Notes: generated by a model from the letters alone, not told the origin. A stretch of DNA of 64,000 nt from Bugula neritina (GCA_964035545.1 OZ037771.1:941628-1005627); one strand, 5' to 3'; positions 1-64,000 are shown, counted from the first letter of the stretch. A program made the numbers and translations.

Positions 1-23
1 GTAGAGGATGAGAATCTATCACA

Positions 24-33
24 TTCTCCCCCC
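24..33 (-). other. Polypurine tract of the Gypsy element
   Basis: Reverse complement GGGGGGAGAA directly abuts TG LTR start, ~180 nt after the pol stop. Confidence 0.8.
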
Positions 34-210
34 ATCGAAAAGCATCCCCTTTTCGATAACAAAACAATGATTCCACACAAAAAAAATGAAACACAAACGT
101 AGAAAAATATGCGGTTAACAGGAAAGTATTATGATTAATCACACGTAACACGAGAACATTTACAGTTCAATTGGCTATTGCCAGCGGCCCCTGGTTGTCC
201 GGTTTTATCA

Positions 211-3200
211 TTAGAGGTGGTGCACCAGGCTTTCTATCTCTTCTGTACTTGGATCGAGGATATGGGACCAGGCCTCGATTGCGCTATCCAGGACGCACTC
301 TCGGTAAGGAAGTGCCATACTCTGCCCGTGACGGGGCAATTGTGGGTGGGTTGGCTGAGTCTGTTCTTCTATCTGGTTGCCTGGTGCTCCAGATATCCAA
401 TACTGGCGGGCGACCAGGGCCCGAGGCATTGCCAGTATTGGAGGGTCCTCTTCGTCTCTGCCTGCGAGGTGGTCGCCGTATAGAGTGCCCTGCTCCTCCC
501 CAGCTGTGAGCTGGAGCTCAACCGGTTCGGGGTCAGGGCCACTAACGCTGGCGGAACACACCTCGGAAGAGGGGGTGTCGTACTGCTGGCTGCGGGGAGC
601 CGAAACAGGAGCTGGTGGGGGAGGGGAGTCGGATCGACTGGCCTCCTCGGTATCCTTACGCTCCTCTGTTTGGGTATCTGGCGAGGTAACTCCCATAGCT
701 GATGCTAGTGTCTGAATAACAGTGTTTAAATTATACTTAGGGGTATCAGGATTACAATTCAACGTGAGCTGTAACTCACGTGCTAGCTGTGTGAAATCTT
801 CTTCTTGGTGGAATTCTCCGGGGTGATGGAGGGAATTTCCAGCCAAGATGGGGTGGTCGTCCGTACTGGGTGGGTTGTCTTCATGAGGGGGCCACTCCAG
901 GTGCCCTACAGCATAGTCTGCCAGATACCTAGGGGGTCTTCTTGACCGCTGGCTCCTCTCAATTGGAACAGGCACCGGTGGTGTTGGTGGCTCCTGTGCT
1001 ACCCTAGTAGGGGGGTCCCCGCCTTCACCCAACACGGGGGTGGGGGTGTCCTCCCCCAGGGAGGGTGGTGGTCCTAGGGCTTGCCGCTGTTCCTGTTCCC
1101 GCTCTTCTCTCTGCTGTCGCTCCAGCTGCTCTATCAAGGCGGCCTGCTCCTGGTCCGCCTCCCTGGGGACCATAATCTCCACCTCACGGGGCTGGGTGGC
1201 CCGTCCACGACGGTTGGGCTGACGGTGGGGCTCCAAGAGGGGTGGAGCCTGACCCACCGCGTCTGGGCTGGCATGGTAAGGTTTGAGGCGCTGCTCGCTC
1301 TGGACAGAGACCTGTCCAGAGCGCTCCACACGGTATGTGTGGTTGGGCAGCACCTCTACTACGCAGTAGGGGCCGACGAACTTGGGCTGAAGCTTAGCCG
1401 ACTGTCCGCGCCGCCTACGGTAACTCACCATCCAGACCCAGTCTCCCACTTGGTACAACGGGGGCTCTTCCGAGTCCTCTGTGCGGGTCTGCCACTGCTG
1501 GGTGCGCAGCGCATCATGAGCTTTGCCCATGATGTCCATCAGACCCTCCACATATTCGTGTACCGGTGACTCGGGGGCAGGAACATGGTACGTCAGGTGT
1601 TCCGGGACCCGCGTCTCTCGGCCTAACATCAGGAAGTTTGGGGTCTCCTGCGTGGCGGAGTGTGGTGTGCTGCGGTAAGCCCGCATGATCTGCGGCAGCA
1701 CCACGTCCCATTCTTCCTGACCTCGACCAAGCAGCAGGCTCCGGAGCGCGTCACCCAACATCCTGTTGTTCCGCTCGACGACTCCGTTCCCTTGCGGGTG
1801 ATATGGGGTGGTCCGACTCTGGTTCACCCCCCATATCCGGCAGAGGTCTCCCATGAGCTGGGACTGGAACTGGGCGCCCTGGTCCGTATGTATCTGCTCG
1901 GGTAAACCGAGGTAACAGAACACATGTTGGTCCAGGGTCCGGGCCACCGTGGGGGCGGTGGCGTCTGGAATAGCCAGAGCATCCGCCCACCGGGTAAAGT
2001 GGTCCGTGAGCACCAGTATCCAGGTGTTTCCTCTGGCGGATAACGGCATAGGCCCGACGAGGTCTACCGCCACTACTTGCCACGGTCGACCAGCGTACAG
2101 CCGGCGTCGACCAGTGGTTTCCGTGGGGCGGCCATGCTTGCTAGCTTGGCAGACCTCGCATTGCCGTACCCGCAGTCGTACGTCCCGAGTCATTCCGGGC
2201 CAATACCAACGCAGCCGCAGACACCTGATGACCCGACTGACTCCAGCATGAGCCTGCTTATGGGTGTCCCAGATCAGTTCCCGCCGGAGGGCGCGTGGAC
2301 AGACGACGCGGTCCCTCTTCTGCTGGCGGTTGTCTGCTGCTAACGTTATCATCAGGAGGCCATCAGGACTGACCTTGAGGGCATCCCAGCGACGACAGAG
2401 GAGTTGGAACTCAACGTCTCCCTGCCGCTGCTGTTCCTCGCTAGGTCGTCGGCCCTCCTTCTTGGCCCGGAAGATGTCCGCTACCGCGCCGGGTAGCGTC
2501 TCCTGGAGTCGGCACAGCTCCTTGACGTTCTGGTGCAGAGTAGGGTTGGCGTGGAGCGCCTGGACACCGTCCTGGTGGGTTTCGGTCCGAAGATGGCCGT
2601 GCTCCCACCGGTAGGCGGTGCCCTCCACTAGCTCTGTTTCCACGTCAAGGCGAGCGGGTCCCCCGTCCCGCTGTTCAATGTGCAGGCATTGCTTACAGTC
2701 CTCTACCGGCCGGCGGCTCATGCCGTCGGCGTTCCCATGCTTCCGGCCTGCACGGTGCTCTATACGGTAAGAGAACTCGGCAAGAATCTCTAGCCAACGA
2801 GCCACCTGGCTCGAGGGCTCTGCACGTTTACACAGCCATATCAGTGATGCATGGTCTGTTCGCAAACGGAACGATTTCCCATACAGATATGGCCGAAAGT
2901 GCTTGACCGCCTTGACTACTGCTAGGAGTTCCTTCCTAGTGGTGCAGTAGTTCTTCTCGGCGGCCGCGAGAGTCTTGCTATAGTAAGCCACGACCACCTC
3001 ACTTCCACCCTGGACTTGAGACAGGGCGGCTCCCACGCTGTGGTCGCTGGCGTCGGTGTCCAGGATGTACTCCTTGGCTGGATCAGGATACGCCAGGATT
3101 GGCGCTTCCATTAGCCGTTGCTTGAGGTGGTCGAATGCCTGCTGCTCCTCCTGTGTCCACTGCCACCGGACTCCCTTTGCGGTCAGCCGATTTAACGGCT

Positions 3201-4893
3201 GAGCCACTCCTGCGAAACCAGGTATGTACTGCCGGTAGTACCCTACTAGGCCCAGGAATGCACGCAACTCAGGGAGGTCGCGGGGGACAGTCCACTCCTT
3301 CACAGCTTGTACCTTCTCTGGATCGGTAGCGACCCCATCACGGCCAACCACATGGCCCAGGTATGTGACTTCTGGCTGCAGGAGTGCGCACTTGGAGGGC
3401 TTCAGCTTCAGTCCGGCTGCCCGGAGACGGTCAAAGACCTCCCGCAGACGACTGACATGAGTCGAAAAGTCTGGGGAGATGACAATGACATCGTCCAGAT
3501 AGATGAGGAGGGTCTTCCAGTGTAACCCACTGAGGACTTGCTCCATGAGCCGTTGGAATGTTGCCGGAGCGGACGTTAGTCCGAATGGCAGTACTTTCCA
3601 CTTCCAGAGCCCGTCGCGAGTAATGAATGCTGCTTTGTCCTGGGCATCAGGACTGAGGGGCACTTGCCAGTACCCGCTAAGCAGATCCAAAGTACTGAAG
3701 TACTTGCTACCCGCGAGGGCATCTAGAGACTCATCTATCCGTGGGAGAGGGTAGGCGTCCTGGATGGTAGCGTTGTTGAGTCTGCGGTAGTCTACGCAGA
3801 ATCTCCAGCTACCATCCTTCTTCTTGACCAGGACCACTGGGGAGCTCCACGCACCGTGGGCAGGCTCAATCAGATCCCGGTCCAGAAGATCCTGTACCTG
3901 TCGGCTCACCTCCTTCTCCTTCTCCGGGCCCAGACGTCGGGTAGGCTGCCTGATGGGAGTGGTGTCGGCTGCCAGGGGTATCTCGTGAGAGATAACCTTA
4001 GTCAGCCCCATGTCTCTATCGCCACGACTGAAGACATCACTGTACTCCGCGAGTAGTTGAGCCAGTACTTGGCGTTCAGTACTACTCGTACAGTTTCCAC
4101 ATGCTCCGCCATACAGGTCAGCCAGATGCTCCGGGACTGCTTCTCGTCTGGTGTGAGGGGGGTTTCCCTGGTTGTCGGCTACTGTCTCCAGTGCCGGACC
4201 CACATCCGCTTCCTGGATGGAGTGGTACTTCCCCACCAGCGCTCCAGCCGATAGTTGGACAGGTTCCGTGAAGGGGTTGATGCACTGCACGAGGAGCTCT
4301 TGCCGACAATCTAGCCGATTCAGGCTGTTTGCTAGTCGGATGGCTCCGTGCGTTCCCTCAACCATCCCCAGGCCGGCGATCCCTTTGCAGTTGACTCTGC
4401 ATCGGAGGGTCGCCTGGGATCTCCCCGGAACCGTGCAGTCCCGCACTACCTGGACTCCGCCCACCAAGGGCCTGCCAAACTTGTCAACACAGACAAGTTC
4501 CTTCCCAGCCATCACCACCACTGACTTCTGGAAATCCATGTGACACTGGTGTTTCTCCAGAAAGGGCATTCCCAAGATGGCGTCCTCCTTCAGCTGGCTG
4601 ACTATGAACGTCTCGTGAATTGCTTGATCACGGACGCGTCCAGGCAGTGAGATGACGCCGTAGAAAGGGATGCATGATCCGTCCGCCAACGTACCATGCG
4701 CACCTTCATACGGCTCGAGGCTCGCCCGCTCTCGAGCACCAAGAGTATCAAAGAGACGCCTACTCAGCAGGTTGGTAGTGCACCCAGTATCCAGTAGGAA
4801 TGTGGCAGCTTTACCCGAAATCTTTCCGGGCAGGAAGTAGCTGCTTCCGTACGGCTGGGTGCTCCTGGAGCGGTCAGTCTCTGGGGGAGACAC
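211..4893 (-). CDS. pol: Gypsy pol polyprotein (aspartic protease, reverse transcriptase, RNase H, integrase, long Pro/Glu-rich C-terminal extension); N-terminus truncated
   Basis: 1560-codon uninterrupted ORF; LLDTG (protease), WRFCVDYRRLN, LPFGL, YLDD (RT), DTDAS..ELLAV..TDH (RNase H), H..H..CEVC zinc finger, VAVDLVGP / HTDQG / VERNNR (D,D35E), KLQPKFVGPY (GPY/F). First codon is GTG at the composition break, not a true start. Confidence 0.95.
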   Translation of the reverse strand: MSPPETDRSRSTQPYGSSYFLPGKISGKAATFLLDTGCTTNLLSRRLFDTLGARERASLEPYEGAHGTLADGSCIPFYGVISLPGRVRDQAIHETFIVSQLKEDAILGMPFLEKHQCHMDFQKSVVVMAGKELVCVDKFGRPLVGGVQVVRDCTVPGRSQATLRCRVNCKGIAGLGMVEGTHGAIRLANSLNRLDCRQELLVQCINPFTEPVQLSAGALVGKYHSIQEADVGPALETVADNQGNPPHTRREAVPEHLADLYGGACGNCTSSTERQVLAQLLAEYSDVFSRGDRDMGLTKVISHEIPLAADTTPIRQPTRRLGPEKEKEVSRQVQDLLDRDLIEPAHGAWSSPVVLVKKKDGSWRFCVDYRRLNNATIQDAYPLPRIDESLDALAGSKYFSTLDLLSGYWQVPLSPDAQDKAAFITRDGLWKWKVLPFGLTSAPATFQRLMEQVLSGLHWKTLLIYLDDVIVISPDFSTHVSRLREVFDRLRAAGLKLKPSKCALLQPEVTYLGHVVGRDGVATDPEKVQAVKEWTVPRDLPELRAFLGLVGYYRQYIPGFAGVAQPLNRLTAKGVRWQWTQEEQQAFDHLKQRLMEAPILAYPDPAKEYILDTDASDHSVGAALSQVQGGSEVVVAYYSKTLAAAEKNYCTTRKELLAVVKAVKHFRPYLYGKSFRLRTDHASLIWLCKRAEPSSQVARWLEILAEFSYRIEHRAGRKHGNADGMSRRPVEDCKQCLHIEQRDGGPARLDVETELVEGTAYRWEHGHLRTETHQDGVQALHANPTLHQNVKELCRLQETLPGAVADIFRAKKEGRRPSEEQQRQGDVEFQLLCRRWDALKVSPDGLLMITLAADNRQQKRDRVVCPRALRRELIWDTHKQAHAGVSRVIRCLRLRWYWPGMTRDVRLRVRQCEVCQASKHGRPTETTGRRRLYAGRPWQVVAVDLVGPMPLSARGNTWILVLTDHFTRWADALAIPDATAPTVARTLDQHVFCYLGLPEQIHTDQGAQFQSQLMGDLCRIWGVNQSRTTPYHPQGNGVVERNNRMLGDALRSLLLGRGQEEWDVVLPQIMRAYRSTPHSATQETPNFLMLGRETRVPEHLTYHVPAPESPVHEYVEGLMDIMGKAHDALRTQQWQTRTEDSEEPPLYQVGDWVWMVSYRRRRGQSAKLQPKFVGPYCVVEVLPNHTYRVERSGQVSVQSEQRLKPYHASPDAVGQAPPLLEPHRQPNRRGRATQPREVEIMVPREADQEQAALIEQLERQQREEREQEQRQALGPPPSLGEDTPTPVLGEGGDPPTRVAQEPPTPPVPVPIERSQRSRRPPRYLADYAVGHLEWPPHEDNPPSTDDHPILAGNSLHHPGEFHQEEDFTQLARELQLTLNCNPDTPKYNLNTVIQTLASAMGVTSPDTQTEERKDTEEASRSDSPPPPAPVSAPRSQQYDTPSSEVCSASVSGPDPEPVELQLTAGEEQGTLYGDHLAGRDEEDPPILAMPRALVARQYWISGAPGNQIEEQTQPTHPQLPRHGQSMALPYRECVLDSAIEAWSHILDPSTEEIESLVHHL

Positions 4894-5145
4894 AACTTAA
4901 AACTCTGCAAATGAGTTGCTGAGTTATTTATTAGTTCACTACAATAAATAGTGTACCCGACTAGGATCAAAATAGTCTATCTTCTAGATAATATTATTTA
5001 GATTTGTCTTCTTAAAATGAAATTGGTTGTTTACATCTGAACAATCATTTTTGCTTGTATGCAGTTTTTGTTAACTCATGTTGTTTAATTATGTTTACTT
5101 TTAGTTTTGTGAGTGTAGGCAAGTCGAAAAGATTCGTTTACAGAG

Positions 5146-6278
5146 ATGAGTTATTATTTTGTAATTGTTGGTCACAAAGATAATCCACTATTTGAATTAG
5201 AGTACAATACTAAACCTGACCAGAAGGTATGGATACATTTCATGTACAATGTATATATGCAGCTTCTGGAGATACTTTGAGAGATCGCAACTTCTTACTA
5301 TCGCAGCTTTACGTATTTTTTACTCCAGTCATGATATTCATGCATAGAATTATTTAATACATGTGGAGAAAAGGTAGTAGTAATTTGTTGCATGTTTATT
5401 TAGAAAGACGACCATGGCCATTTAAGTCAGTTTATAGCTCACGCTGCTCTGGACCTGGTGGATGAGAAGATTTGGACTACAAACAACATGTTCTTGAAAG
5501 TGGTTGACAGGTTTAATGACTTCATGGTGTCAGCCTTTGTCACATCTGGCAGTATCCTTGCTCATCAGCTGTTTCTATTTATTAGTTGTGTTTCAGTAAC
5601 CACTACTTGCAGGGGATTAGGGGTGGGGGGTTCTCAGCTGCCTGTAAATCCTTAGTGCAGCTGAGAGATGTTTTTGAGTGAACTAGTTGTTAGTGAGAAA
5701 CTAATGTTCTCTTGAAATTCTCACAGCTGTTGCTAGGAGACCATCTGAGTAGCTGTGTCTATCAAAGTTAAACTAATGTATTTCAACGCACACTCTGCAT
5801 CATATTCTTTACTCAGTAATGCACTTTCCTTATACTAAAACTAGAAACACGATTTATGATGGTACATGATGTTAAAAATGAAGATGCAATCAAGTCGTTT
5901 TTCCAGGAGGTCTATGAACTATTTATAAAGGTATGCTTACTTGTTTTCTTCCTACTAATTATTTTATTGTGAAGCTTTCAATAAAGTTTCTGTTTTTCCA
6001 GTGTTTGTAAGTGAGACACACAATACTTGTAGTCTAACTTCTAGTAGTCTAACTAGTCCAGTTACTCAGTTGGCAGCTAGTTTGGTGTTACGAGAATTCC
6101 AACTCTCACTGATAGGCTTTTTTAGCATTCTTATAATTCATTTTATTTGTGAATGTACTTTATCTTTTAGCAATCAATGAATCCGTTTTACAAACAGAAT
6201 ACGATAATAAAATCTGCTCATTTTGAGAAAAAGTGCCAGTCATTAGCAAAGAAGCACCTGGGTGGATCACGTACCTGA
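5146..6278 (+). CDS. TRAPPC2: Trafficking protein particle complex subunit 2 (sedlin)
   Basis: Exons 5146-5226, 5404-5551, 5845-5930, 6171-6278 splice in frame: [64 protein letters not shown], matching sedlin motifs. Confidence 0.96.
5552..5844 (+). other. U12-type (minor spliceosome) GT-AG intron in TRAPPC2
   Basis: 5' site GTATCCTT; branch-like TTCCTTATAC at ~5826-5835 about 10 nt from the AG; no polypyrimidine tract. Confidence 0.85.
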
Positions 6279-6719
6279 ACAGAGTTACCTGCGCAAAGTT
6301 ACCTGTGCAAAGTTACCTGGACTATTATCATCTCTAGAGTCAGTTTCTAGGTGCGATGCTTTTATGACTTGCATGTAGCTTCTGAGTTTAACTTTTATCT
6401 ATAACTATTTTATTTTTGGACACAATGTCAACCTTGCAGCTGGCTGAATATTAAATATATTAAACCTCTAGGTATTGACTCTCACCGAGTATCTATATTT
6501 GTAGTCATAAGTGTTATGTAATATGGAAAGTGTTATGTAATATAGAAAGGGTTATGTAATATGAAAATAATTAAAGTTTATTTAAATCTGTATAAAGCTG
6601 ATATAAGCACTGGAATACATGATAGTATATTTGTATAATATGTGTTTTGTTTTCCATCACCATACTTAGAGTTTAGGCTGATAGATGTTAGCACGGTTGA
6701 TAGAAAGAAGGGGGCGTAT

Positions 6720-8990
6720 TCATTCTCCACCCACACTTATTTGTCTGGCACTTGAAGTGTCCATCTGCTTTACAGGCAGCTCAGGAATTGTGACTGACTG
6801 CTGACCAGGAGTTGCTTCTCGTGTTGATGACTTTGATTTTAGCGCTGACTTTCTCGTTTTCCCAGTTCCCGGCAAACTGGTCAGGATTTTATCTCGGGCA
6901 GCCGACACCTGCAAGTTTTGGTAGAGTGGTTGTCTTAGAATATGACTAGTTTGTTTAAATATGTGTGCATGCATTGTAGACAGGAGATGTTTTTACCTGC
7001 ATGTCACTGCTTTCATCGTAAGCACTAGTTTGAGGAGGGGGTCTTCGTACGGCCCGCTCTGCTATTGTCGGTTTTATGTCGAATCTTTCTGGATTTTGTA
7101 ATCTTTCTATCCTTCTTTGTTCTACATGGTTTCTTATGACATCATGAGCCTAAAATAGACAATTAGTTTGAATGAATATCAATTCTACAGCACTTGAGTT
7201 TGTCTTCTCAATATAATAAACTATGTTATGTTAATGATACAAATAGCTAAACAGGAATGCCTGCTGAGACTAGGACAACACGGGTTTTAATGCAGCTGAC
7301 AAATAGAGTTTGATAAAAGACATATGTACAGGTTCTACACTTCTACAAGCAGACTAATACTGTGTCAGCTCATGACAGTACAACTTTCAAATCTAGAATG
7401 TTATCACATCTTATTGCTGATAAACATGTTGATTCAGATAAGTTCTGTCTTTCATGCAGGTGCAATGATCTCTACAAATTATAAGCTTGGCATGCAAACT
7501 AAAAACTGAAGATCAATCAGTAGTTGGATGTTGCAGTACTTACTATTGTCTGTTCAGACATCATCTGTATACACAATGACAGTTTAAATAGTCATCAGTC
7601 ACCATAGAATAATGCAATACACACAATGAGCTCTACACACACAATGAGCTCTGCTCACACAATGAACTCTACACACACAATGAGCTCTACACACACTGAG
7701 AGCTCTACACACACAATGAGCTCTACTCACACAATGAGCTTTACACACACAATGAGCTCTACTCACACAATGAACTCTACACAAGCTGGCTACATGCATC
7801 ATATTTTATAGTTGAGTTGTAACTGTGAAACTTTGCCGTTTCAAAATGTTTATAGGTGTTAGTCTGAGTTATAAATGCACTATTTCAGTTTTAAATTAAA
7901 TCTTATTCAACCCATTGACTAATCAGTGCATACCTTAAACTGTGTGTGTAAGATACTTGGCTGAGCCTTTAACTCTGTTCCTTTCAAGTTGTTCTTGACA
8001 GCCTGAGAGGCTGTAGTTCTTGCATGCATAGGCAGCTTATCCTGATACGCTCTGTCTGTAAAATCTATTTCATTTCCTTCTTTTTTTCGAACCCTAAGTA
8101 AACCATGAAATACATAACTAAAACATCTATAATGCTTCGTATCACTTTAAACTTGTGGTAAATTGCACAAACTGTACATATGCAGATTGATGCACTAATA
8201 TATGTTAAGCGATTTTGATTATGCATTGTTACTGCTCAACCTACTGTCTGTTTGTGAGTATTTCATACATTCTTTCTATCAATAACTGAGCAGCTCCTTC
8301 TTTGCAATGCATTGTTCCTTCACTATATTCAGGAGGAATGTCGATGTCATGCTTTTTAAAAAACTGAAACACAAAAGGCATTATTAGATTAGTATTTGAC
8401 ATTTGTAAACTAAATACAGAAGTATAGTAAAAGAACATTACAATAGCATAAGATTGTAACACAATTTGAACTCACATTGTTGAGTAAATTCCAGTTTAGT
8501 TGCTTAGTCTTGAGAGAGGTGCAGTTTGTGTAATAATTGTGCATCTGAATTGCCTGAGGATGATACCATGAAAATATCTCTGCTACTAGATAGCCGTTAG
8601 AAAGATCCCTAAAACAATTATTATTGTTATTTTTAAAAACATACAAAATTTATTATACTGAAATGATTATTCAGAAAAGATATTATAGTAAGTATGATGC
8701 AATTGACCAAGTTTCATACATGTAATGCCAGCATCAAATGCCATGTGCAAACTAGTTGAACAATATTATAAAACCTCTTTAAATTAAAACATTAATGATT
8801 ACTTACAGTGCAACTATTTTATTTAATATTTATTGACGCAGAGTTTAAGTTGTCGGGCAGTTCTAAGCTAACATGACAATTTGGACTACTCTAGTCTAGG
8901 TTTAATGACTTACCATTTGGCATTCTTTACTTGCCATGTCAAGTCTAAGCTCTGCAACCATCTAATTACTTCTCTTGATAACCCAGCCAT
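6720..8990 (-). CDS. SPATA4: Spermatogenesis-associated protein 4 (SPEF1-type CH domain)
   Basis: Exons 8914-8990, 8476-8608, 8245-8363, 7934-8093, 6997-7149, 6720-6908: MAGLSREVIRWLQSLDL..WDLSNGYLVAEIFSWY..TSLKTKQLNW..GTMHCKEGAAQLLIERMYEILTNR. Confidence 0.88.
7618..7785. repeat. 21-bp minisatellite (cacacaatgagctctacacac) in SPATA4 intron
   Basis: About 8 tandem copies visible. Confidence 0.9.
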
Positions 8991-9379
8991 TATTTGATAA
9001 AGTCTTACTTTTGCACTATGCGATCTTGCAGCTGTGATCACCTCAACGCCTAAATAAACCTAAATAAACCCGGTTACCAACATTGCTTCGACTAATGATT
9101 GTTATTTATGTTGCTCCATGACTACCATCGATAGCTTTATGCTCGCCAAAGCACCGTAAATATTTTGCATTTAACCGATAAAACACGCATACTGTGATTT
9201 CCTTTTAAAGCGAAAAAAATTTACTTGGCACTCTAAAGCAACCGGAATTGGCATTCGTAAACTTTTGATCACGAGTGTAGAAATCTTAAGCTAAATTTAA
9301 ATTTGTCTGCCAATGTCTAACTTCTGAGTCAATTATGAATATCCCAAAGAAAAAGTAATAAATTGCTGTAAGTGTAGCC
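8991..9379. promoter_or_regulatory. Probable bidirectional promoter region shared by SPATA4 and REP
   Basis: Divergent start codons only 390 bp apart; ETS-like CCGGAA at ~9242. Confidence 0.55.
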
Positions 9380-12300
9380 ATGTCTGGCAACTCGGAATCA
9401 CTAGACACATTTGATGCTATTATATTAGGAACAGGTGAGGCTCATTAACATTATAATTTATTGCTACAACTAAAATTAGATAATGATAATCAATGCAAGT
9501 TTATCATAATCATAATGATAATCATAATGGACATTCACATGGTATTGTCGTTGCCAATTGGTCACTGGTCTTGGAGTTTGAGCTTGGTATTTACTTCAAA
9601 CTCTCAGTCTTACTCAGTAAATCACTAAAATTGAATGTAATATGATCACTTTAAGTTTATGATAATATAAATGAAATTAAATATGGTTAACTTTATCAGT
9701 TTATGTAAAATGCATTTTTTACTGTCTCATTTGTTGTTAATTTTTGTTTATATTGTGATTGTGTGAATGTCATATTTATATTGAATTTGATGCTCATCCT
9801 TATCACTTGAAGTTGATCATCTGTGAGTGTGATCATCATGATCATGGTCAACATGATTGTCATTATGATTATGAATACAATAATCGTCATTATTATCATA
9901 TTCATGTTGTTGTATGGACACATAAATATATGCTTATCGTTGTTGCTATAATTAATTATCATTATGATGTAAAATTAGTTATTGATTTATGATTATTATC
10001 ATTATGATTATTATTGTTATAAGACTAGGTATCAATTGTAACTTGAGCTCATGCCTATGGGCATAGTGATTGTCATGACGATCATGATTTCACTAGTACT
10101 AGTATTACTCCTAGCAGTACCTTACCTAAAAGCCAAAGCTAATTTTAATTGTTGTCACTTAATTTTATATCAATTTTATTAAATATGCTAATCCTAAAAA
10201 TAATAACTTTCAGTGAAAGTTTAATTTAATTACACTGTTGCTATTACTGCATTAATACTATAATTTCTACTAACAGACCAGTTTAATCTAATGTACCAAT
10301 AGTAATAGTAATTATTACATAAAGTAGCTATTACTTATAATGTATCGATATAAATATTCTCTGTTTAACCGTTTCTGTCAGGTCTGAGTGAAAGCATCTT
10401 AGCTGCAGCCCTATCTCGTGTAGGCTACTCAGTGCTCCATCTTGACAGGTTGGTAATTACATTCCATGCAATATAGTGTAGTTTTACAACTTTCAATCAT
10501 ATCAATGCATATACATAAAATGATATATTTTAATGTATTTGTGACGCACTGAAGCGGGGATAAGTAATAAGTTAATATATTGCAGTTTTAAACTTGAAGC
10601 TCACATTAAAAGTTGGGGTGTGGAATGTTTTATTTGTTCATATTACTTCTGAATCTGGATTCACAAATTGCAAACAACTATCTGTTGATTTGCAGTTTTC
10701 TATACTTGATGCATCTGACCTAAATCAATTAGGTCAAACACTGTTAGTGTTGAACAGAGTTTACTTAGTTTTAGGGCTGCTAATAAATCTACAACTTTCT
10801 TCAATACTGGACTGTGTTCTGTTTGTGTAGAAACACTCACTGTGATTGGCTGTGTTCTGTTTGTGTAGAAACACTCACTGTGATTGGCTGTGTTCTCTTT
10901 GTGTAGAAACACTCACTGTGATTGGCTGTGTTCTGTTTGTGTAGAAACACTCACTGTGAGTGGCTGTGTTCTGTTTGTGTAGAAACACGTACTATGGTGA
11001 GCTAGAGTCAACTCATACACTGAATGGTCTACTAAACTACGCAGAGAACCATGCAGAGAGATTGCCTCCTCCACACACTACACTGTCACTAGACGGTGAC
11101 CAACTCTCCATCTCTCTCCCTGTAAACAGTGCCCCATCCATCACCAACCTGTCTTATGTGACTTACAACATTACGTATGCTTGTTATTTCTACTACTTCT
11201 TTATTAAAATTATTATTTATATTCTGTTTTCTGAAGTAAAGACAGTTTAGTTTATTATTCTAATAGCAGAGTTCAGTTGACTGGATTCTATAAAATCTTT
11301 GTTGTTGCGTTGTCATAACATGCTTTTTTTAATTCTCACAAACTGGATATTTTGAGTTTTAAAATCTATCAAAGATTTTTTTACGTGCATCAAAAATGTT
11401 TTTATAGAAATAATAATTACGTTAAAACTGTTTGTGTTGTCTTCAGTGATGAAGAACGGTCACTTTATCTGAGAGGAATCAAAGAGCTGGATGCATGCAT
11501 TACCAATTCATCAGCTTCTCCAGAAGTTTCTTCAACTGTGGAGGTAAGCTGTGGTTGCTGTGTTACTTATAGAGACAGAGTATGAATAGTGAAGTCAAAG
11601 ACACATTATATTTCTTTACGTTTTCCGAAGTTATTTGTTCTTGATGCACATTTTAAAATAATTTTTTGTATTTAAAATGGCGTAGATTTAAATTGAAGCA
11701 GCTATTTGGTTTTAGTGTGTACCAATACCTTTATTATGATAATTTCAATAGGTTATCTATGCAGGATAATACTACGCTACATGTTTTATAACAGTTTTAC
11801 AGCAAGTATAAAGCTTTAGCCTTTTATATATATACCCCACTTCCTATTATTGACAGTCACAGGCTAACAGTGGAACAGACAACTCCCAATCTCTCAACTC
11901 TACTGTTGAGTTGGAAGGGAACAAGGAGGTTGAGAAGACAACTGCAAATGCTGAACTACCACACATAGATGAGACCAAACTCAACCCGGTGTTGCAGACT
12001 TGCATCAATCTGGACCAGGAGTATGGTGTTTGTGAGGAGCACAAGCTTGCTTACTTGACAAAGAAGAGCAATAAATTTATTCTAGACTTGACTCCAAAGG
12101 TAATCATACAGTTTATAATGATATTTTGCTTTGTTAATTTAAAAAATATATATTATAATGGTTTTATAGAAATCAGCGTAGTAAATGTAGCAATCCTGAA
12201 TGTAACTTTAAAAGTAATAAATAAGTTCATGAAATGAAGATAATGTTTTCACAACTGTCTTGTATATAATAAATATTATTTTCATGGACTGGGTTCATAG

Positions 12301-15300
12301 CGGTAATGGGTGAAATTCTGGCTTTGATGGTTACCTCGGGTAGCAGGTGTGAAATAGCTGCCATTTCTATAATAGCGTTCATTACTATTATTATAGTTCA
12401 TTGCTTGCCTAGTGAAGCCTCCTCTTTGGTATCTGCCTTGATTTGTGTAACCATGATTACCAGCACGTCTTCTGTTACCAGAACTACTTTGATTGCGCTG
12501 TATATCTGCCAGAATTTGCAATCCATTTCTGGCCATATGTAACTTCAGTTTAGTGTCATCATCGCATTCTTGATTCGCTGCATCAAAATGAACCTTTGCC
12601 TCGGCACATTTGTGCTGTGTTCCGCAAAAGTAACCCCAGTGTTCTAAGACACTAGCACGCCTATAGCCTGGATCACTGCGTTTCTTTGCTTCCCTGAATG
12701 CCTGCTCAATAACCTCTGGTGGATCTGCCAGCAGACTCATAACTCTAGCATATTTCACACTCAAGGTGGAGTTCAATGGAGCCAGATACTCAAGGTAAAA
12801 TTTTGCCCGTCGTAGTCTCTCCAGAGTACACTCATCTGATGATATTGCTGGGCCGTAGTAGTGGTTTTGTAGATAATTCCACTTTTCATTTACGAATTTC
12901 CCTAAAAAATAAAATTCATAAATAAGAATGTAAGAAGCATTAGCCAAGGGGGTGGTCTATATTATAATTAGTTAGCCAAGGGGCGTGGTCTATATTATAA
13001 TTAGTTAACCAGGGGGTGTGGTTTATATAATTAGTTAGCTAAGGGGTGTGGTTTTATATAGTTAGTTAACCAAGGGGTGTGGTTTATATTATTAGTGGCC
13101 AGAACTTTCATATCTGTTTAAATAGCAAAAGACTGCTGAAATCTCGGCACTAAAGTTTAGGCTATGTTTTTACCTTTCCTGTTCCAAAAGTCGTAGAACT
13201 TGTCTTCAACGTGTCGTCGGTTCACTGAATAGTACTTCATTGACCAGATGTGAATGAGGGCTTGTGCACTAGTGCTGGCACACATGATCTGCATGCCGTG
13301 CTTCTGTATCCACTGTTCACTAATTTCCAGAGCTAACCGAAGCCATTGCATCTTCGTCTTACCATCTTTTAACTTATAGGAATAACTAAGGCAGTTTTTA
13401 GCAAGTCGAGGCGAAAATTTTCTATCTTCTGTCTTTGATTTAAAATTTATAGCTCTATTTAAACAAGACTCAATATCCAACTCTAAATTTTCAAGATTGG
13501 CTTCTCTACTGAAAATCTCAAGAGCTTCTTGTAGCAGGTCTGAAGGAATTTTAACTAATTGCAGCTCTGCAAGCCAGAGCCACATGTGTCCCTTATAGTC
13601 GTTGTTATCTGATTGGTTCAGTATCAAAAGCTGATCCACCGCATCTAGCACTCTATTTTTGAACCACTCTTCATCCTCGGTGTATTTAGCATCGCAGTTT
13701 ATATCCCGAACCAAGATTTTCAAAAAAAGATATGCACAGTATTCCCGTATGTCCGATTTGGTGTGCATTGATCCTTCTTCCTGACATTTTTGAAAAATCG
13801 TATAACTTTCCAATTTTGCCTGCTGGGTCCTGTGACTTTCTGCTAGACGGTATGCAAATTCAATTTTTGATCTCAATTGAGGTATTCCTGACGGGTCCAC
13901 CAGCAAATCCATAAGTTTAAAAGCCACTTCTTCCAAATCCCCAGAAGATGACTGCTCAAGCACGAGGAGAGAGCCTTTGTTACACCAGGTATTGATGTTG
14001 TCTGGGTCTACTCTCTGTGCTACTTCCACCATCCTCCGTGACTCTTCTATGTCCGGATTGTCCTGCAATAGGCTGACAGCGGCATCGTAGTTGACATCTC
14101 GTCGGGTTGACAGATCATCTTCAGCATGCTCCTTTGTTATTTTACTCCAACTCACAAGTTTTTCATTTGGAATGTTCAAGGTGTAGAATGTGTGCTGAAC
14201 TTGGTGAAACAATTTCTCTCTTTCTGTAGATACTAGTTGTTGGTGGTCTACAATTGTATTATAAGATATATGTTTAGATATTTTTACATAAAGCATTGTG
14301 CAATACTAATCACTGTTGTGTAATTCTAATCCATTAAAATTTTAAACATGATTAAATTGCCATGTTTAATTTGGTTCAAAAATTGTTTAGGGATAGTTTC
14401 ATGAAAATATAAGTTGATAGGAGTTGTGTGCTGCTTGGCTAATTGACAGCTCTCTCGGGTGAACCTGTAGTAATTGATATAACATGAAAAGAATGAAGTT
14501 TACAGCTGTCACAGTAGTTTGATTAGAAAGGCTTACATTCCAAAATCTTCTCTACTGTGTTGTAACCCAGCCTCTTGGATACTTGCAGTGCTGTCTCACC
14601 CCCCTCATCTACCATATCCATCACTTTCTTCCTTTCAACACTACTCTGTATCCTTTTCAGAATTGTGTGAATTGCAGCAGGGTTATTGTGAACAACAGCC
14701 AAATGCAAAGCTGTTCGGCCTCCATCGCTTGTGGTTAACAAATGGTTTACGAACTCGTCCTCATTCATCTTCTTGGATATCTCCTCTATAACCTCATTAC
14801 TGTTAGCATGGCTAGCCGACTGCAGAACAGTTAGTCCGTCTTGATTTCTCTTACTAATCTGAGTGCCATATGAGTCATAATGTGTCACCAGGATCCATTC
14901 AGCCAAGAGTCTGTCGTTATCCAGTGCCGCTTGGTGCAGCGGAGGGCTTTCGAACTTCACTGCCAACTCCACATACTCTTCTAGGAGTGGAAACTGGCGT
15001 GATGTGTAACTTTGTGCGGTCCTGTTACTCCTATCTCGAATAGCTAGCAGCTTCTCTCTGTCTTTACCAGCAATGTCTAACAGCATAATAACCGCCTTTG
15101 CATTGCCTTCTGCTATAGCAATATGCAATGCCGTCTTGCCCTGGGGGGTGGCACATTTTATAATCTTCCATCTGGTTGTGTCATCTTCAAACCTGCCCAT
15201 CAGACACTTCATAGTGTTGATTGCGTCCCCCTGTGCTGTTGCATGCAGCAGGGACCAACTTCTCGTCATCAAATCCACCTGGTCATCCAGGGACAGCTTA

Positions 15301-18300
15301 CTCATGGTCTCTTCCACTGACGCCGTGTTGTCCAGCATGCAACCCCACTGCAGAGATGTCCAACCCAAATTGTCCATTTGTCCAATGAACTGGCGTCGCT
15401 CTTCTTCATTCTGTATCTTGTCAAGGATGTATGATATGACGTTGGCGTTGTTCACTATGGTGCTGATATGCAGGCACGTCCAACCTTCATTTTCCGTTCT
15501 CTCGTTTATCATAGCAATGGCCTCTACCGGGCTCTGATTTTCCAGCAGACTTCTCACAGCTGTGGAGTCTCGCACCGCTGTCAGGTGTAGCACAGTGTGT
15601 CCTTGAGTATTCCGCTCTATTCGGTGAGGCAACTCCGTCACTCTCAACTGTACTGACGCAGTTGTCTCCCCGCTCCTTTCAGAAACCTGAATATTGGGTA
15701 CGTCTACATACTGCTGTCTAAAGGGAGGGGCAACTCCATAACTGTCATCATTGTCAGCTGCAACATACATGTTTACTCATAATGTGCTACTATGGTGGTC
15801 ACTAATTTATACACTGGCTACTACTTGAAGCAAATGTAAGCATGAATATGATTGCTTAAAGCTTCAAAACAAACTAAAGACATTAATAGTGCATTTTAAG
15901 ACCTATTTTATCCTATGTTTAGTTATCAAATTTATTATATTTGTTCAAATAAGCACGGTGATACTGAGAGAGTACTTTAGGGGTTATAAATTCTATTTAA
16001 GACTTGCATATCATTTTGATTGGCTTTAGTCAATATGAATAGGACTCATTATAATATAGCTTTTCATTTCAAAGCAATGACTGCCCCATCAACTATTGAT
16101 TTGAATCAGATGACTAGATCACTGCTAACCTATACATCTTAGTCTAAATTGCTTCTCATCTTGATACTCTGAAAGTTTGCTCTTACTTTTAGTAAATAGT
16201 CTGCTTTCTCAATGTATTTATACTACTGACTATGCTTACCTGCAGCACTACTGGGGTCATTAGTTGCCATTTGCAGCCTCTCCAAGATACTGTATCACCT
16301 CAAATAGCTTTATGCCAGCCAAAGTACTGGTAGATCTCTATCAGTCTATGATATTGTCTTCTGACAATATTGTACTGCTGTAGTTATAACTTTTTAGTTA
16401 GTTCACATCCACTCCCCTCATTCATGCATCTGCAGGCACAGTGACTTGCAAGCACTTGCTGTTATGACTCACTCACTTGTCGCTCTGTCAAATGCCTTCT
16501 CACAGATCACGGGTTTGTGTAAATATATCAATGCGCTGTCCACAGCTCCGAGTCCGTGTGTACTTTTTAACATTATCTTACTAGCAGTGAACACAAGTTA
16601 CAAGTGTGTACATTGTGCACAATCGGTTGCTTTTCATATAGCCGAGTTTATGAGGTTAATCTTTATTTATAATTATGTTAATTATCATGCAAATCGGTAT
16701 TGTCCCGTGTGGAAAATTTTACAGAGGGGATTCCCCATTTTTATACACTGTGCCGCACTCTGCGTATCGAATTGTAGCCTATAGACTGAGCTGTAAATTG
16801 GATTCATAATCAATAAATATATACATCACCCGTTGAATTGAATGGTAAGGGAGCTAAGGTCAAGTATATCACCACAAACATTGGTGTTGCTGTTTACATA
16901 CATCACAGTATAGACTATATAGTATAGATTATAGAGTATAGATTATAGAGTAGAGACTATAGGGTATCGAGTATAGACAGTATAGTGATGTTAACTCCAC
17001 TGCATCTCTTACTAATCTGAAAACATAATATACTAGACTAGAAGTAACACGTCATAGACTGTAACTGGTGTCCGTTTCTCCCCTGCAATGTTCAGTTTAA
17101 TACCCCACATCCCACACTTGGGTGTAGTCTATTTCATATGATGGCCTGCTGTCAAAGTAGTAGCGGACTTGCTGCCTTTACCTCTTGTGTACTGTCAGCG
17201 CACACTTGTATACTCTGTGTATGTTGGTGCAAGCATCTCTTCCTGCAACCTTTTTGTTATTCCACCATTAAAGAATACTGCAAGGTGTAGATCTCATTGC
17301 TGAGCAGACCACTTCAGTAGGAAGGTAGACAACTCTGGTAGGTGATTCATAGTGTACTCATTGTGATATTTCCTTTGCTGTAGTTGCTGTTCTCTCGAAG
17401 TGACATGATCGAGTTGCTGATCACATCTGATGTGGCGAGATATTGCGAGTTTAGGTCCGTCTCGCAAATACTAACTCTGAGAAATCGCAATGAAATAGAG
17501 GTAAGGAAAATAATTACTACTACAGAGAAGTAACAATGAAGAGATCATTGTATAAGCTCATTGATGTCTCCATATAACTGTGTTACAGGTGGTGCCCTGC
17601 AGTCGAGCTGACATCTTCTCTACCAAGTCTCTTTCTATGATCGAGAAACGAATTTTAATGAAAGTCTTGACTTTGTGTATGAATTACGAGGAGAAGAAAC
17701 CTGAGTTTGAAGGTAGAGTAAGCTACGTGGAGTACTTACTTGTATAGCTTATATTTATACAATATAACAGCTTGTATTCTGTGTGTACATTAATATAACA
17801 TTTCATTTGCTTATGTGATGAAAATTATGTTTGAGTTGTATTATATATACTATATTATACAAACTATTTTATCTATACTGTATTATATTATTATAACTAT
17901 ACCGTATTATAACTATACCGTATTATAAATATACCATATTATAACTATACCATATTATAAATAGACCGTATTATAACTATACCGTATTATAAATATACCG
18001 TATTATAACTATGCCGTATTATAACTATACCATATTATAAATATACCGTATTATAAATATACCGTATTATAAATATACCGTATTATAAATACACTGTATT
18101 ATAAATATACTGTATTATAAATATACCGTATTATAAATATACCGTATTATAAATATACCGTATTATAAATATACCGTATTATAAATACACTGTATTATAA
18201 ATATACTGTATTATAAATATACCGTATTATAAATATACCGTATTATAAATATACCGTATTAAATTACTGCTTGTAGCATTCTTAGATAAGCCCTTTATGG

Positions 18301-21300
18301 AGTTCCTCAAGTTCCACAAACTCACACCAAACCTCCTGGGCTACATCCTAGACGCCATAGCCATGGTGTCCCCTGCTGCCTCTCTCCTTCAGGTGCTGCC
18401 ACTCTCTCGCTCAGTGTTATGTATACTAACATAGTGTTACTAATACACAGGATATGTATAAGTATATAGTCAGTTGTAGAGTCTACAGTAATAGCCCAAG
18501 TTCTTGTTAAATATTGTGTGTTTTGATGTTGTCTGAATAGGGCCTTGAGAGAACACAGCTATTTCTGAAGTCAATAGGGAGGTATGGCCCTACGCCCTTC
18601 CTATGGCCTCTCTATGGTGGGGAAATCAACCAGGCTTTTTGCAGGTACTTAATCTATGGAATGTAATATATATTTCATAGTAACGTATACCCTGTATTAT
18701 GTAATATATATTTCATAGTAACGTATACCCTGTATTATGTAATGTATATTTCATAGTAACATATACTCTGTATTATGTAATACGTATCTACCTGTAGAAT
18801 GTCTGCTGTGTTTGGAGGTACATACATTCTAAACAGAACTGTTTCAGATATCATCGTCAGCAAACACACCTCCCAGTAAGTATATATTATACTCTGTTAT
18901 ATTGTCAAGTATATATTATACTCTGTTATATTGTCAAGTATATATTATACTCTGTTATATTGTCAAGTATATATTACACTCTGTTATATTGTCAAGTATA
19001 TAATTATTATACTCTGTTATATTGTCAAGTATATATTATACTCTGTTATATTGTCAAGTATATATTACACTCTGTTATATTGTCAAGTATATATTATACT
19101 CTGTTATATTGTCAAGTATATATTACACTCTGTTATATTGTCAAGTATATATTATACTCTGTTATATTGTCAAGTATATATTATACTCTGTTCACTGATG
19201 TCTTCCTGCAGAGTTACACACATAGTATGCAATGAGGGCAAAGAGATCAAGTGTAAATGGCTCGTAATCAACGCAGACTACACAAGAAATATTCTGTCGG
19301 GTGCTGAGCAGGTAGCCCCTAGCAGGCAGATATCTCGGGCTATAGTTGTCACGTCGGGTAGTCTGAGAAACACCGACGGCAGGGAGGAGGTCTGTTGGTT
19401 ATAATATTATCTTCTCACTGTCACCAGGTGTCTGGCATCACATAGCACCTGTTCAGTGTGTCACATCCATGTGTCAGTTGAAACTTGTCTCTCTCTTGCT
19501 GCCCGCTCTGCTGACCTTGGCAGCAGGTGCTGCCTGTCAGTGAGTAATCAGGTGATTTCTCTGTAGACTGTGCTCCTGAGTATCCCTGCACTGGATGGGG
19601 CTAGTCCGCCAGTAACCGCTATAGAGTTAGGATCCTCGGCTTGTGTCTGTCCCAAAGATGAGTCTAACCTTCGTAAGTCTATACTCTACTGTCTATACTC
19701 TACTGTCTATACTCTACTGTCTATACTATACTGTATATACTATACTGTCTATACTCTACTGTCTATACTCTACTGTCTATAATCTACTGTATATACTCTA
19801 CTGTCTATACTATACTGTATATACTATACTGTCTATACTCTACTGTCTATACTCTACTGTCTATAATCTACTGTATATACTCTACTGTCTATACTCTACT
19901 TTCTATACTCTACTGTCTATACTCTACTGTCTATACTCTACTGTCTATACTCTACTTTCTATACTTTACTGTCTATAATCTACTGTATATACTCTACTGT
20001 CTATACTATACTGTATATACTATACTGTCTATACTCTACTGTCTATACTCTACTGTCTATAATCTACTGTATATACTCTACTGTCTATACTATACTGTAT
20101 ATACTATACTGTCTATACTCTACTGTCTATACTCTACTGTCTATAATCTACTGTATATACTCTACTGTCTATACTATACTGTCTATACTCTACTGTCTAT
20201 ACTCTACTGTCTATACTCTACTGTCTATACTCTACTGTATATACTCTACTGTCTTCACTCTACTGTCTATACTCTACTGTCTATACTCTACTGTCTACAA
20301 TTTTTCTTGTTTTGTATATATATTTTATCAAGATATTTTGACCTCTTCTAGTTGTACTTTTGTTAACAGAACATCTCATTGAACTCCATTACTGATACTG
20401 TAATGTATGACAGAGTAGATAACTCCCAACTGGTCACATTAGTGTATTCTAGTAATCATGTGTTAATAATATATTTAGGAGTTGTGCACCTTACCACTCT
20501 CTCTAAAGGTACAGCAGAAGATGACCTTCACGAATATGTAGACTTATTGTTCGCCAGAAGTAAGTAACAACTTCTTATTGTATTTACAGAGTATGTTGGC
20601 GTACTATTACATAACATCCTGTCTGCTATATAGTACTAAATATTACACGCTTGAGCTGTTCATTATTTCAACTAGTACTGTTTTAGATGAAGATGAAAGT
20701 AAACCAAGAATGTTGTTAGCCTGTTATTTCAACATGCCTGACTACAGTGAGGGTGGTAGGCTCTCACCCCTCCACCCAACTAACCTGTACATCACACCAG
20801 GGCCTGATGCTAACATTAATCCTGACAACTCGGTGCTGGAGGTAAATTCACTGCAAGACTATCGTGTAGTCTGCTTACTATTTGCTGTTACGTCTTCTGA
20901 ATGCTGCCTGATGACTCACTCACTCTCTCACTCACTCACTTACTCACTTACTACTCACTCTCTCACTTACTCACTACTCACTTACTACTCACTCACTACT
21001 CACTTACTACTCACTCACTCTCACTCACTCACTTACTCACTTACTACTCACTCTCTCACTTACTCACTACTCACTCACTACTCACTCACTCACTTACTCA
21101 CTACTCACTCACTACTCACTTACTACTCACTCACTCACTCACTCACTCACTAATCACTCTCTCACTACTCACTCACTCTCTCACTTACTGTGCAATCTGA
21201 TTGCCTGTATTTGCTGAATATTCATACGTTTAGGAGTACATAAAGTAACTTCCCACATAGTTTCTAAAAAACACTTCGAGCAATAAATTGAGTTCTGAAA

Positions 21301-21691
21301 CCATTTAACCAGTGATCCACAGATAAGCAGTGGGTAGAACTATTGTAATTGTGTTTTATTAAACCCACAGGCTAAAAGAATATTCCACGAGCTGTGTCCG
21401 GGGGCGGAGTTTATCCCTCGACCTCCCAACCCCGAGGACATTATTTATTGTGATGAGCAGTCTAAAGCACAGTCACCTGGTGAGTCATTCGCTGAAGAGG
21501 TCAGTGTTGATTCTTCTGCTGCAACTGACCAATCAGCAAAGGAAAAAGATGGTCAGAGCCAATCAGATGCCAGCAATACTGAGTACAGCTCTTCAACTGC
21601 CCTATCAGACGTTGTTTCTCATGTGACTAACCAATCACACGCTGGTTTAGAAAGTGCTAACCAGTCACCAGATGATATCACTAAAGACTAG
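9380..21691 (+). CDS. CHM: Rab escort protein (Rab geranylgeranyltransferase component A, CHM/CHML family)
   Basis: 15 exons: 9380-9434, 10382-10448, 10983-11174, 11447-11543, ~11857-12099, 17384-17500, 17589-17712, 18277-18392, 18541-18644, 18798-18875, 19212-19389, 19567-19672, 20479-20559, 20687-20841, 21371-21691. Motifs [96 protein letters not shown]; REP-specific long insert distinguishes it from Rab GDI. Confidence 0.93.
10810..10988 (+). repeat. 38-bp tandem repeat duplicating the REP exon 3 splice acceptor
   Basis: About 5 copies of ctcactgtgattggctgtgttctgtttgtgtag|aaaca; the last copy is the true acceptor. Confidence 0.9.
12282..16270 (-). CDS. Nested gene: ankyrin-repeat + TTC22-like TPR domain protein (~981 aa) inside REP intron 5
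   Basis: Exons 16240-16270, 14537-15757, 13174-14247, 12282-12901 joined by phase-1 GT-AG introns in one frame; ~9-10 ankyrin motifs (GHTVLH, GWTCLH, GKTALH, GRTALH, GETALQ); helical region with [41 protein letters not shown] resembling TTC22; R/G/N/Q/Y-rich tail. Confidence 0.85.
12940..13095. repeat. ~30-33-bp minisatellite (ttagccaagggggtggtctatattataattag) in nested-gene intron
   Basis: About 5 degenerate copies. Confidence 0.85.
16726..16736. promoter_or_regulatory. NF-kB (kB) binding site upstream of the nested ankyrin-TPR gene
   Basis: GGGGATTCCCC is a symmetric kB consensus; adjacent GGAAAATTTT at 16711-16720; ~460 bp upstream of the ATG, beyond a putative 5'UTR exon with a donor at ~16476. 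Confidence 0.55.
17890..18260. repeat. 16-bp minisatellite (accgtattataaatat) in REP intron
   Basis: About 22 tandem copies. Confidence 0.9.
18878..19190. repeat. 29-bp minisatellite starting at a REP splice donor
   Basis: aagtatatattatactctgttatattgtc about 10 copies. Confidence 0.9.
19676..20298. repeat. 14-bp minisatellite (ctatactctactgt) starting at a REP splice donor
   Basis: About 44 degenerate copies. Confidence 0.9.
20912..21187. repeat. Degenerate (ACTC)n microsatellite
   Basis: Direct observation. Confidence 0.9.
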
Positions 21692-22599
21692 AGTACGATA
21701 CACTACAGTGCAATACCTCATCACCTCTATGTCTACTCACAGCTTCTATTCTCTTCTTATTGGTTCCTCTCTCTATACTCAGCTCCATAGTTTCTAGCCT
21801 CAGTACCTCATGTATCTGCTGTGTGAAGGAAGACAACTCTACTTGTACTTACAATGTTCCACGTGACTAACTTACCAATAATGGGGAAGATTGACTGACT
21901 ATTTTATATACTTCAACTGTGGGCCTGTAATATTATGCTGATCAACTTTTACTTTCTGTTGGCTCTGAAGTCAAGCAGAATGGTTTTTAATCATCAAATT
22001 ACTATTATATTATATTATTTATATAAATGTAATATATTTATATTATGTGGTGCATTTCGTAAGTTAACTATTGGGGATGTAGAAGATACATTTAAAGATA
22101 ATAAATGAAACAGCCCTCTACTAGTCTGGGATTATCCTGATAACATTTCTGTATGAAATGGTAAATTTTATGACTTAAAATTTCTTGTTGAAAGTGCCAG
22201 TTATAATGAATGCTAGTGGCGGATATGTTGAGTTGGAGTAGGGGGCAATAATTTTATTTTATGAGTGTAGCATTTCATAATAGCAGTAATAGCAGTAATA
22301 GCAGTAATCCTATACTAGTATATTATATAATAGCATATATAGTACATAATAGTATACTTTACCCATTTCATCATTTTAGTACTAAACCCTTAGTTCAGTG
22401 TTTATCTTGGCAACTGTATATCTCCACACATGTAGAGGTGTTGTGTAACTTTCAGAATATTGTATTATGGGTTGCTGTGCTGAAAGGTAATGTAGAGCCT
22501 GTGCTACATCAATGTATGGCATGTGTATAGAATATTATATAACTATGTGTATGACTGCAACAAGTGGTGATAGTAACTGCAGGGGCTATTTGTGTCCTG

Positions 22600-22905
22600 T
22601 ATATATACTCTCTGTTATACACTTTGTATATGTATGCTCTCTGTTATACACTGTGTATGTATGTATACTCTCTGTTATACACTGTGTGTATACTCTCTTT
22701 TATACACTGTGTATGTATATATACTTTCTGTTATACACTTTGTATATATGTACACTCTCTGTTGTACACTGTGTATATGTATACTCTCTGTTGTACACTG
22801 TGTATGTATATATACTCTCTTTTATACACTGTGTGTATACTCTCTGTTATACACTTTAGATATACTCTGTATTATACATTGTATTATATACTGTATTATA
22901 CACAC
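22600..22905. repeat. ~30-bp degenerate minisatellite (tatactctctgttatacactgtgtatg)
   Basis: Direct observation. Confidence 0.85.
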
Positions 22906-23553
22906 TTGACATTGTTTCAACCATCTTCAGCACAGTTCAATAAGATATTGTATTTTAGCCAATATTATACAGTAAGCTGTATGCAGTGTATTGTGTATCT
23001 ATTGTACAGCGTATGGGGTCAGGAGATTTACACATATATAATTAGCAGTGCTAGTAGAATAGTAGTGCCAATAAGCATAGCCCGTCATTATCTATTGAAT
23101 ATACTGCATGCTATACATTCTACCTGCAGTCTATTATACACACTCTACAGTTGCTAACTCTACCTACTGAAGGTAACTCTACCCGTTGCTAACTCTACCT
23201 ACTGAAGGTAACTCTACCCGTTGCTAACTCTACCTACTGATAGTAACTCTACCCGTTGCTAACTCTGCCTACTGATAGTAACTCACTGTCGCTATCTTAT
23301 CTACACTCTAACACTGCACACATTCATCAGGAACTTGTTTTCTTATCTGTGAAATTAGCTGCTCAAAATTCCGTTGTTGCTTTACTCGGAGCTAAATCCA
23401 CTCAGCTTATCTAGACCAGAGTGCAGTATACACAACACACCTACATATAGACTCTACTAACACTGGAATACAGTATAACACTGGAATACAGCTGTACTGT
23501 AGGGGTAGAAGAAAGGAGGTATAAATACAGTAACTTACTCTACTGTAGTTAAC

Positions 23554-26500
23554 ATGGTAAGTTATACTTACTTCTACTCTACCACATCTTAGCTGTAGCA
23601 CTTGCTGGGAGTATAGTAGAATAACAGTTAGTGTTATTATTTTATCGCCTCTTTAATGACTAAGTTTGGGTTCATTTGAACTGATGTCTCTATTGTGGCT
23701 GCACTCTCTATGTACATGTATATCTACACCTACTAGTGGAACTGTGTATGTACATGTATATCTACACCTACTAGTGGAACTGTGTATGTACACATTTACA
23801 ATTACTAATATAACTGTGTATGTAAACCTACCAGCTACATGAAAATGAAATTACTTAATAACATTTTCAGCAAGTGAAGTGGAAGCGTGATGTTCTAAAG
23901 ACTCACATTAAATGTATGGAAATTTTCGAAAGAGAGAATCGATACTGTATTATTAGAATTAAGTAGGTGTTTTCTGAACCACCTGCCAGTTGAGTCATGG
24001 GCAATCATGACAGGTACAGCAAGTGCCCTATCACGGGCTTTCCATGTACCGATCTCAGATCGATCTCAGCAAGATCGATCTGAGAAATGTGCTCAGATCG
24101 ATCATTTTTCCATGGGAGTGTCAGATCAATCTCTCGAAGTTGCCTCCTCTTAAGTGAAGGATACTTTAAAAGTATAATTTGTTCACCTATTTGAGTGATT
24201 AAAGCTACTACTGTTGAAAACAAGATGGTAGTAGTCTAAAATTTAATCCCAGCTATAAAATATACGCAGCAAAGCTTTCAGTGTATGGTAATTTGGCCAA
24301 TTTAAAATAATTAATTTTAATCTTTTAGCTTGACAGCTTATATAAAATTAATGGCTGTCTTGCAGATTATTAATAAACTTACAGGATTGTTAGGCTTAAA
24401 ATTACAAAGAAAATAGCTAATGAAACTAAGTTTTGATAGTCATTTAAATTCAATTTAAATTTTCCCATTTTTTTACCCTCTACTGCATATAATTGAGTTT
24501 TCTTAATCACTGTACTGAAAGTCAAAGTTTTGGCATCTGAAAAAGTGGCTATCATGATTATTAAATACTTTGCTTAGTAATTATCAATAACTTATCATTT
24601 TTATTAGCAGACAACATTGTAGCGCGCAGTCTTTTTCTACTTCTCAGATCGATCTGGCGTCTTTCCATGGTCTTATTGTCATGAGATCGATCTTTGGCGT
24701 CTTTCCATGGATCGATCTCATGGAAAGCCGGTGTATGTGCTCTATGCTACCACTTGACATCTGTACAGTTAACCTTAACTCCCAACCTGGAGACATAAAT
24801 TTGAAGCTATAGTAACTGATAGCACGTGTGTAGTAAGTAGGTCATCTCTGTTTATCCAGAGAGCATACAGCAGCAGGTGGTAAGCTATTTTATTGCCTGT
24901 ACCATCTCTGCTTACCAATACATATGAAGAAGGGATCCTAAACTTATTAAGTATTGTATTTTGCTATTTTAGAGTCAAATACACAAGACATGGATATTGA
25001 GTGTACTGGTAGTTGTGCTCTCTCTGTATACAAGTCGGGCAGCTGAGATCAGCTGGATAGGTAACTGGCTCTACTCTGTACAATACTTGCTCAGCTCATA
25101 GCATTGGCAAATACAGCTGTCTCAGCTCTGAACTGTCTTTATTGTCGACTATCAGTGTTATAGCAGCATACATATCACGCTGCCATAGGTGGAGCCTGTT
25201 GAACAGGTGCTGACCATGTCATTGAAATGTAAAAGTGTCAAGTTTTTATCCTAACCTGTCATTCCACTCAAGTATATAGTACTATGAACTAGTGGAGTAG
25301 TGAATTCAAATGGTTTGTGTTTCGTGTCTAGTCTTTAGCAAACAAAGTAGAATGCATGACAAAAAGTGACAACGTTTTAATACGGAGTTATACTTGAAGC
25401 TGTTTAAGTTGAGGTTCTTATCAAATATCAAAGTTTAGGCAGAAAAAAGAAATAAATATTTGACATAATATTTTTACGAACATAAAAAGACTTTAGGTGA
25501 GCCGTTGGCCAGACTATGTGCAGTTCATGTGTCATTATATACTAACTATGTATATTAGCCTGTATTATTATATACTAACTATGTATATCAGCCTGTATTA
25601 TTATATACTAACTATGTATATTAGCCTGTATTATTATATACTAACTATGTATATTAGCCTGTATTATTATATACTAACTATGTATATTAGCCTGTATTAT
25701 TATATACTAACTATGTATATTAGCCTGTATTATTATATACTAACTATGTATATCAGCCTGTATTATTATATACTAACTATGTATATTAGCCTGTATTATT
25801 ATATACTAACTATGTATATTAGCCTGTATTATTATATACTAACTATGTATATTAGCCTGTATTATTATATACTAACTATGTATATTAGCCTGTATTATTA
25901 TATACTAACTATGTATATTAGCCTGTATTATTATATACTAACTATGTATATTAGCCTGTATTATTATATACTAACTATGTATATTAACCTGTATTATTAT
26001 ATACTAACTATGTATATTAGCCTGTATTATTATATACTAACTATGTATATTAGCCTGTATTATAATATACTAACTATGTATATTAGCCTGTATTATTATA
26101 TACTAACTATGTATATTAACCTGTATTATTATATACTAACTATGTATATTAACCTGTATTATAATATACTAACTATGTATATTAACCTGTATTATTATAT
26201 ACTAACTATGTATATTAGCCTGTATTATAATATACTAACTATGTATATTAGCCTGTATTATTATATACTAACTATGTATATTAACCTGTATTATAATATA
26301 CTAACTATGTATATTAACCTGTATTATTATATACTAACTATGTATATTAGCCTGTATTATAATATACTAACTATGTATATTAGCCTGTATTATTATATAC
26401 TAACTATGTATATTAGCCTGTATTATAATATACTAACTATGTATATTAGCCTGTATTATTATATACTAACTATGTATATTAGCCTGTATTATTATATACT

Positions 26501-29500
26501 AACTATGTATATTAGCCTGTATTATAATATACTAACTATGTATATTAGCCTGTATTATTATATACTAACTATGTATATTAGCCTGTATTATAATATACTA
26601 ACTATGTATATTAGCCTGTATTATTATATACTAACTATGTATATTAACCTGTATTATTATATACTAACTATGTATATTAGCCTGTATTATTATATACTAA
26701 CTATGTATATTAGCCTGTATTATTATATACTAACTATGTATATTAACCTGTATTATTATATACTAACTATGTATATTAGCCTGTATTATTATATACTAAC
26801 TATGTATATTAGCCCACATTATTATATACTAACTATGTATATTAGCCCACATTATTATATACTAACTATGTATATTAGCCTGTATTATAATATACTAACT
26901 ATGTATATTAGCCTGTATTATTATATACTAACTATGTATATTAACCTGTATTATTATATACTAACTATGTATATTAGCCTGTATTATAATATACTAACTA
27001 TGTATATTAGCCTGTATTATTATATACTAACTATGTATATTAACCTGTATTATTATATACTAACTATGTATATTAGCCTGTATTATTATATACTAACTAT
27101 GTATATTAGCCCACATTATTATATACTAACTATGTATATTAGCCCACATTATTATATACTAACTATGTATATTAGCCTGTATTATTATATACTAACTATG
27201 TATATTAGCCCACATTATTATAAACTAACTATGTATATTAGCCTGTATTATATACTAACTATGTATATTAACCTGTATTATTATATACTAACTATGTATA
27301 TTAGCCTGTATTATTATATACTAACTATGTATATTAGCCTGTATTATAATATACTAACTATGTATATTAGCCTGTATTATTATATACTAACTATGTATAT
27401 TAACCTGTATTATTATATACTAACTATGTATATTAGCCTGTATTATAATATACTAACTATGTATATTAGCCTGTATTATTATATACTAACTATGTATATT
27501 AACCTGTATTATTATATACTAACTATGTATATTAGCCTGTATTATATACTAACTATGTATATTAGCCTGTATTATTATATACTAACTATGTATATTAGCC
27601 CACATTATTATATACTAACTATGTATATTAGCCCACATTATTATATACTAACTATGTATATTAGCCTGTATTATTATATACTAACTATGTATATTAGCCC
27701 ACATTATTATAAACTAACTATGTATATTAGCCTGTATTATATACTAACTATGTATATTAACCTGTATTATTATATACTAACTATGTATATTAGCCTGTAT
27801 TATTATATACTAACTATGTATATTAGCCTGTATTATTATATACTAACTATGTATATTAGCCTGTATTATTATATACTAACTATGTATATTAGCCCACATT
27901 ATTATATACTAACTATGTATATTAGCCTGTATTATTATATACTCTCTTTTAGGGACATACAAGTGGGCGGCTGCCACCACACTTGGTGCCAACATCACCT
28001 TCCATTGTGTTCTGCAAGACAACGGCACAGATGTGCTGCCAGAAAATGCAACTGCTATGACAAACACTGCCCAGTGGCGGCTGGTTGGTGACTCAACTCT
28101 GCGGAAAGACAGTTACTCTGTTGAGAATAAGTGAGTCATTCTATTGAGAATAAGTGAGTCATTATATTGAGAATAAGTGAGTCATTCTATTGAGAATAAG
28201 TGAGTCATTCTATTGAGAATAAGCGAGTCATTATATTGAGAATAAGTGAGTCATTCTATTGAGAATAAGTGAGTGAACTCTGCTAACTAGGAGTTATCTT
28301 TACATTAGTTATAATGCTACGTCTTGGAGGTGGTTGACTATTTCATTTTATCTAAACTTTTGTGCGGCTGAAATAATAAATTCCACTCCCAATTTAACAT
28401 ATAGACAAGAGTCAAATATTAGAATAGACTAGTATTGGTAAAACAAGGCATACTAGAGGGTTACTGATAATCACTACATCTCCACAAATGTTCGCCATTA
28501 ATTCCATTCACTACAACTTTTTGAGAGGATAACTCTAATTACACTCTCAACTGCTGCCCAGTAGCATGGGATAGAGGCAGCACCTGATGACCTTTAGTGT
28601 CAGGTCACATGGCTCCTTTGCTGCCTTGAGCTTACCATGAAACTCTTGTGTTGCAGAGTTGTAAAAGGAGACCAACTTCTCATCATGGGTGTGTCAGAGG
28701 CAGACAAAGGGATCTACATGTGCCGCGTGGACCTACAGTGCTCTGTTGTGGTTAGTATAAAACTATCTGAATTTACTAGATGACCCTGTTGAAGGTACTG
28801 TATCACCACATCCCCCTCCACTCCCCACCTGATTGCTATATTGGTATGATCATGTGGTATAGCACAATATTAGGCAATAAAATCTTAGAGAATTGTCCAG
28901 TTAAATATAATATTATATACAACTACTCTAGTATGTAGTATATATTGCATGTTGTTACAGGATGGATGTGACGGCAAGACAGAGATGTGGTACAAGCATG
29001 GACTGAATCTAAATGGCCCCCTTTATACGGACCTGCTAGAGAAATACACTAGAAACATCATAACGGGGAGCATTGCTGCTGCCAGCGTAACAAGTCAGTA
29101 TTACTTGAGTTTCATTACTTCTAATATTTCTAATATACTTGGAAAAAAATTCAGAATGAAAATAAATAGGTTTCAAAACGGAAATTTGCAGACCCTGCAA
29201 GTGGTAGCTCAGGGGTGATGGCTTTATGTTTCAAAACGGTGTTTTGTGAGTTCAAAATTCAGCTATTGATGGCTTTTTTTCAGTGTAAATATTTTCAAAA
29301 TTAAAAATCAGCAGGTTTTAAAAGTAGGATATTTGGAGAGTACAAGTGCTAGCTCAGTGGTAGTGGTTTGGTCTTGAAATCCGGCATTTTGTGAGTTCTA
29401 AACTCAGTTAACTTTTTTAAAAAAAAAATTTCTACATAGATATTTCATAATAAAAAACAGTAGGTTTTAAGAAAGTTGAATAAGAAGGTACAAGCGGTAG

Positions 29501-31588
29501 CTCAGTGGTAGAGGTTTGGTCTTGTAATCCTGTGTTTTCTGGGTTCAAAATTCAGTTATTTACTAAAAAATATTATTTTTTCTATAAAAATACTTTTAAA
29601 ATGAAATGTGAAATAGCATTTTTAGGTGCACAATGGGAAGGTACAGGCGGTAGTAGAGTGGTAGAGGCTTAGTCTTGTAATCCTATGATTGTGGGTTCAA
29701 GCCTCTGCCTCTGTATGGTGCTTACCTGGGTGTAGTTATATATTTTGCTGTAAAATAAATTGAACTGGTAAGCATCAGATGAACTAGTATGTCTTCTTTC
29801 AAGGGGGACCCAAAGTAGCACAGTGGTAGAGCTCATGTTCAGACACTTCAGAGGTGTGGGTTCAAATCCAGGTTGAGCTCAACTCATTGAAGTCTTCTAG
29901 GAGTCTCACTCTCTCAGGCACTCTATATAATCAGTGAGAGCCAATAAGAAATAATTATTTTGCTAAAATTTTCTATTTTGCTATTACTAAATCTTAGCAA
30001 AATATTTATTTCTTATTGGCCCGAGTGCCTGAGAGAGTGAGACTCCTAGAAGACTTCAATGAGTTGAGCTCAACCTGGATTTGAACCCACACCTCTGAAG
30101 TGTCTGAACATGAGCTCTACCACTGTGCTACTTTGGGTCCCCCTTGAAAGAAGACATACTAGTTCATCTGATGCTTACCAGTTCAATTTATTTTACAGCA
30201 AAATATATAACTACACCCAGGTAAGCACCATACAGAGGCAGAGGCTTGAACCCACAATCATAGGATTACAAGACTAAGCCTCTACCACTGAGCTACCGCC
30301 TGTACCTTCCCATTGTGCACCTAAAAATGCTATTTCACATTTCATTTTAAAAGTATTTTTATAGAAAAAATAATATTTTTTAGTAAATAACTGAATTTTG
30401 AACCCAGAAAACACAGGATTACAAGACCAAACCTCTACCACTGAGCTACCGCTTGTACCTTCTTATTCAACATTCTTAAAACCTACTGTTTTTCATTATG
30501 AAATATCTATGTAGAAAATTTTTTTTTTAAAAAGTTAACTGAGTTTAGAACTCACAAAATGCCAGATTTCAAGACCAAACCACTACCGCTGAGCTAGCAC
30601 TTGTACTCTCCAAATATCCTACTTTTAAAACCTGCTGATTTTTAATTTTGAAAATATAATGAATTTGTCATGTTCTACCCCAAAAAGTAAATACATATGC
30701 CTTAGCCGCAACCCCACAGGCATAAATGTACGGTTGAGCCAATATTATTCTCGTCCAGTAGACAGTGTTTTTTATATTGCTATCTTTAGAAACTTATATC
30801 AAGATGCAACTGTTGTCTTAGACAAGCCAGCCGATTGTGGTACTCATAATATGATTTCCTGGCGCTTATTGAGCAACTTGACTTGTCAGACTTGGAAAAA
30901 ACTTAAACTAAATTTCCTCAATCCTGACTAGTTGTTTAATTTTACAAGAAATTCTATCAGCCAAAAGTGGGATAAAAAGAATTTGTACTAAAATAATTAT
31001 TACAAATTAGCCCATCAGTGGCCAGTATAAAATAGTAATATATTACGCCTTTTAATCTCTAAATTTAAGAGTGCCAAGAGCAACAATTACAAATTTTTTT
31101 TCTGGTATTACACTATACCTACAAGCATACTACATCTATAATATATCTACAAGTACAGTATATTTACACTATACCTACAAGCATACTACATCTATAATAT
31201 ATCTACAAGTACAGTATATTTACACTATACCTACAAGCATACTACATCTATAATATATCTACAAGTACAGTATATTTACACTATACCTACAAGCATACTA
31301 CATCTATAATATATCTACAAGTACAGTATATCTACACTATATTTACAAGTATACTATATCTACAAGTACAGTATATCTACACTATATCTACAAGTATACT
31401 ATATCTACAAGTACACTATATCTACACTATATTTACAAGTATACTATATCTATATTTTAGCGATATTCGCACTCCTCTGCTTAGTCTACAAGTTCCGACA
31501 CAAACAGCCCGAGGAATATGACCCTGACACTGAGCTGGACACATACACAGGAAACAAGATGTCTGCTGAAATCAAAACAGAGCTGTAA
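23554..31588 (+). CDS. Orphan single immunoglobulin-domain type I membrane protein (~207 aa)
   Basis: Exons 23554-23556 (ATG|gtaagt), 24973-25060, 27953-28130, 28657-28750, 28961-29093, 31461-31588 are phase-compatible. Signal peptide WILSVLVVVLSLYTSRA; Ig motifs GANITFHC..W..LLIMGVSEADKGIYMC; TM IITGSIAAASVTTIFALLCLVY; tail ends -KTEL. The ATG micro-exon is the least certain part. Confidence 0.8.
24032..24733. mobile_element. Non-autonomous TIR DNA transposon (MITE), CAC..GTG ends, 3-bp TSD (CMC/EnSpm-like)
   Basis: TIR cacgggctttccatg / catggaaagccggtg (14/15 match), flanked by TAT on both sides; ~7 subterminal AGATCGATCT-type palindromes; no coding capacity. Confidence 0.8.
25532..27942. 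repeat. 33-bp minisatellite, ~73 copies (ctaactatgtatattagcctgtattattatata)
   Basis: Direct observation; explains the spurious 864-aa ORF; ends a few nt before the exon acceptor at 27952. Confidence 0.97.
28121..28275 (+). repeat. 23-bp tandem repeat duplicating the splice donor of Ig-gene exon 3
   Basis: ttgagaataa|gtgagtcattcta about 7 copies; the first copy is the true junction. Confidence 0.9.
29196..29880 (+). pseudogene. Array of five degenerate tRNA-like (tRNA-Thr(UGU)-related or SINE-head) units, ~150-bp period
   Basis: Units at ~29196, 29341, 29489, 29641, 29808 each have A-box TAGCTCAGTGGTAGAG-like and B-box GGTTCAA-like sequence; GGTCTTGTAA anticodon arm in the middle units; stems are imperfect, so not functional tRNAs. 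Confidence 0.75.
29289..30657. repeat. Long inverted repeat (635-bp arms, ~98-99% identical) made of tandem tRNA-derived units; foldback-like element
   Basis: Arms 29289-29923 and 30023-30657 are reverse complements with roughly 9 mismatches; inner stem 29940-29970 / 29989-30020. Confidence 0.95.
30066..30605 (-). pseudogene. Mirror copy of four tRNA-like units in the right arm
   Basis: Reverse complement of the left-arm units; the copy at ~30230-30305 retains an intact TAGCTCAGTGGTAGAG A-box. Confidence 0.75.
31108..31452. repeat. ~54-57-bp compound minisatellite ending at the acceptor of the last Ig-gene exon
   Basis: tacactatacctacaagcatactacatctataatatatctacaagtacagtatatt repeats. Confidence 0.85.
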
Positions 31589-31995
31589 GCCTCTTTGTTT
31601 AGGAAGCAAGCAACAAAGACTAAAATTAACTATTAATATATTACTAAAAGAAACAGAATATTGCTATGAAATTAAGAAACCCCTGCATTTGAGAAATAAC
31701 ATAACGTAGTGGCTAGTTGGCATTTATTTATGTTTTAATGTGCACTTTGTTCAAAATTCTGAAAATGCATTCTAAATTTAATATTTATAAATTGTCAAAT
31801 AAAGTAAAAGACATTTCAACAACTAGTATTTGCATAGCAAAGATGAAGTAACTTATATAAACTATAAATACAATCCTGTTGCTATAGCAACATAAACTGC
31901 ACAGATTACACCTGCTTCTTCTACTGACCGCAGAATGCTTTTATAAATAATTGAAAAATTATCTAAGCTGGTTAGACACTGAATATGGGGAGTTG

Positions 31996-34900
31996 TCACC
32001 TCTCTTGAATATAAAACATTTCTTGTTTCTGGAAATCTAAATCACTGAATGTCTGTTCTAAAGGGAGTTCGGATATTTTACGTCGTGGGAAGTTTGAAAC
32101 TATTTCATATTTTTTTTCATCAAACCCAAGGCTGCGGACGTATAAGACCAGAGCCTAAAATTAATAACTGGAGTGTGAATATATAAACTAAGGCTCATTG
32201 CATACATACTAAACTCAACACTATAAAGTACTCATACTATAAAGTACTCATACTATAATAAAGTACTCACACTATAAAGTACTCATACTATAGAGTACTC
32301 ATACTATAAAGTACTCATACTATAAAGTACTCATACTATAAAGTACTAACACTATCAAGTACTCATACTATAAAGTACTCACACTATAAAGTACTCACAC
32401 TATAAAGTACTCATACTATCAAGTATTCATACTATAAAGTACTCACACTATAAAGTACTCATACTATAATAAAGTACTCACACTATAAAGTACTCACACT
32501 ATCAAGTACTCATACTATAAAGTACTCACACTAGACATTCTAACAGGTGCTAATAAAGCATAGAATTATTTTATCCAGACAGAGAAACAAGACTCGTAAT
32601 GCATATATGATGTTTTCACACCGATTCGAACTACTAACAAATATTCACATGACCCTCACCTTCAACTTAGACTGTGACTTGACGCACCACTGACACCTGG
32701 ATTGGTCGGGTTTTCTAAGTAATATCTGAACGTCAGTGCCTAGAAAGTAGAGAACTCAAGCTATTACACCACCAGTCACTATTACATCACCAGCCAGGTT
32801 ACAATAAGAAGAGTATACCATGACACAAGAGAGGTGTACCTACCGTGGACAGATGTGTACTCTCTCCAGTCTGAGCTCTCTGGATGTGTGTCGTGTGGAC
32901 TCTGTTTAGATAGTATGTTCTGAGTACTGTCTGTGTGTGAGGTATTGTGTACACTATTGTTAGGAGTTGTGTTCCCTGTAGCGCTTTGTGAAGATTTTAT
33001 AGATTGAACACCTGACTGGAGTTGTTTTCCCTTATTTTTGGACGGTTTACTGTCTTCCTACAACAATGGAGTAGAGTTCAGTATGATTTGTATAAGCGAC
33101 TTTCAGACTCTGCAAACCCTACGTCTCAGATTTTCTACATGCTCAGTCTACTGTTGGTATATAGCTAGTCTATAGTCAGTCTATAGCTAGTATATAGTCA
33201 GTCTACTGTTGGTCTATAGCTAATCTATAGCTAGTCTGTAATTAGTATATAGTCAGTCTATAGCTAGTATATAGTCAGTCTACTGTTGGTATATAGCTAG
33301 TCTATAGCTAGTATATAGTCAGTCTACTGTTGGTATATAGCTAGTCTATAGTTAGTTTATAGTCAGTCTACTGTTGGTATATAGCTAATCTATAGCTAGT
33401 ATATAGTCAGTCTACTGTTGGTATATAGCTAGTCTATAGCTAGTATATAGTCAGTCTACTGTTGGTATATAGCTAGTCTATAGTCAGTCTACTGTTGGTA
33501 TATAGCTAGTATATAGTCAGTCTACTGTTGGTGTATAGCTAGTCTATAGTCAGTCTACTGTTGGTGTATAGCTAGTCTATAGCTAGTCTATATTTAGTTT
33601 ATACTACCAATACAGAACAAATAAAATTATTTATATTTACACAAAAGTTTCTACAAAACAAGTCGGTAAGTACAAATAGCACATCCTGTGAGTCCAGTGC
33701 ATAACATAAACAAGCGACAGCAGTGCACTATTTACATCTCTACATTTAATACAAGTACACTAATACACACATGATCGCTGCTGCCGCTGTCTGAACCTGA
33801 GAAAGTCTCTAGGTCGCTGCCGGAGTCTGACTCATAGACGAGATCTTCCTTCTGCTGATTCTCTACAAGGGAGGCCTGTATGGCTGCCTCTAACTGCAGC
33901 TCCTCACTAGCTTCTAGCTTCGGATTAATGGCAATCTGCAGCAGACACTAAACTGTTATCTGCAGCAGATACTAAACTGTTATCTGCAGCAGATACTAAA
34001 CTGTTATCTGCAGCAGATACTAAACTATATATACACACACTGTAATATATACACTGTAATATACACACTGTAATATATGCACTGTAATATACACACTGTA
34101 ATATACACACTGTAATATACGCACTGTAATATACACACTGTAATATACACACTGTAATATACACACTGTAATATACGCACTGTAATATATGCACTGTAAT
34201 ATACGCACTGTAATATACGCACTGTAATATACGCACTGTAATATACGCACTGTAATATATGCACTGTCATATATGCACTGTAATACACGCACTGTAATAT
34301 ACGCACTGTAATATATGCACCGTCATATATGCACTGTAATATATGCACTGTAATATATACACTGTAATACCTTGTAAGGTGAATTTGTCACAGAACTGCA
34401 TTCTGTACCATCTGGTTTAGAGTGAACTCGAATAAATTCCTCCAACTCCTACAACAGGTAGTCTGAGTTGAACAACACGTAGTCTTAGTTGAACAACAGC
34501 TAGTCTGAGTTGAACAACAGGTAATCTGAGTTAAACACTAGAAACAACCTTGGGATGAAATAGCCCAAGGTCCAAGGAATGTGAGTGACATCATGCTGTA
34601 GGACTGACCTGTGTGAATGACTTAAGAGTGACTGCGTTCCAGGTGTGTTGCAGCTCCGCAGTTAATGGATGTAGGATGGATATGTACGGCCAATGAGCCA
34701 CAGGATAAAATTGAATAAACTTGCTACCTTCGGCGCTGTCGTGGTACACCTGGAAAAAGAGAATACATACTAGAACAATCTAGAACACATATTATGTGTG
34801 CAAGATGAAACGATGTTTGCAGTGTATGAGGGAGAAATGGTACACACATATTACATAGTATCCCAAGTTCTACGTGGTGTAATACGGTATACTATGTGAT

Positions 34901-36848
34901 ATGTTTTAAATTTCACTAATTCAGATGAGAAAGAAACAACGAATCAACTGGCAAAAAATACTCATTGAAACTCAACTTTGGGACCACCCATGTGCGTATG
35001 TTTCTATTTACAGTACTTTGGTATTACCACCTACAAGGGCAAACAGCATATAACCTTACCTGCCAGAATATGAAGTGTTTACAGACCAAACTGCGTATGT
35101 GGGGGTCCTTCCAAATGTCCCTATTGAGCACCTGACAGGAGAACTCCGCCGTGTTCTGTATGTTCACCAGTATCCACTTGTTGTCAAGTTTAGCCTTAGC
35201 CTGCACCTGCAACGCACACAGAGAGAGGTCCAGGTTGGAGAGTAAACCACTTCACTACAAACTTACAGACTCGAAAGAACCGTGGTGTATAATACAGACT
35301 ACACACTTACAGACTCGAAAGAACCATGGTGTATAATACAGACTACACACTTACAGACTCGAAAGAACCGTGATGTATAATACAGACTACACACTTACAG
35401 ACTCGAAAGAACCGTGGTGTATAATACAGACTACACTTACAGACTCGAAAGAACCGTGATGTATAATATCTAAAGGAGGTCTGAACAGATCTTCTAATTT
35501 AGAAAGACGCTGAGAACTGATTGAAGATTCTTCTCCATTCTTTAACCTCCTCTCCTGCTCCCCTGAAATGACACAAACATGACTCATCACGCCTACTGAG
35601 AAGTCCATAAGACACGCCTACTGAGAAGTCCATAAGACACGCCTATTGACTAGAACTAAACAGAGTCTTACTGGCTTCAGCTTGAAAGTCTCGGAACTTG
35701 TCGAACACCGAGTCCCGATGTGTACGCCGTCTCTTCCGCTCATTGGCCAACAGGTAATGATCATGTTCGACAAGTATTTCACGCTTTTGTGGGATTGGGG
35801 CCCTAACCTCTTCGCAGCTTCCAGATCTGCTCCTGTTGGTATAAAAAAATTCATATTGCAGAAAAATTTGTAAGAATATATGAGTTTTACTGATACCATA
35901 AAGATAGACTTATGTAAAGTTAAAGTAAAGTAAAATATTAATAAATTTGCAAATAAGATATATGCTAACGGTAAAGCTTCAGCCACAGCACCATTGCTGT
36001 CCATATGCATAGAAACAGCTAAATCTAAGTTCCCGCCACATGCTTCCAAGTAATTCTTAGCAACCTCAGCATCTGTCACTCCTACAATTGAAATAAATTG
36101 ACACACTAGAGACACAGACAGTGTATGAAGTTATTCTAGAAAATTGATGCATAATAGATAAACTATTCATCATTAACATGCCGAATGGTTAAAAGACGAG
36201 TCAAACATTAATTCTGAATCTCACTTATTTTATTTATTTTATAATCATAATGAAAATCAGTACTACCTTGAAGTTGATGAGTTCAATTCAAAATAACAAA
36301 TTAAAATGGCGCTTATAAAATTAAATGCATGGCCATATTCACATTGGTATGATGAGACCCCATAGCCATAGGCTGCTAATAGTAGTACTAATAGTAGCAC
36401 TATTAACTCTAAGTTGAAACTGTACTTGTAGAAATAGATAGTAGATATAATCATAATAATGCAATCACAATGACATAGTATATCATATACTTATACTTAT
36501 AGTACTACTTACAGTTACGGTTATATTCATATTGACTACGTTTACTTACCGATTTAGTTTTGCAAGTATAAGTATTAATATATTAACTATTGTCTAGTAG
36601 TATTAGTATTATTCTATTACTATTACTATTAGTATTAGTATTAGTGACACTGAGTCAGTGTCTGACTACGAGTAAGTTTAAATTTATTCGAACTTGATTA
36701 GTAATTAGTATTATAATTAAAAAGTTTATTTTAAAACCAGCAAAGGATTTTAACATAGTAACAATAATAGAGCATAAAGTTTCGTTATAGAAATATCAAC
36801 ATTACCTGTCACTGTCAAAAAGCTAGTGATTAAATCTTCCTCCTCCAT
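31996..36848 (-). CDS. UBXN7: UBX domain-containing protein 7 (UBA-UAS-UIM-UBX)
   Basis: Exons include 36806-36848, 35970-36081, 35672-35832, 35441-35562, 35060-35200, 34609-34749, 32660-32739, 31996-32154; motifs YLEACGGNLDLAV, EEVRAPIPQK, FRDFQAE, LEDLFRPPLDI, KWILVNIQ..EFSCQVLNRDIW, SNFPRRK..YIQER*. Confidence 0.93.
32215..32533. repeat. 16-bp minisatellite (actataaagtactcat)
   Basis: About 19 copies. Confidence 0.9.
33143..33602. repeat. Compound minisatellite (tatagctag / cagtctactgttgg)
   Basis: Direct observation. Confidence 0.85.
33933..34370. repeat. UBXN7 intron entirely filled by two repeats: 24-bp acceptor-duplicating unit and 15-bp unit (acactgtaatatac)
   Basis: atctgcagcagatactaaactgtt x4, then ~23 copies of the 15-mer up to the donor. 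Confidence 0.9.
35260..35468 (-). repeat. 42-44-bp repeat duplicating the UBXN7 exon 4 end and donor
   Basis: 5 copies of cacggttctttcgagtct|gtaagt. Confidence 0.9.
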
Positions 36849-37520
36849 TATGAACTTTCTTATTGATGTTCACGAGTTCACAAAAATTACGCACAAAATG
36901 TCAATTTACGCCTTTTGTATCAAAGCACAAGATTACTGATATGCGGGGATCTATTGACCCCCCCCCCCAAACTAAAGCAATTTATGTTTTCATTAGCAAG
37001 GTTATTTACTACTATTGGGTGGCCACAACTCCAATACATAAAGAGTATGTTCAAGTTTTTGTTATTAATAAAATTCTTCGAACAATTGAGTATTAGAGGT
37101 GCTGCACATACTTTATTCAGAAAAAATATTTCAAGTGCTAAAAGATCAAATTGACAAGAAATAGTAGAATGCTACAATTACATATATATAATAATAATAT
37201 AGACCACATAGAATTTTATTACTTGGTGAATGATGTAATAATTGGTGATAGCAAAACCTGGGTTATACAGAAAATATTTCATGCATTGAGAAACATTCAA
37301 CGGAAAAATATTATGAAAGATTCAAAGACTGAGCATTAATTTGCTATGACAAACATCATGAACCAGTGTCGCACACACACTGCTTCAGCAAGGCCATGGT
37401 GCCCATAAAACACTACACCAGCACACTGCATGTATGTCCAATCAGTACACTGTATGTACGTTCAATCAGCACACTGCTTATTTGTCCAATCAGCACACTG
37501 CTTGCATGCTCTGAAACGTC

Positions 37521-39359
37521 TCATCTGATAGATTTAGAGAACACGGCAGCATAATTCATGAGAGTACTTTGAGTCCACGACCATGTCAAGGTCAATATAT
37601 TTAATGACATTCCGTGTAGCAGAGTGAGACGACATCCATCTGCAGAATATCAAATTAACAATGACTTCTACACACAAGCATACCAAGAATTACATAACAT
37701 TATATTCATATAATTTCATATATCAGATACATATGTGAATATCAAAGTCTAAATATGTTGCATTTATTTGAGAATTTAAAATAAACAGAAACAAGACAAC
37801 TTTTGGAATGTCTGAAGTTGCCCTTCATAGGGGATCAAATAAAACTCTTAGTTGAGGGAGGAAATAAGAGAGTGAGTGTTTCCTACAGCAAATCGAGTAT
37901 AGTAAAGTGTTATCTGCAGTTACTCACGTTGTTCACAGACGTGCTGTAAGTGCTGAGGCTGGACGTACTTGTTCCAGTCGTGAGTTCCTTTCTCTACTAT
38001 ACTTAGTATATTCTCAGCAGCTACTATGGTCAGCCAATAGGATAGCTGTGTTCTGTTGATAGTCGTTACTATGAGGCTACCTCCAGGCTACAACAGTTCC
38101 ATTTATTACCATTTATTACTGTTATGACAACAATAAGAACAACATCTTGAGCATCCTAAAGATAAACAAAAGAATAGCCATGCTTACACAGCTCATTCTG
38201 TAAGAAGTTTACAGATAGATTATAGTCCTTAGAACAAAACAGAGAAAAAGTTAAAACTTTATAACATATACGTTTTAACAAGGCTCATAACACAACCAAC
38301 CTTCAGTAGTCCAGCACAAGACTCGACGAAAGTGTCCAGTGACGCTACGTGCTCCACTACCTCCGACGCTACAACTGCATCAAAACTTTCCTCCCTTCCA
38401 ATAACAAAGTTTTCAATAGTATCACATTGATAGTCAAGGTTTCTGCAAAACAATACATCCTTTACACACTAAACCTTCCATTCAACAGTTGAGTTACACA
38501 ATATGTTGATATTTACCTGTTGAGTATGTCTTCATTAAGACTATCACGGTGCTGCAGTGCGGCCTCGATTCCATCCTTAGACGCATCTAGTCCGGTGACT
38601 TGAGCCCCCAGCCTCGCCATCGGCTAATAAAAAAAAGGCTACAATTTCAGGAACTTTAGTAACACACGGAATTCCTCAGCAGATGTGAGAATGAGTGAGA
38701 ATAGATAACTATATATAATATAAAACTAGTGAACCTCAGGCAGATGAACAAAGTAACTTAGTCTACAGGATATGTTGGTAGTCGTCTAACCTCGCTTAGA
38801 ACCCCTCCACCACAACCGACATCCAGTATTTTATTGCCAAACAGTGGAGTTGTCTCATCTTCAGACGAAAGAGGAAGTGACTGCTTTATTAGCGGTACTC
38901 GAAGTTTATTCATTGTATGCAAAGCAGCAAAACTGCTCTTTTCTTCCCACCTACATAAATTAAATCATTTCTCAATCTGCATTGTTACCGAAATGTAAAG
39001 TCAGTTCACAGATATCCACTGTTCACTATAATTTAAATATCCTTCCAGCAGCTTACTGAATAGAAAAAGAGAAAGTAGGTACAGGCAAACTTACCATGTA
39101 TTTGATAACTGGTTGAACCTGCCAACTTCTTCATTGTCTACAGTGCTGTGTCCTCGTGCTAGACCACCTAGCTGTTTCCAACCACACCCCTTTAGTTTTA
39201 CACTGCCTGGTACGCTGAAGAAAATGACTCCTGCATTAGTTCTAGCTAAACACAAAAATCGAAAAGAAAAAAGAAAGCTAATTGTGCACTAGAAGATAGA
39301 ATTTCTCACCTCGGATAATATAATGCAGAGCTTTGTTTCTGAAGAGCTCTCTTAAGCAT
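37521..39359 (-). CDS. COQ3: Ubiquinone biosynthesis O-methyltransferase, mitochondrial
   Basis: Exons approx. 39310-39359, 39095-39245, 38791-38951, 38517-38623, 38301-38442, 37927-38067, 37521-37639; motifs [86 protein letters not shown], MNY. Confidence 0.94.
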
Positions 39360-41374
39360 TTTTATTCTATCAATTTCATCCAAAATTTATTTCAGCATCT
39401 TCAAAACAACAAACAACCCTTGATAACTACACAGCATATTAACTTGCACCACAGCGTTATTTAACATATAAATTATTCTGTCTACAAACGCTGTTACAAT
39501 ATTTATACTTGAAGCTTAAATTTAGGTACTGCAATTTACTTACATATTAAGAATAAATATAAATAAATATAAATCATAATACTTTAATAAATACTTCTAA
39601 CCAATACATGTATAGTAAGTAGTATAAGTATTTTGGTACCAGTATACAGTACGAGTATTATACTAGTACATTAGCAGTGATGTTTACTTCAAGTGCAATG
39701 CTTGATCATCAAACACTACCTGAAAGGCTGACCTAGACATACTATGACATCTATATTATACACCCATGTAAACTCCATAATAGCACTATATACTTGCTGC
39801 TAATTAAAAATAAATTAACAATGACATGTAGTGATGATGCCAATGTTATACCAGAGCACAACTTTGAATAGTTTTGTCTAAAAGAACCAGGAACTGTCTG
39901 GTATACAAACAAGCCATAGCTTATATTTGCCTTCAAATTTAATTTATATTCTTATAGTTATACATATTGATATTTGTTCAGTTTAGAACAAATTTAATAA
40001 TAATTTAATAATTACAAAAATTCAATTATAAAAATAGTAACATGAGAAAACAAGACAATAAAAAAATCTTGATTAAATTTGTTTAGGCATCATATAATTA
40101 ATATAACAATAAATACTCAAATTTAAAACATGGCAGAAGTGAGAGTCAAAACCAAACTAAAAACTGATGACAATTAAGAATATGAAAAAAATATTGATAC
40201 TATTTCATTTAAAATAATCACCAATTACAATAAAATAATAATAATTTGTTATTTATGTGTGACTTGATTAATTATAAGATGATTCAATTTAAACTTTATA
40301 ATTATTGTAAAGAAATAACATGATATGATTATCATCATTATAGAGATTATGATATTAAATAAATCAAATAATCAACATATATATTATGATAATTATTTAT
40401 ATCCTGATTTAAATTATGATTAATTAATAATAATAATTTAAATTAATATAAATTTTAGGGTAATTTGAATTTCATCTATTACTAAATTTAATTTATAATT
40501 AATCAAGCCTGAAGGTAAGTAGTCGTAGTTGTAGACTCTTAGTCTTATCCTTAGGAAAAAACTCAAATTAAGTTTTGCTTTTACAGCATACTCTATAGCA
40601 GTTTTTTTGCTCTAAAAGCTAATGCTATGTAAAGATTGGGATGTTTTACAGTTGGAGTTTACTGCGAGTTTGTGTAGTTTGCACCAGTAGGAACTTATAT
40701 AATACGAGCTTCTATCCGCACGACTCTTCTGAGAAACATATATCTAATAATTTAAAGAGAACAACTCTGTTATTGTGAACCGAGTACATTTAGTGAGAAA
40801 ACAACTTCAAAAGTTTTGCAAACGTTTTAGAAGAATAATAATTATTGTTTATTTTGTTGCTGTAAATATATATTTCTACCATATATGATTTAGCTGTTAT
40901 AACCTACCATGTATAATCATTTCTATATATATATATTATAATCTAGCTGTTGTCTTATAACAACAAAATTGCATGTTTACAAGTATAAGGCAAGCAGACC
41001 TTCATCTAAATGTTTACAATAACAATGTTAGGTTTTCTTGTTATAGCGGTTTGCATAACCCAATTGTTCACAATTTGATGTGCTATAATTTAATAACTTC
41101 ATTTCCTAAAACTCATGGCTATAAAGTATACTATAAATTTACAATACTTTTAGCACCTCATCAGCGTTATAGATACATACTATCTTTCTCTACTGAAAAA
41201 TGATATAAATTATATATTCCGTATGGACTCTCATATTTTAAAAGTAATTACACACGCCTTTGTCTATAATGATAGAATAGCATATTGATCTGGGGCACTG
41301 CACTGTACTGCTATAGAATAATTTATACTCTGAAAGCTCAGTATATCTAATATTGATTGGTCTCCCGGGAGCCG

Positions 41375-41412
41375 TATAAAGGAAGGAGGCGGACATTGCT
41401 GCCGTGTTTAGT
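41375..41412 (+). promoter_or_regulatory. TATA box and initiator-like element of the secreted-protein gene
   Basis: TATAAA at 41375-41380 with TTAGT ~30 nt downstream; putative non-coding exon ending at a GTGAG donor ~41502. Confidence 0.55.
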
Positions 41413-42623
41413 AAACTGTTATCTGATGAGTAAACAGGCAGCGTATCTGTCAACAAGTCAAACGAACAACAACATTCACAGATAACAGATTACATCCAGA
41501 CGTGAGGTGTGTATACAATATACTGTACAGTGTACACTCTTAGAGCATTATTCAGTGTAAGTGTTTCAATTATATATTATGTTAAAAAAGAGAAATTTAA
41601 ATTTAATTTAGGTTCATCAAACTATTTTTATGTTTAAAAATTCAAATCTTGGCAGTATTTTCCTAGAAGATAAAGATATTTATATATGATGTATTTATCC
41701 TTTTGTTTTTGTATATTTACTTCTAAGTGTATTTATATAACATCAAATATTTGAAAAACGTAAAATTTCACCACCTGTTGAACGAAGCAACTGCATGGAA
41801 CCAATTTTGAGCTTGTTATCAAAATGAGCCTGCTGGGTAGATATCATATGTAAATTTGGCAACACAAACTCACAACACAATCATCTTCTAACAACTCTCT
41901 GCAGATGGTGGAGTATGTAAAACCTTGGTTGTTAAAAACGATCTAGTTTTTATAACAACTACAATTATTTTGATAGCTGCCACATAATATATTTTAGTTC
42001 ATTTATGTTGCACCATGAAGTAAATACCACATTACTATATTATAATGTAGTCATAAGTCATAATAATATGCAAAACTATATAATGTGTATGTTTATTAAT
42101 CAAAGGAAAAATGTCACTATATAAATATGAATAATAAAACAAAAAACATACTACGGAAAAGTATTAAGGAGAGAGTAAGAAATGTAGAAGGTCTAGTTAT
42201 TACTACAGGATGCCATAATCTAACAGCATATATTTCTGCATACACACAGTGTACCATAGCATCATTGAGCTATTATTACTTATATTGTTGTATTAATTAT
42301 TGTGAGTTATTATAATTATTACTATTGTTATATAGGAGTTAGAATATTTATTATTATGGTATACCATTTCACTAGCTTGCTTAGCAGTGTGGAGTGAGTA
42401 AACTATTTTGATAGCTTATAGTGGGTAGAGGCTCACTCCACAATATTAATATATAGCTATGAGAGCTGATGCCATAACCATTCAAACCCTCTTATGAATG
42501 TCATATTATTATATGTAGTTTGTCATATATATTATATTTCACTTGTTATACTACACATATTTATCATATGTATTATTTGTAAATCTTATGGCTGACCTTC
42601 TTTGGTGACAACTTATTGTTTAG

Positions 42624-45600
42624 ATGATGTTGAGGAAAAGCTGTCATGTGATCGTCTGGTGGCTGCTTGCTGACGTCTACCAGATGGTAATGTCAGCACC
42701 CTGGAGTGACAGCAAGTTTAGAGAACTCAATAGGTAAGTGCATGGATTAAAAGACAATATAAACATCGATGTTTATATTTACTTGATACTCTGTTAAATG
42801 TCATAGCAGCTGGAAACCTTCCCAGCTTTTGTCAGAGTCCTACACTTTCCATGCTCTACTATATAAGTAAATAAGTGAATGAGCTACTTGTCAATATATT
42901 CCTGGCTAATCGGACATCATAACCTTCTTGTGTCCTTGACTTGACTTTTTCAGAGCTAAGACTATATTTGCTATAACTTGATAAAAACCAAAGCATAGTA
43001 TAACTTGATATTTTGATAGCTTTGAGCAAGTAAGTTGCTGCTATGGGTAGCACTTACAATAGCTGTGGTTGCAAATAAAAACAATATTTACAAATAATAT
43101 TATTTAAGATATAAGCCATTGAGGAAAGAAATGGCGGACAGGGAATATCTCTCAAGATACGAGATGCCAGAGAAAGACAGCAGTGAATATTTCCCGCAGT
43201 ACAAGTCAAGACCAGTCAATCCTGCTTACAGTTTCTATGCACCTGCTGAGAGAATGAGTTGGTACGGCAAACAGGCAGACCCGGTGAGTCATGCATCCTG
43301 TGACTGCTGTGTGTGTGGAAGTGTCTTGTGAGTTGTGTGTTTGTGGGTGCCGGTATGTGTGCTTGTACGTGTGTGTGTTTCAAATTAACACGTGTGTGGA
43401 AAGATGTTTAAGGTAATCAATGCCGTAAGCTGTGTTGAAAAATGTGTGTAAGAGAAACGCAGCTGCTCTGATATTTTCTAAGCGTCCAAAGCCATTACTT
43501 AATTAATTGCATGTCAACGTGTATAACCAGTACAGGTAAAATATTCTTAAACATTAGCTTGACTTGAAGCAAATGAAAATGCTGACTTGAAAACATTCAC
43601 CATAATTAAAATCAATAAACTCATCAGTTTAGTTGATAAGTGGAAATTGAGTTTTGTTTTGAAGGCCAAACTGCCAAACTACTTGTGTTTAAGAAAGTAT
43701 GCCAGGGTCATTTTGGAAGATATAAAAGATTACCTAACATGTCATAATATTATTGAAAAGCTTCATTGATTTTGTAAACTGTGAGCTCTAAAGTAGAAGG
43801 AAAGAGAAGCTAGCCTATTGGGGACTGCCACGTAACTATTGCAACTGTATTATTGCTATACAAACCAGGACATCTCCTCACTAACTTTTAGAGCCTGAAC
43901 TAAACACCATAATGCAAATAATCTGGTTAGAATACCATCTCAACAGCTAAAATCATATAAAATAATATATATATATTATTTCATTTTAGAAGAGATATAA
44001 TAAATGCAAAGTTATTTTTAGAGTTTGTTATATTACTTCAACATAGTTATTAAAATTATACGACTATATTATTATAAATAAATGATACATTATAATTATA
44101 TGATTATCTTATCTATCATAAATAAAAAATTTAGTTATGTATATCGCTGATGGATCATTTAACATAAACTAAAAACTGAATATAAACACGAGCCAGGAGA
44201 AACTGTTTCACAAGCATGTCTGGTGCATGTGATATTTGTGTACAGTGGTATGACACCCCCTATGTTTACAAGCATGTCTGTCACATGTGATATTTGTGTA
44301 CAGTGGTATGACACCCCCTATGTTTACAAGCATGTCTGTCACATGTGATATTTGTGTACAGTGGTATGACACCCCCTATGCAAGAATAGCAAACCAGAAT
44401 GAGCCTGACCAAGTGAGCAGACAGAGAGACGATGTGGCAATATTCAAGGAAGCGGATTACTACCCTGACCCTGAGGTAACGATACCCAAAAGTAGCCATA
44501 TTGTCACATGTGACCCAAAAGTAGCCATATTGTTGAATGTGACCTTGAGGTAGCCACAATATCATATGTGACCCCGAGGTAGCCATATTGTCATATGTGA
44601 CCCCGAGGTAGCCATATTGTCATATGTGACCTTGAGGTAGCCATATTGTAATACGTCACGAATTTGGTCACGCCTCAGTTAGGTTTGATACCAAACAGAT
44701 AATGTAGCCTCAGATGGAAACAAGTTTAATAATGTATGATAATACAATGTTGACAAAAATTTTTTATTTCCCTCAATTACACAAATGCTTGCAGAAAGGG
44801 GACAAGCCCGAGGGCTGGGCTAGTGAGAGAGTGGAAGGTGATAGACTGAGATCCATACTAGAAGATGTACCAGAGGAGCACTCAACCGACCCCTACAGCT
44901 ACCCTACCTATACTCCGCAGGACGGACTTGACATCCTTCAAAAGATCGGAGTAAGAGTTATAACATTGTCAGTTTGAGTCAGATTGCTAATGCTGTATAG
45001 TGTATAGTGTAGTGCTGAGATAGTATTTAGTATTGCTAATTGGTATCAATATTTGTTGGTATTGGTTTCAGAAAACCTAAGTGCAAAATGTACGGTTTAG
45101 AAATGAAAATTGAAAATAAAATTAAAAGAACATATTGATACTGAATTGAGAGTTATTTGCATACCGTATGGTAAAAGTATAACATAAATAGCACTATAAT
45201 AATTAAAATAGTTTCAAAAGAACAGATTTTCCATAAACAATAAAGGTTATTTTTAATTTGATGAGATATTATGTTAACTGTAACACCTTCACACCAATTG
45301 TAATTGCAATAAAAGTCAAATACTTTTCAACATGAAAATTAAATTAAAAACAATCCAATAGTCCTACACACCTCTGGAGGTTACTTTTCAACCCATCTGC
45401 CTGATTTACAGTTCTGGCTAATTAATATGATTACCAAACATTAGTATGTGTGTAGCCATATATGAGTAAGACTATAAGCATAAATGTGTGCATAATCAAT
45501 AGATGGTAAATGTTTCCCACAAGTTGGCACTAAATTAATATTAATAGCATTTAATAGAATCAAGTGTCAGGGGAAATGTGTGTAGAGAGTGTGATATTTG

Positions 45601-46906
45601 CTGTTAACTTGTTAACCTATACTAGTGACAATGACCACAATTTCTATCAAAATATAGTATATTACAGTTGAAGTGTGAGCATAATATATGAAAAGTTTGA
45701 ATCAAATGGCATTTGTTCTTTTAAAGTGAGAGAACTAGCAGATTTTTTCCAGCACTTTTCTAACTGTTTCAACTCCTTTCATCCAGATAGTCAACAGTAT
45801 AATAAACAGTACAGTAAACAGTACAGTAAACAGTACAGTAAACAATACAGTAAACAGTATAGTAAACAGTACAGTAAACAGTATAGTAAACAGCATAGTA
45901 AACAATATGGTGCTAATATGTGTAGATGCGACTGACAGACCTGACAACTGAGAGAGAAAATGGAGAGAATGATGAGAAGGTTCTAGAAAATGAAGTCATT
46001 GAAGAAAGTGCAACAACTGAGCTGATGTCAGACAATGAGGCTAGGTCTCTACTTAGACAGCTTGAGGTGAGAAAACGCTGCCAATACATGTTGCTGCCGC
46101 TATGTAGCAGCGTCTTCAATTCCTCAAACTTCCTCACAAAGAGACAGTGATGTCATGGAAATCATTGGTTTTAGTAATAACAATCTTGGATTTCATTTTC
46201 TCTTCAATGTTTACAATTTCAATACTAGATAATGATGAGGCAGCTTTAGACTCTGTCTGTATCTTTAGGAAGCCGAAAGCATTAGAGAGGGAAACAGAGA
46301 AGGTAACTCCGAAGGTGAACATAACAAAGAGAGACTGGACATGAGCCAGCTGGCGGCCATGTTTGATGATACCGAGCAGAATGAGGATGAGGAGACACCT
46401 AAGGACAAGAAAAAGGCGGAGAGGTTATTAGTCTGTTATACTATATTTAGGACACCATAAAAGGACATCAGAATAAAAAGCTTAGAAATTGTCTACTCAT
46501 GTAGTGCTAGCCACTCCAACGTGCTAGGTGCACTCGTGCTGCTAATAGACCTAAACTAGTTATTATTTACAAACAAATCAATCCCTGTGTCGCTATAAGA
46601 GAGTCAGAGTTGTGACGCAGGCAGACGAGTAATAGAGTGAAAATGTAACAAACTGTTTACTTGCATGCTTTCAGGGTCGGTTCTAAGGATGTCCCGACAA
46701 GAGATGAGATGAAGGACGACCTGCTAGACCTGATGTACAGCCAGAACCTGCTTCTCATGCAGGCCATACAGCGCATACCCTACGGCCAGTTGAAGTCGAC
46801 TGAAGCTATCCAGCAGATCCAGGACCTTATCAACGAGGCCACCATGATTCAGACGGGCATTGACTCCATCTTATCTCAGCTGAAGGAGTTGGGCGTAACA
46901 GAGTAG
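42624..46906 (+). CDS. Orphan acidic secreted protein (~360 aa), granin- or prohormone-like character
   Basis: Exons 42624-42733, 43109-43283, 44362-44475, 44795-44950, 45926-46066, 46269-46423, 46675-46906 join in one frame; N-terminal hydrophobic segment ending VMS-AP; E/D-rich, Tyr-rich middle; helical C-terminus; AATAAA at ~46972. Confidence 0.75.
44208..44380 (+). repeat. 58-bp repeat x3 duplicating an acceptor plus exon start
   Basis: catgtgatatttgtgtacag|tggtatgacaccccctatg x3. Confidence 0.9.
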
Positions 46907-47539
46907 GCGTGACCACTCAGAGTAACTTCCTGTCCACTTATTGCAATAGTTTATGCAGAGTAAAAATAGTGAATAAACCTTATATGTTGTCATGTGTGTC
47001 TAGCCCCGATGATGTCGTATGAGTGTATGAGTCAGCGTATGAGTGCAACAGTCAGCATTGTGCTTCAGACTGACAGATAAATATATTTCTGGTATGTTAT
47101 TATATGAGATATAGTCTTAAATAAAACTATACACTTCACAGTGATCTCTCATCTTGTTGTCACTAAATTACTAGTGTGTAGAATGCAGAGATCAACACAC
47201 ACCCGTCCTGATGCATCACTAGGAAGATAGAATGGCTCTTTCCAGAGACATTCTACATTATGAATCCTGCATACGCTCGGTGTATATAGGTTGGTGTAGG
47301 CTAAACCTTTAGCACTGTCTCAGTAGTATTTATATATAAATGTATTGAGTAACCTTACAGTATTCTGTTAATACAAGAAAGTGTAAAGTGCATTTGATAT
47401 GAAACAACATAAAAATTGATTTATATAAACTACTAACAGTTGGCTTATTGTATGTTGAAATGTAACAGAAAAATATAAGTAAAATAAGTCATCTCCCCTT
47501 GCACATGTCGCTGCTAATACTACTGAATGTTAACTTAGC

Positions 47540-50500
47540 CTAAGATATGCAGTCCGTGAGAAATTTGTTAGGGTAGAATCTAAGACCTTCCACAGTGTCA
47601 TCCCGGCACAATTTTCCCTTCTGTTCAGCTAGAAGTAGTCTACAATACAGTAACTGACACTAGTAATCGACACTAGTAACTGACACTAGTAACTGACACT
47701 AGTAACTGACACTAGTAATCGACACTAGTAACTGACACTAGTAACTGACTGCCAACTGACACTAGCAACTAATGCAAGCATAAACTTTGAAATATGACCA
47801 GGTGTAACATAACACTCCATAGCAACAGAATGAAATAGTCCAATAGCAGAAGGTTTAACATACCGTTCTTTAGCAATAATAACTGATAGGCCAATGACAC
47901 GAGCCAGTTCATCAGCTGACAGGCAACTTCGTTCTTCTACCTGCAGAATACATGATCCGTTGATAAACAAAAGAATGTAATACAAATTGATTACTTAACT
48001 AGCATAAAACAGCATAGAATACAGTGTATTAGTTGTTAGTAGTAACAGTACTGACATCACCATTAGTGGCACTAATAGTATTAGTTATACTAGAAGTGTT
48101 AGTCATACTAATAGTAATAGTAGCCGTACTAGCAGTATTAGTCATACTAATAATAATAGTAGCCATGCTAGCAATATTTGAAGAATTACTATGAGTAGAT
48201 TAAGCATCCTTCAATTTTTCTAATAAATATCCAACATTATCAGACAACTGTATGTTGGTATAACATAATACAGTATAACATAAAGTATAATATATTAAAG
48301 TATAACATAATAAAGTATAATATAACAAGGTCTAATATGGTAAGATATAAGAGAGTAACGGCAGCCTCACCAGCAGCGCTGTCTCAGCTACCACACTCTC
48401 CTCGTCGCTAGACCGCAGCTGGATCAGTCTCACCCCGCTGCCGTAAGTCTTCAGAGTGACGGGCAGATCCATTGAAGGCAGCAACTTACACGCGTCGTAC
48501 AGATCTTGAGGGGAGAGAAGCTAATAGAGAGAGCAGAGCTATTTGCAGATAGTACAACATACAAGGGGAGATAACACATCATGTAGCCAAAACAATGTAC
48601 TAACGTAATAAATGACAAGAAAAATTAAGAAAAATCAAAAATGGGTACAATATCGGAGCCTGTGAAAAATCTGAACATTGTATCAGATGAGTTGGTAGGT
48701 GAGTTAGTAGGTGAGTTAGTAGGTGAATTAGTAGGTGAGTTGGTAGGTGAGTTAGTAGGTGAGTTGGTAGGTGAGTTGGTAGGTGAGTTGGTAGGTGAGT
48801 TAGTAGGTGAGTTAGTAGGTGAGTTAGTAGGTGAGTTATCCAAGTCTGCAAGGTTGATGCAGGGATAATGAGCAGAATGAAATGAGCTCTAGACTAGGTA
48901 AGTTTCGACTGAGAAGTTTTGTGACAAACACTAAGACTTTACAGTTTAGTTAATCAGATTAAGAATTCACATTATCATGTTAGAAAAGAATTTACCTCAA
49001 CACCCCTGGCCCTGTTAATCCTACAGTAGACATCAGTGAGGGTCATCATACCCCCGCATTCCTGTGAACAGGAAAACATAGGCTATCGAGTGATACATAT
49101 ATTGAAACACTGCCAGCTAATGCAGTAACTTCAACTATATTTAATATGACTGTAGCAAAATCATTTAAAGAAATGTAGAACTGACACATAAGCTAGACGG
49201 CAGCTATGTAAAGAAGGTAATATACCTGTAAAGGTGTCACAAGAACTGAGCTGATTTGTTTAGAAAGTTCTAGAAGATACTTGGAGTTTGATTTATGGGA
49301 ATCCCGGGTAACCGGGTCGGGAATTCCCAAAGACAGAAGATATGATTTGAATCGAACTGTCTGTAACAGGAATGCAAATAAGTTGTTGGATAAAACGGTG
49401 AGATATACACAATTTATGTCATATAAGAGATGATGTCAGAGCAAGTTAGACCTGCATGAAATAAATTAACAGAATAAAATTAAGTAAAATTATGAATTAG
49501 TGTTGTAACATATGAGCTTTATGTTTCAAATTCTCTCAACATCCAGAGTTATCCTCTCTTTCTACTAAAGTTACTAGATAGTATTGTAAGCTATATATGG
49601 GGGTAGAATATTCTGGCAACAGTGTTTCATCATTTGAAATTATAATCTACCTTTCTAGTAACACACTACATAAATACAACATGACTCTTAAACTGAGATA
49701 TTTACACATATCAAAAAGATGCAATCGAATAGTACGTCTGCAGCCTCATGTGTGTAACCACTCACCTCATCCTCTGTTATATTACCCTGCTTCTGCTCTA
49801 TCTTAGCAGCAATTGACTTTGATATGGCCACCATCTCCTTAGCCTAGAGTTACAACACATCTTAGTAACAGCCAAACTTATTAACCAAAATAGAAGGCAA
49901 CAGAAGTCAAGTTGGTTCTATTTCCGGATATTTAGCTGATGACAATGAACGAAATATTAGAGCCTTACTTTAACCATGAGGGCATCTAAATCCTCAAACG
50001 CTGCCGAAATAGTGCTGTCTGTTCGTCTCTGTTGCTCGTTTATTTTCTTCTCAATGCCAGCAATTCCCTGTTTCAGTTTGCCAACCTAAATCAAACACTT
50101 TCTACATATGATACAAGTGAAAGTGTTTCCAGTTAAATTCAAACAAATCATCTAATTCGACAGTATCAATCCGCCATTCTGGCTGACAACAATATTGTTA
50201 GAAGCACTTTTAAATGATGAGTGACTTTGTAACAAGTACATGTTGTATGGATTGCAGTATATATATCACCAGTGGTAAGTAAGAGTATAACACAGAACAC
50301 TGTGAAAAGAAAGTGTCTACCTGGTAAGAAGATCCCTGATTGGCCGGTGCTTTCTTCACTTCCCACAGTCTCCGCCCAACAACATCCTTCAACTGTCTCA
50401 TAAACTAGAATATAACAAAACAACTCAACACATCAGGTGTGCAGGACTCACACAGAATATACTTTTATGTTGAGCTAATGAAAGAAAAGAGATTCTTACC

Positions 50501-51558
50501 TCAGTTTGCCCACCTTTTTGAAAGGACCACCGAACAAATGTGTAAGAGCTGTGAGTGACAGGCCCAGAGCCAGTGCCGGATTTACGAGGGGAGAGGTAGC
50601 ACACTATCTTCGCACTGGAAAACAGCAGATACTTTCACATAATCACTTATTTGTAAAGTGTGTAGAATAGGTAAGGATATAGTAAGACAGAGCATACCTT
50701 CTAGTGAATGAGTATATAGTAAGACAGAGCATACCTTCTAGTGAATGAGTATATAGTAAGACAGAGTATACCTTCTAGTGAATGAGTATATAGTAAGACA
50801 GAGTATACCTTCTAGAGAATGAGTATATAGTAAAACAGAGTATACCTTCTAGTGAATGAGTATATAGTAAGACAGAGTATACCTTCTAGTGAATGAGGAT
50901 ATAGTAGTATACCTTCTAGTGAATGAGGATATAGTAAGACAGATTATACCTTCTAGTGAATGAGTATATAGTAAGACAGAGTATACCTTCTAGTGAATGA
51001 GTATATAGTAAGACAGAGTATACCTTCTAGTGAATGAGTATATAGTAAGACAGAGTATACCTTCTAGTGAATGAGGATATAGTAGTATACCTTCTAGTGA
51101 ATGAGTATATAGTAAGAGAGAGTATACCTTCTAGTGAATGAGGATATAGTAGTATACCTTCTAGTGAATGAGGATATAGTAAGACAGAGTATACCTTCTA
51201 GTGAATGAGGATATAGTAAGACAGAGTATACCTTCTAGTGAATGAGGATGGTTCTTCATCTAAGGAAGTGATGTAACTCAAGTCAAGTGAGAGGCAGACT
51301 CTCTCATCATTGACATTAGTCCAAATAAGTCGATGACTAGTAAGAACAAGGTTACCATCTTCATATGCTGATGCCTACAGAGTCAATGGTAGCGATTGAA
51401 CATTTATCTCGTAAGCAGCAGATCATGATCAGGAGTAACAAGAATAAATTAATCCACTGCACCTTGTTGTCTCCGTCATAAAGTTTAACACCATCATTAG
51501 AATGATGAAAATTTTCATCATCTTTCAATGAAACATTAGACCACTGCAGTCTATCCAT
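47540..51558 (-). CDS. VPS36: ESCRT-II subunit, vacuolar protein sorting 36
   Basis: About 11 exons from 51463-51558 (MDRLQW..GVKLYDG) through [64 protein letters not shown], to 47540-47639 ([17 protein letters not shown]). Confidence 0.95.
48688..48838. repeat. 12-bp repeat (ggtgagttagta) in VPS36 intron
   Basis: About 12 copies. Confidence 0.9.
50675..51249 (-). repeat. 37-bp repeat duplicating the VPS36 exon 2 end and donor
   Basis: About 16 copies of tcattcactagaag|gtatactctgtcttactata. Confidence 0.92.
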
Positions 51559-54399
51559 GGCCACAAAATTAGCCTTGCTTACCTAGCCTGTAAACCACAA
51601 TAAGAATATTTTAAAAACAAAATTTTGTATATATTAATCTACAAAAATTAAATAGCAAGACTAAAACAAGTCTAAAACCTGGAGGCAACAGAGGATTTTA
51701 AGGTAGGTAAACTGTTGATACTTCCTTCTTTTGACTGAAAGCAAATTTCATCTGTTTTATCAAGAACATTTCTTTCAAATATCAAACAATGTATTAGCAT
51801 ATCAAAGTATTTCATCTTCATTATATTCCACAAATCCGATTAGAAGACTGTTAAAAATTATTAGATTCTAGAGTTTCGGTTGAAGTCTAAGAACTTAATC
51901 TTCTTTTAAAATTAAATTGAAAACTTGGCAATTATAGAAGCATTTAGTTTTTTCATCATTCTTACACCCTACTTCAGGTTAGAAAAATTGTCTCCAATTT
52001 AGGTAAAGTTGTGATTAGTGGCCATACTTAATACTATTAGTAGTACCAAAGAAAATGCTTAGCTTATGTTGTGATACTGAATCCAATTGCAAATATCAAA
52101 ATAACTTAATAAGCTGAACGTGAGTGTAACTGTCAGTTATTTTATTCACAATCGATCCCCATCATATTGAAAAAGTCCATAGTGATAGTCCATAGACATA
52201 GTGATGGATAACGCTGATAAGCATGCTAATGCTGAGTATCAGTATGGCTATAGTCTTAGTCTATAAGCAACAGTGAGTGTAAAACTAATACTATTAATAA
52301 TACTCAGTAAATTAGTAATACTAATAGTAATACTAATACTAATAGTAATACTAATAGTAATACTAATACTAATAGTAATAGTAATACTAATACTTACTGC
52401 CACTAACAGTAATACTAATACTAATAGTAATACTGATGGTGATAGTGATACAGTGATAGACGAGCTTCAACTTATGTTTTATACTAACTCACTCTTAGCC
52501 ACTGTAGCTCACAACTGTTAGTGTTACCAATAGCAATACTAATACTAACCACAAACGCAACTCAAAGTCAAACTGCCGCTAGTCATTACTGATTACTGAT
52601 AAAAGCGTACAGTTTAGTACTCATACTGGCTGCAAATCTTCAAAGACTTTGGTGTGTTCCTACTTGGATGTGAGGTTCGTTACAAAAGTGTCCAATCTTT
52701 TGTGTTAACAACTTAAAACTGCAGCTTATTTTAGCGAGGAAGTTTGGTTCACAATACTAAGTGCTTCCGTAACGTCTTCGTTTCTAGTATGAGTATGAGT
52801 ATGAGTATGTATCACCATTACTTATCAGTTATCAGACTCAGTATCACCATCATTATGAAGCTAAAAAAAACAATTTTAATTTGGATTACATATTACTATT
52901 AAATGTAGCAAAACAGTCGTATTGTTATTTAATTTTTAATCATTCTGATTTTTCTTTATTGCAGTAATATTTAGTTTTACTTTTAGTCCTGTGTAACACT
53001 AACTGTAAGTGTAAGTGTTGAAGTTGAAATTTTGTGTAAACTGTAATCATGTAATGCAATGTTCATTTCAATAGACTTCAACTTTAAGTTCGGAGTATCA
53101 GTATAGACTATAGACAATACAGTATAGCTATAGGTACTAGTACTATGTCTAGTACTAGTAGCACTACTAGTACTAGTACTACTACTAGTAGTAATACTAA
53201 TTACCTCCAGTTACCTCCAGATTACGATCATGCTAGACCACTAGGTAGCAGAAGCGGCATGCCTCATATGTTTATGGTTGGTCAGAAAGTAAAATGCATA
53301 CAATAGTCCATAAATTGGTTGCAGTGTGTGTTGCAATATTGTTTATTAGTACAGGTAAGTTAACCTGTCAATGTTTAGATTATTCTGTGTGTAAATTAGT
53401 CTTGCAAGGATTGTTCCCTTTAAGGTCACGGATTGTTCGTGGCAAGAAGCTGTTATAATAGCAGTTATTATTGGTGCTGACTGATACTTATACTTATAGT
53501 TATTACTACTACTACTAGGATGACTATCACTATAACTCACTATTGGCTGAAAACTATCACCGTCAGTATGACTATGACTATCAGTTACACTTACAATACC
53601 AATATCAATATGCTGATCACTATCAGTGAGTATCAGTTTCACTGTAAGTGTGATAGTATTACCAACCACTACTATAGTAATACTATTAATATTAGTTATA
53701 CTATTCCTATTAAGTATTAGTATAAACTATAATTACATTTATAATAATATTTATATTAATATTATTTTTAATAATATTTATTATTATAATAATTAATCAT
53801 AGTAGCTAAAAATACTTTATAAGTATAACTATAGTCTATAAGTATAAGTAAAAGAAAGGATGATGGCTTATATAATTCAAAGGTTAAGCCTCAAGTGATA
53901 TATTATTATGATTATGTAATTTTCAAATATACAGTTATATCAAATTCAATATCAATATGTATAACCACAAACTAAAGTTTGTTAGTTTGTAAATTGTATG
54001 CAGATTTTTATCATTTATGATAAATTTTTCAATCTTCACCTTGTCATTGTGCAAATTAAAATGAAAATATCTTACTGTGAAATATTAGTAGCACTGATCA
54101 CTAGTTTATAAATCAGTATTATTTATAATTTATTAGTTAAATTGATCATGATTTTAGAAAAAAATAATATCAAATTACTCAACAATTGTTATTAATCCTT
54201 TTTATAAATTATACCGATATTAAATTATTTGTAATATAATATGAATTTGTTGATCAATATTTTACTCTGTATGACATAAGTGTATTATGATATATATGGT
54301 TTTGTTGTCTTTAAATGTCACAGTTCTATGCATACACCATTGACTTTTTTCTTAGCTAGTTATATAAAAAATTCAGTTTTTTGTTAGTGTGCATATGCT

Positions 54400-55347
54400 A
54401 TGGCAACTGGGCATCATCTTGAAAGACTTCGAAGCCTTGAACACATTGAGCGTGAGATCGCATTAGCATTGGAGACTGCTGGTATTCTTTTTACTATTAC
54501 TAATTCTTGAAATGATAATTCTAGCTATTCAACTTTTTTTTCAATTTAGCCAACTTCTAGTTATATGTGAAACATTAATTAAGCATGTTGCAAATGAGCA
54601 TCACTGTTTTACCATGATAAAGAGCCACATGGATAGTAGGTTATTTTTAAAGAAGCAAAATCTGATTAGTTTTTATATGTGATTGTCCACTTATTTCACA
54701 TCTGTTTAAATTTTGTTATTTGTTTTTTCTTAGGATTAGCTACAGCTGAATTTGGCAAAGATAAACCCAACAATAAAACTGCTGAGGGACATGTTCAAAA
54801 TTTCCTCAAAACTGTCAATTCAATAGAAACAAACTTAATGAAACAAATAAACCATTTATCACAGGTCTCCACGACTCATCCCCATACAGGAAGTAGCTAT
54901 GGCGCTCAAAAAGATTGGCAGGTTTGTGCCCACTTTGCAGCTTATCTGTATTCCAATCTACTTACTATAAAAACTTTTGCCAACGGCTGTTTTCATTTGT
55001 CACTGGTATCTAGCTTACTCATGAGGTCTTCTAACCAACCATTTGTTGGTTTGAAATGAAGTTCGGCACTTGGCTGCAATGTTGGTGCCTTGTGTGTTAC
55101 CAAGGAGATGCTCAAGTCTAGTAGATATATCAGCATGAATAATGAAAACGAAATTGAGAATTAAGTTTCACTCAGTTTACCATTGTTTGTATAGATGTCT
55201 GTGCAACGCATAAATCACGTATCTGATCGGTTTGAGGAATTGGATAAACTGAAGATAAATAATCAGGGCAACCCGAGTGAGTTACGACGAGCTCTTTCAC
55301 AACACTCTCCATTCCCACCAATGACTGGCTCTTACACGGGCATGTGA
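54400..55347 (+). CDS. MED11: Mediator complex subunit 11
   Basis: Exons 54400-54481, 54734-54921, 55195-55347: ERLRSLEHIEREIALALETAG..QINHLSQVSTTHPHTGSSYGAQKDWQM. Confidence 0.92.
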
Positions 55348-55957
55348 CTCTATGCCCGCACTACCGTATTGTTATTCTAAATACAATGTATATAAAACAG
55401 GTCATATTTACAACTTGTAACATATTAAATGTATATTTGAATATTATCCAATTATTGTACAGCTGAGAGTGAAAAAATAAAACATAAATATTTGATAGAA
55501 TATAAAACCATTTTTCTTTTACATTTAGGAATGTAATATAATTCCATATAAATTTTAGATCACAGAAGAGTCCAACCATGTTTAATTTTACAATCAAAAA
55601 TAAGGTAGTCGGTCACTGAGATAGAAACTTGAATGACACAAAAAAATGTAAAAAATATACATCTATCTCCGTAACTATTTTTTGAAATCATTGATTTGTA
55701 AGGCCTGCCATGATTGGATGACTTGGCAGCAGATCTGGCACATAGCTACAAACTTACGAGCATGAATTGGCTGCCAGTTATGGATATACAACATGACTAG
55801 CTAGAAACACACTGCAACAAATAAACTGACTTGAGGGTCATATCTAAGTAATAATAGGTTGATTGTAGCAAATTGATGCGTAGAATGAAGTGAAGAATGC
55901 ATAGCTTTCAAAGGATGTGAGCTATAAAGTTGAAGATATCTCAAGATGATAATATGG

Positions 55958-58900
55958 TTATAAGTGCTCAATAGTCCTGCGTGTGGCGGGTGTTTCGTCT
56001 GGAAATACTATATTCAGATTTTGAGAGTCCCTGTGTTTTGATTTACCCAGTAATAGAGATCTATAGTGAATGACATCTGTCGGATATACCATGTTGTAGA
56101 ACACCAGAAATACTAGCCTATAAAATATACATTTATACTTCTCAAAATAGAACAGACAAATCTTGTATACTGAAAGAACACTACAGCAAATATTAAACTG
56201 AAAAATTGCTTAGTCTTATTGAACTAGATAAGTAGTTTGCTAAAACCTACATTTTATATGAATGTACACAACATGTAAATATCACAATCAAGAAGGTACA
56301 TTAAAATAGAATAGAAATATTTCAATTTCTCTATATTCAATAGCACAATAAAATAGCCTTCTATTTATCAGTTGAGTTGTATTACGCTACACAACTGCAG
56401 ACCACCCAACAGCTGACGTACTACTTACCGAGGAACCACGGCCACGATAACACCCAACATGATACAGAGCCAGCTGTCCGCATAACTTAGTATGGTCTGC
56501 ATCACCCAGTAGGGGTTGGAGGGCGGGTCGCATTTCAAACACGCCGTACCAAGAATCAGCAGGAAGACCCAGAAGCCCACCAGACTCAACACAATTGAGC
56601 AGATGAACGGCCATTGCTACAGACAATACATGAAGGTGAGAATGGAGAGACACTCAGTGCGTACATTCAGCTATACCAGCAAACAATATATTTAGTATTT
56701 TCATTACAGCAACACATTTGTGTAAGAAGGATATTATGTATGGTATACAAGTGACAGAAGAACTGTTAGAGAAGAACAATGTGAAGATGACTCTTACTTA
56801 CCCAGTACCTGGTCTCAAATGCCAGGACAATCAGCTGGGCAAATACTAGGGTTACAGTCTGAGTCGTACCAAAACTCCACAATCCGATATCAGCATCAGC
56901 GTAGTGCTACATTGAGAGACAATACACAGAGTATAGACTGAATACTACATCTTTACACGTGTTCACAGGTGTATACAGGCTGGTGTAAAGGTCCATATGA
57001 ACATTCTGTGTACACAACAAATATTATTATTAGCAGAAGACTCACCATATAGGATATGAAGAAAATAGCTAAACTCTGGTACAGGGAGTCTAGGATTTGT
57101 ATCCAATAAGAGTATCGGTGGTACAACTGCAAACACCAACATCATAACCATATATATAGTGCTGTGGGGAACATGCATTGTCTTATATATCATATATACC
57201 ATCATAACCATATATATAGTGCTGTGGGGAACATGCATTGTCTTATATACCATATATATATCATCATAACCATATATATAGTGCTGTGGGGAACATGCAT
57301 TGTCTTATATATCATATATACCATCATAACCATATCTATAGTGCTGTGGGGAACATGCATTGTCTTACACAAGTGATGACAGGATATGAAATACAAACAC
57401 AGCGCGTACCTTATTTTCCGGCCCCTGCTGATAGAGAGTTGGGTGGGCCATGAGAATGTGGGCGGGCAGATCTTGGTCTAGAATAGCGAATATAATGGGC
57501 GGTACGCTAGTGAAGAGGAGATGGAACACTATAAGATACACCTGGTCAATGTGGGTCTGTCCAGAGAACATACAGAAGATCTGATACCAGAAGAGCACAA
57601 AGATCAAGTTCTGCAACACAAGATACACAACATAAAACACTGCTGAATAATGAACATACACCATTGTACAATATATATTAATATTACATAGAGTATAGTA
57701 TTATATAGAGTATAGTATTATATAGAGTATAGTATTATATAGAGTACAGTATTATATAGAGTATAGTATTATATAGAGTATATATTATATAGAGTATAGT
57801 ATTATATAGAGGATAGTATTATACAGAGTATAGTATTATATAGAGTATATATTATATATAGTATAGTATTATATAGAGCATAGTATTATATATAGTATAG
57901 TATTATATAGAGCATAGTATTATATAGAGTATAATATTATATAGAGCATTGTATTATATAGAGTATATATTATATAGAGTATAGTATTATATAGAGTATA
58001 TATTATATAGAGTATATATTATATAGAGTATAGTATTATATAGAGTATATACTATATAGATTATTATATAGAATAGTAAAGTGTAACACTCACAGAGTTT
58101 TTAAAGAAGTTATAGAGAGTCATAATAGCCAGTCTGTCATATGACCAGTGACCGTGGACAAACAGAAGTCTTACAAGATGTTTGAATCTCCCAAGTGAGA
58201 AGTCTGCAGCCATTGATGCCTGCTTTCCTTCCAGACCTTCTATACCTGCATGGCGAAGAAGAAAATCTCTGTGTACATATATGTGACTACAGTAAAGTAA
58301 CTACGCGCACATGTGTGACTACAGCAAAGTAGCTACATGTACACATGTGTGACTACAATAAAGTAACTACATGTAAACATGTGTGACTACAGAGAGGTAA
58401 CTACACATACACATGTGTGACTACAAAGAAGTAACTACACTGTATAACTGGTGTAACACTGACCGACACCGACGTTGGCCGTCCTGATCATATTCACATC
58501 GTTGGCTCCATCCCCTATGGCCAGAGTCAGTTTCTTACTCTTGGTCTTCACCAGCTCCACGATCTGCTCAACAGTAAACACAACAATACACATCTGAGAG
58601 AGAGGACTGCAGCTACACATTCCATCTCTCAGGGAGTGACAACTACCATAATCTCACCTGAGCTTTCTGGGAAGGTGTGGTTCGGCAGCATAGGACAGCC
58701 AGACAGCTGTCAGCTAGCCGGAGGAATGATTTAGAAAGGTTTCCTGAGAAGATGTGAGAGAGGGTTTTGCCATCAACTATGAGACACTTGGGGATATGAG
58801 AAGGTTGAGTGTCTGTAGAAGCTGTCGAGGCAGCACCAGACCTTGTGAGTGTGCCACGCAAGTGACCTTGCAATGCTGACTCCACTTCGTCAGCATTGGG

Positions 58901-61900
58901 TACGTTGAGTGTGAGTATGGCAGCGTCGGTAGGCAGCAGGCCACATGCATACCTAAACACATTGAGGTAAAGTTGAGTTACACGTCGAGTCATACATTAA
59001 GGCATACGTTGAGTCATACGTTGAGTCATACGTTGAGTCATACATTGAGTCATACATTGAGTCATACGTTGAGTTATACATCAATTCAACTGGAGCAGAG
59101 AGTAAAGTAATCACCATTACATTGAATAATAATACAGTTACTACAATATACGAGTCAAGCATACCCAATATTTATGGCCGTTTCCTGTTTGTCGCCAGTC
59201 AACACCCACACCTTGATGTTAGCCTGCTCTAAGGCTTGAATAGACTCAGCTACTCCTTCCTGTAGCCTATCCTCTATACCAGTTGCCCCGAGCAGCTCCA
59301 TTTCAGTCTCGATCATGTTACACAAACTAAACTGGACGGCCTCGCGATCTTCTAGATCACAGTTTGTGTAGCGCTCGTACCACCCCTCAAACATTTCTCT
59401 ATTGAGAATCTAAAGAATTAAGGCTAACAGATTTAGACATTTTGTTTTCCACAGATACATCAAGTGGTTGTGCTGTTAATAATGTACTGAGCTATTCTAA
59501 TTCTAAGCCTCGTAGCAGTAGATATAGAAGTACATGTAATATACAAACATATTCCCTTGGACTTTCTAGAGCAGTGACTTAGAGTAACTGGACTTTCTAG
59601 AGCAGTGACTTAGAGTAACTGGACTTTCTAGAGCAGTGACTTAGAGTAACTGGACTTTCTAGAGCAGTGACTTAGAGTAACTGGACTTTCTAGAGCAGTG
59701 ACTTAGAGTAACTGGACTTTCTAGAGCAGTGACTTAGAGTAACTGGACTTTCTAGAGCAGTGACTTAGAGTAACTGGACTTTCTAGAGCAGTGACTTAGA
59801 GTAACTGGACTTTCTAGAGCAGTGACTTAGGTCTTAGAGTAACTGGACTTTCTAGAGCAGTGACTTAGAGTAACTGGACTCACTAGAGCAGTGACTTAGA
59901 GTAACTGGACTCACTAGTACAGTGACTTAGAGTAACTGGACTCACTAGAGCAGTGACTTAGAGTAACTGCTCACCTTTTTAGCCATGCAGAGAGTACGCA
60001 GTCCATCCTTAGCAAAGTGGTTGACGTAAATCCTGGTCTGTTTGAGCAATTCTTTTTGATTGTTATCTTTACCTGCACACAGCAATGTATATATGTATAT
60101 ATCTTTACCTGCACACAGCAATGTATACATGTATATATCTTTACCTGTACACAGCAATGTATACACATATATATCTTTACCTGTACACAGCATATGTACG
60201 AGTATTACCAGAGTGGATTTATCAAACAGTTGATAGAAAAGTGCTCAAACTATTAAAAATCAATAAATAAAGGAATTTGTAGATATTATTGTCATATTTA
60301 TTGTGCATGTATGTGTGTATATATATAGATACAATGAATTGCCAACATTGCCGAACTTACATTTGATTTTATCGAATATGATGTTGTCAGCCCCCTTAGT
60401 GTAGAGAACTATCTCGTTGGATCTCTCGTCTGCCAGAACTACGGACATGCATTTTCTTACGCTATCAAACGGTAAGACAGCCAGCACCTGCAAGTATAAA
60501 CCTCTGAATATAATACCTGGTAGCAACAACCTCAGACTAGATACAAGGGCTACAATTATAGTGAACTGAGGCTACACACAGAGAACTGAGGCTACATACA
60601 GAGAACTGAGGCTACACACAGAGTTAACTGAGGCTACATACAGAGAACTGAGGCTACAGATAGTGATCTGAGGCTACACAGAGTGAGCTGAAGGTACACA
60701 TAGTGAATACCTCGTACTGTATGGGCGAGGCTCCAGCTGATGGCAGATATACCGACACAGACTGACTGGTGCGAGACAACAACCGGCAGCCATATTTACA
60801 GACAGCTTTGACTAGCGCCAACTCATCCGGACTCTCTGCCTCGTATCGACTGGCAAGTGTTCTCTGACTCAGCACTGACTCTTCTCCTGTAAACAATTAT
60901 ATTATTATATTATATTATAGTCTGTTATATTATATTATATTATTATATTATATTGTGTTATATTATATTATATTATTATATTATATTATTATATTATATT
61001 GTGTTATATTATATTGTGTTATATTATATTATTATATTATTGTGTTATATTATATTATTGTATTATATTATATTATTATATTATATTATTATATTATATT
61101 CTGTTATATTATATTATATTATATTGCGTTATATTATATTGTATTATACTATCATATTATATTATATTATCTACATCCCATTGGTACACACCACACATAC
61201 AAATATAAATATATATATACACAGCTAAAACCTTTACAGACAAAACTACATATAAATGTATATAACTAGGAAACTACACAGAGTTTGAGCAGGTAGCTGA
61301 GCATGCAAGAGAAGCTAACAGAAAGAGCAGAGGTGAGGCTAGCAATCAACGACGTCTAAACATGTTGCCTTACCATTGGGCAGACCATCACCACTAGAGT
61401 CCTCGTTAATAAAAGACCTGCGAATGCGGGCTGTTATCTTTTTCAAAGCATTCTTGACAGGAGTGAAGGTTGTCATGGGAACTTCAAGTACACTCCCCGA
61501 AGCTGTAAGGAGACAATTTGAAACTAAACAGTGACGGAGGAATCATGTGACACATAGACCCACCCTCTCCATATTATAGACCCTCCCTCCCATATTACAG
61601 ACCCTTCCTCTACTATAGACTCTCTGTTTACTATAGGCCTTGCCCCCCCCCTCCCATATACACCCGCCTCCATATAGACCCTTCCTCCCTACACATAGAC
61701 CCTCATATTCCCAAATAGCTAACCACCGCTAGGGAAACATTTTCTCGCACAACACTAGACCAGGTGGAGATAATGCTCTTACATATTTAAGAATTATTGG
61801 ATATAAGCAAATGTTGAAGGATCGGATTGAGTGAGTTATGTTGGTGCAGATTTTGTATGCCTAATGCGTGTATAATATCCTTAGTGTTTAGTTGACTTAA

Positions 61901-64000
61901 GTTTTGTACATTATGTAATTTGACATAATAGTCTTGATTTAATGTTAAAGTTCGCTGTAGTTACTACTGTTACTACAACGTACTGTAGTTACTACAGTGT
62001 ACTGTAGTAACTACAGTACACTGTACTTACTATTGAAAACCTACTATTACTACAATTAGCTTGCCATTATCAAGTTCACATTGACATTTGCAATCCTCTA
62101 TGTTGAAAGCTGATAAAGTAAAGTGGTGAATATTCCAGAGGTGAGCTTTAAAACCGTAACATCATGGATGTCCTATCATAGGCAGCTGGCAAGGTGAGTA
62201 ATTTAAGCGGATCATAACTGTGTTTCTAAACCGATGCACTCGGAATTAATTTTAAGGTTTATCGCATGATAACAATACCAATTTATAAATTAAATCCCAA
62301 AATAATAATATAATATATTAAATTTCAAGTTTGTTTAACCCTCAATAACAAGACAGTATTTTTAGTAATATAAAAGGCTCTTTTCTGATTATTGGGAACT
62401 CTTCAAATAAACTTATCACCAACTAAATGTTGCATGCATTTCCCCGGCAGAGAGTGTTAGTACCTAAGGCTGTTTCTTACTACGGGCAGGTTGCAAAATA
62501 TACAATAGTGTGTCAGTAAACTTGCTATAGATTTACCCTTGCTATAGATTGAAACTTCAACAAAAGTTTATTTAAAACTTGATATGAGAAAATGTAATTT
62601 GGAAATTAATGTGACAGCTCTAGCAATTTGATAGGTGAGATTTGGCAAAGATGGATGCTGACATACAGGATTACTCTATGCAGTGTACAGATCAGCTCTG
62701 GATTTAAAGATTGCTGCTTGTGCTAGGTTTGTACTAGACTTCAGGTATCAGCTGTTATGCAAGTTAGATTTCCCTGCGTGTTTAAGAAGCAAAAAGCCAT
62801 CACTTACATGATGAAAATGTCCCATATACTTTATGCAACCTGGCTAAAAGCATACAAGGAATATGTGCATATGGCTGTATACCAGGTTACACACATTCTA
62901 TTAAACTTGTTTCAGGTAGTACACATATCAGTTTCCCACTATACTACACCTATTGAGTGCCAACTGCTGAAAGTCTTAGTCAGAGTTATCTTTCCTCGGA
63001 CATGGCCAACAATGCAGAATTAGGTATTTGTTCAGCTGTGGCCTGATCTACCAGGTTGTAAATCCACAGCTGGCCAGTGAACCAATAACAGCAGCTGATA
63101 GTTATGGCAGCCAATAACAGCAGCTGATAGTCAATAGCAGCCAATAACAGCAGCTGATAGTAAGTAGAGACGTAGAGTTGTGTTGGAGGAATGCTAAGTA
63201 GGGAAGAGAGAGGCCCAAGGAAGTGTTAGCTGGGGTTAGGGCGAGGAAATAGAAGGAGCTCTTAGAAGCGTACAACAAGAATACTATACAGTACAATGTC
63301 CCATTTAGAAGCTTCTTAACCGTCAAAGCAGAGAGGTTAAAGTAAGTGTCCTAGGAATATTAGAAAAAGCAGGTCACATCCTGTAACAAATAGCTCCGCC
63401 TACCTGAACCGTTGGCTTCCTGAATATTGAATCGTGAGTAATGAGAAGTTATGGTGCCGTTTGGGGTGGTGATAGCCGTGTCAATGGTGTCCACAGACTC
63501 TGAGCTGGGCATAGTCGTACTGTCCAGCTGCAAGGTAACATATCAATATAATATCATAGAGAGTATACACTGACCATAGACATAGAGAGTATACACTGGC
63601 CATAGACATAGAGAGTAGTACCATAGTACATAGAGAGTGTATACTCACCATAGACATAGAGAGTGTATACTCACCATAGACATAGAGAGTATATACTCAC
63701 CATAGACATAGAGAGTATATACTCACCATAGACATAGAGAGTGTATACTCACCATAGACATAGAGTGTGTATACTCACCATAGACATAGAGAGTGTATAC
63801 TCACCATAGACATAGAGAGTATATACTCACCATAGACATAGAGAGGTTGTGCGAGTGAGAGGAGACAACCACTGTGTTGCATGTAGCCAGTAAAAGAAGA
63901 AATTCATTTATTTTTGACTTTTGCTCGTCTGTAAGCTTCTCCCCCTCGTCCGTATACCCATTAGCTACCGAGGTCAGCACCGACGTGCTGTTAGCCGCAT
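55958..64000 (-). CDS. ATP10: P4-ATPase phospholipid flippase, ATP10-like (class V), 3' portion; 5' end lies outside the window
   Basis: Exons encode [109 protein letters not shown]; last exon 55958-56117. YEAESPDE and HGHW-Y-RLA point to the ATP10 subclass. Confidence 0.9.
57138..57367. repeat. ~62-bp minisatellite x4 filling an ATP10 intron
   Basis: catcataaccatatatatagtgctgtggggaacatgcattgtctta repeats. Confidence 0.9.
57688..58075. repeat. ~17-bp AT-rich minisatellite (tagagtatagtattata)
   Basis: Direct observation. Confidence 0.9.
59558..59973. repeat. 31-bp minisatellite starting at an ATP10 donor
   Basis: ggactttctagagcagtgacttagagtaact about 13 copies. Confidence 0.92.
60064..60192 (-). 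repeat. 36-bp repeat x4 duplicating an ATP10 acceptor plus exon start
   Basis: gctgtgtgcag|gtaaagata x4. Confidence 0.9.
60895..61170. repeat. AT-rich low-complexity (tatat/tattat) tract
   Basis: Direct observation. Confidence 0.9.
63555..63845 (-). repeat. 26-bp repeat duplicating an ATP10 exon end and donor
   Basis: About 10 copies of ctctctatgtctatg|gtgagtata. Confidence 0.9.

What the first reader, a model, noticed from the sequence alone, without database searches (positions are those of the whole stretch)
29196..30657. 1.37-kb near-perfect palindrome built from tandem tRNA-like units inside an intron
Seen: 635-bp arms at ~98-99% identity with a second ~30-bp stem in the centre, so the whole region can fold as one hairpin. 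Each arm has four tRNA-like heads (A- and B-box) at ~150-bp spacing, pointing inward; a fifth, more decayed unit lies outside the left arm. There is no ORF and no TSD was found. Established: A/B boxes are Pol III internal promoters bound by TFIIIC, and long intramolecular dsRNA is a Dicer/ADAR substrate. Inference: (a) an undescribed foldback transposon whose TIRs are made of tRNA-derived repeats, (b) a hairpin-RNA locus producing siRNAs against a tRNA-SINE family, driven by host transcription or convergent Pol III, or (c) a TFIIIC insulator array. This is the best candidate for a novel system in the window.
Basis: partly seen in the sequence, partly recalled or inferred. Interest (0 to 1): 0.82.

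Follow-up and report, generated by a model that had tools for sequence, protein, structure and literature searches.

The report
Intronic palindrome of tRNA-like repeats
A real 1.37-kb mirror-image duplication of decayed tRNA-like repeats lies in a probable intron of a bryozoan gene; its two halves stay alike, probably by copying from each other, and nothing shows it is a jumping gene or a silencing-RNA gene.

Summary
The arms are 29289-29923 and 30023-30657, 635 nt each and 99% complementary. The 99-nt spacer holds its own 32-nt inverted repeat. Each arm carries four inward-pointing tRNA-like units about 150 bp apart. None scores as a tRNA.

It is not an assembly artefact. A second locus (contig C3, 0.99 Mb) has the same palindrome with the same centre, inside a 5-7 kb segmental duplicate that includes the flank on one side only. 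The loci are 85-86% alike, but arms within a locus are 99% and 95.5% alike. There are 55 concerted sites against 0 orthologous-arm sites, so the arms co-evolve.

Whole-genome scans find the unit heads at these two loci only. That leaves no dispersed SINE family to target, no defined transposon ends and no target-site duplication. Arm mismatches show no G:U strand bias.

Four more loci share the lay-out (type I units, then a GGGGACCC-type unit, then the centre). One is a 94% palindrome. Three converge without any arm identity, so the perfect hairpin is not the conserved feature. All six loci lie within 1 Mb of a telomere.

[quoted passage not shown] The scan noted the related 94% foldback earlier (s1-451140).

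The parts
28961..29093 (+). Inferred penultimate exon of a plus-strand Ig-like membrane-protein gene; it ends in the first half of a transmembrane helix. Donor CAA|GTCAGT, phase 1.
   Evidence: Open frame and splice signals read. Upstream exons 27913-28131 and 28598-28780 give weak Ig-domain hits. Inference only; no RNA data.
29094..31460 (+). Inferred last intron (2367 nt) that holds the palindrome (58% of its length) and a 28-bp minisatellite.
   Evidence: GT at 29094, acceptor TTTTAG| at 31455-31460, both phase 1; the junction joins a hydrophobic stretch followed by KFRHK. The joined model was not searched.
29150..29288 (+). Decayed outer unit(s) of the tandem array, outside the left arm.
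   Evidence: Direct-repeat copies 29186-29244 and 29198-29267 at 63-100% to the inner units; D9 pair 29167-29188 / 29225-29246.
29289..29923 (+). Left arm: three type I tRNA-like units (heads at about 29343, 29491, 29640), then one type II unit (29803-29885, starting GGGGACCC, with consensus A and B boxes 43 nt apart).
29924..30022 (.). Spacer with the central short inverted repeat 29940-29971 / 29989-30020 (17-nt loop) and a 14-nt asymmetry on the left.
   Evidence: The same central repeat is present at the C3 paralogue (L007 7754-7779 / 7794-7819).
30023..30657 (-). Right arm, the mirror image of the left arm. Its outer junction with unrelated flank (30657/30658) is shared with the C3 copy.
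   Evidence: the flank motif ACATGACAAA is aligned in C7R and C3lo.
31052..31477 (.). 28-bp (17+11) minisatellite in the same intron; it runs up to the acceptor site.
   Evidence: family D1.
31461..31588 (+). Inferred last coding exon of the Ig-like membrane-protein gene (second half of the TM helix plus a short tail, then the stop).
   Evidence: 125 of 128 nt are identical at the C3 copy, although the flanks are 84-90%.
31999..32154 (-). Last coding exon (UBX domain) of a convergent minus-strand UBXN7-like gene. Its stop lies about 1.3 kb from the right arm.
   Evidence: Pfam UBX, E 2.2e-06. UBA_4 at 35621-36130 and Thioredoxin_7 at 35027-35251 on the same strand.

Best explanation
This is an old inverted (fold-back) duplication of a local tandem array of decayed tRNA-derived ~150-bp repeats. 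It lies in the inferred last intron of an Ig-like membrane-protein gene, close to the 3' end of a convergent UBXN7-like gene. It probably arose once, by fold-back priming or a replication template switch at the short inverted repeat that still marks its centre. It was later copied, with 4-7 kb of flank, to a second chromosome end. In each copy the two arms are kept nearly identical by arm-to-arm (intrachromosomal) gene conversion, not by selection. Any long double-stranded RNA that forms when the host gene is transcribed is a by-product. Shown: the structure, its single origin, the co-evolution of the arms, the lack of a dispersed family, and the lack of tRNA function. Inferred: the fold-back origin, gene conversion as the homogenising process, and the intron.
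For: 1. The structure is real and old. A paralogous locus, C3:990093-991454, has the same palindrome, the same central short inverted repeat and the same outer junction.
2. Homology between the loci runs on for window 30673-33697 and 36160-36364 on one side only. It includes the 3' exons of both convergent genes. So the copy was made by segmental duplication.
3. Between loci the arms are 85-86% alike, the same as the flank (83-88%). Within a locus they are 99.0% and 95.5% alike. Site patterns from unit 2 to the centre: 55 AABB (concerted), 0 ABAB and 0 ABBA.
4. The arms also co-evolve in the C3 copy, where the neighbouring UBX exon carries an in-frame stop.
5. Arm-to-arm transitions show no G:U bias on either strand: 2 v 2 at C7 and 10 v 6 at C3.
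6. The unit heads occur only at these two loci, in exact and 3-mismatch scans of all 216 Mb (BLAST).
7. Three related loci ('family B') keep the convergent lay-out with no arm identity at all.
8. All six related loci lie within 1 Mb of a telomere-repeat contig end. Such regions are known for ectopic exchange.
9. Precedent: inverted-repeat structure conserved far better than sequence in Caenorhabditis (PMC1803023); arm-to-arm conversion in sex-chromosome palindromes (PMC3723533).
Against: Gene conversion is inferred from the pattern; no conversion tract was seen directly. Selection for pairing would give the same AABB pattern, and the G:U test has little power (4 and 16 transitions). Long palindromes with short spacers are usually unstable (PMC7999016), so survival through about 15% divergence at two loci, and in a third lineage, is notable. 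The innermost unit keeps perfect A and B boxes in all four arm copies. This is not significant after allowing for the number of 20-nt windows, but it is compatible with constraint. The C3 copy keeps the neighbouring last exon at 97.7%, so that locus may not be free of selection.
Confidence: 0.6

Rival explanations
1. A hairpin-RNA (hpRNA-like) locus. The host pre-mRNA, or read-through from the convergent UBXN7-like gene, folds into a ~670-bp duplex that Dicer cuts into endo-siRNAs or ADAR edits. The arms are kept paired by selection.
For: A near-perfect 635-bp stem in a probable intron, -1172.7 kcal/mol. Pairing is retained at two paralogous loci despite ~15% sequence divergence and in a third lineage. 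Either strand gives the same hairpin, and two genes converge on it. hpRNA loci of this geometry are known in Drosophila (PMC10317233, PMC10292708).
Against: Known hpRNAs are inverted copies of their targets. Here no other sequence in the genome matches the arms except the paralogous palindrome. There is no G:U-over-A:C bias in arm mismatches. The three family B loci keep the lay-out without pairing. No expression or small-RNA data are at hand.
Confidence: 0.15
2. A relic of a low-copy foldback-type mobile element whose long terminal inverted repeats are made of tRNA-derived subrepeats. Transposition or fold-back regeneration would explain symmetrical arms at unrelated sites.
For: The arms are built of tandem subrepeats, as in Drosophila FB elements (my own knowledge). 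Six loci in three sequence lineages share the lay-out in unrelated gene contexts.
Against: No TSD and no shared terminal sequence. The left end of the palindrome simply runs on into more decayed units. The only close copy shares one-sided flank, which points to segmental duplication. The 870-nt arm of the third foldback and the 2-kb family B block have no other copies. All loci are telomere-proximal, which fits ectopic exchange better than transposition. Arm homogenisation after the C7/C3 split is needed in any case.
Confidence: 0.1
3. A cluster of Pol III promoter modules that binds TFIIIC and/or makes short Pol III transcripts. It would act as a chromatin boundary or a small-RNA source between two convergent genes. 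The innermost unit of each arm would be the active one.
For: The innermost unit has consensus A and B boxes 43 nt apart, as in tRNA genes. It is unchanged in these boxes in all four arm copies. Its GGGGACCC-N13-GGTAG.GC-N26-GGTTCRA frame is kept in three diverged lineages with identical spacing. The first T-run lies about 150 nt downstream in two lineages (read).
Against: Only one unit per arm is intact. Units 1 and 2 carry TTTT inside the body. No unit reaches the tRNA gathering score. No convincing conserved fold: 13 pairs, -10.5 kcal/mol. The box conservation is not significant once the number of 20-nt windows is allowed for. Binding and transcription cannot be tested here.
Confidence: 0.1
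4. An assembly artefact: a fold-back chimeric long read.
Against: The arms differ at 9 sites. There is a 14-nt asymmetry and a 17-nt loop at the centre. The locus lies mid-contig. An 85%-identical paralogue on another contig has the same palindrome with the same centre and junction.
Confidence: 0.02

Closest known systems
Inverted repeats and palindromes maintained by arm-to-arm gene conversion (Caenorhabditis long inverted repeats, PMC1803023; primate X/Y palindromes, PMC3723533, PMC8327919)
   Same: Arms are far more alike within a locus than homologous arms are between loci: 99% and 95.5% against 85-86%, with 55 concerted sites and none of the orthologous-arm type. The structure is conserved better than the sequence.
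   Different: Much smaller (0.6-kb arms against 9 kb to 1.45 Mb on sex chromosomes). It is non-coding, built from tRNA-derived tandem repeats, autosomal and intronic. The comparison is between paralogous loci in one genome, not between species.
Drosophila hairpin-RNA (hpRNA) loci that give endo-siRNAs (PMC10317233, PMC10292708)
   Same: A long, near-perfect intramolecular inverted repeat inside a transcription unit, able to form several hundred base pairs of dsRNA.
   Different: hpRNAs are inverted copies of the genes they silence. Here no target exists elsewhere in the genome. No small-RNA evidence.
Foldback (FB-type) transposons with inverted repeats made of tandem subrepeats (my own knowledge, not checked in a paper here)
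   Same: Long inverted arms composed of tandem units, no coding capacity, and a variable centre.
   Different: No TSD, no conserved termini and no multi-copy family. The one close copy arose by segmental duplication with flank.
Palindrome formation by fold-back at a short inverted repeat; palindromes as fragile sites (review PMC7999016; mechanism partly from my own knowledge)
   Same: A short inverted repeat (32 nt, 17-nt loop) sits exactly at the centre of the large palindrome, as that mechanism predicts. The loci are near telomeres.
   Different: This is an interstitial, small and evolutionarily stable palindrome, not a giant amplification product.
tRNA genes, tRNA pseudogene arrays and tRNA-derived SINEs
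   Same: A-box and B-box motifs, a tRNA-Thr-like anticodon arm (CTTGTAA), T-runs after the units, and a ~150-bp tandem period.
   Different: No unit passes a tRNA model. No dispersed copies, no SINE body or tail, and no TSDs.

Membership tests
Gene-conversion-maintained palindrome | Arms more alike within a locus than homologous arms between diverged loci | tested here: met
   99.0% and 95.5% within a locus against 85-86% between loci; 55 AABB, 0 ABAB, 0 ABBA sites.
Gene-conversion-maintained palindrome | Single origin: same centre and same outer junction in the compared loci | tested here: met
   The central short inverted repeat and the right-hand junction are homologous at C7 and C3.
Gene-conversion-maintained palindrome | Conversion tracts observed directly (population or pedigree data) | not testable with these tools
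   One assembly only.
Foldback (FB-type) transposon | Long inverted arms built of tandem subrepeats | tested here: met
   Four units per arm, spacing 145-153 bp.
Foldback (FB-type) transposon | Target-site duplication and defined termini | tested here: not met
   No direct repeat at 29288/29289 and 30657/30658. The array continues outside the left arm. None at the third foldback either.
Foldback (FB-type) transposon | Several copies in unrelated flanks | tested here: not met
   Only one other copy, and it shares 4-7 kb of flank on one side. The more distant relatives are each single or 3-copy blocks.
hpRNA / endo-siRNA locus | Long inverted repeat within a transcribed unit | tested here: inconclusive
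   The inverted repeat is shown. Transcription is only inferred from a predicted intron and a convergent gene.
hpRNA / endo-siRNA locus | Arms homologous to a target gene or repeat elsewhere | tested here: not met
   No match outside the two palindromes by BLAST or by exact and 3-mismatch pattern scans of the genome.
hpRNA / endo-siRNA locus | 21-23-nt small RNAs from the stem | not testable with these tools
   No small-RNA data.
tRNA gene / tRNA-derived SINE | Cloverleaf that passes a tRNA model | tested here: not met
   ARAGORN finds 0. Rfam RF00005 gives 17.2-20.8 bits against a gathering score of 29.
tRNA gene / tRNA-derived SINE | Internal Pol III promoter (A and B boxes) | tested here: inconclusive
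   A box in 3 of 4 units per arm; strict B box in 1 of 4. Activity is unknown.
tRNA gene / tRNA-derived SINE | Dispersed copies | tested here: not met
   Heads are found only at the two loci.
TFIIIC-bound insulator / ETC array | TFIIIC occupancy at B boxes | not testable with these tools
   Only the sequence motif could be scored.

The most novel reading that the evidence does not exclude
The six loci are a small, old family of 'convergent Pol III module arrays' kept in telomere-proximal regions of a bryozoan genome. The GGGGACCC-type innermost unit would be a live Pol III or TFIIIC element. The members with identical arms would feed long intronic dsRNA into an RNAi or ADAR pathway. That would make this a functional element class not described in animals.
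Probability: 0.12. Interest if true: 0.65.

Novelty: new member of a known kind. Interest (0 to 1): 0.35.

Why it matters
This is a clean small-scale case of concerted evolution of palindrome arms. Two paralogous copies in one genome serve as an internal clock. They show that a 0.6-kb-arm palindrome with a very short loop can persist and stay symmetrical through about 15% sequence divergence in an animal autosome. It also removes a tempting false lead: neither a new foldback transposon nor an anti-SINE hairpin is supported. If RNA data later show small RNAs or Pol III transcripts, the six-locus family with its conserved convergent lay-out near telomeres would become a much more interesting object.

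Tried and rejected
- **Dispersed SINE or TE family.** BLAST of the arm and of single units, plus exact and 3-mismatch pattern scans of the whole genome, found only the C7 and C3 loci.
- **tRNA genes.** ARAGORN and Rfam gave nothing above threshold. The plant miRNA-family hits only reflect a generic long hairpin and lie far below gathering scores.
- **Selection for RNA pairing.** I tested it by G:U against A:C bias of arm mismatches. There is no bias, but power is low.
- **Higher conservation of tRNA-like heads than of spacers between C7 and C3.** The profile is roughly uniform. Two 20-nt windows with no change (the A and B boxes of the innermost unit) are not significant among about 33 windows.
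- **Conserved fold of the innermost unit across three lineages.** Weak: 13 pairs, -10.5 kcal/mol.
- **Host-gene paralogy as the reason for the other loci.** The third foldback and family B lie next to unrelated genes. C3 has an unrelated SGPP/PAP2-like gene upstream.
- **Independent assemblies or transcripts.** I searched with an ORF that lies in the arm and found no candidate, so conservation in other species could not be tested.
- **TE ends for family B.** The three-way alignment gave fuzzy borders, with a retroelement inserted at one copy, and no inverted ends or TSD.
- **Literature.** No paper on bryozoan repeats or on tRNA-built foldbacks turned up.
- **Not human.** The contig belongs to a 216-Mb genome with TTTGGGG telomere repeats. 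Earlier notes call it Bugula neritina.
Full report
**Observation**

- The arms are 29289-29923 and 30023-30657, 635 nt each and 99% complementary, 99 nt apart.
- The spacer holds a second inverted repeat, 29940-29971 / 29989-30020 (32 nt, 94%), which leaves a 17-nt loop.
- No other inverted repeat of 120 nt or more exists in the 64-kb window.
- The 1369 nt fold into a single hairpin of -1172.7 kcal/mol.
- Each arm holds four tRNA-like units with start-to-start spacing of 145-153 bp, all pointing to the centre. A fifth, more decayed copy lies at 29186-29267, outside the left arm.

The units are tRNA-derived but are not tRNAs.
- ARAGORN finds none. No Rfam family reaches its gathering score. The tRNA model gives at most 20.8 bits against 29.
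- The A-box consensus occurs six times in the arms, against 0.67 expected in the whole window.
- The strict B-box consensus is kept only in the innermost unit of each arm.

**Genome and context**

The window is C7:941628-1005627 of a 216-Mb assembly. Earlier notes of this scan call the organism the bryozoan Bugula neritina; I did not test that. It is not human.

On the minus strand a UBXN7-like gene runs from a UBA_4 exon (35621-36130), through a Thioredoxin_7 exon (35027-35251), to a UBX last exon (31999-32154). It ends about 1.3 kb to the right of the palindrome.

On the plus strand there are Ig-like exons with weak Pfam hits. They are followed by an exon 28961-29093 that ends in half a hydrophobic helix, with donor CAA|GTCAGT.
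- An acceptor TTTTAG| at 31460 opens a last exon (31461-31588) that completes the helix, followed by KFRHK and a short tail.
- Both sites are phase 1.
- I therefore place the palindrome in a 2367-nt last intron, of which it makes up 58%.
- This is inference from sequence. I did not build or search the joined model.

**Copies elsewhere**

The arm finds one other locus, C3:990093-991454, and that locus is also palindromic.
- Its arms are 92-98% complementary in pieces, and it has the same short central inverted repeat.
- Homology between the loci does not stop at the palindrome. Window 30673-33697 and 36160-36364 match C3 990076-986181 in reverse order at 80-88%.
- The left flank, 27900-29288, is unique in the genome.
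- The shared block carries the last exon of the Ig-like gene (125 of 128 nt identical) and the UBX exon, which has an in-frame stop at C3.
- Upstream at C3 lies an unrelated SGPP/PAP2-like gene.

So the second copy arose by segmental duplication of a block of roughly 5-7 kb. It did not arise by insertion of an element whose ends are the palindrome's ends.

**The arms co-evolve**

I made a four-way alignment of the two C7 arms and the two C3 arms.
- From unit 2 to the centre it gives 99.0% identity between the C7 arms and 95.5% between the C3 arms.
- Any C7 arm against any C3 arm gives 85-86%.
- Site patterns: 55 sites where both C7 arms agree and differ from both C3 arms, and none where orthologous arms agree against their partners.
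- The centre and the right-hand junction are homologous in the two loci, so the palindrome predates the duplication.

Either gene conversion between the arms or selection for pairing must then have kept the arms alike. I favour gene conversion for four reasons.
- The arms diverge between loci as fast as the flank.
- The same homogeneity holds in the C3 copy, next to a pseudogenised exon.
- Transitions between arms are not biased towards G:U on either strand (2 v 2 at C7, 10 v 6 at C3).
- This behaviour is documented for inverted repeats in Caenorhabditis (PMC1803023) and for sex-chromosome palindromes (PMC3723533).

At C7 all nine differences lie in the outer 200 nt or in one A box.

**No target family and no transposon signature**

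- BLAST with single units hits only the two loci. So do an exact gapped pattern and 31-33-nt head patterns with up to three mismatches, scanned over the whole genome.
- The genome is rich in tRNA-like sequence (about 18,700 first-look candidates), but none of it is this family.
- There is no target-site duplication, and the array simply runs on outside the left arm.
- A 69-aa open stretch in the arm has no protein relatives.

**A wider family of the same lay-out**

It is a foldback with 870-nt arms (94%) and a 167-nt spacer, and it is single-copy.
- It shares almost no sequence with our palindrome.
- It does share the plan: type I units 147 bp apart, then an innermost type II unit that begins GGGGACCC, then the centre.
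- The frame GGGGACCC-N13-GGTAG.GC-N26-GGTTCRA is found, exactly, only in the innermost units of these three palindromes.

With up to three mismatches the frame adds three more loci on C7, at 0.258, 0.381 and 0.745 Mb.
- These are three 84-92% copies of a ~2-kb block found nowhere else.
- Each has a decayed unit, a type I unit, a type II unit and TCAGGCACTC repeats. That motif also ends our arms.
- These face four tRNA-like units on the other strand, about 155 bp apart.
- The two sides converge but are not alike in sequence.

So the convergent arrangement is older than the arm identity and survives without it. This argues that the perfect hairpin is not what is conserved. The neighbouring genes differ at every lineage.

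**Position on the chromosomes**

C7 starts with (CCCCAAA)n and ends with (TTTGGGG)n, and C3 starts with (CCCCAAA)n. These contig ends are therefore telomeric. All six loci lie within 1 Mb of such an end: 0.26, 0.38, 0.75 and 0.97 Mb from the left end of C7, 0.41 Mb from its right end, and 0.99 Mb on C3. This fits spread by ectopic exchange between distal chromosome regions better than it fits transposition.

**Verdict**

- The foldback transposon, in the form proposed, is not supported.
- The anti-SINE hairpin, in the form proposed, is not supported.
- The TFIIIC array cannot be tested here.

The best-supported explanation (about 0.6) is an old fold-back duplication of a tRNA-pseudogene array, kept symmetrical by arm-to-arm gene conversion, with any dsRNA as a by-product. 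The minority readings remain open until RNA or ChIP data are examined:
- hairpin-RNA source (0.15);
- relic mobile foldback (0.1);
- Pol III / TFIIIC module (0.1).

In kind, this is a new member of the known class of conversion-maintained palindromes, with an unusual building block and an unexpected small family of relatives.

Noticed in passing
L054 (C7:1-1500), L055 (C7:15812010-15813509), L056 (C3:1-1500): Contig ends carry long (CCCCAAA)n / (TTTGGGG)n arrays and no TTAGGG. The telomere repeat of this animal appears to be TTTGGGG, not the usual metazoan motif. C7 looks telomere-to-telomere.
   Followed up: partly
L032 4031-5938 (C7:15405030-15406937): A second kind of foldback: 870-nt arms at 94%, 167-nt spacer, single-copy, inside or beside a glucose-6-phosphate-1-epimerase-like gene. 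It has the same type I / type II / centre plan as the palindrome under study but almost no shared sequence.
   Followed up: partly
L051 4690-5920; also L052 and L053 (C7:0.258, 0.381, 0.745 Mb): Three 84-92% copies of a ~2-kb block in which three tRNA-like units on one strand face four on the other around an AT-rich centre, with no arm identity. One copy has a reverse-transcriptase-bearing insertion at its right border (L051 about 6390-6700).
   Followed up: partly
L007 6427-6555 (C3:989426-989554), compared with window 31461-31588: The duplicated last exon of the Ig-like membrane-protein gene is 125/128 nt identical between C7 and C3 (2 synonymous changes, 1 replacement), while the surrounding DNA is 84-90% alike. 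Possible causes are purifying selection on an orphan or re-used exon at C3, or recent interlocus conversion. Unexplained.
   Followed up: partly
L007 5858-6013 (C3:988857-989012): The copy of the UBX-domain last exon has an in-frame stop and several replacements. It is a pseudo-exon of the UBXN7-like gene.
   Followed up: yes
window 211-4893 (-): An uninterrupted 1560-aa ORF that by eye reads as a Ty3/gypsy-type retrotransposon polyprotein (protease, reverse transcriptase, RNase H, integrase, chromodomain-like tail; not scanned against Pfam), in a GC-rich (58-59%) stretch at the window's start.
   Followed up: no
window 25497-28091 and 31052-31477: A 2.6-kb array of a 33-bp satellite lies just upstream of the Ig-like exons. 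A 28-bp (17+11) minisatellite runs right up to the acceptor site of the intron that holds the palindrome. Other satellites at 33143-33603 and 34017-34370 recur at dozens of loci.
   Followed up: no
whole genome: About 18,700 first-look tRNA-like candidates in 216 Mb, far more than a normal tRNA gene set. The genome seems to be full of tRNA-derived sequence, of which the units studied here are a private, two-locus variety.
   Followed up: no
window 56000-64000 (-): Exons of a P4-type ATPase (flippase-like) gene, recognised by eye from the DGANDV and TGDKQETA motifs in six-frame translations.
   Followed up: no
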